In this document: positions 1 through 64,000 of the stretch, in pieces
Position numbering within the stretch: the stretch's first letter is position 1
Layout: the number at the start of each line of letters is the position of its first letter
From: Anthoceros angustus
Taxonomy: Eukaryota > Plantae > Anthocerotophyta
NCBI GenBank assembly: GCA_010909165.1
Contig: MU008184.1
Coordinates: 310,001 to 374,000, forward strand
Direction: 5' to 3'
DNA length: 64,000 bases
The notes under the pieces: generated by a model
Database searches by the model: none
What the model saw: only the letters and a program-made list of their open reading frames with translations
What the model was told of the DNA's origin: nothing
Position numbers and translations under genes: made by a program

Positions 1-678
1 GACATGAGCGGGAGAAAACGGGCAGGAGCTGCTAGGCCAAAAGGGTCAGGCAAAAGACGACGGATGTTGAAGATGCAGGAGGAGTCGACTCGATGACGTC
101 AAGAGTCGAGTGCCGCCGCCACGGTGGTGGTATGTGCAAGTCCATGTCGGCAATAAGCCCGGATTGAGTTAGCCGGACGCCGTAGATTTTGATGCAGTTC
201 CTTTCTTGCGTGCAAAGCGGGAGCAAACGGCAAATGAAACACGCACCGGGCAAGCGGGGACATTACAACCGCCATCGCAGTAATGTGGTTGGTGGAGGGG
301 AGTGCTTGGATGAAGAACTTCCACACGCTTCCAGGGCCGAGGACGGGTGATGGTCAGTCACGAACTGAGGAAGGGAGATCGGCCTTATAGCAGCTGCCAC
401 ACCTGTAGAGCGGCATTCCATATTTCTGACGTAGCGTTTACAGTGTCCTTCGATAAGTTTAGCAAGTTGTGGAATGAACCTCGAAAACAATGGCATATGT
501 GCTGCAAGCCGCACATGTTCGTATACGAAGCGAAAGTCTAGATTGGGAAAAACGCACAAAGGGGGACGTTTGAAGAAACGTAATGCGCATGTGCAGCATT
601 TGGTGGTAAATGTGATGAGGTATATATTAATGTATGAGGTGTATACTTATAAATATACATGGTTAGATATCTATATGA

Positions 679-681
<3 letters not shown>

Positions 682-737
<56 letters not shown>
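682..737. repeat. (AT)n microsatellite, ~28 units
   Basis: Uninterrupted TA dinucleotide run seen directly. Confidence 0.98.
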
Positions 738-738
<1 letters not shown>

Positions 739-1169
739 GTGTTTCAATCATATATATAGGATTACACAGAACAAGTCGGCCTACCAACCGTATACATAGA
801 TAGACATATAAATAATGTACAATCCTTCTATACATAAATAGGTAATAAACAAGTGTTTCAGCTGTGTATATGGGGCTTGAAAGCAAAACCAGGTGTGGAC
901 ACAAGGGTGCATTGAAGAGGGAAGGTAGATTAATCATAAATGCATGGCTATGCAAGGGAGGTAAGATGGAAATAGGATGATACCCACAGGGAGAGAGATA
1001 GAGTTACTGATAACTGCTATGTAGGAAAAGCAAGAGGGGAAGAATAAAATACTGGTGGGAGAGGGGTGCTCATTGTCACAACCATGCTGGAACACAAAGA
1101 GGGAAACAATAAAGAAATGGGTGTCATACTGGAGCATTAACTAGGAGTGTGAGATGAAAGGAGAGACCA

Positions 1170-1640
1170 GGAGCATGCTGTTAAGATGGTAAGAGGAAGT
1201 GGAAAACAAAATCACAAACTTAACACCAAACCTTTCAACTTAATGATAAGCTCTTAATGGTGAGGTGTAAGGTCAGGAGACACTTGCATGTTGTTAAGAT
1301 GGTGAGAGAAGGTGGAGGAGGAAATCACAAACTTAACACCAAGCCAGCTAACTTTTTGGGTGTTCCACATGGAAAGTGTTACATGAAATTGTAACAAAGG
1401 ACTATAATATAAGCAAGTTTTCATTCTATATGTTTGAAATCATAAACAAGGCTAGCGAGAGGGAGGTTGTACTTAGGAGGTTGAGGTGATGAGAGAGAGA
1501 GCCAGGTTCATGTTAAGATGGTGACAGCATGAGAAGGGAATAGTGTCAATCTTAATTCCAAGCCTAAATAGCATGTTGCAATTTGGAAGTGTAACATAAA
1601 ATTGCAATAACGACTGTAACATAGGCTGCCTTTTCTAGTA
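1170..1640. repeat. Imperfect purine-rich direct repeats (three partial copies)
   Basis: Motif tgttaagatggt...aaatcacaaacttaacaccaa recurs near 1180, 1290 and, more degenerately, 1510. Confidence 0.65.
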
Positions 1641-2429
1641 GGGAATACTGCTAGGCCATCGGGTGTCCGATATAGGAATTAATGACATGGTCGCTAACAG
1701 AGTCTCTAATTGGGTCCGTGACAACCACATCCGCAACCGAGACCTCGTCCCACGCGGAAGGCGGGTGCGCAGTAGAGAGTTAGGGAGGTGGTACGGATGG
1801 GTCCGAGGCTGTAACCTTAGACCGTTGATGCTTCATAGAGCGACTCGTAAGTCTGTTTGATTCATTAGGCGGGTCGGGTTGTTCCCTCAGTATTTCTTGT
1901 AGTACAGGGCGCACCTAGCACATGGGCACGCTAGCGGATCACGACCGCTGGCCACGTCGGACAACGGACTCAGGCGCCTGTACGACCAATGCGGATAGCA
2001 TCACGAGTGGACCTTAGGAGGATCGGGGTCCGCTGAATACCCATGTCGGGGACAGAGTCTGGTGGATGGGGTACGTCCATCGATATTGGTACGGGCTAGT
2101 TAGGGGTACCCGAAAGTAGATAAATTAGTAGGCGAATGGTGCGGCACGACACATTCCCTTGGGATTGAACCATACACTACACGATACGGGACATAGTGTG
2201 CGCCCGGTTGGTCCGTCGGCGAAAATACGTCCATAAGGATGAACATGCAAAAATACCGTAAAACTGATTGTTTTGTTTGTCATCACCCCTTCTAAATCGA
2301 GATATCTACATTTGGATGCAGTACAAAGCAACCAAATGGACATGCAGGATGTGACACTGCGAGTTTGAACACTACATTTCAATTGTAGAGCACCCTGAAA
2401 AAGTGTCAAAAAAATATCCATACACGTTT

Positions 2430-2660
2430 TCGCCCTTAAAAAGACGGGATTTTAGGCAAAACTCTTTTTACTGGAGAAACTAATTTCTACCTAAACACTA
2501 TCTGAAACATAAACTTCCTTTGATTTTAGATTAGAAATAGTTACTTAAAATTAATAGCTTCTTAATTAAAAATAGCTTTCCAATAACAAGCACTAGTGAA
2601 ATAAGATAACAGTATAAAAATAAAAAATATATAAATAAGTTAATTAGTATTTGCCTTGTT
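2430..2660. repeat. AT-rich dispersed repeat; related inverted copy at ~30780-31100
   Basis: aaacataaacttcc.ttga...ttttagatt and aatagct.tccaataa...gtgaaataag...agtataaaaata match the reverse complement of ~30790-30940. Confidence 0.7.
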
Positions 2661-2679
2661 ATAAAGAACCCGAATGTGG

Positions 2680-3811
2680 TTCCAGGCTTCATGGAATCTC
2701 CAGAAAAGGTCAAATCTGATAGAGATGCCATTGAGCAGAGTATACTACCGCTCCTTGAAAGGGAAGAAATCGCTCTCCTTGGCCATCGAGAACATGACGT
2801 CTCGTACGGCGTCGTGTGTAGCAATACGCTGTCCGCCCATTATACAATGCACTAAGTGGGCCCAAGGGTCGTTGATGGAGGCCCCACAGCAGCAGGCTGG
2901 AAGAGAACAGGCTAGTGGTTGGACCAGACCCAGGTGAAACCTCATCGCGGTAGAAAAAGAAGCTGGTGCGATTCGGAATGCTTGGATGCAAGGGCGGGCC
3001 AGAAGCCATGAATTTGCACCCTCTCCTAAGCAAGAGCGAAGGTGAGCTCCAGCGGGACGAGCAATGGATGAATCCAGAAGAAGACCATGCAACACCTACC
3101 CATAATGCTTCTCTTAGAGAGAAGCCTGCAACCCCCGAAGCCCGTCTGTGAGAAACGAGGAAAAAGAAGGCATGGCCTCCCTGGCTAGAGGGGGTAGGAG
3201 GCCCCTAGCTGACCTTAGGGACACTTGGAGGGGGAAGCACCCCTCCTCAACTCCTGCGAAAAAATTCTCCAAAATGCTGCTATCTTAGATAAGGAAGCGA
3301 GAGGCCAAAATCGGGGCCGATAAATTAATGTCTCCCAGAGACTGCATAACCTGCTTGTGGAAATCTCCAAGTTGAGAAAGAAAAACTGGAGAGGGGGGAT
3401 AGTGTGAATGAGGTACCCAGGGTGGCGCGCGAAGCAGGAAGAGAGGATGCCGAAGGCCACCTGTGGGTCGCTCAACCTTGAAAGGTCGTCGATATGCGCA
3501 AGATCTTCTTTCAAAGCAGCATCCACAAATTCCCGTATAAAGCCCGAGGACCCGATTGGGACTCCAAGGACCCGCAGCCCCTGTGGAGAATCAATATCCC
3601 CCCCGGGATAATGAAAAGGGGGCGTAATACCGGACGGGGACCAAACCTTACACTTTAAGATCTTGACCTTCAGGCCAAGGCGGGAGAGCTCCAAGGAGAA
3701 GAGGTCGAAAGCATCTTTGACTTTGTCCACCGGCCCCAGGATGTGGGTGTCGTCGGCCACGACGGAAAGAGGCACTCCCACACCGAGGAGGCAGTTATTC
3801 ACAGGGCCTTG
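2680..3811 (-). mobile_element. CRE-clade non-LTR retrotransposon, 3' half (RT C-terminus, Cys/His finger, start of restriction-like endonuclease region); degenerate
   Basis: Minus-strand CLFPS/VADDTHILG, GLRVLGVPIGS, RHPGYLIHTIPP, HLRSCLGEGANSWLLARP and CCCGASINDPWAHLVHCIMGGQRIATHDAVRD are typical CRE/RLE-type ORF motifs; frameshifts present. Confidence 0.85.
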
Positions 3812-6800
3812 TGTGGCGTGACTTTCGCTGATGGCCAGCCGGGCGCGCACAATCCCGTGTCGTTGTAGTAAGGAGTCCGCTCCCAAGAGAATGAATGGCT
3901 CCGTTTGCCACGTTTCAATTGTTCCTCACCTTACTTAGTGTCCGTTCAGTCTCAGCACGCCTATTTATCGTTTCATACCCAACTACCCGCAACGTTCACC
4001 GACAGGCCCGGTGCGGCCAAACGTTTAAGGACCCGTTCGCGTCCGTGTCGTTCAAGTTCGTCACTCATCCATCTAGTCCGTTCCTCTCACCCTGCTCACT
4101 ACACTCATCGTCCTTGGGGAAAAACGCGGGTGGCTATGCGGTCCGGACCTCCTCCGTAGCTCTGCGGGCCTCTCCGTCCGGGCTCTGCACGCCCTCCCGG
4201 AGTTCCTCCGGCTCACACGTTCCGGTCCGTCAGCAGCTGGGGCCCTTTGCTCGGGCGAGCAAGGGTCCCTAAGCTGCTCCCTGCACACACCACCACCGTT
4301 AGGGTCATCACTAAGACCTTGATCGGTCTCTCTGTCGGCCTTTCGATGACTCGGGACTCGCGTTAACAAGAAGGCACCCAAGAGCACTGCCCAAGGCAGC
4401 ATCAACACCAAGAGAAAGATGCTTTACTCGGGCGACCTCGGCCCTCTTATACTACGCCGGTCGCCGCCTTTATTACACCTCTATTACAGAGGAGGGCCAG
4501 CTCGGCGCCCTAATCGGCCGCCTACTATTCTCCCTATTCCTCCTATCTCCGCCGTCGGTGGTGGGGTGAGATGGCCTTGATTCCGTCTTGGCACCGGCCC
4601 AAAGCCAAGCCACGGCTGCGGCGCCGCAATCGGATGATCCATGGCGGGACCTACCTCTCCCAGGGTGCAGCCGGCGCTACCGTGGCGGCGACAGCGGTCA
4701 CCACTAAGTCCTCCTCCCCCTCCTCTCTTATCTCTCTGGCGGGCCCCTGTGCAGCGGGCCCTCCAAGGGCTGGATCTGCTGGGGCTGGTGTGGCGAGACT
4801 TTCGCTGATGGCTAGCCGGGCGCGCACAATCCCGTGTCGTTGAAGTAAGGGGTCCGCTCCCAAGAGAATGATAGGCTCCGTTTTGCCGTGTTTCACCCAT
4901 TTCTCACCTCACTTAGTAACCGTTCAGTCTCAACACACACATTCATCGTTTTATGCCTGACTACCCGCAACGTTCACCGAACAGGCCCGGTGTGGCCAAA
5001 CGTTTAAGGACCCGTTCGCGTCCGCGTCGTTCAAGTCGTCACTCTCCACTCTAGTCCGTTCCTCTCACCACTCACACTACCCTCATCGTCCTTGGAAGAA
5101 ATCGCGAGTGGCTGCAGTCCGGACCTCCTCCGCCGCTTTGCCAGGCCTCTCCGACTGGGCTCTGCACGCCCTTCCGGAGTTCCTCCGGCTCACGCGTTCC
5201 GGTCCGTCCAACGCTGGGCCGCTGCTCTGGACGAGCAAGGGTCCCTAGGCGCTATTCCCTGCACACACCACACACGTTAGGGTCCGTCACCAAGACCTTG
5301 ATCAGTCTCTCCGGTGCTGTCAGCCTGCTCAGTGACTCAGGACTCGCGTTACAAGAAGGCACACAAGGGCCTGCAAGAAGACGCGGCATCAACACCAAGA
5401 AAAAGATGATTTACTCAGAGCAGCCTCAGCCCTCTTATACTACGCCGAAGGTCGCCGCCTTTATTACACCTCTATTAAAGGAGGGCCAGCTCGATCGCCC
5501 TGTCGGCCGCCTACTATCCTCCCTCCTATCTCCGCCATGGTCGGTGGTGGGATGGCCTTGATTCGTCTTGGCACCGGCCCAAAGCCAAGCCACGGCAGTG
5601 CAGGCGCGCAATCGGATGATCCATGGCGGGACCCTACCTCTCCCAGGGTGCAGCCGAGGCGGCGGGCTGAAACGGCGGTCACCACTAAGTCCTCCTCCCC
5701 TCCTCTCTTATCTCTGGCGGGCCCATGCGGCAGCCCTCCAAGCTGGATCTGGGCTGGTGGCGAGACTTTCGCTGATGGCTAGCGCGCACAATCCGTGTCG
5801 TTGAAGGGTCCGCTCCCAAGAGAATGATAGGCTCCGTTTGCCGTGTTTCACCCATTTCTCACCTCACTTAGTAACCGTTCGGTCTCAACACACATTCATC
5901 GTTTTATGCGACTACATAGCGTTCACCGAACAGGCCGGTGTATAGCGTTTAAGGACCCGTTCGGCGTCCCGCGTCGTTCAAGTCGTCACTCTCCACTCTA
6001 GTCCGTTCCTCTCACCACTCACACTCGTCATCGTCCTTGGAAGAAATCGCGAGTGGCTGCCGGTCAGGACCTCCTCACGCCGCTTTGCCGGCCTCTCCGT
6101 GGGCTCTGCCCTTAGTTCCTCCGGCCGGCGTTCCGGTCAGGTCAGCGGGCCCTGCAGACGAGCAAGGGTCCCTAGGCGCTATTCCTGCACACCACACACG
6201 TTAGGGTCCGTCACCAAGACCTTGATCGGTCTCTCGGTGCTGTCGGCACCTCGGTGACTCGGGACTCGCGTTAAGAAGGCACACAAGGGCTGCAAGAAGG
6301 CAGCATCAACACCAAGAAAAGATGATTTACTCGGGCGACCTCACCCTCTTATACTACGCGAAGGTCGGGCGCTATTACACCTCTATTCAGAGTGAGGCCA
6401 GCTCGGCGCCTAATCGACGCCTACTCTTCTCCCTATTCCTCTTATCTCCACCGGTGGTGGGGCTGGGATGGCCCCTGATTCCGTCTTGGCACCGTGTGGT
6501 AGGGAAAACCCGGGGCACTCCCGAGGTCCTCCCACTATAGCGGCCACACTTATCCCACTGTCGCTTCGTACGTTGGGTTTCGTCCCATGAGACTTGTGTG
6601 AAAGTTCGAGGTCGTGCGATGCCCGATCGCTACCTGCAGAGACACAACTTCTTAGCCTTCTCAACGAGCAAGGCGCCTCCTCACCCCTTACGGCTGCCCT
6701 CGGCGCCCGGCATCGCCAATTCTCAACCTACAACGACACGACACGGTTGGGTCCACGCCTCGGCCGGCGGCTATCACGGCGCCCAGAGACCCCCAGTCCA

Positions 6801-9800
6801 CACAGCGATTTGGTCCCTACTTCTAAGACCACTCTTCTTCACTGTGGGCGCCCTTTTACTTGCAGTTGGGATTCGTCCCTTAGGCTGCACTGTGGCCTTC
6901 CACTAACACATTACACCTCTAATCCTCTACTCATCTTCTCATCCTCTCATCCTCTTCCTCCTATTCTAACCTCGGTTAGCTTCTGGCCGACTCGCCTTAC
7001 ACTGTTGCACACGGGTCGGCCTCCACCGACAAGTTCTTCCTTGGGCCAGTTCTTTATAGGTTTGGCACAGACAGTGAGAACCTCCGAGTCTTTCCGCATG
7101 GTCTACCTCAAGCCGAGAGTTCCCCAGGCATTGCCACACACCCAAAGCAAAGCAATTTCACAACCATTCACAAGGGGAGCAACTCGTTTAGGCACTTGCA
7201 AGGAGCAAGTCCTCCACCAAGCACTCCGTGCCGCGACTTCCTCTCTACAGAATGCGTTGGCTCACACTGACAATTCTCTGTAATGGCAAAGAACTCGATG
7301 AGGGTGGAAGCGCAAGACGTGATACTTTATTTTGTGAAATCCTCCTCCTCTTACAGGAGGCCTCCCACATACCGTGCCATCGCCCAATATTTTTGGCACC
7401 AATATTTTTGGCAATGGGTTTACTCAAAACTACCACCATGCACTTCATGAGTTGGGGATTCTTGGCCTTCAGAAACCCTTCACGGCATCCACACCTGGCT
7501 TCCTCCGGAACCAGCCTCATCCTTGCAGCTTGGCTCTTAGCAATCCCATGAGGAGAACAAACACCAAGCTAAGCACCAAGAACACTAAGGACGTCCCCCT
7601 CTTAGAAGAAATTCACTCTCAAAACCCAGCCAAGGCACACCAAGACCCAAGAAATTGGTGCCACAAGAAAAGAGAACACCAAGAGGAGATGGCGGCATCA
7701 CTCTTAAGAAGGCACACACACAGGCAGAGGGCGCACACACAAGCTCTAGCTCACTCCCCTCCCTGCACTTTTAGACAGCGCTCCAGTCTTCTCATGCGAC
7801 AATTATAGCAACAGAGCTCCTAAATTGCAGCCATAGATTTGAGTGGTTGCTGCAAGCATGTGGCCATATCCCATCCATTATTTCGCACACCAGCCATAAC
7901 CTCTAATTTCTATCGTAGCCATCAATCCCCACCATGAATCTAAGGATCCTTTCCATCCATCTTGCACAAATTCAAGACCCTAGCTGGTTTGCACCAAGAA
8001 GGCTCTTAAGTCATCAATCCTTCAGCTCCTGTGCAAGAACAACATTCCCTGCATCTCCTTGGCCCTAGGCGCTCCCATAGAGACCATCCTACCCAGCAAA
8101 ACCCAAGGAAAAAGCTCAATCCTCAGCCTCCAAAATCTGCGGCACTGCAACTCCCTACTAAGAACTTTCCCAATCAGCTCCCGTGTCTTTTGCAAATATA
8201 AGCTCATACTCCTCACAAAAGGCACCCCATCTGATCTGATCCACAGGACGCTTAACTCTGGAGTTCTTATATCCACATATCCAACACACCAAGTTTCCCT
8301 GTACATGCCTTGACACATACATTTTAGTCATTCATTATTGAACTCCTCACCAAGCTCTTCTCCACATTTCTCCTTAGCGAACTCCTTGACCAACTCTCGA
8401 ATCAGCCTACCTTGCTGCCCAGTTCTCCTCGCGGCCACCTCCCTTCACACCTACTTGCAGCCCAACTGCGAATTTTGCCTTCATGATGCACACCCCATTG
8501 CGATTCCTTCACCATATTGCAGCCCATCTGCAATACTGCCTTCCTGTGGCTGTGCCACCTCCATCTTGCAGCCCAGCTGCAAATTCAGCTTGCCATGAGA
8601 GCTCTACCATGGCCTCTCCTAGTTCGGCACACGGCCCTATCATGCCATCCTCACATCATTACTCCACTGCAAGTACTTCCACATGCTTCGGCACTGCCAT
8701 GGCCTCCTCTTGCAAATGACTAGCATTCGGTGCACCATAACTTCAGCTCTCTTCTCTGTCTTCTTCATCCTTCGCCTTGTGGCCTTCACCCTGCTGCAAC
8801 ATGTGCTAGGCACTCTCCAATTCCCCTTCCTGCCGCTGTAGGCTGCCTATCTACCCCACTCACCCTTGTACGTGTTGTTCCTATCGCGGTAGGGTGTGCA
8901 CCTATCATGGTAGGCGTCTCCCTATACACCAGTTGGCCCTATCCGGCCTGCATCTCTTGAGCTCTTCTCTGGGGCTCGCTCATGGAGGTTTCCTCCTCCT
9001 CCGGAAGCAACCCCTCGTGTTCTACCACTGCTTCCTCCTCTTCCTTCGCAGAGTCCTCCAGCCCTGATGCTGCAGCGCTTGACGATGCCTGTCCTCCAGT
9101 GTCATAAAAGGCAATGGTCTTTCCATGCTTGGCCTCAGATGGACAATCTTGAATGGATGCCAAGAACCTTCCAGCTCCTTGCAATTTCCACACACACACC
9201 CCGGCCTTGACCTCGCCCTTGCTCACAATTCCCCTGGCTCTTATACCCTTGCTTTTCCTTACGAGTTTCCAATTCTTTGTGATTTGAAGAAGGAATTCTC
9301 TAAGCGTTCACGATTCTTACATCTTCTCCAGCAAGTTGAGAGTCCCTTCTCCGCAATTTCTCTTCAATTTTGACATGCCTTGCTCTTCCCAACACTCCTT
9401 TGGGCTTGGGCAAGCATTGCCTTCTTCCTTCCTTCCTTCTTCTTCTCTTGTTGCACCCCTACTTGTCTTGCCTATTTTCCTCCTCTGCCTAGCTTGCGCC
9501 TCTTCTCTATCCTGCAGGCGCACGTACATTACTTGTGTGGGGCTCTTCTCTGACTCTTGGTGTGGCGCCTTCTGCAGTGTTGGCGCTTCCTCACCTTCAA
9601 GTTGTGACCTCCTACACATGCGTGATTATAAAGATAACTTGGGGTTAGGAATGGTAACTACCAATCTACTCGCCCTTGGATATGCACCACGTGGCACCTT
9701 TTCTCTGATTGATTGGAGTTTCCCAATTCCTCTTATACTAAGATACTATTTCCCCCTAGTTTCCTAACGGCCCAATCTAGCTTTTAATTTCCTATTCTGA

Positions 9801-10408
9801 CCCATTTATCTAGTCCACTATTGGTGGGCATATATAGTGGATATCTCCCTATCCTAAATTCCCTTTTTAGTCGAGATTTCGTCAGCCTACCGTGGTAGTC
9901 TGCCAGCCTACTGCGGTAGTCTGCCCTTCCTCTCAGCCTACCGGCGTAGTGTGGCAGCCTATGGCGGTAGTCTGCCAGCCTACCGCCCCTTCGGGCTACC
10001 TTCCTATCTGGCCCAGGGGTCATTTTGACCCGTTTCTTTTCCCTGAGATATCCTCTCTGCCTCCCTAACAGTATCCTACAACTCCAGCTTCAAGGATTTC
10101 AGAAAATCCCCGGCATGATCCCCTTCAATCATTTTTAGCCAAAAAAAATCAAGTTCGTTCGTCCTCCGGCTCTTTTGGGCTGGTTGCCCAAACTTTTGCG
10201 TTCCACACACCGGCGGCCCAAAGCCGAGCCCTAACGACTGCGGCGCACCCAATCGGATGATCCGAGGCGGACCCTACCTCTCCCGGTACCTCCAGTGCGC
10301 TCGGCGGCGACAAGCGGTCACCACTAAGTCCTCCTCCCCCTCCTCTCTTAACTCTCTGGCGGGCCCCTGCGCGGCGGGCCCTCCAAGGGCTGGATCTGCT
10401 GGGGTTGG
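3812..10408 (+). repeat. Three head-to-tail ~975-bp copies of the family A left terminus (units start ~3812, 4789, 5756; unit 3 interrupted by family B)
   Basis: Each unit starts (tg)tggcg.gactttcgctgatggc and ends gctggatctg(ct)gggg.tgg; unit 3 resumes at 10213 after the nested insert. Confidence 0.85.
6495..10207. mobile_element. Family B element nested in family A (TGTGG...CCACA, 5-bp TSD CACCG), 3.7 kb
   Basis: caccg at 6490-6494 and 10208-10212. Ends TGTGGTAGGGAAAA vs reverse-complement TGTGGAACGCAAAA match 11/14. Host repeat is continuous across the removed insert. Confidence 0.88.
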
Positions 10409-11984
10409 TGTTCGGTGGCTCTCCCCCACTCCCTGAGTCTGGCCCTCAGGACCCCGTCTCGACTCCGGAGTCCGGACCTCTAGGTCCGGCCTTCCCTCTG
10501 GGGTCTAGTTCTCTGTGTTCGGCCTTCTTTCTGGAGTTCGGGCCTCGGGGTCCGGACTTGCCTCTGGGGTCCGGTCCTTTGGGCCCAAACCTTCCCCTGG
10601 AGTCCGGACCTCAGGGTCCGGTCTCGTCACTAGAGTCTGGATCTCTAAGTCCAGACTTCCTTGGGGCCACTGAGCGGCCTTTCCTCGAGTCCGGACAAAG
10701 TCCGGACCCACTCTGCGCTCAGCCTGAGCCTCGTTGGTCGATGTTGGGCCGGTAGCCGCCTCGGCCAGTCGCGAGCCCTCTTCGCCTCCGCCTCCCCCGT
10801 GCAGAGATCTTGACCGTGCTTGGGCCTCCTGCGCTTGCCTCACACTGGAGGACCTTGGTCCGGTCTTCCCGATCCTTCGGATGCGCTCCGCCTCCGTTTC
10901 CTCTCGTCTGCGAGGACTTCGCCTTCTTCCTTGCCTCCTAGGCCTCCATCTGCTCACGGAGGAGCACCATGCGCCTCCTTGTGGCCTCCACCTCACAGGT
11001 TTCTCGGCCGTCCGTGAGTCCCAGAGCATACCGTCCATGGCAGTGGCAGGGACCCGCCGTGTCTCTTCCACAGGCACCTGAGACCCCAAGAAGTCCGTGG
11101 GCGGGCATCTCGTCCGCCAAGGACCTCCATACCGCAGCCGGAGTGAGTCCGGACCTCGGGGTCCGGACCTAATCAAGACCCTTAGGTCCTGAGTCGAGGT
11201 CCGGAGCCTCACCTTCTTTTACGCCTCCGGTGGGCGGCCTTCCGGTCTGCGTTCCTCTTCTCCTTCCTTGGAGGTTGGCGTGCCCCACACATGAATTAAG
11301 AACGGCGATAGCGCGCGGAGGAGGCTGCTCACACCTCGACATGAGCTTCTAATTGATCTGGCGAATGATCCTTCCCGATCGCCCCTCGCCTCTGCGGCGC
11401 ATGCGGGAACACCGCAGATTGTCACCAAGGTGATCTACCTTGGTGAGCATGTTCCGATGGACAATGATCGCCATGCCTCACCGCCACTGGAGGACCTTGG
11501 TCCGGTCTTCAATCGCGCGGACCTTGCGCTCCGCCTCCCCCGTTCTCCTCGATGCGGCCGAGGACTTCCGCCTTGCCTCCTAGGCCTCCATCTGCTCTCT
11601 GGAGGAGCACCATGCGCCTCCTTGTGGCCTCCACCTCACAGGTTTCTCGGCCGTCCGTGAGTCCCAGCATACCGTCCATGGCGGTGGCAGACCCGCCGTG
11701 TCTCTTCCAGCCACCAGTGAGACCCCAAGTCCGGGGGCGGGCATCTCCCGGTCCGCCAAGGACCTCCATACCGCAGCCCGGAGTGAGTCCGGGCTGGGCT
11801 GTCCGGACCTAATCAAGACCCTTAGGTCCTGAGTACTGAGGTCCGGAGCCTCACCTTCTTTTCTGCCTCCGGTAGGGCGGCCAGCCCCTTCCGGAGTGCG
11901 CGTTCCTCTTCTCCTTCCTTCAGGAGGTTCGCGTGCCCCCACACATGAATTAAGAACGGCGATAACGCCGACGGAGGAGGCTGC

Positions 11985-12572
11985 TCACACCTCGCCCAGA
12001 GCTTCTAATTGATCTGGCGAAGATGATCCTTCCCACCGCCTCCGCCTCTGCAGCGCATGCAGGAACACCAGCAGATTGTCACCAAGGTGATCTACCTTGG
12101 TGAGCATGTTCCAGTGGACAATGATCCTGGCCACTGCCCTCACCCTCCTGTCCAGCAAGTCCGACATCAACCAGCCGTTGGTTGTTCGTTGCGTCCCTGG
12201 CTTCAGCAGGGCGGCCTTTGCCGCCTCTATCTTTCCTCTGGCCTTGAGAGGTTCCGGGACTACGCCCCCAATTTCCTCCGCTGGACGGTTGTACACCGCC
12301 CTCAGGACCTCCACGGTCCACCTCCTAGGGTCCTCTCGAAGGCTCTTAGACCGAACCTCCTTGTTGGCCGCTGCCAACATCTTCCGGGCGTACTCCCGGA
12401 CTAGGGCGACGCTGTCGAAGGTCCAGACAGCCTGGAAAACGTCCAGGTGCCATTCCTTGACCAGCTCCCCCGCCTCCTCGATTCTGGCCCAGTCCGGGTG
12501 GCGCTTGGTGGCGATGTTGCATTCACCAAGCTCCATGGCTCCCCAAACCTCCGCCGCTTTCTTGGGTCCCAT
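11985..12572 (-). CDS. 195-aa ORF inside family A element, resembling the plant retrotransposon-associated 'putative plant transposon protein' (Transposase_32 / Athila-ORF-like)
   Basis: LVREYARK...WTVEVLRAVYNRP...DLLDRRVRAVARIIVHW...LLVFLHAL resembles the LVREFY..N / W..FI / LLYAI pattern. EDPRRWT..YNRP.EE.GG is retained in copy 2 (~45790-45850, ~47050-47120). Family call is by eye. Confidence 0.55.
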   Translation of the reverse strand: MGPKKAAEVWGAMELGECNIATKRHPDWARIEEAGELVKEWHLDVFQAVWTFDSVALVREYARKMLAAANKEVRSKSLREDPRRWTVEVLRAVYNRPAEEIGGVVPEPLKARGKIEAAKAALLKPGTQRTTNGWLMSDLLDRRVRAVARIIVHWNMLTKVDHLGDNLLVFLHALQRRRRWEGSSSPDQLEALGEV

Positions 12573-13242
12573 CTTCCCGCTCCTTCGCTGCCGGAGTGCG
12601 AGGCTCGCAATCGTCCGTTCCTTGGCGCGGCGTCGGTTGCTTCCTCGCGATCGGCGGAGGGTGCCTGGCGATCACAAAGACAACGCCGAGGGGCCGGGTG
12701 TCGGCGCGAGCATGCGAAGATCGCTCAAGTTGCTTGGAAGAATGACGCCTCGGTCGGAGTAACCGTCGGCGGAGGTGGCTCTTCTTTGTCCGTGGCCGAG
12801 CTGCAGCTTACTCTCGCCTTACGCCCGCCTACTCGGCCTTCTGTTTGTCGCGATGCGGGCGTGAATACCTGCTTATAACGGCCACTGGCAATGCTACGGT
12901 CCTGGCCTGCTGCATGCCCGTCTTCCATTCAGGGCCGTCCACGTGGCGCCGCTCTGTCTAACTCACGCCCCAACTTCTAAATTACCTTACTTGGCGTACT
13001 TATCCCATTCTGACCCGGAGTGGGGTCCGGACTTATCTCGGTACTCCGGTGCGTGGTCCGGGGTCCTTCGGAGTGGCACCGGGGTCCGTTACCTACCCCG
13101 GAGTCCGGAGTGCACTCCGGAGCACAGTCCGGAGTGCCGTCCGTGCTTATTCCTCCTTTTCCGCCTTATTTTACACTCCATACCTACGAAAAAAAACCAA
13201 CCCCGCTTATTTCCCAACCCCAAGGGGAGTCCGTTGTCCACA

Positions 13243-13690
13243 CCTTGAAATGCACCATAGCAAAAAGAGCTTTTAGCTCCCCCCAAGGGATCTCCCTGCC
13301 TGGTTCCCATTGCGGAGTCACGCACGGAGATCCCCTCCACCGAGGGGCCATGCTGATAATATAGGTTAGAGGGGGAACCATAGAAAGGGCGAACAAAAGG
13401 AATAAGACTTGATAGTTGCCCGACCATGTCTTTAAGCTCTTGGAAGATGGCCGCCCTGGACACAATGTTGAAAGCGTTCTCAACATCGACCTGAAGGGCA
13501 ACCCAATCCGGATGTAGCTGGAGAAGCGCCTCGACTCCAAAACTCATCGTCTCACAGCCCCCCGGGGTGGCGATGCCCGGAATTGTTCCCTGAGCTGGAG
13601 GGCAAAGTTGCGGCTAATAACACGTAGGAACGCCTCTCCCACGACGATAGGGCACACCCATGGTGTGAGCTTCTCCATGGCCACTGTCTT
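13243..13690 (-). mobile_element. CRE-clade non-LTR retrotransposon, 5' part of RT
   Basis: GV.PIVVGEAFLRVISR, PGGCE, ALQVDVENAFN and GTRQGDPLGG/ALFAMVHF are RT motifs collinear with the 2680-3811 half. Confidence 0.88.
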
Positions 13691-14686
13691 TGATAATTTA
13701 CCCTCTATAAATATGCCCTCCGTAAATATGATTTTCTGTCTTTATGTTTCCCACCCTCTACTCCCTAGTTGGGCAAATCTGTTTGGATAGTTAATCCTAA
13801 CATAGTTTAGCTATACATATATGACTTAAGATTTACACATGAGACACTTACTTAGAGATACTTCATAAACAATTTTGTAATACACTTCATTGATGTATTT
13901 CTTTATACAAATAACACAAGCTTCGGCTTTGTAGCATGGTACCAGAAACTAACTAAATGCTATGTCTGATTGATGGTGCAACGTTACCCAATTAAATACA
14001 TAATTCACATCTCTAAGTGTAAGAGATGTATGATTGTGTGCCTAGCTTCTAGTCATTGCCTGCGCTCTAGACGTAGTTAATATGTCCCACTAATGTACGT
14101 GCATTAAAAAAACAAAAAAGCATGAGACTTTCGACAACATCCTAAGTTGCGGCTGCAAACAAGAGAACTAAGAAACATAAGACCTCCAAGAACATCAAGT
14201 TTCTCCCCAAGTTTCCACGTTTGTGACTGCATTTTCGCACCAACGTGAACTGGTAAAGCATCATGTGGCCGAAAAGAGGCCGAAACTCCCCTTCGGCATT
14301 GTGGGGTTAAGAATGCACGTGAGGCGGCGGTGCACGCTCTACAAACGTCATTTAAAGCGTGAAAGCCGAGAGCACAGGCGCGGGGGCGTTGGTACACGTG
14401 TCCAAACAGCGTAATGCCGCAGGCATGTACATAGGTATGTACAGACCTCGGCGTGCTTACATGATGAGCTGCGTCGCCACTGCAGCAGATCAATCTTGAC
14501 GGCCGGTACTTTGACGCTCCGGTCGGTACTCACCACCAGCGACTATGACCGGTGCTTCCGGCGGCCCGGCCGCGACCAGCTCAAAGCAATCGGCGTCGGC
14601 GCATTGCGAGGAAGACGAGCTGCACTTGTTTTGCGGCAACCCGCCTGCCGGCAAACGCAGATCGATTGCCCATACGTGCGCTCGAA

Positions 14687-16485
14687 ATGGATCCAGCTGC
14701 GAATGACGCAATGTCGGTGGACGAGAAGCCGGCGTCGGGCAGCTCCGAGCTGGTGGAGCAATTTCTGTCGGGGCTGTCGGCCTCCAGCCATGGAGCGAGT
14801 CGCTTCTACTCGCACCTGCTGCCTAAGGTGCAGACGCTGGTGCCGGAGTGCCTGTACAGCTGGAGCGAGTTCGAGTCCCAGCACGGTGAGGTTTCCGCTG
14901 TGCCGGAGGCGGAGGCGGAAGCGGAAGCGGAAGCGGAGTGCGACGACGAGGAAGGGAACGCATTTGCCACATCCTGCCTCGTGGAAGACCCTGAGCGGGA
15001 GCCGGAAGTGACGGCTCTGGATAAACCACAGTCGGACGATGATGAGCTGCTGCACATTTCCGCCATGTTGGAATCGCCTGGGCTCGGGGCCGGGGCCTGG
15101 GCCTGGGCCGGCGTCGGCCTCGAAGAGCAGTTTGGACTCGCTGCTTCCAGCTTGAGCTGCGATGATGGCGAGAGAGTGGTGCCGGTGGGAGAGCCTCCTG
15201 GGGTTGCTCGGACATTGCTGGTAGGTGTTCCAGAGCTCGGGCAGACTCTGGACTTGGTTGGGGAGGAGAAGCCAGGCTGCGGACCCGGGGGACCGGAGCA
15301 GTCGTCGAGCGATCTCGGCGTCGAGGAGTTCGTGATGTCGTGCATTAAGGAGGAGTTGGAGGTGGACGGCGACCCCGGGTCCCGACCGACTGAAGAACAG
15401 CTGCCCGGCTTACAGCGACCGTTAGTGCTGAAAAAGCCGAGGGATAAGAAATGCCGGAGGCCGAAAGCGGCCTCCAAGCTGGTATCCCAGCTCATCAGTA
15501 CTAAAGTGAAGATGGAAATTGAGGAAGAGCATCCGGTAATTTCATCGCCGTTACAGAAATGTGTAACGGTTTTGAATAGCGTCATTCTGTAGCGTCATTG
15601 CTGGTGATTGCTGTACGTTGTGTGGCGAAGTGAAGACGTGTGTTGAGTGTGCTAATGGTCACTCAAGCCTTTTGTGACTTGAAAATGTAGGGCTCCATCG
15701 ATATTGCGAAAGAAGAACCTCAACCGGAGGAGGATTTGACCATGTCGGAGGCAGGAGGGATACCACCCTCGAGCTCAGTATTTGGGAGAAGAACTGGTCA
15801 CATAACGGAGCAGGACCAGATGCTGGTGGAATTCTTGCTCCACGCTCGGAGCAGGAAAGTTGGCAAATCGAATCACGAGGTGGAGGAGTACGCCCACGAG
15901 TTCAACCACGAGGATGTCTATCGCTTCACCGGAGAACGCCTTGACGGTATGTTTCAAGTTTGTGTTCTGGACAGGCAACTATTCAGATAGGCCTGGTTTG
16001 CTGCAGTCACATTGGTATACACTTTCTGATGGGCACCAGCTGCTGTGTTGGAAATGGCAGAGTTCTCCCTGCGGAAGAAGAGCCCCGCATTTTTCGTCCT
16101 GAACACTCGCTACATCCACGTGAATAAGGGCAGGAAGATTACAAGATACCGATCTGCTCCACTTGGCCGCTTGAGGGGCTCATGTGCGGCCCAGGCCAGA
16201 AGGTGGATGCAGCGAGGCAAAACCAAGTTCTTCCGCCATGGTGGAGTGGCATATGGCAAGACTTACTTCAGTTTCGGTCTACGAAACTGTGTGGGCCGCC
16301 GGAAAGCCAGGACGGCAGCAAATTCAAAGGCCCGGGAATCGGAGGACGAAGAGGAGGGCAGGAGTCGAAACAAGCCGAAGAAGGCTAGGAAGAACTCATA
16401 CCAGATGTATGAGATCTTCCTAAAGGACGACGCGGAGAAAGAGAGGAAGGTGCTCAAGCAGGCCAAAGCGCCTGAGTCGTATCAG
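14687..16485 (+). CDS. Divergent NAC(NAM)-domain protein with long acidic N-terminal extension; exons ~14687-15562, 15691-15946, 16061-16485, 3' end uncertain
   Basis: TEQDQMLVEFLL (A), EDVYRFTGERLD (B) followed by a phase-1 GT-AG intron at the conserved NAC position, AFFVLNTRY, RWMQRGKTKFFRHGGVAYGKTYFSF (C/D) and NSYQMYEIFL (W.MHEY.L-like). Confidence 0.72.
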
Positions 16486-16887
16486 GTTATATGTGTTCTC
16501 AAATTTTGACCGGTGTGTTAACTTGTACAGACAGGCCTCAGGTTTCATTAGTCCTTCAAATTTTTGAACTACAGAGCTTGTTTGGTTCGGAGATGCAAGT
16601 GTACATTCTCGGTATGTAAGTTTTAATAATACATATATCAGCATATATCTGTGTTCTCCTGAGCCACCAAACAAACGTCACCGAAGAAAAATACAGCAGG
16701 TTCAAATCAAAGGTGTACATGACTTGGTCATTCAGATCACACATCATCAAGGGCTCCTTACTCTTGCTCCTACATCACACTCGTCATGGTGGAACAGCAA
16801 AGTGGAACTGTTGTACCGTAGACAAGGCCCAGCTTCTGGACCGTAAGGCTCAAGTGTAAGGAGTCACCATGGAGTGGAGCACTGTAC

Positions 16888-16955
16888 ATATTTGGAAATT
16901 CCCTTGATATCCTTTCATCCAACACTGTAAGGATGTCAAGGGAATTTCCAAGTAT
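16888..16955. ncRNA. Near-perfect ~27-bp stem-loop; candidate miRNA-like precursor or small foldback
   Basis: ttggaaattcccttgatatcctt pairs with aaggatgtcaagggaatttccaa (one G:U), loop ~14 nt; expression unknown. Confidence 0.35.
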
Positions 16956-17656
16956 ACATAAATACATAAATATGTTCATGCAACGTTTTCTATTTCTGAA
17001 AGCTTGAGGTGGAGCTTTGGTTTGAAAGCGTCAAGAAGCTATTCATGGGCAGGTGCCATATAGCTAGTCGAGTCCAATCCGAAATTCGTAAAGGTTTTGA
17101 GATTTTGCTTTCCAGTTCCCAGATCTCCAGAGAAATCTTCCAGAATAGATGACATTCAATCTTCGTTTCCGGTGGGAGAGACGAATACATTCGTGGATTA
17201 TATGTGTCCTGCAAGTTAGTTCAAAGTTTCGCAGACACCAAGACCTTCCGAGGTTATCACAACAGAGCGCCACAGGCTTGTTTTCCCACAGCACAAAAGT
17301 CGACCTGGTGGATCCCTCAGTTTTACAGCTGCAATCTATGTGCTGGACTCGGTTAAACCCTAGCTAGTATTGAGCACTACAGATAGTACAACTTTGGAGC
17401 GCAGACAATATATGTTAAAGACAGTACAAAGGTGCCAGCCTCCGAAAACATCTGCTGAGCTGCCTCAAAGGGAATCCCAGAGCTGGCAACATAAGCTAAT
17501 GGAATCAGAACTACTAGAAAGGCGGTTTGTCATCCACTCCTCCTGGCACAATAAAACATCTACTCTTGATTTCAACTGCCAATGTCATCTCCAGGTCCGC
17601 AAACATGCAAACATCAAAAGGCGTCATTGGTCCATCTGCAGGCAGGTCCACACGGA

Positions 17657-20600
17657 TCACAAAAGAAAGTTACCGGATAATGCCGGATCACGAAATGGGG
17701 CTCCACCATAAGTTGCGTTTGTTGATGAGCCTTCTGTTCGCCCAGCCGACGGCGGTGGTGCCGCTATGGTAACAGCAGAACATGTGTAGCGTGCCTTCTT
17801 GGCAACTCTTCTGACGTGCTGCCGAAGTTTTCTTGTTCTTGCCTGGATCAAGGGATTCTGAGGAGGTGGAGTTATCGGCACTGCGAAAGGTATTTCCTGA
17901 GAGCGGCAACCATGATCTTCCACGGGGGTTCTACACCCTATCTTGCACAGTACAGGGAAAGGTCTTGGAAGCCCACCTCTCTTGAATGTTCTCCTTTCCA
18001 TCTCCACATCCTCGGCTAGAGCAATTTCCTCCATCGTCCACAATGCCCACTTCCTATGAGGAGCCGGCTTTGAGCATACACAGTTAGAAGAGTCCCCCTT
18101 TTCTGAGCTTTGATTAGAAGCAGCAGGTTGTGTCTGCTTCACACACCGGAGTGCAGTCGTGCTTAAAGGTGCTGAAACAGGAACAGCCAGTGGCACGCCA
18201 ACGGGTCGCTCCCCATGTGCCGAACTGTAGCTCCTGGGTTCATCTGGACCTGAGGAGATCTGAGGGTAACTCTGTTTCCCGTTGTTTTTCAGGGGAACAT
18301 AACTCAAATACGTTTTGAAAGCCACGGTTCGTCCTCCTTCTTGAATGGCATATGTCCTCCCTGCTGTTTCCACCGGTGACCATTCTGGGTGATGCGTAAC
18401 CTTGTTGGCTTCTTGATGCTCCCATACTTGGTCTCGCTGAGGAAATATTGTCCAGCACCTGTACCTGCTAGTCAACCTATACTGATTCAGTACGATCACC
18501 CTAACACTCTAGCTGCAATCATGAAGTGCCGGCACGAAAACAAGTCAGGAACCTCACCTGAGATAAGTTCTGCGGGATGTACCGAATAAACGTCTGCCTC
18601 CTTAACGAAAGGGAAGTGTTGCAGTGTGCGCAGCACATGACTCGCACTCAATTGTTTGTATGCTTGAATCAGACGAGTCATGTCCAAGTCTGTCAGCTTG
18701 GGAGGACGCCTCACAGCCAGAGGCACAGGTGGCACAAGTTCTGTGCACAAGTCCATCAATGAACTGGCAGCAGCTCTCAACTCCCGACCTTCTGGGGTAC
18801 CGGGCTGGAGTTCTTGCGTCACTGTGAGTCGAGATGCGCAAGTATGGGAGCTGACCTGCTGGATGGAGACTTCATGTGCTGATTTCGCTTGCTCTGTTGA
18901 GCATTGTAGTAACCGGGGTGACCACTCCTGATGCAGAATACCAAACCAGGAGCTTTCATCGCTCACCGCCTTGCGCTTCCGTCGGAGTATACTTGCGTCC
19001 GGGTCGCTGCCGGGCTGCACATGTGGCAGGCCCATACTCTCGGTAGATATAGAGAACTCGGAAGCCTGGATCTCAGATGAGACTATGGTGCTATAAACAG
19101 GTAAAACCGTGAACTCAGAAATAACTGGTGGGCACCTCCTAGGGCGCTTAGTTGCTAGCGTCGTAACCTGTCGTCGGTGACAGTCCGTTGCTAATGCCAA
19201 CATATCATGAGCCCCATGGTTGCCTCTCTGGATAAATGCCTTAGTCACCGCCGATAGTCCGACAGTACGCTCGTCTTGAGGAAGATTATACATTGGCCCT
19301 GATTGAGGCAGACCATATTGATCAGACAGTCCTGCATTCCACGAGGTGTCTTGAACTGAAGGATGAAGACGTCGGAAGGGTGCTCTTTCATCTGTCGCTG
19401 TTGGCAGTGCGGGTACACGTAGCCCGCAGACTGACGCCAGATCACCTGATGGGGACCAAGGAGCATCACTACTGCTGACGATTGCCTTAGAAGGAGGCCA
19501 GCCTTGGTGGTTCATGGTCATGTCCTGATCCGAGGCCTGGGATGTGATGTATAGCTGAGTCTGTCTTGATCCGTCAAACTGGAGATCTTGCTGAACCAGC
19601 GATAAACCACCATAGCCCTGATTGCAGCAACCTTTTGCCACATCAAGTACTTCAGAGCTGGAAGAGACTTTTCCTGCGCCATTCTTCAGCTCTTTGGCCA
19701 GAGAACCACTTGCGGACGTATGTCGCAAAGATATGCTGCTGTGCACCACCGCGCTTAGCTCGCAAGCCTCTGAGAAGTTGTAGTGCAGATGGGAAACCTC
19801 CCTGCAAGATTGCTGGATGTAGGAACCTCCTAACACAGGATCCGTTCCACGACCAGAAGAATGCAAGCTCTCCATGTCTGCATCCGTGGTCACTGAAGAG
19901 AAACTGTAATAGGCAGGATCAACGGCATCTTGAATGAGACAAGCATCTGAAAAGCCGCAACAGCCTCCAGGAGCTGAAGCACGGTCTTCGTGATCTCCGT
20001 TCACTTTGTGCACCAGTTTCTGCAGAGCTGAGGAGAGCCCTTGGTCCGATGTCATGTGCTCTTGGATGTTGTGGTTGCCCGGGACCTGTTGCACTTGTAT
20101 CCGTCGGTGAAAGGCCATTTGGTGAGAGATGTCAGCTCCGGGATTGTAACCCTGCAAATGAGCCATCATGAGAGTCAAATAACTGCCTTCCTCAGGCTGG
20201 TCTGGATGACGCAGCGAACCTGCAGTGAGCACCTTGGAAAGCTAGCTGCTACTAGACTACCGACAGCAATTGCCACCTGATCGACACGAAGCGCACCAAC
20301 AGGGGGGGCCTTAAGCTTCTACTCTTCCAGATGAAGAGATCCTTACCTGGTAGAATCGCGTGCGGCGAATGTCGAACGTCACACTGTCTGCCACTTCATC
20401 AAAACCAGGTGCAACAAACGCTGAGTCCAGTTCGCTACTCCAACTGCCACAAAGATACACAAATCAGTCGCTGAGTGCTACGGAACATGACTGAGCTAAA
20501 CTGAAACTGTGACGGCATTGCACAGTGACGATTTTCCAAAAGCAAACAGCAAGCAGTCCGATCAAGAAGCCATGACGCTCCAGATGCCCGAACAGCTCTC

Positions 20601-20904
20601 TCAACTTGGGAGCAAGCGCATCAAGTGACACGAGCGTATCAATTGGTAGCCACATGCGTGCAACGAGCTGAGCGAATTGTCTCTACCTCATATCCGTCGG
20701 GGATGGATCGAAGCTGTTCTCCGCAACTGACGGCGGGTGGAGAATGCGGAGCACAGAGTCCATACAACTGTCACCATCGCGGTCTCCTGATGCGTATGGT
20801 CCTCTGAAGCCCGCGTCGACAGCTGGATAACAGGGAACAGCCGCCTGAAGTTGCAGGGCCGACAATGAGCGGTGCATGTTCACTTTCCCGCCCACTCGAT
20901 CCAT
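17657..20904 (-). CDS. Divergent NAC-like gene (copy A) with very long Ser/Gln-rich N-terminus and C-terminal NAC domain; apparent frameshift near 18335
   Basis: LDMTRLIQAY...KEADVYSVHPAELIS, phase-1 intron 18465-18557, QYFLSETKY..RITQNGHRWKQQGGHMPF, then in another frame GGRTVAFKTYLSY and LWTMEEIAL. Upstream donors near 20686 and 20347; upstream exon model tentative. Confidence 0.68.
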
Positions 20905-22687
20905 CGATGAAGCAAGCTAGCAGACTCAGCAAGCTATCTCACAGATTGTAACGGATGTAGCGAGTTGTGCACCGGGGACACCACACACTCTGAAGCGCAT
21001 TGATGAAGGCACATTCCACTTTGTTCAGTGCCTGGAAAGGCTGCACTCTGGACACCTGAACTTCACAGGTTTAGGCACGCGGTGCCACTTCTCCTGCGGC
21101 CACTTGACAGCCTCCCTCAGTCAGCAGCCTCCCTCCACAAAGAAAGAGCCGGAAGAAGTCTGGAGGAAAACAAGCACAGCTCTACCCGGACAGGACATGA
21201 CGCAGGTCTGCAGTTCTCATGTAATTCCCTACGCCGGAATGACAGCCTAAACAAGCACAGATTCCAGCCTCCGCTTCCACCCGTCTTTCCCCTCAAAATA
21301 ACCAGCAGACACGAGAACCCTCGACTCAGTGGAAGCTGGCAGCAATTCCACACTTCTCAGCACCGCGATGCAGCTGATTCACTACGGGACGTTCTGCAGC
21401 CTCACACAACCTCCCTCAGCTCAAAAATGCTCATCTGCTTGACGTCTTCAATCATCGAGAAGATCGCGACCAAGAGCAGCCACAGCATCGGAACGCAGAG
21501 AAAAAGAACGACGAAGATGAGCACGACGTAGAGCGACATGGTTACAACTCTCCCTCGCAGCACATTCCCTCAGATTGCACCTCAGCAGCCCAGATACTCC
21601 TCACAGGCAGCATCCAAGGGCGCAGCAGAGGCGAGCGACAGGGAATGGCGCACAGAGAAGCGCTGGGCAATTGCGGTCCAGTTTAAGGAGCTCCAGGGGC
21701 GCGGGAGCAGCACTGGAGCAAGAGATAGCTGCGGTGCCAAGCGCAGAGAAAGAGAGGCGCTGGCGCCAAGCCTATCCTTCCCCACTGCACTCACTCTGCG
21801 CTCTTCGGAGGGAGAGCACTTGTAACCTTGTTGGTGAAGGCAGAATAGCCGCCCGGGCTAGCTTCACCCGCCGTCGTAGTCCCATTTAAGTGGATTACAC
21901 GGAAGTGTTAGGTGGGGGCTTAATAGCTGGCAGGCGCGGGAGCCGGCACCTGTGTGAACTTATGTGGCCTCCTTGTCCTTGCCCCGACAAAGGTTCGCGG
22001 GCCGCGGCCCCGGATTCGTCGAGTTCGGCGCAACTGGCACAACTCTCCCTGGCCAAACCGTTAGGGCTGGGTAAACGGAAGCTTCGGTGTGTCCTTTGGC
22101 CCCGTCTGTTAGCGCAAGGATGACTCGGCAAGCACAGAACCGCACCCTTCCGCATCCAAGACTTCAGCCATTTGCCCGCACCTTCTTCAGCTGGGATGCA
22201 AAGCAGCTATTTGTGTGGCTGTCTCGGGGACTCTTCTAGCCGTCCATGAACGCTTTCACGGAGCGGAGCTTTCTTGAAATTCTTACATTTTTTGGGTCTT
22301 GTTGGATAGTGTTGCAGTACTTCTTTGCTAAGGAAATTCATAGGAGCTTTCTTTGTTGAGATCTTAGAGTACATTCCAAGAACGTTGTTGTAAAACTTCA
22401 AAATTGAACATCTAAGATATATAATGAGCTCATTAGCTATGTTACCCATTGGTAAGAGAGAACTTAATGTTCTGGTGTGTGCATTTTTCAAGATGAAATT
22501 TTTTATGCATGTAGGATCTCATTCTTTGCAATTAATCATAAGTTCACTAAGATTGCATTGAAATAAGTAAAATACTCTAGCAATCTTGACAATCTCAAAG
22601 TTGGAGAGTGATATGATTCTCATTTTACAGAATAATCAAGTGATGTGGACATTATAACATCACAAATTATTTAGCAACTGAGGAACT

Positions 22688-24562
22688 ATGGAACTTGATA
22701 AAGATAAACAATCTCATAAAGAACAAGCTTCCAAGGACAATTTGCATACACAGGTAGATGAATCAAGACCCCAAGAGCTCGGGGATAGTGTTCCTCATAA
22801 AAGTTCCTTATCTCAGAAAAAATCAAAAATGGATCTTGTTGATCCAAGAACTTCTACAATATCTCTTGCTGGAACTGCTCTTGATAAATATAGTAAAGGA
22901 GCTTACTTAGAGGGATATATTTATGCACCTGGATCAACCCCTTCTACTATAGGATCAAGCAGGCCTACTTTGTCAGACTCAAGTCCTCTTCAAGGTTCTA
23001 GTCCTACCACTAGTTCAAGTCCTCCAGCAGGGTCTAGGCCTCAAACCCAAGGATCAAGTCTCCCAAGAGGCTCCACACCTCTGTCTCCTTCGGCCTTTAA
23101 TTTGAGATCTAGTCTGCCATCCAATTCACAGAGTCCTCCCTCCTTTTCCCCATCAGCGGGTAGTCCTCCTTCTGGCTCTTCTAGTACAGGGTGGACTCCA
23201 CGAGATTCATCTGGTACTACAGCTCAATTGACCCCTTCTCAACTAACTGAGAGGAGAGCTAGTTCTTGTGGAGCCACTGGCACGAGTGAAAACCGATCTC
23301 AAACATCTAGGCAAGCACCAGAAGATGGATCTCGGCCTATGTCAGATGTGCCAACACCACCCTCATCACGACCAAAGACCCCTATTCAATGGCCTTGGAG
23401 AATAAGAAAGCCTAGATGGCGACGAGGGTTCACAGACATCCCTCCATCTTCATATCACTTAGACATAGATGCTCCCAACCTGCATTTGGTTGAGCAATCT
23501 ATGCGGACTTTTACCCCAGATTATTTCTCCAGAGCCATTGCAAAAGTTATAATCCCAAAAAAGGCTTCTGACTACCATGATGAATCAGGATCCATGCTAT
23601 TGTGGGGTAGTGCAGGTGGCCGATATCTTGGTGATGTAGTTGGAGGTTTACCTCATGGGCATGGGCAACACTGGGTTCCTCATTCAATGTCTCGTATGGG
23701 AGCTTTAAGATTGCTTTATGATGGACAATGGGAGTATGGGATGAAAACAGGACATGGATGTTTATATCATGCAAATGGCCAAGAATATCGTGGAGAGATG
23801 AAAAATGGGGAGCACTTTGGTCATGGTTGCATGAAATACAAGGATGGCTCTATTTATGAGGGGAAATGGTGGCGAGGCAGGAAACATGGTATTGGAACGT
23901 ACTACTACATAGATGATGGATGTTATATGGGTGCATGGAAGAAAGATCAAAGAGATGGATGGGGCATATATTGTTGGCCATCGAAGAGGAGAAAGTGGGA
24001 AGGAGAGTGGGTGAATGATTTCCCTTATAGTGGTGTCATGGCACCTTTGGAGGATGCTGAATATAAAATGTTTAACATGGCTAACATACCTGACGAATTT
24101 TCAAAGACATTTTGGAATAGATTCACAGACAACATACTTCCTCAAGAACCACTTGGAACCAGACGTCCCATAAAACCGCTCACAATCAAAAGAATAAAAC
24201 TTCGTCATCCTAGTCTATCAATCTATTCAAAGATTGCACCAATGCGTAAACTAAGAGACCAAGATAAAAATGATGGAAAATTGTTCCAAAAAGAGTTCCA
24301 AAACAAGCTAAGGGGAAGTATGCCTTATGAGCATCTAGAAGCAATGAAACATTCTTTTCACAAACTTGCCCCAGGATATATGCATCGTACTATATTACAC
24401 GGAGCACAAGTACGAAGGTTGGTTAACATTGGACGAATAGACCCTGACACAAATGAAGGACAAAAGCTCACTGTGCATTTGCAAAATGTGGCAAAGAAGA
24501 ACAATAATGGGATCAGCTTCAACAATCTTCTTTACTCCATACTATCCTACCATGACCCTTGA
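22688..24562 (+). CDS. Intronless MORN-repeat protein, 624 aa (MORN3/RSPH1-like), Ser/Pro-rich N-terminus, possible degenerate EF-hand tail
   Basis: Six-seven repeats YxGxWxxGxxHGxG (YDGQWEYGMKTGHG, YEGKWWRGRKHGIG, YMGAWKKDQRDGWG, WEGEWVND); long intact ORF. Confidence 0.9.
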   Translation: MELDKDKQSHKEQASKDNLHTQVDESRPQELGDSVPHKSSLSQKKSKMDLVDPRTSTISLAGTALDKYSKGAYLEGYIYAPGSTPSTIGSSRPTLSDSSPLQGSSPTTSSSPPAGSRPQTQGSSLPRGSTPLSPSAFNLRSSLPSNSQSPPSFSPSAGSPPSGSSSTGWTPRDSSGTTAQLTPSQLTERRASSCGATGTSENRSQTSRQAPEDGSRPMSDVPTPPSSRPKTPIQWPWRIRKPRWRRGFTDIPPSSYHLDIDAPNLHLVEQSMRTFTPDYFSRAIAKVIIPKKASDYHDESGSMLLWGSAGGRYLGDVVGGLPHGHGQHWVPHSMSRMGALRLLYDGQWEYGMKTGHGCLYHANGQEYRGEMKNGEHFGHGCMKYKDGSIYEGKWWRGRKHGIGTYYYIDDGCYMGAWKKDQRDGWGIYCWPSKRRKWEGEWVNDFPYSGVMAPLEDAEYKMFNMANIPDEFSKTFWNRFTDNILPQEPLGTRRPIKPLTIKRIKLRHPSLSIYSKIAPMRKLRDQDKNDGKLFQKEFQNKLRGSMPYEHLEAMKHSFHKLAPGYMHRTILHGAQVRRLVNIGRIDPDTNEGQKLTVHLQNVAKKNNNGISFNNLLYSILSYHDP

Positions 24563-25118
24563 TATCCATTATTTTGTTTAAAAAACATTCACACATTCAC
24601 ATGCTTGATGAGTTGTAAATTAGTGATAACACTATGCACTTGGCGGGCATGAAAACGTGCCTGACATGTAAGCTTCAAGAACTGAAATGAAGCTTCTTGG
24701 ATTGAGAAGAGCTGAGCTAGAGGAGAAGATAACATTCGCAAGACGGTAGAATATCATTGGCTTACACGGCTTGGCAACCTGAAAGGTGGCAGGCACGAGT
24801 GTTGGGATGTGAGGCGAAGGCTATGATAGGGATGGGGCATGGGGCAAATGGGGCGAAGGGGCAAAGGGGATAGGGCCAAGGGGAGGGGTGACGCGAGGAT
24901 GGTGGTGGTGATGGAGGGAGTCAAAGTCATGATCCCGATGCGTCAGGCCCTCGGGCTTGACCTAAGACCACACGCGTTTGATGCAATGCGGAGGGGCAGT
25001 GAAACCGGGATCTTGGTGTACCGGGGAGCGATTCGCATGACGTCTTGAGCTACGCGCTCGCGCGCTCGCATCCACGGGTGGGAGATCGCCTACGCTGAAA
25101 TCCTCTTAGTTCAGGTGC

Positions 25119-26940
25119 TTAGGCGTGGAGAGGAGGAGGAGGTGGGAGTGGGCCGAGCTCCCAGCTCCCAGCCCCAGGGTTGAGCGCAGCAGAGCAGAGC
25201 ATTGGCGGGGAGGTGACGTATGTACTTGCCGATGCCAGAATGGCTCGGGTAGTGTTGCTAGTGTTTGGTACTGTTGTGACTGTCTTCCCAGCGGCCTGTG
25301 GCAGCGAGCCGTGCTTGCTGGAGCAGCGCAGCGCATCGGACACAGGCCTGCCGCTTGTCCTCACATCTATTGAATGATGGCGGGCTGGCCAGTGGCAGGC
25401 TTGCCCAGGAATAATTTGCGTAATTGCTGCGACACTGTACTGTCCCGCAACGGCAACAGCTGCTTCATTTATGTACACTGGCTGCTGCGACGGGTAGGCC
25501 CGATCCAGGCCGCATGCCTCTGTGCTGCGCTCTGGTCGATTCCTCTCTTCAAGACCGGAACGGGGCCAGGACGAGGACGCAGGGATGGTCACACCCGACG
25601 GGCTTGGCCGCTTCCAACGGAGTTCCAGTCCTGTCGTAGCCGCAGATGGTTTGGAGCTTTCTCCCAAGATCTGGCTCGTCCGTCCGCCGGTTCGGAGGTT
25701 TGTTGCATGCGCATTTACTGGCGTTGTGGTAGGAGTCACAACTGGAGGAATTGGCGCCTGCTGTTTCCACTGGCGCCTTGTCCGATGTGATGTGCTCGGG
25801 GCTCCTGGAGTCTGAAGGCGTACAGTATGCTTTATGTATGGGCTTTGCTGCTGCGTCGGTACAGAGATTCCCTGACTGCCTAGTTGATGTGCAAGCAGTA
25901 AGCAGTGTGTGAGAGGCTTGCCAGCATGCTCTGGCACTGGTCCTCTGTCACTGGCTCCGGCTTACATGTACAGATGTAATCATTGTCGGATTGGAGCTAA
26001 TCAGGCTGCAAACAAAATGATCAGGCTATCATATTGTCAGTGCGTTGCTACTCAATCCGGCTTCCTTGAGGCGAGAGGGAGTAAACCTCGTGTGAGAGTC
26101 AGGGGAAGATGTTAATCATAGGGCAATTATACGGCGGATTCTGCCAACTGTGGACGCCTGTCCAGCATGCCGTGACGTCCAGTATCTGGATTCTGGCAAC
26201 CTGGCTCTGCCCCGCGCCCTAATTACGACCTAGGACACAGAGCAGCACCAGTACATGGTCACGGAGTAGGAGGCGGACCGGCGACGGCGGTAAGGGAATC
26301 GCACGTCGAAGGGAAGCTCATCGCTATCGCTTCCCGTGCGAGCTCTGACGCGTCATCTTCATCTGCTCCGCATTGTCCCGGGCTCCACAGATTTGAATTC
26401 TGTGTTACCGGGCGGGTGTGACATCACTACAAGGATGTTGCTTGCGCGTTGGCGCTGGTGTCATCCTCGGTCAGCAGCGGCGACCAGTTGCCTGTCACAC
26501 GCGACTGCGACTGTGGAATCGTTGGGTTGCAATGCATGTGTTGAGCAGCAGGATTGTGGAGTCGGACTGACTTGCTTCCAGGAAGAGATCCAAGCCAGCT
26601 AAATTCCAAGCAACATCTGTAGGCGGGGTTGGAGGAGCCTGAGGTTACATGTAACGAACCGGGCAGCAACATTTTCGACAAGACAAACGAGGTTTGGCCT
26701 GTTGCGCGGTTGCAGTACCGACAGCAAGCGGCCAAGACAGTCGAGCAGCCTAGAGGAAGTCGGGGGAAACCTTTTTAGGGCAGCGGTGACAAACATAGCA
26801 AAACAAAAAAGGTGGGGCCGCGGCGAGCAGTTACCCGTCCCCATCGCGTCGCCCTGCCTTGCACACTGTACAGCACTGCGCATTGGCATTGGTTCAAGCG
26901 TGCGAACGTCCGGGGAGCGGGGCGAAATTGGGCGCAACGG
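25119..26940 (-). pseudogene. Possible further NAC-like remnant(s), copy A; duplicate at ~52414-54480
   Basis: HITSDK.QWKQQA is nucleotide-similar to RITQNGHRWKQQG of the 17657-20904 gene; KRFPPTSSRLLDCL and WKQVS upstream; several frameshifts and stops. Confidence 0.35.
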
Positions 26941-27189
26941 AACGGTTCGGGTTGGGACGCAAACGGGCTACCGCGGGTGGCCGTTGCCCGTTGCCACTTG
27001 CGGCTGATAGCGACGGCACGGCAGTTGGAGGCGCATGATGGATTGGAGTTTCATGGCCGTGCCGTCTATCATGGCATGCATGCCCCATGCAAGTGGGTAG
27101 GCCATCATCGTCCCTTGCCCCCGTTCCGTTTGCCCGTCCTGCCAAATCGCGACGCGGCCGGTCCAAATCATCGCGACGATCACCCCCTC

Positions 27190-27230
27190 ACGTATCCGGG
27201 GTGGGATTTGAACCAGGAACCTCTGCGATC
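27190..27230 (-). other. tRNA-like 3' half (B-box), possibly tRNA-derived SINE or tRNA pseudogene; second copy 54908-54945
   Basis: Reverse complement reads aggttcctGGTTC(A/G)AATCCCACCccggata; no convincing D-arm or anticodon arm. Confidence 0.45.
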
Positions 27231-27395
27231 TCAGGAACTGACAATTTGTTGCGCTCCGTTCTAGTTATTGTGATGCTATGAATGAGTTGTTGCGCTCCGT
27301 TTCTCTGGTGGGATATGAATGAGTTGTTGCGCTCCGTTTCTCTGGTGGAGGAAGCAGCCTCTTCGCTGTTTCGGTGCGAGGAAGGGTGAAGCCAT

Positions 27396-27765
27396 GGCTC
27401 ACTTGAAGTCGCTTGTAATGCTAATTCTGGTCCTGACTGCGAGCGGGATGCATACCCTCCTCAACACGAAGGAGGAGCCCGAGGGGGCTAGGTCGACGGA
27501 GGAGCCCGAGGAAAGTTTGTCGGGTTTGTCGGGGAGAGATGAAAACGAATTTGAGGATGAGCTTATCGAGTTTGGGGGAATGTGGAGACTTAATAAAAAG
27601 AACGAGATGGGAAATCCCATCGAGTTTGCGGAGGCGGATAGTCCAGACGAAAACTCAGACTCTACACGAGTTCATACGCGGATTACTTATCCTTTACTCT
27701 TGGCTTTCTCGATGATTTTATTTAGAATATTTATAAGTTCTAGAAATATTTTTTTTTATTTTTAG
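27396..27765 (+). CDS. Small acidic, putatively secreted protein of unknown function
   Basis: N-terminal MAHLKSLVMLILVLTASG signal-like segment followed by Glu-rich region; 3' end runs into AT-rich sequence and may be spliced. Confidence 0.35.
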
Positions 27766-27790
27766 ACACTCTTCATAACCTATTTTGATA

Positions 27791-27827
27791 TACTAGAGTA
27801 AATTATTTCTAATAATTTACTCTAGTA
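27791..27827. repeat. Perfect 17-bp inverted repeat with 3-nt loop
   Basis: tactagagtaaattatt-tct-aataatttactctagta. Confidence 0.9.
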
Positions 27828-27915
27828 GCAACGCAACTCATTATGTAAGCATGCCCTGGTCTATACATACCTGCGGCATTACGCTGGTTTGTACACAAGT
27901 ACCAATACCCCTACG

Positions 27916-28041
27916 CCCATTGCTATGGGCTTCGACGTTTAATTGACATTTGTGGCACCCATTGCTATGGGCTTTGACGTTTACTTGACATTTGTGGCGC
28001 CCATTGCTATGGGCTTTGACGTTTATTTGACATTTGTGGCG
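27916..28041. repeat. 42-bp minisatellite x3
   Basis: cccattgctatgggctt.gacgttta.ttgacatttgtggc. repeated three times. Confidence 0.92.
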
Positions 28042-29489
28042 CGTACATTGTTGCCTCACGCGCATCCTTAATCCCATAATGCCGAACGGGCTTTTGGCTC
28101 CCTTCGGCTACATCACGCTTTCTAATTTTCACGTCATGGCGCTGCAAAAATACATTCCCTTTCGATGACAAGCTTGCAAACTTGAGATGTTTTTTGACGT
28201 CTCATGTTTGTTTGTTCTCTAGTTTTGAGTTGGAAACTGGGAATATTCTTAGATGTCGCAAACTTGGGATGTTTTTGGACTTCTCATGTTTTGTTTGTTC
28301 TCTATTTTGGAGCTGGAAACTCGGGATATTTTTGGAGGTCTTGTATTTCTTTGTTTCTTTCGATGGATATTTTTGGAGGTCTTGTATTTCTTTGTTTCTT
28401 TCGATGCATAACTCCGACACACATTACTATGAAATACTAACTAGGTCTAAAGAATAGGCAATGATTAGAAGTTATGTACACAATCACACCATCTTGCAAG
28501 TGTGTACTATGAGCTTAATTGGCTAGCCAGTGCCAACAATCGGACATAGGATCTAGCTAGCTTATGATATCATGCTAGGGAAGCTTGTGTTATTTGTGTA
28601 AAGAAGATACACTATGGTAGAGGCATGTACAGAAGATTCACTATTGTAGAGGCCTACACTTTTACGCAAAAATTAAATTAATTTTCACTTTTAATGGAAT
28701 TTTAAAATTTTGATAATTATTTTTTAAAAAGTCAAAAATTATGATAGGTGTGTACCATGTGCTTAATTGGCTACCTGACGCCAACAATTGGACATAGCAT
28801 CTAGCTACCTTCGGATATCATGCTAGAAAGCATAAGCTTGTGTTATATGTGTAAAGAAGATACACTACCCTACATGCCTACACTTTTAGACAAAAATTAA
28901 ATTATTTTTTTTATTTTTGCCAAACTTTTAATTTTTTGATAATTATTTTTCCATAAGTAAAAAGTTATGATATATTATGCCAAAAACCAAGTATTTCAGA
29001 TACTTAATACACTTGGACTACTCCACTTGGACTACTCTGCCCGAGGATGGGCGCAAGGAACTGGGATCAAACCAACGGTTGCCCAATTTGACACCTTGTC
29101 TTCGACCACTAGACCAATAGACCAATTTCTCAGTCTTCCACCACATTGGATGAGTATAATATGTATATGTTGATAAAGTTCCAAATTGGAAAAAAATATA
29201 CTACCTTATTATTGAAATTATGGAAAATATTTTATGCCGTGTTGAAATTTCATCCTTTCAAAAATTTAACTATGTGGCAAATGGTTGCCCAAAACTATAG
29301 CCCCCCACGGGGTAATGAAAGTGTGTTACAAGGTTGTTTATATAGAATCTCTAAGTAAGCATTTCATGTGTACACCTTAAGTCATATATGTATGACTAAA
29401 CTTCGTTAGGGGTAACTATTCAAACAGGTTTGCGGAACTAGGGAATAGAGGATGAGTAACATAAAGACAGAAAATCATGTTTATGGAGG

Positions 29490-30478
29490 GCTTATTTTTA
29501 GAGGGTAACCTATCAAAGATGGTCATCCATCCACTTATACGCCGTCTCCAACATCTAAATTTAATATATAATTTCTACATACAGTACAAGAACGGTTGTT
29601 TCGAAACCATCAAGTCATGCATTTCATATGAAATATATGATTGCATGCATGGTAGAATACACAAAAAAGTATGTTCTTGTACCAAGTCATCTTGCATATA
29701 GTGCATGAGTGATGGATGAAGTCTTTGGGAAAGTTTTGTGTGGCGTCTAATTGTATGCCGTCTCCAACATGTAAATTTAATATAGACTTTCTACATAAAG
29801 GACAAGAACGGCTTTCTCGAAACCATAGATTTATACATTTAGTATGAAATATATGATTGCATGGTCTAATACACAACAATGTATGTTCTGGTACCAAATC
29901 ATCTTGGCAGATAATGCATGAGTGATGGATTAAGTCATGAAGAGAGTTATGTGTGGTGTGCAACCAACACCATAGTGCATATACAGTGGCTTCCACATTC
30001 TCATGCATTCTTAAAGATCTTTCCATATTCTCCATACAAGCATAGTACTTTTCTTCCTATGTCCATATCTCACCTTTTAGTTCTTCATTATCATGAAAAG
30101 TGGGTGAAAAAATAAGTTTGGCTATTATTGGATAATCTATCAGCAATTCTTTCATAAATAATGAAAGTCTTCTTCTAAGACCCTTTTGGCTATAGCATGC
30201 TTAGTTGCTTCATCCCCGATGTGACGACACTTCACATGCCAGGCTTCTAGCCCGGTGAGTACTAGCTTCAAATTTCCTTCGTGCTCATCACTCTCCATTC
30301 CTGTAATCATCTTCAAATAATTTTGAATTGATTCATAAGACTTTCTTATGTTGTACATGCCAGAATTATATTCTTCATATTCTTTAGTATGTGAGGCTCT
30401 CATATATGCTTGAAATGATTCCTTGTCCTTGTCAAAGTATTGTTCTACATACTCTTGGCCAATATTTTTGAGAGACAT
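29490..30478 (-). pseudogene. AT-rich RING-H2 finger gene or remnant with tandemly duplicated, degenerate second finger
   Basis: CIICQDDL...CNHIFHTKCINLWFRESRSCPLCRK (C3H2C3). A second copy CTICK...ACNHIFHMKC is frameshifted. Upstream 108-aa ORF 30152-30478 on the same strand. Confidence 0.8.
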
Positions 30479-31595
30479 TTGCGCCTCGAGAAGGTACTTA
30501 GCAGTGTTTTTAAACCTTTGCTCAAGCCCTTATCTATCCCATGACATTGGCGCCTCGACAAGATACTTTGCACTATTTTTAAACCTTTGCTCAAGTCTTT
30601 ATATATCCTATAGGCTAGCCTCAACTAGGCAGCTACTAACCTTGGAAATTCTTGTAGACCATTGATCTCTAAAGAGTCTTCTCTAGGCAGCTCTTCATTA
30701 TGACTGTTGCAATTCCTCTCTACTAAAAGATTGCACAAATCATGCAACCTCATGCAGCTTCTTAAAATGACAACTATTGATTAGTTTATTATCTATTTAA
30801 ATATTTTTATACTTTTACCTTATTTCACCATTGCCTATTATTGGAGAGCTATTTCTAATGAAATTTTTTTATTTTAGAGTAACTATTTTAGCTCTTTACA
30901 ATCTAAAATGTGTACCTCAAGGGAAGTTTATGTTTAAACAATTACGACTTTTGATTTACTTTTCTTCTAAATACACATAGGAAGTTTAAGGTATAGTAAT
31001 GGAAGCTTGCCAGGTTACTTAAAATTTATTGATATGGAGGCATTATGAAAAAAAAGAGATGGGGAATCCCATCTTAAAATTTAAGTTGGGAAGGCTACAA
31101 ACACAAAAACAGTTACAACTGATTTTCAAAATACATATTTTGAATGAGAATTAGTGGTGGATTTTTCTAGCTCTAGTGTGAAAATAATTAGCAAGATAAT
31201 AATAGTCACATTAGCTAATGAGTACCAAGAAGATATTAGTGGTACCTTCAAGACCACTTCTTCTGAACTTAAATATACACTCGACCAGAGAAGCAACATA
31301 TCCACAGGCAAGCACATAAGTGAAAGGGGAACTACGCTTTGAACTTCTCATATGCTAAAGACAGTACAAGGTGCCAGCCTCCGAAAACATCTGCTGAGCT
31401 GCCTCAAAGGGAATCCCAGAGCTGGCAACATAAGCTAATGGAATCAGAACTACTAGAAAGGCGGTTTGTCATCCACGCCTCCTGGCACAATAAATTACAT
31501 ACTCTTGATTCCAACTGCCCATGTCATCTCCAGGTCCGCAAACATGTAAACATCAAAAGGCGTCATTGGTCCATCTGCAGGCAGGTCCACACGGA

Positions 31596-34500
31596 TCACA
31601 AAAGAAAGTTACCGGATGTTGCCGGATCACGAAATGGGGCTCCACCATAAGTTGCGTTTGTTGATGAGCCTTCTGTTCGCCCAGCCGACGGCGGTGGTGC
31701 CGCTATGGTAACAGCAGAGCATGTGTAGCGTGCGTTATTGGCAACTCTTCTGACGTGCTGCCGAAGTTTTCTTGTTCTTGCCTGGATCAAGGGATTCTGA
31801 GGAGGTGGAGTTATCGGCACTGCGAAAGGTATTTCCTGAGAGCGGCAACCATGATCTTCCACGGGGGTTCTACATCCTATCTTGCACAGTACAGGGAAAG
31901 GTCTTGGAAGCCCACCTCTCTTGAATGTTCTCCTTTCCATCTCCACATCCTCGGCTAGAGCAATTTCCTCCATCGTCCACAATGCCCACTTCCTATGAGG
32001 AGCCGGCTTTGAGCATACACAGTTAGAAGAGTCCCCCTTTGCTGAGCTTTGATTAGAAGCAGCAGGTTGTGTCTGCTTCACACACCGGAGTGCAGTCGTG
32101 CTTAAAGGTGCTGAAACAGGAACAGCCAGTGGCACGCCAACGGGTCGGTCCCCATGTGCCGAACTGTAGCTCCTGGGTTCATCTGGACCTGAGGAGATCT
32201 GAGGGTAACTCTGTTTCCCGTTGTTTTTCAGGGGAACATAACTCAAATACGTTTTGAAAGCCACGGTTCGTCCTCCTTCTTGAATGGCATATGTCCTCCC
32301 TGCTGTTTCCACCGGTGACCATTCTGGGTGATGCGTAACCTTGTTGGCTTCTTGATGCTCCCATACTTGGTCTCGCTGAGGAAATATTGTCCAGCACCTG
32401 TACCTGCTAGTCAACCTGTACTGATTCAGTACGATCACCCTAACACTCTAGCTGCAATCATGAAGTGCCGGCACGAAAACAATTCAGGAACCTCACCTGA
32501 GATAAGTTCTGCGGGATGTACCGAATAAACGTCTGCCTCCTTAACGAAAGGGAAGTGTTGCAGTGTGCGCAGCACATGACTCGCACTCAATTGTTTGTAT
32601 GCTTGAATCAGACGAGTCATGTCCAAGTCTGTCAGCTTGGGAGGACGTGTCACACCCAGAGGCACAAGTCGCACAAGTTCTGTGCACAAGTCCATCAATG
32701 AACTAGCAGCAGCTCTCAACTCCCGACCTTCTGGGGTACCGGGCTGGAATTCTTGCGTCACTGTGAGTCGAGATGCGCAAGTATGGGAGCTGACCTGCTG
32801 GATGGAGACTTCATGTGCTGATTTCGCTTGCTCTGTTGAGCATTGTAGTAACCTGGGTGACCACTCCTGATGCAAAATACCAAACCAGGAGCTTTCATCG
32901 CTCACCGCCTTGCGCTTCCGTCGGAGTATACTTGCGTCCGGGTCGCTGCCGGGCTGCACATGTGGCAGGCCCATACTCTCGGTAGATATAGAGAACTCGG
33001 AAGCCTGGATCTCAGATGAGACTATGGTGCTATAAACAGGTAAAACCGTGAACTCAGAAATAACTGGTGGGCACCTCCTAGGGCGCTTAGTTGCTAGCGT
33101 CGTAACCTGTCGTCGGTGACAGTCCGTTGCTAATGCCAACATATCATGAGCCCCATGGTTGCCTCTCTGGATAAATGCCTTAGTCACCTCCGATAGTCCG
33201 ACAGTACGCTCGTCTTGAGGAAGATTATACATTGGCCCTGATTGAGGCAGACCATATTGATCAGACAGTCCTGCATTCCACGAGGTGTCTTGAACTGAAG
33301 GATGAAGACGTCGGAAGGGTGCTCTTTCATCTGTCGCTGTTGGCAGTGCGGGTACACGTAGCCCGCAGACTGACGCCAGATCACCTGATGGGGACCAAGG
33401 AGCATCACTACTGCTGACGATTGCCTTAGAAGGAGGCCAGCCTTGGTGGTTCATGGTCATGTCCTGATCCGAGGCCTGGGATGTGATGTATAGCTGAGTC
33501 TGTCTTGATCCGTCAAACTGGAGATCTTGCTGAACCAGCGATAGACCACCATAGCCCTGATTGCAGCAACCTTTTGCCACATCAAGTACTTCAGAGCTGG
33601 AAGAGAGTTTTCCTGCGCCGTTCTTCTGCTCTTTGGCCAGAGAACCACTTGCGGACGTATGTCGCAAAGATATGCTGCTGTGCACCACCGCGCTTAGCTC
33701 GCAAGCCTCTGAGAAGTTGTAGTGCAGACGGGAAACCTCCCTGCAAGATTGCTGGATGTAGGAACCTCCTAACACAGGATCCGTTCCACGACCAGAAGAA
33801 TGCAAGCTCTCCATGTCTGCATCCGTGGTCACTGAAGAGAAACTGTAATAGGCAGGATCAACGGCATCTTGAATGAGACAAGCATCTGAAAAGCCGCAAC
33901 AGCCTCCAGGAGCTGAAGCACGGTCTTCGTGATCTCCGTTCACTTTGTGCACCAGTTTCTGCAGAGCTGAGGAGAGCCCTTGGTCCGATGTCATGTGCTC
34001 TTGGATGTTGTGGTTGCCCGGGACCTGTTGCACTTGTATCCGTCGGTGAAAGGCCATTTGGTGAGATGTCAGCTCCGGGATTGTAACCCTGCAAATGAGC
34101 CATCATGAGAGTCAAATAACTGCCTTCCTCAGGCTGGTCTGGATGACGCAGCGAACCTGCAGTGAGCACCTTGGAAAGCTAGCTGCTACCAGACTACCGA
34201 CAGCAATTGCCAACTGATCGACACGAAGCGCACCTACAGGGGGGGCCTTAAGCTTCTACTCTTCCAGATGAAGAGATCCTTACCTGGTAGAATCGCGTGC
34301 GGCGAATGTCGAACGTCACACTGTCTGCCACTTCATCAAAACCAGGTGCAACAAACGCTGAGTCCAGTTCGCTACTCCAACTGCCACAAAGATACACAAA
34401 TCAGTCGCTGAGTGCTACGGAACATGACTGAGCTAAACTGAAACAGTGACGGCATTGCACAGTGACGTTTTTCCAAAAGCAAACAGCAAGCAGTCCGATC

Positions 34501-34841
34501 AAGAAGCCATGACGCTCCAAATGCCCGAACAGCTCTCTCAACTTGGGAGCAAGCGCATCAAGTGACACGAGCGTATCAATGGGTAGCCACATGCGTGCAA
34601 CGAGCTGAGCGAATTGTCTCTACCTCATATCCGTCGGGGATGGATCGAAGCTATTCTCCGCAACTGACGGCGGGTGGAGAATGCGCAGCACAGAGTCCAT
34701 ACAACTCTCACCATCGCGGTCTCCTGATGCGTATGGTCCTCTGAAACCCGCGTCGACAGCTGGATAACAGGGAACAGCCGCCTGAAGTTGCAGGGCCGAA
34801 AATGAGCGATGCATGTTCACTTTCCCGCCCCCTCGATCCAT
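31596..34841 (-). pseudogene. Duplicate of the 17657-20904 NAC-like gene, with an extra 2-nt deletion near 34065
   Basis: Near-identical translations; gtgagagatg in copy A reads gtgagatg here and splits the large exon. Could be an assembly error. Confidence 0.65.
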
Positions 34842-35632
34842 CGATGAAGCAAGCTAGCAGACTCAGCAAGCTACCTCACAGATTGTAGCGGATGTAGCGA
34901 GTTGTGCACCAGGGACACCACACATTCTGAAGCGCATTGATCAAGACACACTCCACGTCGTTCAGGGGCTGGAAAGGCTGCACTCTGGACACCTGAACTT
35001 CACAGGTTTAGGCACGCGGTGCCACTTCTCCTGCGGCCACTTGACAGCCTCCCTCATTCAGCAGCCTCCCTCCACAAAGAAAGAGCCGGAGATGTCTGGA
35101 GGAAAACAAGCACAGCTCTACCCGGACAAGACATGACGCAGGCATGCAGTTCTCATGTAATTCCCTGCGCCGGAATGGCAGCCTAAACAAGCACAGATTC
35201 CAGCCTACGCTTCCACCCCTCTTTCCCCTCAAAATAACCAGCAAACACGACAACCCTCGACTCAGTGGAAGCTGGCAGCAATTCCACACTTCTCAGCACC
35301 GCGATGCAGCTGATTCACTACGGGACGTTCTGCAGCCTCGCATAACCTCCCTCAGCTCAAAAATGCTCATCTGCTTGACATCTTCAATCATCGAGAAGAT
35401 CGCGACCAAGAGCAGCCACAGCATCGGAACGCAGAGAAAAAGAAGGACGAAGATGAGCACGACGTAGAGCGACATGGTTACAACTCTCCCTCGCAGCACA
35501 TTCCCTCAGATTGCACCTCAGCAGCCCAGATACTCCTTACAGGCAGCATCCAAGGGCGCAGCAGAGGCAAGCGACAGGGAATGGCGCACAGAGAAGCGCT
35601 GGGCAATGGCGGTCCAGTTTAAGGAACTCCAG

Positions 35633-38255
35633 GGGCGCGGGAGCAGCACTGGAGCAAGAGATGGCTGCGGTGCCAAGCGCAGAGAAAGAGAGGCGCTGGC
35701 GCCAAGCCTATCCTTCCCCACTTCACTCACTCTGCGCTCTTCGGAGGGAGAGCACTTGTAACCTTGTTGGTGAAAGCAGAAAAGCCGCCCGGGCTAGCTT
35801 CACCCGCCGTCGTAGTCCCATTTAACTCGATTACACGGAAGTGTTAGGTGGTGGCTCAATAGCTGGCAGCCGCGCGGAGCCAGCACCTGTGTGAACTTAT
35901 GTGGCCTCCTTGTCCTTGCCCCGACAAAGGTTCGCGGGTCGCGGCCCCGGATTCGTCGAGTTCGGCGCAACTGGCACAACTCTCCCTGGCCAAACCGTTA
36001 GGGCTGGGTAAACGGAAGCTTCGGTGTGTCCCTTGGCCCCGTCTGTTAACGCAAGGATGACTTGGCAAGCACACAACCGCACCCTTCCGCATCCAAGAGC
36101 CCCCTGCTTCTTCCGCTGGGATGCAAAGCAGCAGCTATATGTGTGGCCGCCTCGGGGACTCTTCTAGCCGTCCATGAATGCTTTCACGGAGCGGAGCTTT
36201 CTTGAAATTCTTACATTTTTTGGGTCTTGTTGGATAGTGTTGCAGTACTTCTTTGCTAAGGAAATTCATAGGAGCTTTCTTTGTTGAGATCTTAGAGTAA
36301 ATTTCAAGAACGTTGTTGTAAAACTTCAAAATGAACATCTAAGATATATGAGCTCATTGTTCATTATTCATTGGTAAGAGAGCTTAATGTTACGCTAAGT
36401 GCATTTTTCAAGATGAATTTTTATGCATGTAGGATCTCATTCTTTGTAATGAATCATAAGTTCACTAAGATTGTATTGAAATAAGTAAAATACTCTAGCA
36501 ATCTTGATAATCACAAAGTTGAAGAGTGATATGATTCTCATTTTACAAAATAATCGTGATGTTGACATTATAGCATCACAAATTAAGATTTAGCAACGAG
36601 GAAATATGGAACTTGCTTAAGATAAACAATCTCAAGAAGAACAAGCTTCAAAGAACAATTTACATATAGAGGTAGATAAATCAAGACCCCTAGAGCTCTG
36701 GGATAGTATTCCTCATAAAGGTTCCTTATCTCAAAAAAAATGAAAGATGGATCTTGTTGATCCAGGAACTTCTACACTATCTCTTGTTGGAATTGTTCTT
36801 GCTAAATATAGTAAAGGAGCCTACTTAGAGGGTTATATTTATGCAGCTGGATCAAACCCTTCTACAATAGGATCAAGTATGTGTACTTTGTTAGACTCAA
36901 ATCCTCTTCAAGGTTCTAGTGCCACCATTAGTTTAAGTCCTCCAGGGGCGCGGAGCAGCACTGGAGCAAGAGATGGCTGCGGTGCCAAGCGCAGAGAAAG
37001 AGAGGCGCTGGCGCCAAGCCTATCCTTCCCCACTTCACTCACTCTGCGCTCTTCGGAGGAGCACTTGTAACCTTGTTGGTGAAAGCAGAAAAGCCGCCCG
37101 GGCTAGCTTCACCCGCCGTCGTAGTCCCATTTAACTCGATTACACGGAAGTGTTAGGTGGTGGCTCAATAGCTGGCAGCCGCGGAGCCAGCACCTGTGTG
37201 AACTTATGTGGCCTCCTTGTCCTTGCCCCGACAAAGGTTCGCGGGTCGCGGCCCCGGATTCGTCGAGTTCGGCGCAACTGGCACAACTCTCCTGGCCAAA
37301 CCGTTAGGGCTGGGTAAACGGAAGCTTCAGTGTGTCCCTTGGCCCCGTCTGTTAACGCAAGGATGACTTGGCAAGCACACAACCCCTTCCGCATCCAAGA
37401 GCCCCTGCTTCTTCCGCTGGGATGCAAAGCAGCAGCTATATGTGTGGCCGCCTCAGGGACTCTTCTAGCCGTCCATGAATGCTTTCACGGAGCGGAGCTT
37501 TCTTGAAATTCTTACATTTTTTGGGTCTTGTTGGATAGTGTTGCAGTACTTCTTTGCTAAGGAAATTCATAGGAGCTTTCTTTGTTGAGATCTTAGAGTA
37601 AATTTCAAGAACGTTGTTGTAAAACTTCAAAAATGAACATCTAAGATATATACTGAGCTCATTGTTCATTATTCATTGGTAAGAGAGAGCTTAATGTTCT
37701 GCTAAGTGCATTTTTCAAGATGAATTTTTTTATGCATGTAGGATCTCATTCTTTGTAATGAATCATAAGTTCACTAAGATTGTATTGAAATAAGTAAAAT
37801 ACTCTAGCAATCTTGATAATCACAAAGTTGAAGAGTGATATGATTCTCATTTTACAAAATAATCGTGATGTTGACATTATAGCATCACAAATTAAGATTT
37901 AGCAACAGAGGAAATATGGAACTTGCTTAAGATAAACAATCTCAAGAAGAACAAGCTTCAAAGAACAATTTACATATAGAGGTAGATAAATCAAGACCCC
38001 TAGAGCTCTGGGATAGTATTCCTCATAAAGGTTCCTTATCTCAAAAAAAATGAAAGATGGATCTTGTTGATCCAGGAACTTCTACACTATCTCTTGTTGG
38101 AATTGTTCTTGCTAAATATAGTAAAGGAGCCTACTTAGAGGGTTATATTTATGCAGCTGGATCAAACCCTTCTACAATAGGATCAAGTATGTGTACTTTG
38201 TTAGACTCAAATCCTCTTCAAGGTTCTAGTGCCACCATTAGTTTAAGTCCTCCAG
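35633..38255. repeat. Tandem duplication of a ~1.31-kb unit (35633-36945, 36946-38255)
   Basis: Junction uses 6-bp microhomology ctccag (35627-35632 and 36940-36945). Confidence 0.92.
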
Positions 38256-38565
38256 CAGGGTCTAGGCCTCAAACCCAAGGATCAAGTCTTCCAAGAGGCT
38301 CTACACCTATGTCTCCTTCGGCCTTCAATCTGAGATCTGGTCTTCCATCCAATTCACAGAGTCCTCCCTCCTTTTTCCTATCAATAGGTAGTCTCCTTCT
38401 GGCTCTTCTAGTACAAGGTGGACTCCACTAGATTCATCTGGTATTATGGTTCAATTGACCCCTTCTCAACTAACTAAGAGAAGGGCTAGCTCCTTTGGAG
38501 CCATTGGCACGAGTAAAACCGATCTCAAACATCTAGGCAAGCATTAGAAGATGGATCTCGGGCTA
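37916..38565 (+). pseudogene. MORN gene duplicate, 5' fragment (early stop and frameshift)
   Basis: Homologous to ~22688-23340; begins MELA*; truncated by the LTR starting at 38566. Confidence 0.9.
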
Positions 38566-40900
38566 TGTTGTACTTATAGGTGACTGTGATGAAGCCCTTA
38601 AGCGATTCCTCAATGCCTCGATTTGGCCGGGATTTATATAAGGATTATCCATGGATTACGAAACAAATTACATGAAAACGCTCTTGGTGGTGCCTTAATC
38701 TACGCTTACTGTATCCATATCTTATCCGTATCCCTCCTATAACTAAATGGATTTACTTGTATTTGTCATGATAACTTGCCAGGGGTAGGCAAAGTTTGGC
38801 CGCAAAACTCAGAGAAGGCATGATATTGGGCGAGGATGGAGCGACTATGGGTGAGGTGGGTATGTAGTTCCCAAGTAGCGTTAGACAGTGGATATCCTAC
38901 CCTTTCCATAAAATAAGATATTCTGTTGCTTACAACGGGTGCGATGACGGAGGATGCGTTCGGCCTCGTATTCGGAATGAGGGAAGTGAAGGAGGATCGA
39001 GTGGGAGGGTTTCCGATATAGCGTTTGAGTAAGAAGACGTGGATGACGTCATGGATACGGAAATGGGAAGGGAGATCAAGGTGATAGGCCACAGGGCCAA
39101 CGGCTTGGAGGACGGGAAAGAGCCTATCCACTTATCGGATAATTTGCAGAACCAATGAGGGGGTTGAGATAACGAGTGGATAACAAAATCTGGTCACCAA
39201 GGAAGAAGAATTTGGGACAGTGATGGTGATTGGTATGTTGAAGTTGGCGGTTTTGAGCTTCAAGGGTCTGCTAGCAAACTTGATGAAGTATTGTGGCACA
39301 TTGTTGCAAAAAGTCCAAGGCAGCTGGGGCCTTGTCGGCGGCCGGCAGGGTGGCTCCTAGGATTGTTCGGGAATGAAAGCCATACAAAGCATAAAATGAG
39401 CATACTCCTATGCTAGCATTATGAGAGTTATTGTAGGCGAACTCAGCCAAGTGAAGGTAACGTTCCATTGTGTCTGCTAGATCTAGCAATTTGTCAGCCT
39501 CTAGAGGCTGAAAATTTCCCGAAACATATCTTTGACTGTTTGAATGGCTTGCTTCGTGGCCCCATCAATCTCCAGATGGTTAAGTCAATAGAGTTTAGTC
39601 TACAGCCCCCCGTGCAATGCTTGCCAGAATTGAGAGGTAAACTTGGGGTCTTGGTCATGACTTTCTATGCTGCGAGGAAGACTATGGAGATGGTAGACAT
39701 GTTGTAGATAAAGGTCTACAACATCCGGGGCAATGCAAGTATCCACTGTAGGTGCAAGGTGTGCCATCCTTGTAAGCTTATCTGTGAAGACCAAGACTGC
39801 CGTGTATCCCTACGGGGTGGGAGGCAACCCGATAATAAAATCAACAGTGGACTGTTCCCAGGGTCAAAGAGGGATGGGCATGGGTTGAAGGAGTCCTGCT
39901 AGCTTCTGGCGTAGGGCTTTGATCGTTGCAAACATAAGAGAGTCGAATCCAATTGGTGATGTCGTTTGCCATACGGAGCCAGTAGTAGTGGACCTGAAGA
40001 TTGTGGATTGTACGTTGAATCCCTTGATGCTAGGCTACAAACGGGGGGACATAAGCTTCATGAAATAACGCTAAACAGACATGGGAAAGTGGAAGAATGT
40101 ACAGCTGATCTTTGAAATATAATATTATCAAGTTTCCTATCGACAGGGGCACACACTTACTCTGTGTGCTAGGCTTAGCTAAGTGCTGGCCATTGGCAAA
40201 CGTGACGTAGCCCCACTGGGCTCCTGTATCCAAAGTGTGCCTCCGAGTAAAACTGGTCGACATAAAATTACAACTCGCCCCACAGTCAACCAAAATGGAG
40301 CAAGTATGGCCAACCACCCGTCCCTGTAATCATAAAAGGTTTTGGACCTTCCTCCTCTCATGGGGGGTACTTCCTATACAAGCCATGACTACCCCCCCTG
40401 CCCTCCCCCCCCTGGTAGTCATACCTACTGGTTTCCCGCCACAGCAGGCCTCACCTTGGGAACTTCTGTAATCTCATTCAGCTGGGATCCTTGACCTCTT
40501 GGACTTCAGCAATCTCATTTAGCCGTGCCTCGAAGGAATCCCACCGCTACATCAATTTGCTGAGCCAGGGGTATCAGCTGCAGCCTCATATGCCTCCGCA
40601 CCTAATCCAACCATCAACATCATAATTTTTGAAGGGGGTGAATAATCTCGAAGAGGGTTTTCCGTAACTAATCTCTGAAGGGGGTTTTTGATGGGCCCTA
40701 AAACAGCGTTTTTAAGGCATTCCGGAAAACATCTCCGAAAAAAAGGGTGTCACCCACTAAAGTTCCTACTTTCCATCCAGCAATGTTTCTGTCGAATGGT
40801 GGTCGCAAACTCGAACCTATCGGATTAATGCAAAGTAGGAACGGTAAGGAAGGCCGTTCCTGCCGGGAAGGGAGGACTGTAAATTCAGTTTAGGGAGGAA
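38566..40900 (-). mobile_element. Chromovirus (Ty3/gypsy) remnant: 3' LTR ~38566-38773, chromodomain-integrase, protease, gag; RT/RNaseH deleted
   Basis: ILVDCGASCNFMS protease, HQGIQRT..YYW, PWEQSTVDFIIGLP, VFTDKLTRMAH, DPKFTSQFW, YLHLAEFAYNNS, PVAYHLDLP..IHDVIHV and VGYPLSNATWE. The LTR is similar to 50118-50328. Confidence 0.92.
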
Positions 40901-41302
40901 AATGTGGCTTAGTAAAGACACAACAAAAGCCATGGACAGGGTATTTCCAAAACACAATAACATCTAGAACCAGACGTACAACATTCACTCTGGGACCCTG
41001 GGACAAACCGTGATTTCAATTTCACTCATCACCAGAGTTCAATCCTTCGTCATCACTTTGTCCATCTTCTCCAGCATTGTCATCACTATCTTCAGACACT
41101 TTGACTGCGCGTGTATGAAGCACAACAACATGAGCTTATCCCTTATCGCTTTTTTGTCCACCGCATACACATATTTCCGTGCGTTCAACACAAACCCACA
41201 ATATAGGATGGCTGTTTCATTCACAAACACCTCATGTATGTTGTTTGGGTAATGGCTCGGCATCGGACCAGATGGGTTGGCACTTTGACGGACTATGTAT
41301 TC

Positions 41303-44300
41303 TGTGGCGCGACTTTCGCTGATGGCCAGCCGGGCGCGCACAATCCCGTGTCGTTGTAGGAAGAAGTCCGTTCCCAAGGGAATGATAGGCTCCGTTTGCC
41401 GCGTTTCAGGTGATTCTTACCTCACTTTGCGCTCGTTCGGACCTCCGCCTTTGTCGCTAACTACTCTAGCGTTCACCGTCTGGCCGGTATGGCCAAACGT
41501 TTAGGGACCCGTTCGCGTCCGTATCGTTCACATTCGTCACTCACACTTCCAGTCCTTTCCTCTCTCCACTCACGCTACACTCATCAGTCATCATTCTTAG
41601 GGAAAGGCCGCGGGTTACCGGTCCGGACCTCCTCGTCGTTCATGGGCCTCTCCGTCCGGGCTCTGCCGCCCTCCGGAGTTCCTCGGCTCACGTTCGGTCT
41701 TTGGTGCGGCTCGGGCGAGCACGGGTCACGATCACCCTTCCCACACACACACCACAACCGTTAGGTCCGTCACGGGACCACAGTCAATCTCCCGGGCGCC
41801 GTGCACCTTTCGGTGACTCGGGACTCACGTTAGCAAGAAGACACACAAAGGTGCAGAGCAGCATCAACACCAAGAAAGATGATTTATTGAGCGGCCTTAG
41901 CCCTCTTATACTCGGAAGGTCGGCGCCTTTATTACACCTCTATTACGGTGAGGCCATTTCGGTGTGCCTAACCGCCTACTACTATCCTCCCTATTCCGCC
42001 TATCGCGTCGGTGGTGGTGGATAGCCCGATTCCTTCTTGGCTGGCGGCCACAGCCATTGCGGCGCGCAATCGGATGATCCGGCGGACCCTTCCTCTTCCA
42101 GTGCAGCCGGTGCGCCACCGTGGCGGCGACAGCGATCACCACTAAGTCTTCCTCGTCCTCCCTCTTCTCTCTGGCGGGCCCTGCGCGATGGGCCCTCAAG
42201 GCTGGATCTGCTTGGGGTTGGTGGTGGTGGCTCTCCCCCACTCCCCGAGTTTGGACCTCAGGACCCTGTCTCGACTCCGGGGTCCGGACCTCTAGGTCCG
42301 GTCTTCCCTCTGGGGTCCGGTCTCCTGGACCCGGCCTTCTTCTGGGTCAGGTCTTCCCCTAGGTCGGTCTCTGGCCGGCCTTCTTTGAGTCCGGTCCTCG
42401 GGGTCCGGACTTGCCTCTGGGGTCCGGTCTTCTGGACCCAACCCTTCCCCTGGGGTTCGGACCTCAGGGTCCGGATTCGTCACTAGAGTCTGGATCCCTA
42501 AGTCCGGACCTCGGGGTCCGGACTTCCTTGAGGCGGACCTCGGGATCGGCCTTTCCTCAGTCAGGACAAAGTCAGGACCCTCGAACTCTGGGCATGCCTC
42601 CTCAGGGCTGGTCACGGGTTCATCTCTGAGCCCTCCCTTGGTTCCCGAATGCCCGGTTGCACCCTTCCTTCCTCTCAAGATCCTCCCTCTTCCTTCCATG
42701 CGAGGTCTTGAGTGCTTACCTCCGGTGTGGCGACCCTTCCTCCTCCGGTTCCTCCTGCTCTCCCTCGCTGCTGCTGCCGTCATCAAGCAGGCGCTCCTAG
42801 GACTCCGTGGTTGTCTTGTCCCGGGTCCGTCCTCTCGCTCCTCCTTCCATCCTTGAGTCCACCCTCCTGCTGGGGTGGCGCGGGACCTCGAGCCTTGAGG
42901 AGCTCTGCGTGGTAGTAGGCGGTCGGAATCGACTTGAATCGCCTCCTCTACATGAGCCGGGCACCGGTACTCCCTCCTCAGGTGCTCGACAGGCGGATCG
43001 CCCGGCCTGGCCGTCTCGTGGCCAAGCTTACGGTATGGTAGGCGGACTCCTTGAGGCCGTCAAGGCTGCCTCAGTTACCTCTTGCAACCTTGGCTGCTCG
43101 GCGTTCTCCTCCTCCGTCGTTGTTCCGGCTCACTTGATTTGCGGGCCATGGGTGAGCTCCTACACTTCCTGCCGGACGAGCTAGCCTCTCCTCCAGTGCT
43201 TTCTTCCCTCGTCTATTCTTTCCGGAGGTCCTCCACTTCCTTCTCCAGGCGGGCGGTATCCCGTCAAACTCAGCTTCCTCCACATCCTGCAACCTTGCGG
43301 CGTGAACTCCTTGCCGTCGCCTATTCTCCTCCTTCCTTCCATCCTTTGGAAGTCCACCCTCCACCGGGTGGCGCGGGACCTCGAGCCTTGAGGAGCTCTG
43401 CGTGGTAGTAGGCGGTCGGAATCGACTTGAATCGCCTCCTCTACATGAGCCGGGCACCGGTACTCCCTCCTCCGGAGGTGCTCGACAGGCGGATCGCCCG
43501 GCCTGGCCGTCTCGTGGCCAAGCTTACGGTATGGCGGGCGGACTCCCTTGAGGAGGGCCTCAGTTACCTCTTGCAACCTTCTGCTGCTCGGCGTTCTCCT
43601 CCTCCCGTCGTTGTTCCGGCTCACTTGATTTGCGGGCCATGGGTGAGCTCCCCTTCCTCCTTCCTGCAGCAGCGTAGCCTCTCCTCCAGTGCTTTCTTCC
43701 CTCCGTCTATTCTTTCCCGGAGGTCCGCCACTTCCTTCTCCAGGCGGGCGGTATCCCGTCAGGCTCACGGCTTCCTCACATCCTGCAACCTTGCGGCGTC
43801 GAACTCCTTGCCGTCGCCTATTCTCCTCCGTCTTCAAGCGGGCTGGGCGTTCTACCTCTCGCTCGAAGTCTTGGATTCTCTCGTTGAGAACCCCTGCTCC
43901 GTGCATCTTGGGTTGCAACTCCAAGGTGTCCTTCATCCTCCGGCTCCTGCCGCCCTTCTACCTCCTGCGGTGCACCACAGGTCCCCAATCTCCCGGGTGC
44001 TGGCCTCGATGCCTCCTCACGGCTCGGCCGTGCTTGCTCCCCTTGCTTGCTCGGCCTTGGTTGGCGCGGCTCTCTCGGCCGCCTCCCTCCTCCGGTTCCG
44101 ATCCGCGGTAGTGATCGCGATCGGCCGCCTCCTTCCAGCCACCTTCACGAGCCTCTCGGCTTGGCTCTGGTCTCGTCGGCCGCCGCGGTCCAGAGCTTTT
44201 ACGCCGCTGGCCTCTTGCCTCCTTCGCTTCCCTCTCGCCTCTCTGCGGAGGTCCTCGCCAGCGCTTGGGCCTCCTTAGGCCGCTTGGTACTCCTCGGTGA

Positions 44301-47300
44301 AGGAATTTAGTCGGTCCTCGGGGGGACTTGCCTCAGGTCCGGTCTTGGACCCAACCCTTCCACAGGGTCCGGACCTCGGGGTCGGATCGTCACTGAGTCT
44401 GGATCCCTAAGTCCGGACTTCCTTGAGGCGGACCTCGGGATCGGCCTTTCCTCGAGTCGGGACAAAGTCAGGACCCTCGACTCTGGGCATGCCTCCTCCG
44501 GGCTGGTCACGGGTTCATCTCTGAGCCCTCCTTGGTTCCCGAATGCCCGGTTGCCCCTTTCCCCTTCCTCTCAAGATCCTCCCTCTTCCTTCCATGCGAG
44601 GTCTTGGGGTGCTTACCTCGGTGTGTGACCCTTCCTCCTCCGGTTCCTCCGGCTCTCTCGCCTTGCTGCTGCCGTCAAGCAGGCTCCTAGGACTCCGTGG
44701 TTGTCTTGTCCCGGGTCCGTCCTCTCGCTCCTCCTTCCATCCCTTGAGTCCACCCTCCTGCCTGGGGTGGCGCGGGACCTCGAGCCTTGAGGAGCTCTGC
44801 GTGGTAGTAAGCGGTCGGAATCGACTTGAATCGCCTCCTCTACATGAGCCGGGCACGGTACTCCCTCCTCAGGTGCTCGGGGGCGGATCGCCCGGCCTGG
44901 CAGCCGTCTCGTGGCCAAGCTTACGGTGAGGCGGACTCCCTTGAGGCCGTCAAGGCTGCCTCGTTACCTCTTGCAACCTTGGCTGCTGTTCTCCTCCTCC
45001 GTCGTTGTTCGCGATTTGCGGGCCATGGGTGAGCTCCCCTTCCACCTGGCCGGACGAGCAGCTGGCCTCTCCTCCGATGCTTTCTTCCCTCGTCTATTCT
45101 TTCCGGAGGTCCTCCACTTCCTTCTCCAGGCGGGCGGTATCCCGTCAAACTCACGGCTTCCTCCATCCTGCAACCTTGCGGCGTCGAACTCCTTGCTCGC
45201 CTATTCTCCTCCGTCTTCAAGCGGGCTGGGCGTTCTACCTCGCTCGAAGTCTTGGATTCTCGTTGAGAACCCCTGCTCCGTGCATCTTGGGTTGCAACTC
45301 CAAGGTGTCCTTCTTGTCCTCCGGCTCCTGCCGCCCTTCTACCTCCTGCGGTGCACCACAGGGTCCCCAATCTCCCGGGTCTTGGCCTCGATGCCTCCTC
45401 ACGGCTCGGCCGTGCTTGCTCACTGCTTGCTCGGCCTTGATTGGCGGCTCTCGGCCGCCTCCCTCCACGGTTCGATCAGCCGATAGTGATCGCGATCGGC
45501 CTTCGTGGCCTCGCCTCCGCCACCTTCACAGCCTCTCGGCTTGGCTCTGGTCTCGTCGGCCGCCTCCGCGAGATCCGAGCGCCTTCCGGGCCTCTTCCGC
45601 TCCTCTGCGCTCGCCTCTCTGCGGTCCTCGCCAGCGCTTGGGCCTCCTTCCTTGGTGTTCCTCCGGTGAAGGAATTTGTCCGGTCCTTGCGGATGGACGG
45701 ACCTCCCTCTCGCCTCGGCGTTTCCTTCCTCAATCCGGCGTTTCCTTCCTCAATCCGGCGAGGGTTTGCCTCCTTCTGCTTCCTCCTTGGGGCGGTTGTA
45801 GGCGCCTCGGGACCTCAAGGTCCATCGCCTTGGGTCCTCCGGAGGTCCTCCACTTCCACAGGTCTTCTCGGCCATCCCGAGTCCCAGGCATTCCGTCCAT
45901 GGCGGTAGCACTCGCCGTGTTTCTTCCACGGCGCCTGCAGTGAGACCCTAAAAGTCCGTGGGGGGCATCTCACGGTCCGTCAGGACCTCCATACCATGAT
46001 CGGAGCAAGTCGGTGGGTTCTCGGACAATCGGGACCCTTAGGTCACGAGTGGTGAGCTCCACCCTCCTTGGCCCTTTTGGCGCGAGCTCCTTCTCGCCCT
46101 TTTCTCCACAGGGCTCGGCGGAGGTGATGGAGTCAGGAGCACGCCCTTTGCCCCTTCACATCGGCGGCAGGACCCGGCTCTGGATCACAGGCTGCCCGGT
46201 GTCCTCCTGCTCACAGGCGGCGTCCCTTCGCCTCCTTCTGCTTCCTCCTTCTTGCCACTCGTCGGCGGGGAAGAGTCTTGGCACCGGCCCAGGGTGCAGC
46301 GTTGGTAAGTGGTCTTGCGTCTCTTGGCTCTCTCACAGTCGGCGGGGCTCCTCGGTAGGAGTGATGGCGGGGGCTGCTGGGGTCAGGCAGCTTCTGTTGC
46401 TGGTTGGGGCACGGAAGGAGGAGGAGGCGGGGAATTTCTTCCATACTTCCACAGGTGGTGAGGGGTCCGTTCAGCGTATGGAGTCAGGAATCCTCGATCG
46501 TCCTCCTCCGAGTCCGTTTGGTTTTCGGAGGCCTCCTCCCTCCGGCGCCCTTGCCGCTCCACTTGGCGGGGCCTCGGTCCTTTCGGGCGCTCGCTCAAGC
46601 TCTCCTTCCTTGAGGAGCTCGAAATGCCCCATACATGGATCGGTATGGGGCGGCCCAGATGGCGAAGGCTTCTCGGTCCTTTCGGGCGCTCGCTCAAGCT
46701 CTCCTTCCTTGAGGAGCTCGAAATGCCCCATACATGGATCGGTATGGGGCGGCCAGATGGCGAAGGCTTCTCGGTCTGAGCTTGCGAGCCTCACAGCTAA
46801 GCCGGCGAAGATAATCCTTCCCAGTCCGCCCTCTTCCCAGCTGCGGTAGCGTGCGGGAACACCAATAGATTATCACCAAGGTGATCCACCTTGGTAGTAG
46901 GTTCGATGGACAATGATCCGGGCCACCGCCCTTACTCATTGTCAGTGGATATCGACCAACCGTTGGTGGTCGTTGCGTCGAGCCTTAGCATCGCTGCTGT
47001 GGCTGGCCCTATCTTCCCCTTCGCCTTGAGGGGCTCGGCACCAACCCCCCCTCTTCCTCCTTGGGGCGGTTGTAGGCGCCTCGGGACCTCAAGGTCCATC
47101 GCCTTGGGTCCTCCGGAGGTTCTTGGACCGCACCTCCTTTATTGACCGCCCGGCATCTTCCGGGCAAACTCCCGGACGGTGACACTATCAAATGTCGGAC
47201 CATGGAACACATCCAAATGCCACTCCTGCACCAATTCTCCGCTTCACGGGCGAGGCCCAAAGTCCGGATAGCGCGGGTCACAATGTTGCGCTCCACAAGG

Positions 47301-48008
47301 TTCCATGGCTCCCAAACTTCCGGGCTTTTGGGTGCCATCGCCTTCTCCTCCTTGGTTCTGTAGCCGCTTGTGGAGGCTAGCAGCACGTTGCGCCTTCTTG
47401 CGCGTTCGCTCCGACCTCAGCGGTGAGCGGCAGGCGTCAGTGTCCCGAGATACCGAGAGCGGTGCGGGCGCAAGGATCGCGAGGTCTCGGTGCGTGGCAG
47501 GACCTTCTCCTGCGACCACGCCGGGAGTGCGGCGGGCGCCTCTTCCTCCGCTTCACGGGCGAGCCCAAAGTCCGGATAGCGCGGTGCATGGCTTACTGCG
47601 GCCCCTCGCCGCGCGTACTCGGCCTTACGCGCGCGTACTCGGCCCCTCGCCGCGGTCGCGGGCGTGAATACTGCTATAACGGCCTCAGCAAATTCACGGT
47701 CTGACCCGGCTGCATGCCCGTCCTCCACTCGGGGTCGTCACGTGGCGTCGCCTAGTCGTCCTTACGGCCCAACTTCTAAGTTACTTTCCTGGCGTACTTA
47801 TCACCTGGTCACAGGTGGGTCGGACTTATCCGTTACCTTATGCCGCCATCGTAGGCCTAGTCGTTCCTCACTCCGGTCGGAGTATACTCCAGTGCCGTCA
47901 GTGCTAACGTGCTTATTTTCCCCTTTTTAGCCTCATTTATCCTTACTCCCCCAAAAAAAACAAAACCCTACCTAATTTCTAACCCCCCAGGGAAGTCCGT
48001 AGTCCACA
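41303..48008. mobile_element. Family A element copy 2 (TGTGG...CCACA, 5-bp TSD TATTC), 6.7 kb with internal tandem duplications
   Basis: tattc at 41298-41302 and 48009-48013; both ends homologous to 3812-13242; internal block repeated near 42880, 43375 and 44770. Confidence 0.9.
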
Positions 48009-48571
48009 TATTCCTACACATATCTCCCTTCGTCCGCATCTGTGTGCTCGGTCCGATACTAGTGAATAAGAAAGTGAGGTCGTGGTGCATCTAGCTTCGC
48101 GTCAATGACTCTCTCCAATCCAGAATGGCCTGTTATGCGTGTCCATGGTGCACGGCACTGCCAGAAACATCCCCTTCCAGATTTCCATTATATCCCCATT
48201 TATCCGCGTCATTCCCACTGTTGCCTTCCGGCATTTTGCTATGCCTCCAAGTACATATCACGCTGTGGCAGGTCCCTTAATAATACCTCATCCAGCAAAG
48301 CTTCATCCGACACTTGAAGTGGTTAGGCTATATGATCCACTTCTGCGTGTGAAAACCACTTCCAAGGACGCTGTAGCACTAGCCCAATGTTATTCTCCAC
48401 AATGATAGCAACCTCCTCCTGGTCCACCCAAAAGGCTTCCCACCACTTGTACTCTTCAGCCGTCACCTATGGATGCAAATCTTTTAACCCTTCCTGCAAA
48501 TGGGCCACACCTTCCGTCCGTGATAGGATACCTGCTGTTCCCTTCTTGTCCCCCCCCTAGCTTCACCCGCA

Positions 48572-48643
48572 TGCACCGTAGGATGGTGCTAAGGGAGGGC
48601 GCCGGCCGACCGGCGCCCTTCCTTAGCACCACCCGTCGGTGCA
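48572..48643. repeat. GC-rich 34-bp-arm hairpin followed by related partial repeats to ~48760
   Basis: tgcaccgtaggatggtgctaagggagggcgccgg vs reverse-complement arm, 4 mismatches, loop ccga. Confidence 0.85.
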
Positions 48644-49769
48644 TAAGGGGCGCCGGCCACGGCGCCTCCCTTAGCACACCATGCCTTGCCCATGGGCGGC
48701 CGGCGCCCTCCCTAGCACACCATGCCTTGCCCATGGGCGCCAGCGCCCTCCCCATGGGCTGCTCAGAGGCTGTCTTTAAGAAAATGAATATTTAGTGGCT
48801 CAAGAGTCTTGAAACTTGGGATTGTTAGTCAAGTGCTTGGGAAAAAGGTCTAATAATGAATAGGTTCCGAGTTCAAATTTCATATCTTTTGAATAACTCA
48901 ACTTTGTTGGTTTAAAGGAGGCTTGCATGGGCACATGGGCAACTAACTTTGTTCATTTTAAGGACGCTGACATTGCCTTAAAGCCCAAGTGGTTGCATTG
49001 AGTGCCAAAAGGTTGAAGACCACGATTGGCGAGCTTTTGGATGAGGGTCAGCAGACCCTAAATGTTGTGTGGCAGTCGACACCGTCCGAAGCTCAGCCCA
49101 AGAATTATACTAATGAATACGAGCAAGCATTGGAGGAGAATGGCAGCTTTGACGCAGAGGATATGGACCGCCTTCGGAATTTGGTGGTGGTCCTTGACTC
49201 AGTATCGGCGCAAGGCATAGACGAGTTGCTCGGCTGCACTCTTGAATGACTGTTGTCGATGCTGATGACCACTTACTCCTTTAGGAGTTGTTTGTTGAAA
49301 TGTTCTCACCACCACTGAAATAAGACTCCCGCTAATACAAGATTGTTTTCATTGTGTTCCACCACTTGAAAGTAAAAGTTTTCGGTTGTAATAAACATAT
49401 GAAAATGGCAGCCCTCTATGCATTCTACAAAAACGCAGACGGGCCCACACCCTACTGTGCTCTAGTTCTGGAGTGTAAACTTGAAAGTGCGTCTTTTATC
49501 AAAGGTATGGGCTCAGAAAGGATGTGCGCATTATCAAAGTACGGTATATATGCTATTGCAGGAAGGGTGTACATCGTGACAAGGGGGTGCTGTCTCGACC
49601 AAAAGGGGGTTACTATATTCCCCCCTTCAAAAATTATCATGTTCATCGATTTACTTGCTCTGGATCCTCTCTTCCATCGAAATTCTCCGGCTTAGCCACA
49701 CTCAAAGAGGAGTGTGGGCCTGCAGCACCGTCTATAATGCAACCTCAAGTTATAAATCATGAGATGGTT

Positions 49770-50020
49770 ATAGAGTTCTAGGTAATCCGGGGTAAAAGTC
49801 AACATAGATTGCTCAACCAAATGTAGGTTAGGAGCATCTATATGTAAGAGATCCGAAGATTGTGGGACGAGTCCACATAGATTGCTCAACCAAATGCAGG
49901 TTGGGAGCATCTATATCTAAAATATACGAAGATGGAAGGATGAGTCCACATAGATAGCTCAACCAAATGCAAGTTGGGAGCATCTATATCTGAGTGATAC
50001 GAAGATGGAGGGATGCCTGT
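49770..50020 (-). pseudogene. Inverted MORN-gene fragment with a 73-bp unit triplicated
   Basis: Reverse complement of ~23440-23530 (HIDAPNLHLVEQSM.TFTPDY); units start 49802, 49875, 49948. Confidence 0.88.
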
Positions 50021-50117
50021 AAACCCTCATCGCCATCTAGGCTTTGTTATTCTCCAAGGCCATTGAATAGGGCCCTTTGGTCGTGATGAGGGTAACATTG
50101 GCACATTTGACGTATGC

Positions 50118-50870
50118 TGTTATGGTAAGTAGAAGTAAATCCCAGTAGTTATAGGAAGGATATAGATAAGATACAGATACAGTACGCACGTAGATTAAGG
50201 CACCGCCAGAAGCCGTGTTCATGTAATTTATTCCGTGATTCACGGATAATCCTATTATAAATCCCGGTCAACTCAAGGGATTGAGGAGCCCCGGTAGGGT
50301 TTCATCAAAGTCACTGACAAGTGCAACAATTGGTATATCCCATGTCCCACGTTTCGGGCCATGGATCCTCGAAATAGGCATTACCCGCAGTATGATTACG
50401 ACGAGCTTAGGCAGTTTCCTGTGCTACCGGGAGAGTGGCAGGCGCTTTTGAATTTGTTCTGGCAAACTACAGCAAAATTCCCGCCCTCAAAAGAGAATCT
50501 GAGACAGCTCTTTACTTATGGCCTCGAATTGTCGCAAGTGCCGCAAGAGGGGCGCTCGTACGGGATCTTGTGGGGGGATCCTGTCTTGGGGTAACCTTAC
50601 CAACACCTCCAGCTCCCATCCAATACTCGTGGAGCCAAGGGCACCGGAGCGCGTGGTTGGATTGGTAGTAGAGGTAGAGTCTCAGGTGGATGAGACGTCT
50701 CTCAAGCTGCGAGACATCTCCGGGCTACTGGACAAGTCCACTTTGAAGCAAATTCAAGATATGGTTGGTTTCGATACACTCTTTGCACCCCAAGCGGTCA
50801 TGTCTTCCGTAATTCCGGCAACTACCTTGACCAACAATGAGGCTTCACCATCAGCTGCAAAAGGTAGACA
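50118..50870 (+). mobile_element. 5' LTR (50118-50328), putative PBS and gag start of a truncated gypsy element related to 38566-40900
   Basis: TGTTA...CAACA ends followed by at-TGGTAT at 50331, then ORF MDPRNRHYPQ; opposite orientation to the 38566 LTR. Confidence 0.75.
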
Positions 50871-50872
50871 AA

Positions 50873-51900
50873 GCCATTGCAAAAGTTATTGTAGAAAAAA
50901 AGGCTTCTGACTATCATGATGTAGCAAGGTCCATGCTATCGTGGGGTAGTGCAGGTGGTTGATATCTTTGTGATGTAGTTGGAGGTTTACCTCACTTCAT
51001 GGGCATGGGCAACACTAGGTTTCTGATTCAGTGTCTCGTAAGGAAGCCTTATGATTGCTTTATGAAGGACAATGTGAGTACGGGATGAAAACATGACATG
51101 GATATTTACTTTATGCAAATGGCCAAGAATATTGTGGAGATGAAAAATGGGGAGAACTTTGGTCATGGTTGCATGAAATACAAAGATGGCTCTATTTACG
51201 AGAGGAAATGGTGGCGAGGTAGGAAACATGGTATTGGAGCCTACTACTACATTGATGATGGATGTTATATGGGTGCATGGAAGAAAGACCACAAAGATGG
51301 ATGAGGCGTATGTTGTTGGCCATCAAAGAGGAGAAAATGGGAACGAGAGTGGGTGAATGATTTTCCTTATAGTGGTGCCATGTCACCTTTGGAGGATAAT
51401 AAATATAAAATATTTAACATGGCTAACATACCTCACCAATTTTCAAAGACTTGTTGGAATAGATTCACAGACAACATACTTCCCCAAGAACCACTTGGAA
51501 CCAGACGTCCTATAAAACCGCTCACAATCAAAAGAAAAAAAATTCGTCATCCTAGTCTATCAATTTAACCAAAGATTGCATCAATGCATAAACTAAGAGA
51601 CCAAAATAAAATTGATGGAAAATGGTTTCAAAAAGAGTTCCAAAATAAGCTAATGAGAAGTATGCCTTATGAGTATGCAGAAGCAATGAAACATTCTTCT
51701 CACAAACTTGCCCTGGGACATATGCATCGTGATATGTTACACGGAGCACATCGTACTATATTAGATGAGCACATGTACGAAATTTGGTTAAGGTTGGACG
51801 AATAGACCTTGACACAAATGAAGGACAAAAGCTCACTGTTCATTTGCAAAATATGACAAAGAAGAACAATAATGGGATCAGCTTCAATAATATCCTTTGA
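50873..51900 (+). pseudogene. MORN gene duplicate, 3' fragment with stops and frameshifts
   Basis: Homologous to ~23535-24560 (HGCMKYKDGSIYE.KWWRGRKHGIG). Confidence 0.92.
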
Positions 51901-54900
51901 TATCCATAATATTATTTTAAAAATATTCACATATTTAAGATATTTAACATGCTTGATAATGAGTTATAAATTAGTGATAACACTGTCAACTTGCGGAAAA
52001 ATATCATCACATGTAAGCTTCAAGACTTGAAACATCTATCTATCATACAAGAGCAGAAGAGAAAACATTGCAAAGATGGTAGAATATCATTGGCTTACAC
52101 GGTTTGGCAACCTGAAAGGCGGTAGGCACGGGTGTTGGGATGTGAGGCAAGGCTATGACAGGGCATGGGGCATAGGGCAAATGGGGCGGAGGGGCTAAGG
52201 GGATAGGGCAAGGGAAGTGGTGACGCGAGGATGGTGGAGGGAGTCAAAGTCATGAACCCGATGAGTCAGGCCGTCGGGCTTGACCCAAGACACACGCGTT
52301 TGATGCACTGCGGAGGGGGCAGTGAAACTGAGATCTTGGTGTACCGGGGGAGTGATTCGCATGACGTCTTGAGCTGCGCGCTCGCGCGCTCGCACCCACG
52401 GGTGGGAGATCGCCTACGCTAAAATTCGCTTAGTTCCGGCGCTTAGGCGTGGAGGAAGGAGGAGGTGGGAGTGGGTCGAGCTCCCAGCTTCCACCTCCCA
52501 GCCCCCAACCCCAGGGTTGAGCGCAGCAGAGCAGAGCATCGGCGGGGAGGTGAGGTATGTACTTGCCGATGCCAGAATGGCTCGGGTAGTGTTGCAAGTG
52601 TTTGGTACTGTTGTGACAGTCTTCCCAGCGGCCTGTGGCAGCAAGCCGTGCTTGCTGGAGCAGCGCAGCGCATCGCACACAGGCCTGCCGCTTGTCCTCA
52701 CATCTGTTGAATGATGGCGGGCTGGCCAGTGGCAGGCTTGCTCAGGAATAATTTGCGTAATTGCTGCGACACTGTACTGTCCGGCACCGGCAACGGCTGC
52801 TTCATTTACACTTGGCTGCTGCGACGCGTAGGCCCAATCCAGGTCGCATGCCTCTGTGCTGCGCTCAGGTCGATTCCTGTCTTCAAGACTGGAACGGGGC
52901 CAGGACGAGGACGCAGGGATGATCACACCCGACGGGCTTGGCCGCTTCCAGCCGAGTTCCAGTCCTGCCGTAACCGCAGATGGTTTGGCGCTTTCTCCCT
53001 AGATCTGGCTCTTCCGTCCGCCGGTTCGGAGGTTTGTTGCGCATTTACTGGCGTTGTGGGAGCAGTCACAACTGGAGGAGTTGGCGCCTGCTGTTTCCAC
53101 TGGCCCTTGTCCGATGTGATGTGCTCTGGACTCCTGGAGTCTGAAGGCGTACAGTATGCATTATGTATGGGCCTTCCTGCCGTGTCGGTACAGAGATTCC
53201 CTGACTGCATACATCGTTGATGTGCAAGCAGTGTGTGAGAGGCCTGCCAGTATGCTCTGGCACTGGTACTCTGGCACTGGCTCCGGCTTAAATGCACAGA
53301 TGTAGTCTTTGTGTGACTGCTTGCAACACACCTGGGAAAGGTTTTTCTGCTCAGGGACACACACAGAAGCACATGTATGCCTGCCGGTGAGTCCTCAACA
53401 TCTGAAGGTTCTGGACCATTGACCTGTAGGCTTGAAAGCAAGCAAGCTTGATGCAGCATATCAAATTATTTGCAGTGCTCACTCTTGTTGCGGAAATGGC
53501 AGCTACATAGCCTAAGCATGTGAGAATGTCAGCTGATGCTCGACTTCATGTTCCTGAAAGCTCCATCTCTCGTGTCCGAGGATCATTGTCGGATTGGAGC
53601 TAATCAGGCCGCAAATAAAATGATCAGGCTATCATATTGTCAGTGCTTTGCTAGTCAATCCGGCTTCGTTGAGGCGAGAGGGAGTAAACCTCGTGTGAGA
53701 GTCATCCAGGCGGCCCTTAGGGAAGATATTAATCATCGGGCAATTATACGGCGAATTCTGCTAACTGACGACGTCCGTCCAGCACACCGTGACGTCCAGT
53801 ACCTGGATTCTGGCAACTTGGCTCTGCCCCGCGCCCTAATTACGACCTAGTGCAGCAGCAGTACATGGTCACGGAGCAGGAGACTGACTGGCGACGGCGC
53901 CAAGGGAATCGCACGGCGAAGGGAAGCGCTTTGAACTCGTCGCCATCGCTTCCGTGCGAGCTCTGACACATCATCTGCTCCGCATCGTCCCGGGCTGGTC
54001 CGCAAGATTTGAATTCTGTGTAACTGGGCGGGTGTGGCCTCATCACAAGGACGTTGCTTGAGCGTTGGCGCTGGTGTCATCCTCGGTCAGCAGCGACCAG
54101 TTGCCTGTCACACTCGACTGTGGAATCGTTGGGTGGCACTACATGTGTTGAGCAGCAGGACTGTGGAGTCGGACTGACTTGCTTCCAGCAAGAGATGCAA
54201 GCCAGCAAAATTCCAAGCAACCTCTGTAGGCGGGGTTGGAGGAGCCTTAGGTTACATGTAACGAACTGGGCAGCAACATTTTGGACAAGACAAACGAGGT
54301 TTGGCCTGTTGCGCGGTTGCAGTACCGACAGCAAGCGGCCAAGACAGTCGAACAGTCTAGAGGAAGTCGGGGGAAACCTTTTTAGGGCAGCGGTGACAAA
54401 ACATAGCAAAACAAAAAAGTGGGGCCGCGGCGAGCAGTTACCGGTCCCCATCGCGTTGCCCTGGCTTGCAGACTGTACAGTACTCTGCATTGGTTCTCGA
54501 GCGTGCGAACGTACCAGGAGCGGGGCGAAATTGGGCGCAACGGAACAGTCCGGGTTGGGACGCAAACGGGCGACGGCGGGTGCCCGTTGCCCGTTGCCCG
54601 TTGCCACTTGCGGCTGATGGCGATGGCAGATGGCACGGCAGTTGGGAGGCGCATGATGGATTGGAGTTTCATGGCCGTGCCGCCTATCATGGCATGCATA
54701 CCCCCAGCGGCAGCGGGCATGCATGCAGGTGGGTAGGCCATCATCATCCCTCGCTTCCGTTCCGTTTCGACGTTCCGTTTCCAAACTGCCCACTTTGTTC
54801 AGTGTTCAGCTTTGTGATGCTTGCCCTGGTTGCCTTCATCGTGGGACCTGGCCCCTGGCCCTGTCATGGCCGAACGAGATATGCCATATTTTGTTTGGTG

Positions 54901-55461
54901 CACTTCGCGTATCCGGGGTGGGATTCGAACCAGGAACCTGTGCGAGGCTATTTTATCACAGCATTTACGCTAGATCGTCGATGTAAGGTAAGCACGTGTT
55001 AGATTACTATGTGGATTGAATGTGGATTGGGCGTTTGGTGGCGACGGCTCCCTGACTCCTTGCGCAGCCACAGAACGCTTTTATCACGCCCCGCAGAATG
55101 TACCTGCTAATTAGATTGGAATTAAGACGCCAGAATCTGGGTGTGCTTGAGCCCAGGCTCATGAGCTCTAGAAATCAGCAGCACCACATAGGCAAATGTT
55201 AATATTTCCGCACTAATCTGGCGCGCGTTGCAACTTGCGGCTGCAGAATTGGTCTGGCGGGGCGTGAAATTGTGGATGCGTCGGACATTGTCCGACTGGT
55301 CAAACGAAGACCACTGCAATCCAGGAGCGTAAGACGCAGAGGCAGAAGAGAGCTACATGCTTCCCGAGTTCCCATAGTGTGCGTCCCTGAAGACATTCCA
55401 GCAGCCTTGCCTGTTATCCTGTACAGTGTAGAGTGCAGCCAGCAGCTGCAGCCTGGCACTC

Positions 55462-56908
55462 ATGGATGCTAGCTTGGAGGAAGGTGTCGGTCGCGAGAGT
55501 ATGCTCAGCACATTAAGCAGCTCGCTGGCCCGCTCCGGGCTGGAGGCTGGAACCGTCTGCCAGCTGCCAGGATGCGGGAAGCCAAGCTTCCAAGGCAAGG
55601 ATTTCTGCAGCAAGACTCACGCTCTCGAGCAGATGCAGCTAGCTGCAGCTAGCTTCAAGCACACTAGACCAGTCTGCAGCCTGCCGGGCTGTAATCGGGC
55701 TGCAGCTGTGAGGGCCCGAAGCTATCAGCAAGGTAGATATTCTGCAGTCTTCATTGCTGGAGTAATGGCCATGAGCATGTCAATTGGAAGCACTAGGCCT
55801 TGAGCCCCGTGTTGTCCTCCTTGCAGGTGTCGACTCTCGGTACCACGACTTCTGTGGTTGGACACATTGCAAGGAGTGGCACGGATCCGCTCTACTTTCT
55901 CCACCGATGGCGGAACAAGAAGGGGAAGTAGTGTCTCAGCTGTTTAAGGTGATTCTTAGGCGAGAATAAAATGTGTTAGAAGCAGTTCTGACGAAAGTGT
56001 TGCCGTGCCTTGCTAGCAACAGGCCTTCTCACTGCCTCCCTCCTCGCTGCATCATGCCGGGCTCAGCTTCACCGTACTTACATATGATTGCTTCAGGGCA
56101 TTCTTCCTCCAAACCAAGCCGAGGCGTTAAATCGGCTGCTGGATGCGGTGGAGATTTCGTGGCCTAAAGATGCCGGCGGCAAGAGGATGCGCGAGGAGCT
56201 CTTCGCGTCCTGCGGACCGGTGGAGTTTTATAAACTCCACCCATGGGAACTGTTGAAAGGTAACTTAACACCTGTTACAAGCTCAATTCAGATAACCGGG
56301 TCCCGGATTCAAGTCCGAGTCACTCCCACCTTCTCAAACTTCTCTCATCTTACTGCCACTGGACAGGTCACCAAGGGCCAGCTCCATTGTATTTTGTCTC
56401 CTTCCGGGCAGCAACAGCCTGCAAAGGAAAGACAGAACGTGGGACAAAGGACCAGCTGGCTTGGAGACAGTCCAGTACCCCTTCATTAGCCAAGGATGGG
56501 ATTGTTCAGAAACAATCCTTTTCCTACAAGGCCACCATATCCAAGACTGGCCATGACTCGGACCTGGTCAAGATCTTTCGAGCTGAAGAGAAGCTTGACC
56601 AGGGCACCACCAGAAAGAGAAAAAGGGACATCAAATGGAGGTACGTTATGACCGAGTACAGCTATACATTCCTCGGCAGAACGTTAGCGCTCTCATCTGA
56701 TTCTTCGGAATCGGAATCCGAATTGGAAATGCTGCCTGTGCTGCACGCACTCCGGCAGAGGGTACCGCAAGGTTTCCCAGACTATCCGCCTACCCTAGGG
56801 GCTGCGGATGTACACATACAGGAGTCCCCAAAGGATCTAGATTTCGCCTCCCTAGCTGATTTCCTAGACGATTTCCTTGCTCTACCTGATTATGAAGAAC
56901 TTATGTAG
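55462..56908 (+). CDS. Tandem zinc-finger (C-x4-C-x10/22-C-x3-H) plus divergent NAC-domain protein; exons ~55462-55732, 55827-55948, 56097-56259, 56367-56908
   Basis: CQLPGCGKPSFQGKDFCSKTH and spliced CSLPGC...HDFCGWTH, then VEFYKLHPWELL with a phase-1 intron, LYFVSFR, TERGTKDQLAWRQ, QKQSFSY and WRYVMTEYSY. All junctions GT-AG and in frame. Confidence 0.75.
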
Positions 56909-57397
56909 CATCTTAACTGGAATTCTGATCAACGTTGTTAATTACATGTACAAAGCTTTTATTTTGTAGTGTATGTTTGAAGTCCTCGACTGGTAGAAGC
57001 TCCTTTCTTGGGATAAGCACCTCGCCCCAGCAGTCACCCGCCTTAGGCCGCTTAACTACGGAGTACTTGTACAAAGTTTCCTTTCTTCATACACGAATTT
57101 CTATGGACATTGTCATAGTCTAACAGCTCGTGTAAATTGGAGATTCTCGATCTCGAATATCAATTAGTTGATAGAATCTGGAATAAAAGATCAACTACAT
57201 AATAAAAGATTTATAAAAATTTAAAGTGTTGTATATCCAAGAAATACCTTATTCTTAGCCTATCGCTTAATAGATGATCATAAATCTGAAATCTAATTTT
57301 GAGTTTTCAATTTGTTTCAATAACTGATACGACTCTCTAATTTGAATTTCGGTATTCTTATATTGGAAACCACAAGTTTTTTATTTCAAGTATTTTC

Positions 57398-57934
57398 ATG
57401 GCAATGCGAGGAGTATGGATTATTATTTTATCAATCTTAGTTGTATGTATAAAAGATCATAATAATACCTTATATGTTCTTGCAAGAGAAGGAAAATCGA
57501 TTTTGAGGCAGGATGATTATATAGAGTTCAATCCATTTAACGAAGATGCAACCGATCGGGAAAATCACTCTGACTTAGAGGCAGGTCAATACCAGTTTTT
57601 GCTAGCTGGCAGTTGTGAAGTGAGGATAGAAAAATTGGGCAGGTTTTTCTGGGACAAAGTTGAAATTATTTGGCGTCACGGCCAAGCATTAGAAACTTAT
57701 GAATGTGATAAGCTGTACCTTACGAATAAAGGCAATATTGTCGTTTATCGGAGGAATGGAAAAGTACAATGGTCTATAGAACCTCTAAATCTCTCGATAG
57801 GAAAATCAGATACCTTTTATTTAGAATTATCTTCCAACGGAGCTTTACAAATGTTTCAAGAAAGTTACGAAGAAGACGAAGCACTTACTCTTCGAGTTGT
57901 TTGGAATAGTGCTGATGAATCAAGTTATTTTTAG
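57398..57934 (+). CDS. Secreted bulb-type (B/GNA-like) lectin-domain protein, intronless, AT-rich
   Basis: Signal peptide WIIILSILVVCI; repeats LYLTNKGNIVVY..NGKVQWS and LELSSNGALQMF...VVWNS; mannose-binding QxDxNxVxY motifs degenerate. Confidence 0.75.
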   Translation: MAMRGVWIIILSILVVCIKDHNNTLYVLAREGKSILRQDDYIEFNPFNEDATDRENHSDLEAGQYQFLLAGSCEVRIEKLGRFFWDKVEIIWRHGQALETYECDKLYLTNKGNIVVYRRNGKVQWSIEPLNLSIGKSDTFYLELSSNGALQMFQESYEEDEALTLRVVWNSADESSYF

Positions 57935-58277
57935 TGGATCAGGGCAATGATGTTGATTTAAGTTGGGAAGAGTTCGTCCAAGAAGAAATTTATTATCATA
58001 TAAAATAAAATTCAATATATGTTCATAGAAACTTCGGGAACTTTACTTCTTCAGAAAAAAATCAATAAAAATAAAAATATATTATTTCTGAACTCAATCC
58101 CATACATGGTTCACATATCAAACGTCACAACACCAATTCGGATCAACTCACCGAACTTCTAAGTTCTTACTACACTAAAGGCTTAAATTCCTACCGTAGA
58201 AGTAAGCATTTAGTAATGGCTCACTTTGACCTTTTAATAGCTATGTGGCTTTCGTTGCTTACATATTCGTAAGAACG

Positions 58278-61200
58278 ATGGCGGAAGATGAGACGGAGCT
58301 GTCGAATGTGCTGCTGCTCCTTTCCGACCGCATGCGCATGAAGAGGGAGAGAGGCCTGTCCCAGCTCCAAGCTTTGCTGTTGCGCACTGGTACCTGCTGC
58401 TATTTTTAATCTTGTCCGAAAGGGCTTTCCGACACTCTGGGCGGTTCGAGTTGATGGGTTTGTTGAGAATTCCAGGGAAACAGGAGCTATGGAGCATCGC
58501 AGTGGACAACCTGAAACAGCTCATATTGTCCGAAAAATGGGAGAACAGACATGGTGGCTTCATGGGGGCAAAGGTTGGCAAGTACTGGATGCCGTCGACT
58601 TGGCCTTGTAGGCAATTGCTGGGTGTTATTCTCAGTTTTGATTTTGTTTCTATGAATCACAGATGATACTTTCCCATTTTCGAGAGGGAAGCTTTGCAGA
58701 GGAGTTGCAGGAGCTTGCTGTATCTCATTTGGAGGACAAGGACCCGCTAGTGAGGTCAGATTGTTGTTGCTGATCTACGAACATGCACAGAAAAACAGGT
58801 TGCTCACCTGATGTGGACTTATTTTTTCATCAGACTGGCTGCAGGGGAGTGTCTTGGTGCCCTTGCGAAAGAAAGGGGCTGTGATGTCTATCTCTCGTCT
58901 AAAAAGTATGTGTTACGAGTGCAGACCCTTCAGGGTCTTGCGAGTTTTGGTGTGTTTTATTCCAATGCTGCAATGTATTTCACTTGCTCAGTCTTAATCA
59001 TTTTCCAGCCGTGTCCTCAAGTCAATAGAAGACCATCTTGATACCAGTTGTTTGTTGGAGGAAGAGGGTATGTCGGTAGCTACTGCAACTAGCAACATGC
59101 ACAAACAGGTGCTGCTGGCACGTCTCTTAGTGTTGTTCTATGTAGGAGGGTCATAAGGTGAAGCAAATGCTGGTGATGCAATGTTGTGACTTGGCCTTCA
59201 TAGTACTGGCCATAATCTTACATGACTTTTGCACCTCTCCTATCCGTGGCTTCTGCCAGCAGAATATGTTGGGAGGACAGAAAATCCAGGAAACATCATT
59301 GAGGGCATTGCAGCACCTTATAGAAGGTTGTGGAGACAACTTCAATTCTGATGGTGACCCTCTAGTGCTGAGGCTTATCCTGAAAACTTTGCAAGACAGA
59401 AACCACTTCGTGAGGGAGGCAGGATTCTCTGTTCTCTGTTCTTTTTGTCATCTGTCCAATACAGAGACGTTAAAGCAGTAATTTCCCTGACTATGTTTGC
59501 TACGTCCTTAGATTGTTTTCCACAGACTGTACAGTCTGTATTGTTTTAACCTTCTCTGCCATCGATTACATATAATCTGTAAGATGTAAGCTGCTGTCCT
59601 TTGACCAAACAAGTCCTGAATCTTGCAGACAAGGACCACAAATAGCTGAAAGTCTGTTACAGGGGCTCAGTGACACCTGGAGTCAAGTCCGATATGGTAA
59701 CTAGGTCAACATGTCGTTTGTCGCAAACTTTGCCCTTCTTGCTGATTGTGACAACTAAAACGTTCTTAATGGCAGAGGCATCGATAGCAGTAAGAATGTT
59801 CTTGACAAGGACACAAGCATTCCATGCGGAGTTTCTTCCGAAACTTCTTCCAGCAATGTATGGTAAATTGGTTCTAGCAGTAGCTGAACTGCTGCAAGCT
59901 CGAACCCTGTGTACTTTCCCTTTCATTCCTGGAGGATCCTTGAACACAGATCTCATGCTTGGTTCATTATTCTTATACAAACATGTGATGGTCAGGTGCC
60001 TCAACCGGTACTATGGAGCCGAAGGAGTCAGGTTGTACTCTCAGGAAACTTGGAAGACCGTGCTGGGAGCTGTGGGAAGGCAGAAAGTTGGTGAAAATGT
60101 GGATCGAGTTGTGTCTTACTATCTACATCAGGCGCAGGCAGCAAATCCATTGATCCGTGAGGTCCGTTGTGTTGATGTCCGATGATGGCTCTACTGTCTA
60201 TTTTCAATCACGTAGAACACAACGCCTTGAACTGTGCAGGCAACTTGTTATTGTGTCTCAGAGCTTGTTGCTAAGCTTGATCACCAGGTATTGCAGTCCA
60301 TTTGTTGCTGCCAGTATGTTGCAACTGGTGCCTATCACCATTGTTTCCTTTCCTCCTCTGCATGAATCTATGTAATTTGCAGGTCCTCAGTCCTTATGTG
60401 CAACCCCTCCTCACGGCCTTAATATCCTCTTCTGAGGATCCAAGCTGGTCTGTGCGTGATGCTGCTTGCACTGGTGAGGGGTGTTTGAGTAGGAGCCTCT
60501 ATTATGCAAGGCAAATGAAATTTGTGATTGAGTCACTTATCCGTTGAAAAGTTGTGAATACACAGCTATGGGGCGCATAATCTGTGAGTTTCCAGACGAG
60601 GCAAAATCTTACTTGCCTGACTTGTATGAGCTGTGGACTGCTCATCTTGCGGACAGTATCTTTCCAACATATGTGCTATTATAGATTGTCTTTGTTGGCT
60701 ACTGTTTGAGATGCAGTCTTCATTAACTCTCTTACAGACGTTACAAGTGTGAGAGAAAACTCAGCTTTTGCTCTTGGATCTGCAATGCGCACGTACAAAG
60801 ACGATGCTGTGGAAAAGGTTTGCTATCTCTGGTTCGTGTTTGGGTTCTGGAGTGTAAGATTGAGTGTTGGTACGGTGGTTCCATTGGTTGGCTTGCATAG
60901 GATTATGGTTTTAGGAAAGGTAAGGTCTCTGATATGGGTGAGTTTTCTCCCGAGCAGGTGATCGAGATTCTAGGAAAGCTTTTGCCCAAGGCAAAGGAGC
61001 AACCTAGTGATGTGGAGTCTCAGAGATCGAGGAACTCTCATCCGAATATGCAGCCTGCTGCAGTTGCAGTCCCAGTTGGCTGCCATTCCTCTCAAGAAAA
61101 CCGTGTTGCTTGTAGACATGCCACAGAGGGAGAGCTATGGCAAGCATCTGACGGAGCCATCTACTTGCTACGTGAACTCACCAATGCAGCTCCCGAGCGA

Positions 61201-61783
61201 GCTTTGGCCTTCCTTCCGCTGCTTTCTGAACTGGTGAGCAAGTGTTTTTGTCGGCAGTCAGCTATGTGCCACATAATTTTATCTCTGCGGATATGAACAG
61301 ACTAATAAGCAGCTCGACGCTCCTTATGGACAGTGTTACTGTACGAATTTTCGACAGTATCCTTATCTCCTGGAGACTTTGTACAGATTGCTACCTTCTA
61401 TAGCAGAGGTACGTGATCTGCCGACCCTTGCAAAACCTCAGTTGCATGCTTCAATAAGTCCGTCTAACGTATAGTGTGCTGTGTCTTCTAGAACGTAGGC
61501 AAGAAGCGATTCAAGCCGTTTCTAGACCTTTTCATCGAGCCCCTCTTCCTAGCCCTCTCATGTGGACAAGTACGTGTGGTTACCCTGTAGAGGTTTGGAG
61601 GTAATGTCTTTGCTACTGACAGAGATGACAACCTCGGTGCTGCTGCAGAGGGTGGCGGAGACTGCTTCAGGTTACTGTGTTTCGAAACTTGTCACCTTCG
61701 TCGGCCCTAACATCTTCAAGGCAAAGCTTTCAGACAGCCAAGCGTCGATTCTGGCAACGAGCCCCTTCGTCAAACTATCTTGA
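58278..61783 (+). CDS. Multi-exon HEAT/ARM-repeat protein of unknown function
   Basis: Spliced repeats LEDKDPLVR/LAAGECLGAL, LQDRNHFVREAG, EDPSWSVRDAAC, VRENSAFALG and LNRYYGAEGVRLYSQETW; many short GT-AG introns; stop at 61781-61783. Confidence 0.82.
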
Positions 61784-61977
61784 ACCCATGGTTGACGTCC
61801 TGCAAAGTTCCCGAATCGCCGAATCGGCTTCTCACATTTGTTTCGGCTAGCTTTTGATCTGACTCAACGGCTCTAAATCTACCTCGCATGCCTATATGAA
61901 CGTCCACTGTCTTACGCCTCTCTTGTACCTGCACTTGCGCGCTACATTCTGTGCCGCGTCCTCCCGGCGTGTACGCG

Positions 61978-62589
61978 ATGGAGGGGTCGCCCAAAAGGAG
62001 TCGGAGAGCGTCGCTTCGTTCATTGCTGGAGGTAAAGCCGGCGCTCATCACCGATTCAAGTGGGGAACTACTTGTCGAATTCCGTCCGCTAAGGAGGCCG
62101 CACGGCAAGCTGAACAGATCTACTGAACTCTGGGCTCTCATTGATTCCATTGAGAGACGGACCAGCGAACCCGTACCCATGTTGGAGTGGGAACGGAGCC
62201 GCGAACCCGTCCCGATGTCGAAGTGGAAACGTGCAGAGTCGCCAGGAGCTCACCCAGAGATGGACTCAAGCTCCGATACTCCAAAGGAGACGAATGTAAC
62301 ATACGATTCCATTAAGAAAGAGGTTGCGTACGAACTGCGGACATCTTTGGAGGAACAGGCCAGGATGCTGGAACAGCGAAGATTGAACAAGGAATCGAGG
62401 AAGCCACTGGGATCAGGCGATGTGTCGTGTACAGATACCGAACAATGCTGTGATGACAAGATACCTGTGATCACATGTGGTACAATGCTTCGAAGCCAGG
62501 ATCATTTCCATGGCGGCCTCGATGTTCTGGCCTGGAGAGAGCCGAAGGATCCAGCGGCTAGTGAGTTCTCCGTCTTCTTCTCTTATTAA
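61978..62589 (+). CDS. Hypothetical protein (~200 aa)
   Basis: Open frame with plausible ATG and a charged, coiled-coil-like stretch; no recognised domain. Confidence 0.4.
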   Translation: MEGSPKRSRRASLRSLLEVKPALITDSSGELLVEFRPLRRPHGKLNRSTELWALIDSIERRTSEPVPMLEWERSREPVPMSKWKRAESPGAHPEMDSSSDTPKETNVTYDSIKKEVAYELRTSLEEQARMLEQRRLNKESRKPLGSGDVSCTDTEQCCDDKIPVITCGTMLRSQDHFHGGLDVLAWREPKDPAASEFSVFFSY

Positions 62590-64000
62590 GTGGACTTCGT
62601 GGTGGGAGGACAGGACAATGTTGAACGATTTACTTTTTTCCGCGAATGAATGTTGGCGAAAGATTCAGTCGGTCCTCCTGGAAACTCTCAAGTCTTACTG
62701 GGAAATGCATATTGTAAGAACTATGATCTTGATTCCTTAGACAACCGCAGATATTTTGAGGTTATTGAGTTGTTGTGATGCAGCTGTACACGCATGACAG
62801 ATCGATCATATGTCCGTAAGGAAAAACCTTACTCCAGCCTTTAGGGGGAGCAGGGCCTGGGTCTCTGTGATTAGGGAGAGGAGGGATATTGGAGGGCTGG
62901 CTTTGGGGTAGTATACATCTGTACATAGCTGAGGACGATGGATGGCTGAGGTCGTGCTTTGGGGTAGCTAGGTTCTTTGATCTTGGACCACCTTTGTAAA
63001 TATGCTCTTCCCTGCAATCCTGAGAAGTTTAGCACTAAGAAATAGCCTTACTCCAGTCTCTCTCGTTAAGCCATTAGGTGTGGCATACGTCCATCGACGT
63101 AGAGCCTGATATATTGATTGTTTGTTTGGCTGCCGACATAAACGTTGTACAAGTGTTTGTAAGTGCTCTGAAAGCGTGTGTGAGTTTGAATCGTTCTCCG
63201 GCATACGATACTGGAAGTGATCGATGGGCGGAGAGAATTCACGAACCGCACGCGCAAGGCACAGGGGCCGAGAGCATGTTTCATGGGTTATGTAGATATC
63301 TCAATTGAATAAGACGATTGAAGTCTGCCACGCATCTTCTCGAATAGTCAACCCTGTCCCATTTCCCCATCTAACCTATTTCACCTAGTCCCTAGCTGCC
63401 ACATTGTCCCCTCAGCCTTCCATCTGGTGTCGAGGGCAGGGCTCATCGGTTTGTCAGAATCAGTGACGTGCAACATCCAGAGCCCAGAATGAGATGGAGC
63501 TGGTCCTCTTGTAGAGTTCACTGCACAGCTTGGGCTGGATGATTCAATACTATTACAGTTTCCATCTATTCCAGAAGTTTTTCGTTTTCACGTATTCATA
63601 CTGTAGAATGTGCAACGTGTCCCACACTATCTCGCCTTCTTGTTGGCCAAGCTGTAGGCAAGTGCCAAATGACGGTGGAGCATCCCTCACTACCAACGCT
63701 GATAAGATGGAGCTGAGCAGCTGATGGACCTGTTAGAGCTGGAAACCTGTGAGTAACATATCACAGTCCACACCGGTCCAATTATTTGCCTGTAACGATC
63801 CGACTTCCATGACGAGCCAACAAACGGCTCTGAACACCAGCACAGAGTCTCCTTGGAGATGATCCAAGTTAAGAGGACATGGAGAACGCCGCAGATCTGG
63901 CCGTTATTACCATTACTCTGGCCTCCCTATAGTACAATGGGCAAGCGCAGCTAGTGGATCAAGCACGTTGTTCCACGCTGCAAATAATGATTCTGAAGTC

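Follow-up and report, generated by a model that had tools for sequence, protein, structure and literature searches.

The window analysed here, a 64,000-nucleotide stretch of Anthoceros angustus contig MU008184.1, contains three large insertions, all of which begin with TGTGG and end with CCACA, that is, have 5'-TG...CA-3' ends with short inverted tips (3/3). FamA-1 (3812-13242, minus strand) measures 9431 bp, or 5713 bp minus a nested element; FamA-2 (41303-48008, minus strand) measures 6706 bp; and FamN (6495-10207, 3713 bp), which is unrelated to FamA, is nested within FamA-1. Exact 5-bp target-site duplications (TSDs) flank all three (3/3): CCTTG at 3807-3811 and 13243-13247 for FamA-1, TATTC at 41298-41302 and 48009-48013 for FamA-2, and CACCG at 6490-6494 and 10208-10212 for FamN. 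On inspection of the sequence, FamA-1 starts with TGTGGCG and ends with GTCCACA. The inverted ends are perfect over 5 bp in FamA and imperfect in FamN, where about 14 of 21 positions match. Over the whole window, five TGTGG..CCACA pairs with a matching 5-mer were found, FamA-1, FamA-2 and FamN being among them, and offset controls for such pairs gave 0-4, with a mean of about 2.3. Each element also has a run of eight adenines near one end, at 13189-13196 in FamA-1 (plus strand, 46 nt from the CCACA end), at 47953-47960 in FamA-2 (48 nt from the element end) and at 10141-10148 in FamN (59 nt from the element end).

Two of the three insertions have empty-site support. When 3812-13247 was deleted in silico, the minus-strand segments 13613-13248 and 3811-3218 became a single open frame spanning the reverse transcriptase (RT) motifs NAFN, QGDPLG and ADD. 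FamA-1 splits this LINE-type RT frame into an upstream half (13248-13613, minus strand), which gave a weak RVT_1 match, and a downstream half (3218-3811, minus strand), which on its own gave no family or PDB match. FamN, for its part, splits the third unit (u3) of a tandem repeat in FamA-1, and the corresponding site is uninterrupted, with CACCG present once, in units u1 and u2 and in FamA-2. The initial annotation had described two independent FamA insertions with 5-bp TSDs and common terminal regions; the sequence bears out both insertions, that of FamA-1 additionally through the restored RT frame, and the two terminal regions are about 75-78% identical between the copies. Its further statements that the ends of an element are not direct repeats and that only a short inverted end exists also hold, as there is no end-to-end direct repeat in FamA-1, FamA-2 or FamN and the inverted end of FamA is limited to 5 bp. 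The TG..CA ends, 5-bp inverted tips and 5-bp duplication show that a retroviral-type DDE integrase inserted each element, and the empty sites likewise uphold the earlier claim of integrase-type insertion. The other part of that claim, that paired LTRs and gag-pol are missing, also holds.

A decayed Ty3/gypsy remnant (38769-40329, minus strand) lies in the stretch surrounding FamA-2 and has an aspartic protease, integrase H2C2, rve and SH3_Tf2-1. A gypsy-type integrase therefore exists in this genome, and because a retroviral-type protease adjoins the integrase, the remnant is that of a retrotransposon. This argues against the improbable alternative that the three elements are non-autonomous cut-and-paste DNA transposons moved by an integrase-like DDE transposase of the Ginger or TDD type encoded elsewhere. 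Transib elements have 5-bp TSDs with CACWATG-type termini; the TSD length of FamA and FamN fits, whereas their TG start and CA end have the opposite polarity. Ginger1 and Ginger2/TDD have TGTNR termini, extended terminal inverted repeats and a transposase of their own, with 5-bp TSDs in TDD-4/5 (PMC2836005). The TGTGG of our elements fits this terminus, which Ginger shares with Gypsy, an integrase-family enzyme is implied in both cases, the TSD length agrees with that of TDD-4/5, and DNA transposons do not need the terminal direct repeats that are missing here. However, Ginger inverted repeats of 40-270 bp and TSDs of mostly 4 bp contrast with inverted ends that span 5 bp in FamA and, imperfectly, about 21 bp in FamN, and no transposase was found in FamA-1, FamA-2 or FamN.

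Internally, FamA-1 contains a tandem triplication of a unit of roughly 975 bp, consisting of u1 (3812-4788), u2 (4789-5755) and u3 (5756-6494 and 10213-10408, split by FamN), whereas FamA-2 has one such unit. Every unit opens with the motif of the element end, which reads TGTGGCG in u1 and u2 and GGTGGCG in u3, and the first 57 nt of u1 are identical to FamA-2 at 56 positions. The start of the u region is preceded, 11 nt away in the minus sense, by a purine-rich tract that is conserved in both copies (10419-10433, minus strand; 42231-42245 in FamA-2), and a 33-nt minisatellite with TCCGGA-type palindromes is found at 10431-10647, with a counterpart at 42249-42552 in FamA-2. A tandem duplication of roughly 640 bp (10843-12144, consisting of 10843-11482 and 11485-12144, 86% identical) is decaying neutrally in FamA-1, and a roughly 495-bp tandem array is present only in FamA-2 (42384-45687). 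The tandem arrays were rejected as coding repeats, given the lack of 3-periodicity and the many frameshifting indels. The 5' region of FamA-1 in the minus sense (12573-13242, minus strand) has conserved blocks in its first 430 nt or so, including GATAAG motifs, CACGTG (12940-12945) and TTATAA (12873-12883), which on sequence grounds may be promoter-like; the leader between these blocks and the gene described below is poorly conserved. Overall, FamA consists of conserved end blocks of about 430 nt and about 1.3 kb with a fast-evolving, ORF-bearing middle between them, synonymous differences reaching 0.59 per site in the ORF vs 0.22-0.25 in the u block. FamN lacks internal repeats, and none of its ORFs is convincing.

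What is new here is a gene of 195 codons on the minus strand of FamA, intact in FamA-1 (12572-11985; ATG at 12572-12570, stop at 11987-11985), where the 640-bp duplication overlaps its 3' part, and decayed in FamA-2 (46800-47338, minus strand), where the start codon is kept and is followed by frameshifts and stops. The sense of the gene is that of the purine-rich strand, and from the gene we infer that the sense strand of FamA-1 is the minus strand of the window. Between the two copies, pN/pS is 0.43 in this gene, whereas control frames give 1.07-1.15; by codon position (1, 2 and 3), mismatches number 44, 45 and 79 (p=7e-4). The gene was thus constrained at the protein level as the family diversified. 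The encoded protein is all-helical, its AlphaFold model from the single sequence having a pLDDT of 48.8, and it is an orphan: no relatives were found in Pfam, PHROGs, PDB sequences, a word search or the ESM Atlas, nor by HMMER among 1.8 billion representative proteins. The sole HMMER match, P0005, was rejected as a translated tandem repeat. That the element carries a protein frame, as the initial annotation proposed, is therefore correct for this minus-strand ORF but not for the plus-strand frames (up to 332 codons in FamA-2), which are probably the ones it had seen. The latter are rich in S, P, R and G and unconserved between copies, with tblastn scoring several frames, and both strands, equally, and were rejected as compositional artefacts; a word search with a FamA plus-strand ORF found no match.

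None of the three elements encodes replication enzymes. No Pfam domain was detected in any of their ORFs, gag-pol and a DDE integrase included, no LTR pair was detected within FamA-1, FamA-2 or FamN by blastn with word size 7 or by a repeat search, and the three elements contain neither an A..B-A-B split repeat nor long inverted ends. They have no tRNA and no Rfam match at gathering or relaxed thresholds, by which tRNA-like, ribozyme or other known RNA content was rejected, and the terminal regions fold as RNA no better than shuffles. An iMet-type primer-binding site was likewise rejected, the matches being at chance level only. A 12-14 nt likeness that the 3' end shares with the 5' subterminal region was not taken for an R repeat, since it reflects a GAGTCCG/TCCGGA motif found repeatedly along the element, and motif pairs common to FamN and FamA (TATA-like, ACTTATCCCA) were dropped as being within chance expectation by estimate. 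DNA-pattern scans for other copies in public metagenome, viral and prokaryote-genome collections gave 0 matches.

These results bear on the possibility that the elements are ordinary non-autonomous LTR retrotransposons of the LARD, TRIM or TR-GAG type with both LTRs decayed past recognition, which we regard as very improbable. Such families are defined by paired LTRs, lack pol, are moved in trans and sometimes have a single structural ORF. FamA and FamN share the absence of pol, and a lone small all-helical protein could be Gag-like. However, paired LTRs are absent from both; the ends are well kept, with 56 of 57 nt conserved at one end and TSDs intact, yet sensitive searches show no end-to-end likeness; and the ORF has no Gag family match.

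The initial annotation had offered two alternatives, unusually large gene-bearing solo LTRs or a non-autonomous class mobilised in trans, and the window is compatible with both. The explanation that we favour, although with a confidence somewhat short of even, is that FamA-1, FamA-2 and FamN are solo LTRs of Ty3/gypsy-type retrotransposons with unusually large LTRs. The LTRs would measure about 3.7 kb in FamN and about 4 kb in the FamA core, the latter having been expanded to 5.7-6.7 kb by the internal tandem arrays. Each copy would once have been a full LTR-internal-LTR element, from which recombination between the two long LTRs may have removed the interior and left the target duplication. 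The integrase signature, the lack of an LTR pair, of an internal CCACA|TGTGG junction and of long inverted repeats, and the absence of enzyme domains favour this explanation, and the gypsy-type integrase in the same window also counts towards it. The internal tandem repeats and minisatellites fit as well, being common in the U3 regions of LTRs, and the conservation of 56 of 57 terminal nt at one end, compared with about 77% overall, is what might be expected of a U5/att end beside a primer-binding site. Long LTRs are, moreover, expected to collapse efficiently to solo LTRs (for an analysis of LTRs and solo LTRs, see PMC7251063). The 975-bp unit starts exactly at the element end, which suggests that the triplication began with the insertion of one family member within a second in matching orientation; the three u units may then have been produced by homologous recombination together with unequal exchange.

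Several observations weigh against solo LTRs. All three copies are unpaired, and no full-length element with FamA or FamN sequence as both LTRs lies in the window. To our knowledge, LTRs of 3.7-6.7 kb would rank among the largest known, and few LTRs enclose a constrained gene. In addition, conserved ends with a fast-evolving middle seem, from the sequence comparison, to resemble a complete non-autonomous element at least as much, and the conserved purine tract sits where a polypurine tract (PPT) would in an A-int-PPT-B layout. FamA, and perhaps FamN, might instead be an entire A-gene-B unit that has no repeats and derives, as a non-autonomous form, from a permuted A-genes-B-A-B Ty3/gypsy lineage in which the integrase cut sites fall inside the reverse-transcription repeat; we consider this alternative doubtful, although by no means negligible. 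Read in the minus sense, A would correspond to roughly the first 430 nt (promoter, R and U5), the orphan gene and the variable arrays would make up the interior, and the u block after the purine tract would correspond to B. B1 x B2 recombination could give rise to such a unit, as could integrase cutting of linear cDNA at both internal sites; the resulting copy would be a dead end. In Klebsormidium nitens, a Gypsy element with a DIRS-like repeat layout, A-coding-B-A-B, has been published (PMC5890265). In FamA, the gene-bearing middle is flanked by conserved end blocks, the purine-rich tract precedes the u block by 11 nt in both copies, promoter-like motifs occur near the minus-sense 5' end, as the layout needs, and B plus A would give a repeat of normal size, about 1.4-1.7 kb. 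Joining of the ends would also generate a perfect palindrome, CCACA|TGTGG. However, neither FamA copy has a B-A-B tail: second A and B copies are absent near the 3' end, the end motifs are confined to the element ends and the starts of units, and a CCACA|TGTGG (CCACATGTGG-like) junction was not found inside the elements. Furthermore, no recognisable primer-binding site follows the putative A block, the u-u-u arrangement of FamA-1, without anything between the units, is not predicted by this model, and the connection with the published lineage is indirect.

The K. nitens element KnitGypsy-Dnmt3 and related Gypsy elements (PMC5890265) resemble FamA and FamN as integrase-type elements of the green lineage whose ends are no simple LTR pair and would form a palindromic junction if joined; in contrast, FamA and FamN lack a repeated A or B, gag-pol and Dnmt3. 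A broader proposal, which we hold to be unlikely, is that FamA and FamN represent a class of repeat-less, integrase-inserted A-gene-B retroelements rather than solo LTRs, with ends generated by integrase cutting within the reverse-transcription repeat, one lineage-specific orphan gene each, and movement in trans by permuted-repeat Ty3/gypsy elements. If the elements are complete repeat-less units of this kind, they bear on how integrase-using permuted or split-repeat elements replicate and pick their ends.

If FamA is instead a solo LTR, as we tentatively prefer, the 195-codon gene would be an accessory gene embedded within an LTR, and a plant-lineage retrotransposon could hold a selected accessory gene inside a multi-kilobase LTR, an arrangement for which a single animal retrovirus is otherwise the best-known example. 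Solo-LTR annotation would then be inflated as 'unknown genes'. A constrained gene within an LTR is rare, the classic case being sag of MMTV, an animal retrovirus with a 1.3-kb LTR, in which the gene lies in U3. FamA and MMTV would share an accessory protein frame inside a terminal repeat unit, whereas there is no sequence relation between them and the FamA protein is an orphan. On either explanation, this orphan protein of 195 aa is a defined candidate for study, which is under constraint across the family and has no relative among 1.8 billion representative proteins. A legume comparison system differs from FamA, which has a constrained protein gene in the unit, no full-length partner in the window and a host that is no legume. 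The two nevertheless agree in having TG..CA ends, short inverted tips, 5-bp TSDs, multi-kilobase length and internal tandem repeats, and in occurring as single TSD-flanked units without enzymes.

Three elements in the window, FamA-1 and FamA-2 (two diverged copies of one mobile-element family, FamA) and the unrelated FamN, are, we conclude firmly, integrase-type insertions of non-autonomous units. FamA-1 (3812-13242) starts with TGTGGCG, ends with GTCCACA and has CCTTG on either flank, FamA-2 (41303-48008) has TATTC on either flank, and FamN (6495-10207), which lies within FamA-1, has TGTGG/CCACA tips and a CACCG duplication; on reading the sequence, the ends and duplications that the initial annotation had proposed for the two FamA copies matched exactly. 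A scan of the whole window for TGTGG..CCACA pairs with a matching flanking 5-mer returned five, these three among them, and the same scan with offset controls returned 0-4 (mean ~2.3). Once 3812-13247 is removed, minus-strand 13613-13248 and 3811-3218 fuse into a single open frame spanning motifs A, B and C of a LINE-like reverse transcriptase (RT); at the FamN site, the sister tandem units and FamA-2 have uninterrupted sequence, with CACCG present once. These empty sites are independent proof of two insertions, FamA-1 and FamN.

None of the three elements contains gag, protease, RT, RNase H or integrase, a tRNA or Rfam family, long inverted repeats, an internal CCACA/TGTGG junction or a second copy of either end, and their own two ends share no similarity even at blastn word size 7. 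DNA-pattern scans of public metagenome, viral and prokaryote-genome collections gave zero matches. DNA-level mobility of the Ginger/TDD type is very unlikely on the inverted-repeat criterion. The RT frame split by FamA-1 (minus strand, 3218-3811 and 13248-13613; motifs NAFN, QGDPLG and ADD) is still open across ~320 codons, with a weak RVT_1 match in its upstream half only. The stretch hosting FamA-2 holds a decayed Ty3/gypsy remnant (minus strand, 38769-40329) with aspartic protease, integrase H2C2, rve and SH3_Tf2-1 domains, so a suitable type of integrase is present in the genome. In this remnant the protease is directly followed by the integrase zinc finger, with neither RT nor RNase H between; either a pair of fragments lying tail to tail or rearrangement of one element would account for this. 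A 200-bp inverted repeat (38566-38764 and 50127-50328; 80% identical, starting TGTTG) encloses the stretch with the remnant and FamA-2, and has no matching target-site duplication.

FamA-1 (5713 bp without FamN) and FamA-2 (6706 bp) are 75-78% identical across their alignable parts and are old relatives rather than recent copies. Both are richer in G+C than their surroundings (59-62% versus 46-51%), and in FamA and FamN alike the plus strand is pyrimidine-rich (57-60%). At the window-left end, 56 of the first 57 nt are identical between the FamA copies, whereas conservation at the window-right end is limited to ~20 nt. Near the latter, CCACA end, a run of eight A residues occurs in FamA-1 (13189-13196, 46 nt away), FamA-2 (47953-47960, 48 nt) and FamN (10141-10148, 59 nt); this architectural feature, common to unrelated elements, might act like a poly(A) signal or a PPT, or might form a bend.

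FamA-1 opens with three tandem units of ~975 bp (u units; starts 3812, 4789 and 5756), each beginning with the element-end motif, and FamA-2 has one. These are followed by a 33-nt minisatellite with many TCCGGA palindromes, by copy-specific arrays (a 640-bp duplication in FamA-1; 3.3 kb of ~495-bp units in FamA-2) and, beyond them, by a ~1.2-kb region common to both copies. The boundary between u units coincides with the integrase end of the element, which, we think, is best explained by one family member having inserted into another in the same orientation; homologous recombination and unequal exchange would then have followed. Because the units are only 84-87% identical to one another (13-16% different), with many indels, yet the LINE frame is open over 320 codons, the array seems to have been present in the source element before FamA-1 inserted. 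Invariant blocks at 4442-4452 and 4469-4485 recur in the second and third units and in FamA-2; on the minus strand they include AATAAA with TATAAG 17 nt further on, which may serve as polyadenylation and promoter signals.

We also conclude firmly that FamA contains an orphan gene that has been under selection. FamA-1 has an intact minus-strand ORF of 195 codons (ATG at 12572, stop 11987-11985) with protein-like composition; its FamA-2 homologue (~47338-46800) keeps the start codon, and frameshifts and stops break the remainder. Between the copies, pN/pS is 0.43-0.44 in the ORF frame versus 1.07-1.15 in the other two, and mismatches at codon positions 1/2/3 number 44/45/79 (p=7e-4), so that protein-level selection acted on the gene during diversification of the family. 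Neither the u unit nor the leader next to the ORF showed codon-type periodicity of mismatches, sliding windows included. The protein frame that the initial annotation had suggested for FamA is thus borne out for this ORF and not for the long plus-strand frames, which are not conserved, have S/P/R/G-rich translations and, in tblastn of FamA-2 against FamA-1, give equal scores in several frames on both strands. The protein belongs to no Pfam or PHROGs family and gave zero matches in a word search and among PDB sequences and the ESM Atlas; its sole match among 1.84 billion representatives was spurious, a repeat translation. A single-sequence AlphaFold model is all-helical and unreliable (pLDDT 48.8). 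FamN has neither a convincing ORF nor similarity to the FamA protein.

Read in gene sense (minus strand), FamA runs from a TGTGGAC... 5' terminus through conserved blocks over ~430 nt (GATAAG motifs, CACGTG and TTATAA among them), which from their motifs may be a promoter, a poorly conserved leader, the ORF, the variable arrays, the minisatellite, a conserved purine tract and the well-conserved u block to ...CGCCACA-3'. As the main rival to a solo-LTR origin, FamA could be an A-gene-B unit of a Ty3/gypsy lineage with permuted repeats (A-genes-B-A-B); this would account for the purine tract ahead of the u block and the promoter-like 5' end and would give a B+A repeat of normal size, but it leaves the absence of a trailing A-B and of a primer-binding site, as well as the triple u array, unexplained, and we consider it rather unlikely. 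A Gypsy element carrying Dnmt3 with DIRS-like repeats has been published for Klebsormidium nitens only (PMC5890265).

The simplest account is that all three elements are solo LTRs derived from families whose LTRs are very large, the FamA gene being embedded in the LTR, and we give it slightly less than an even chance. Recombination between long LTRs happens readily, which would account for three unpaired units out of three, and the near-invariant 57-nt end fits a U5/att end adjoining a primer-binding site. Against this reading, the window holds no paired copy, and the element size and embedded gene would be unusual for an LTR. Moreover, synonymous sites of the ORF differ at 0.59 between the FamA copies versus 0.22-0.25 in the u block, and this pattern, conserved end blocks on either side of a middle that evolves fast, resembles a complete element no less than it does an LTR.

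The window also contains a ~9.7-kb segmental duplication (17410-27086 versus 31350-38568 and 50869-54704; 87-96.5% identical); it takes in an ORF with MORN repeats (22688-24562) as well as two large ORFs, unannotated, on the minus strand. The 12-kb TE-bearing stretch interrupts its second copy, in which 1.3 kb are also tandemly duplicated (35616-36945 and 36930-38255; 98%). About 190 bp of the first copy (23341-23530) matches, in the opposite orientation, a region of 73-bp tandem repeats (49783-50111) that lies immediately inward of the right-hand copy of the inverted repeat enclosing the TE-bearing stretch. This match suggests an older TE, deleted or rearranged, at the same site. A minus-strand ORF at 29613-30056 encodes a clear RING-H2 finger (zf-RING_2, E=2.8e-13) in AT-rich surroundings (38% G+C) that have short tandem and inverted repeats in common with 13687-14429.
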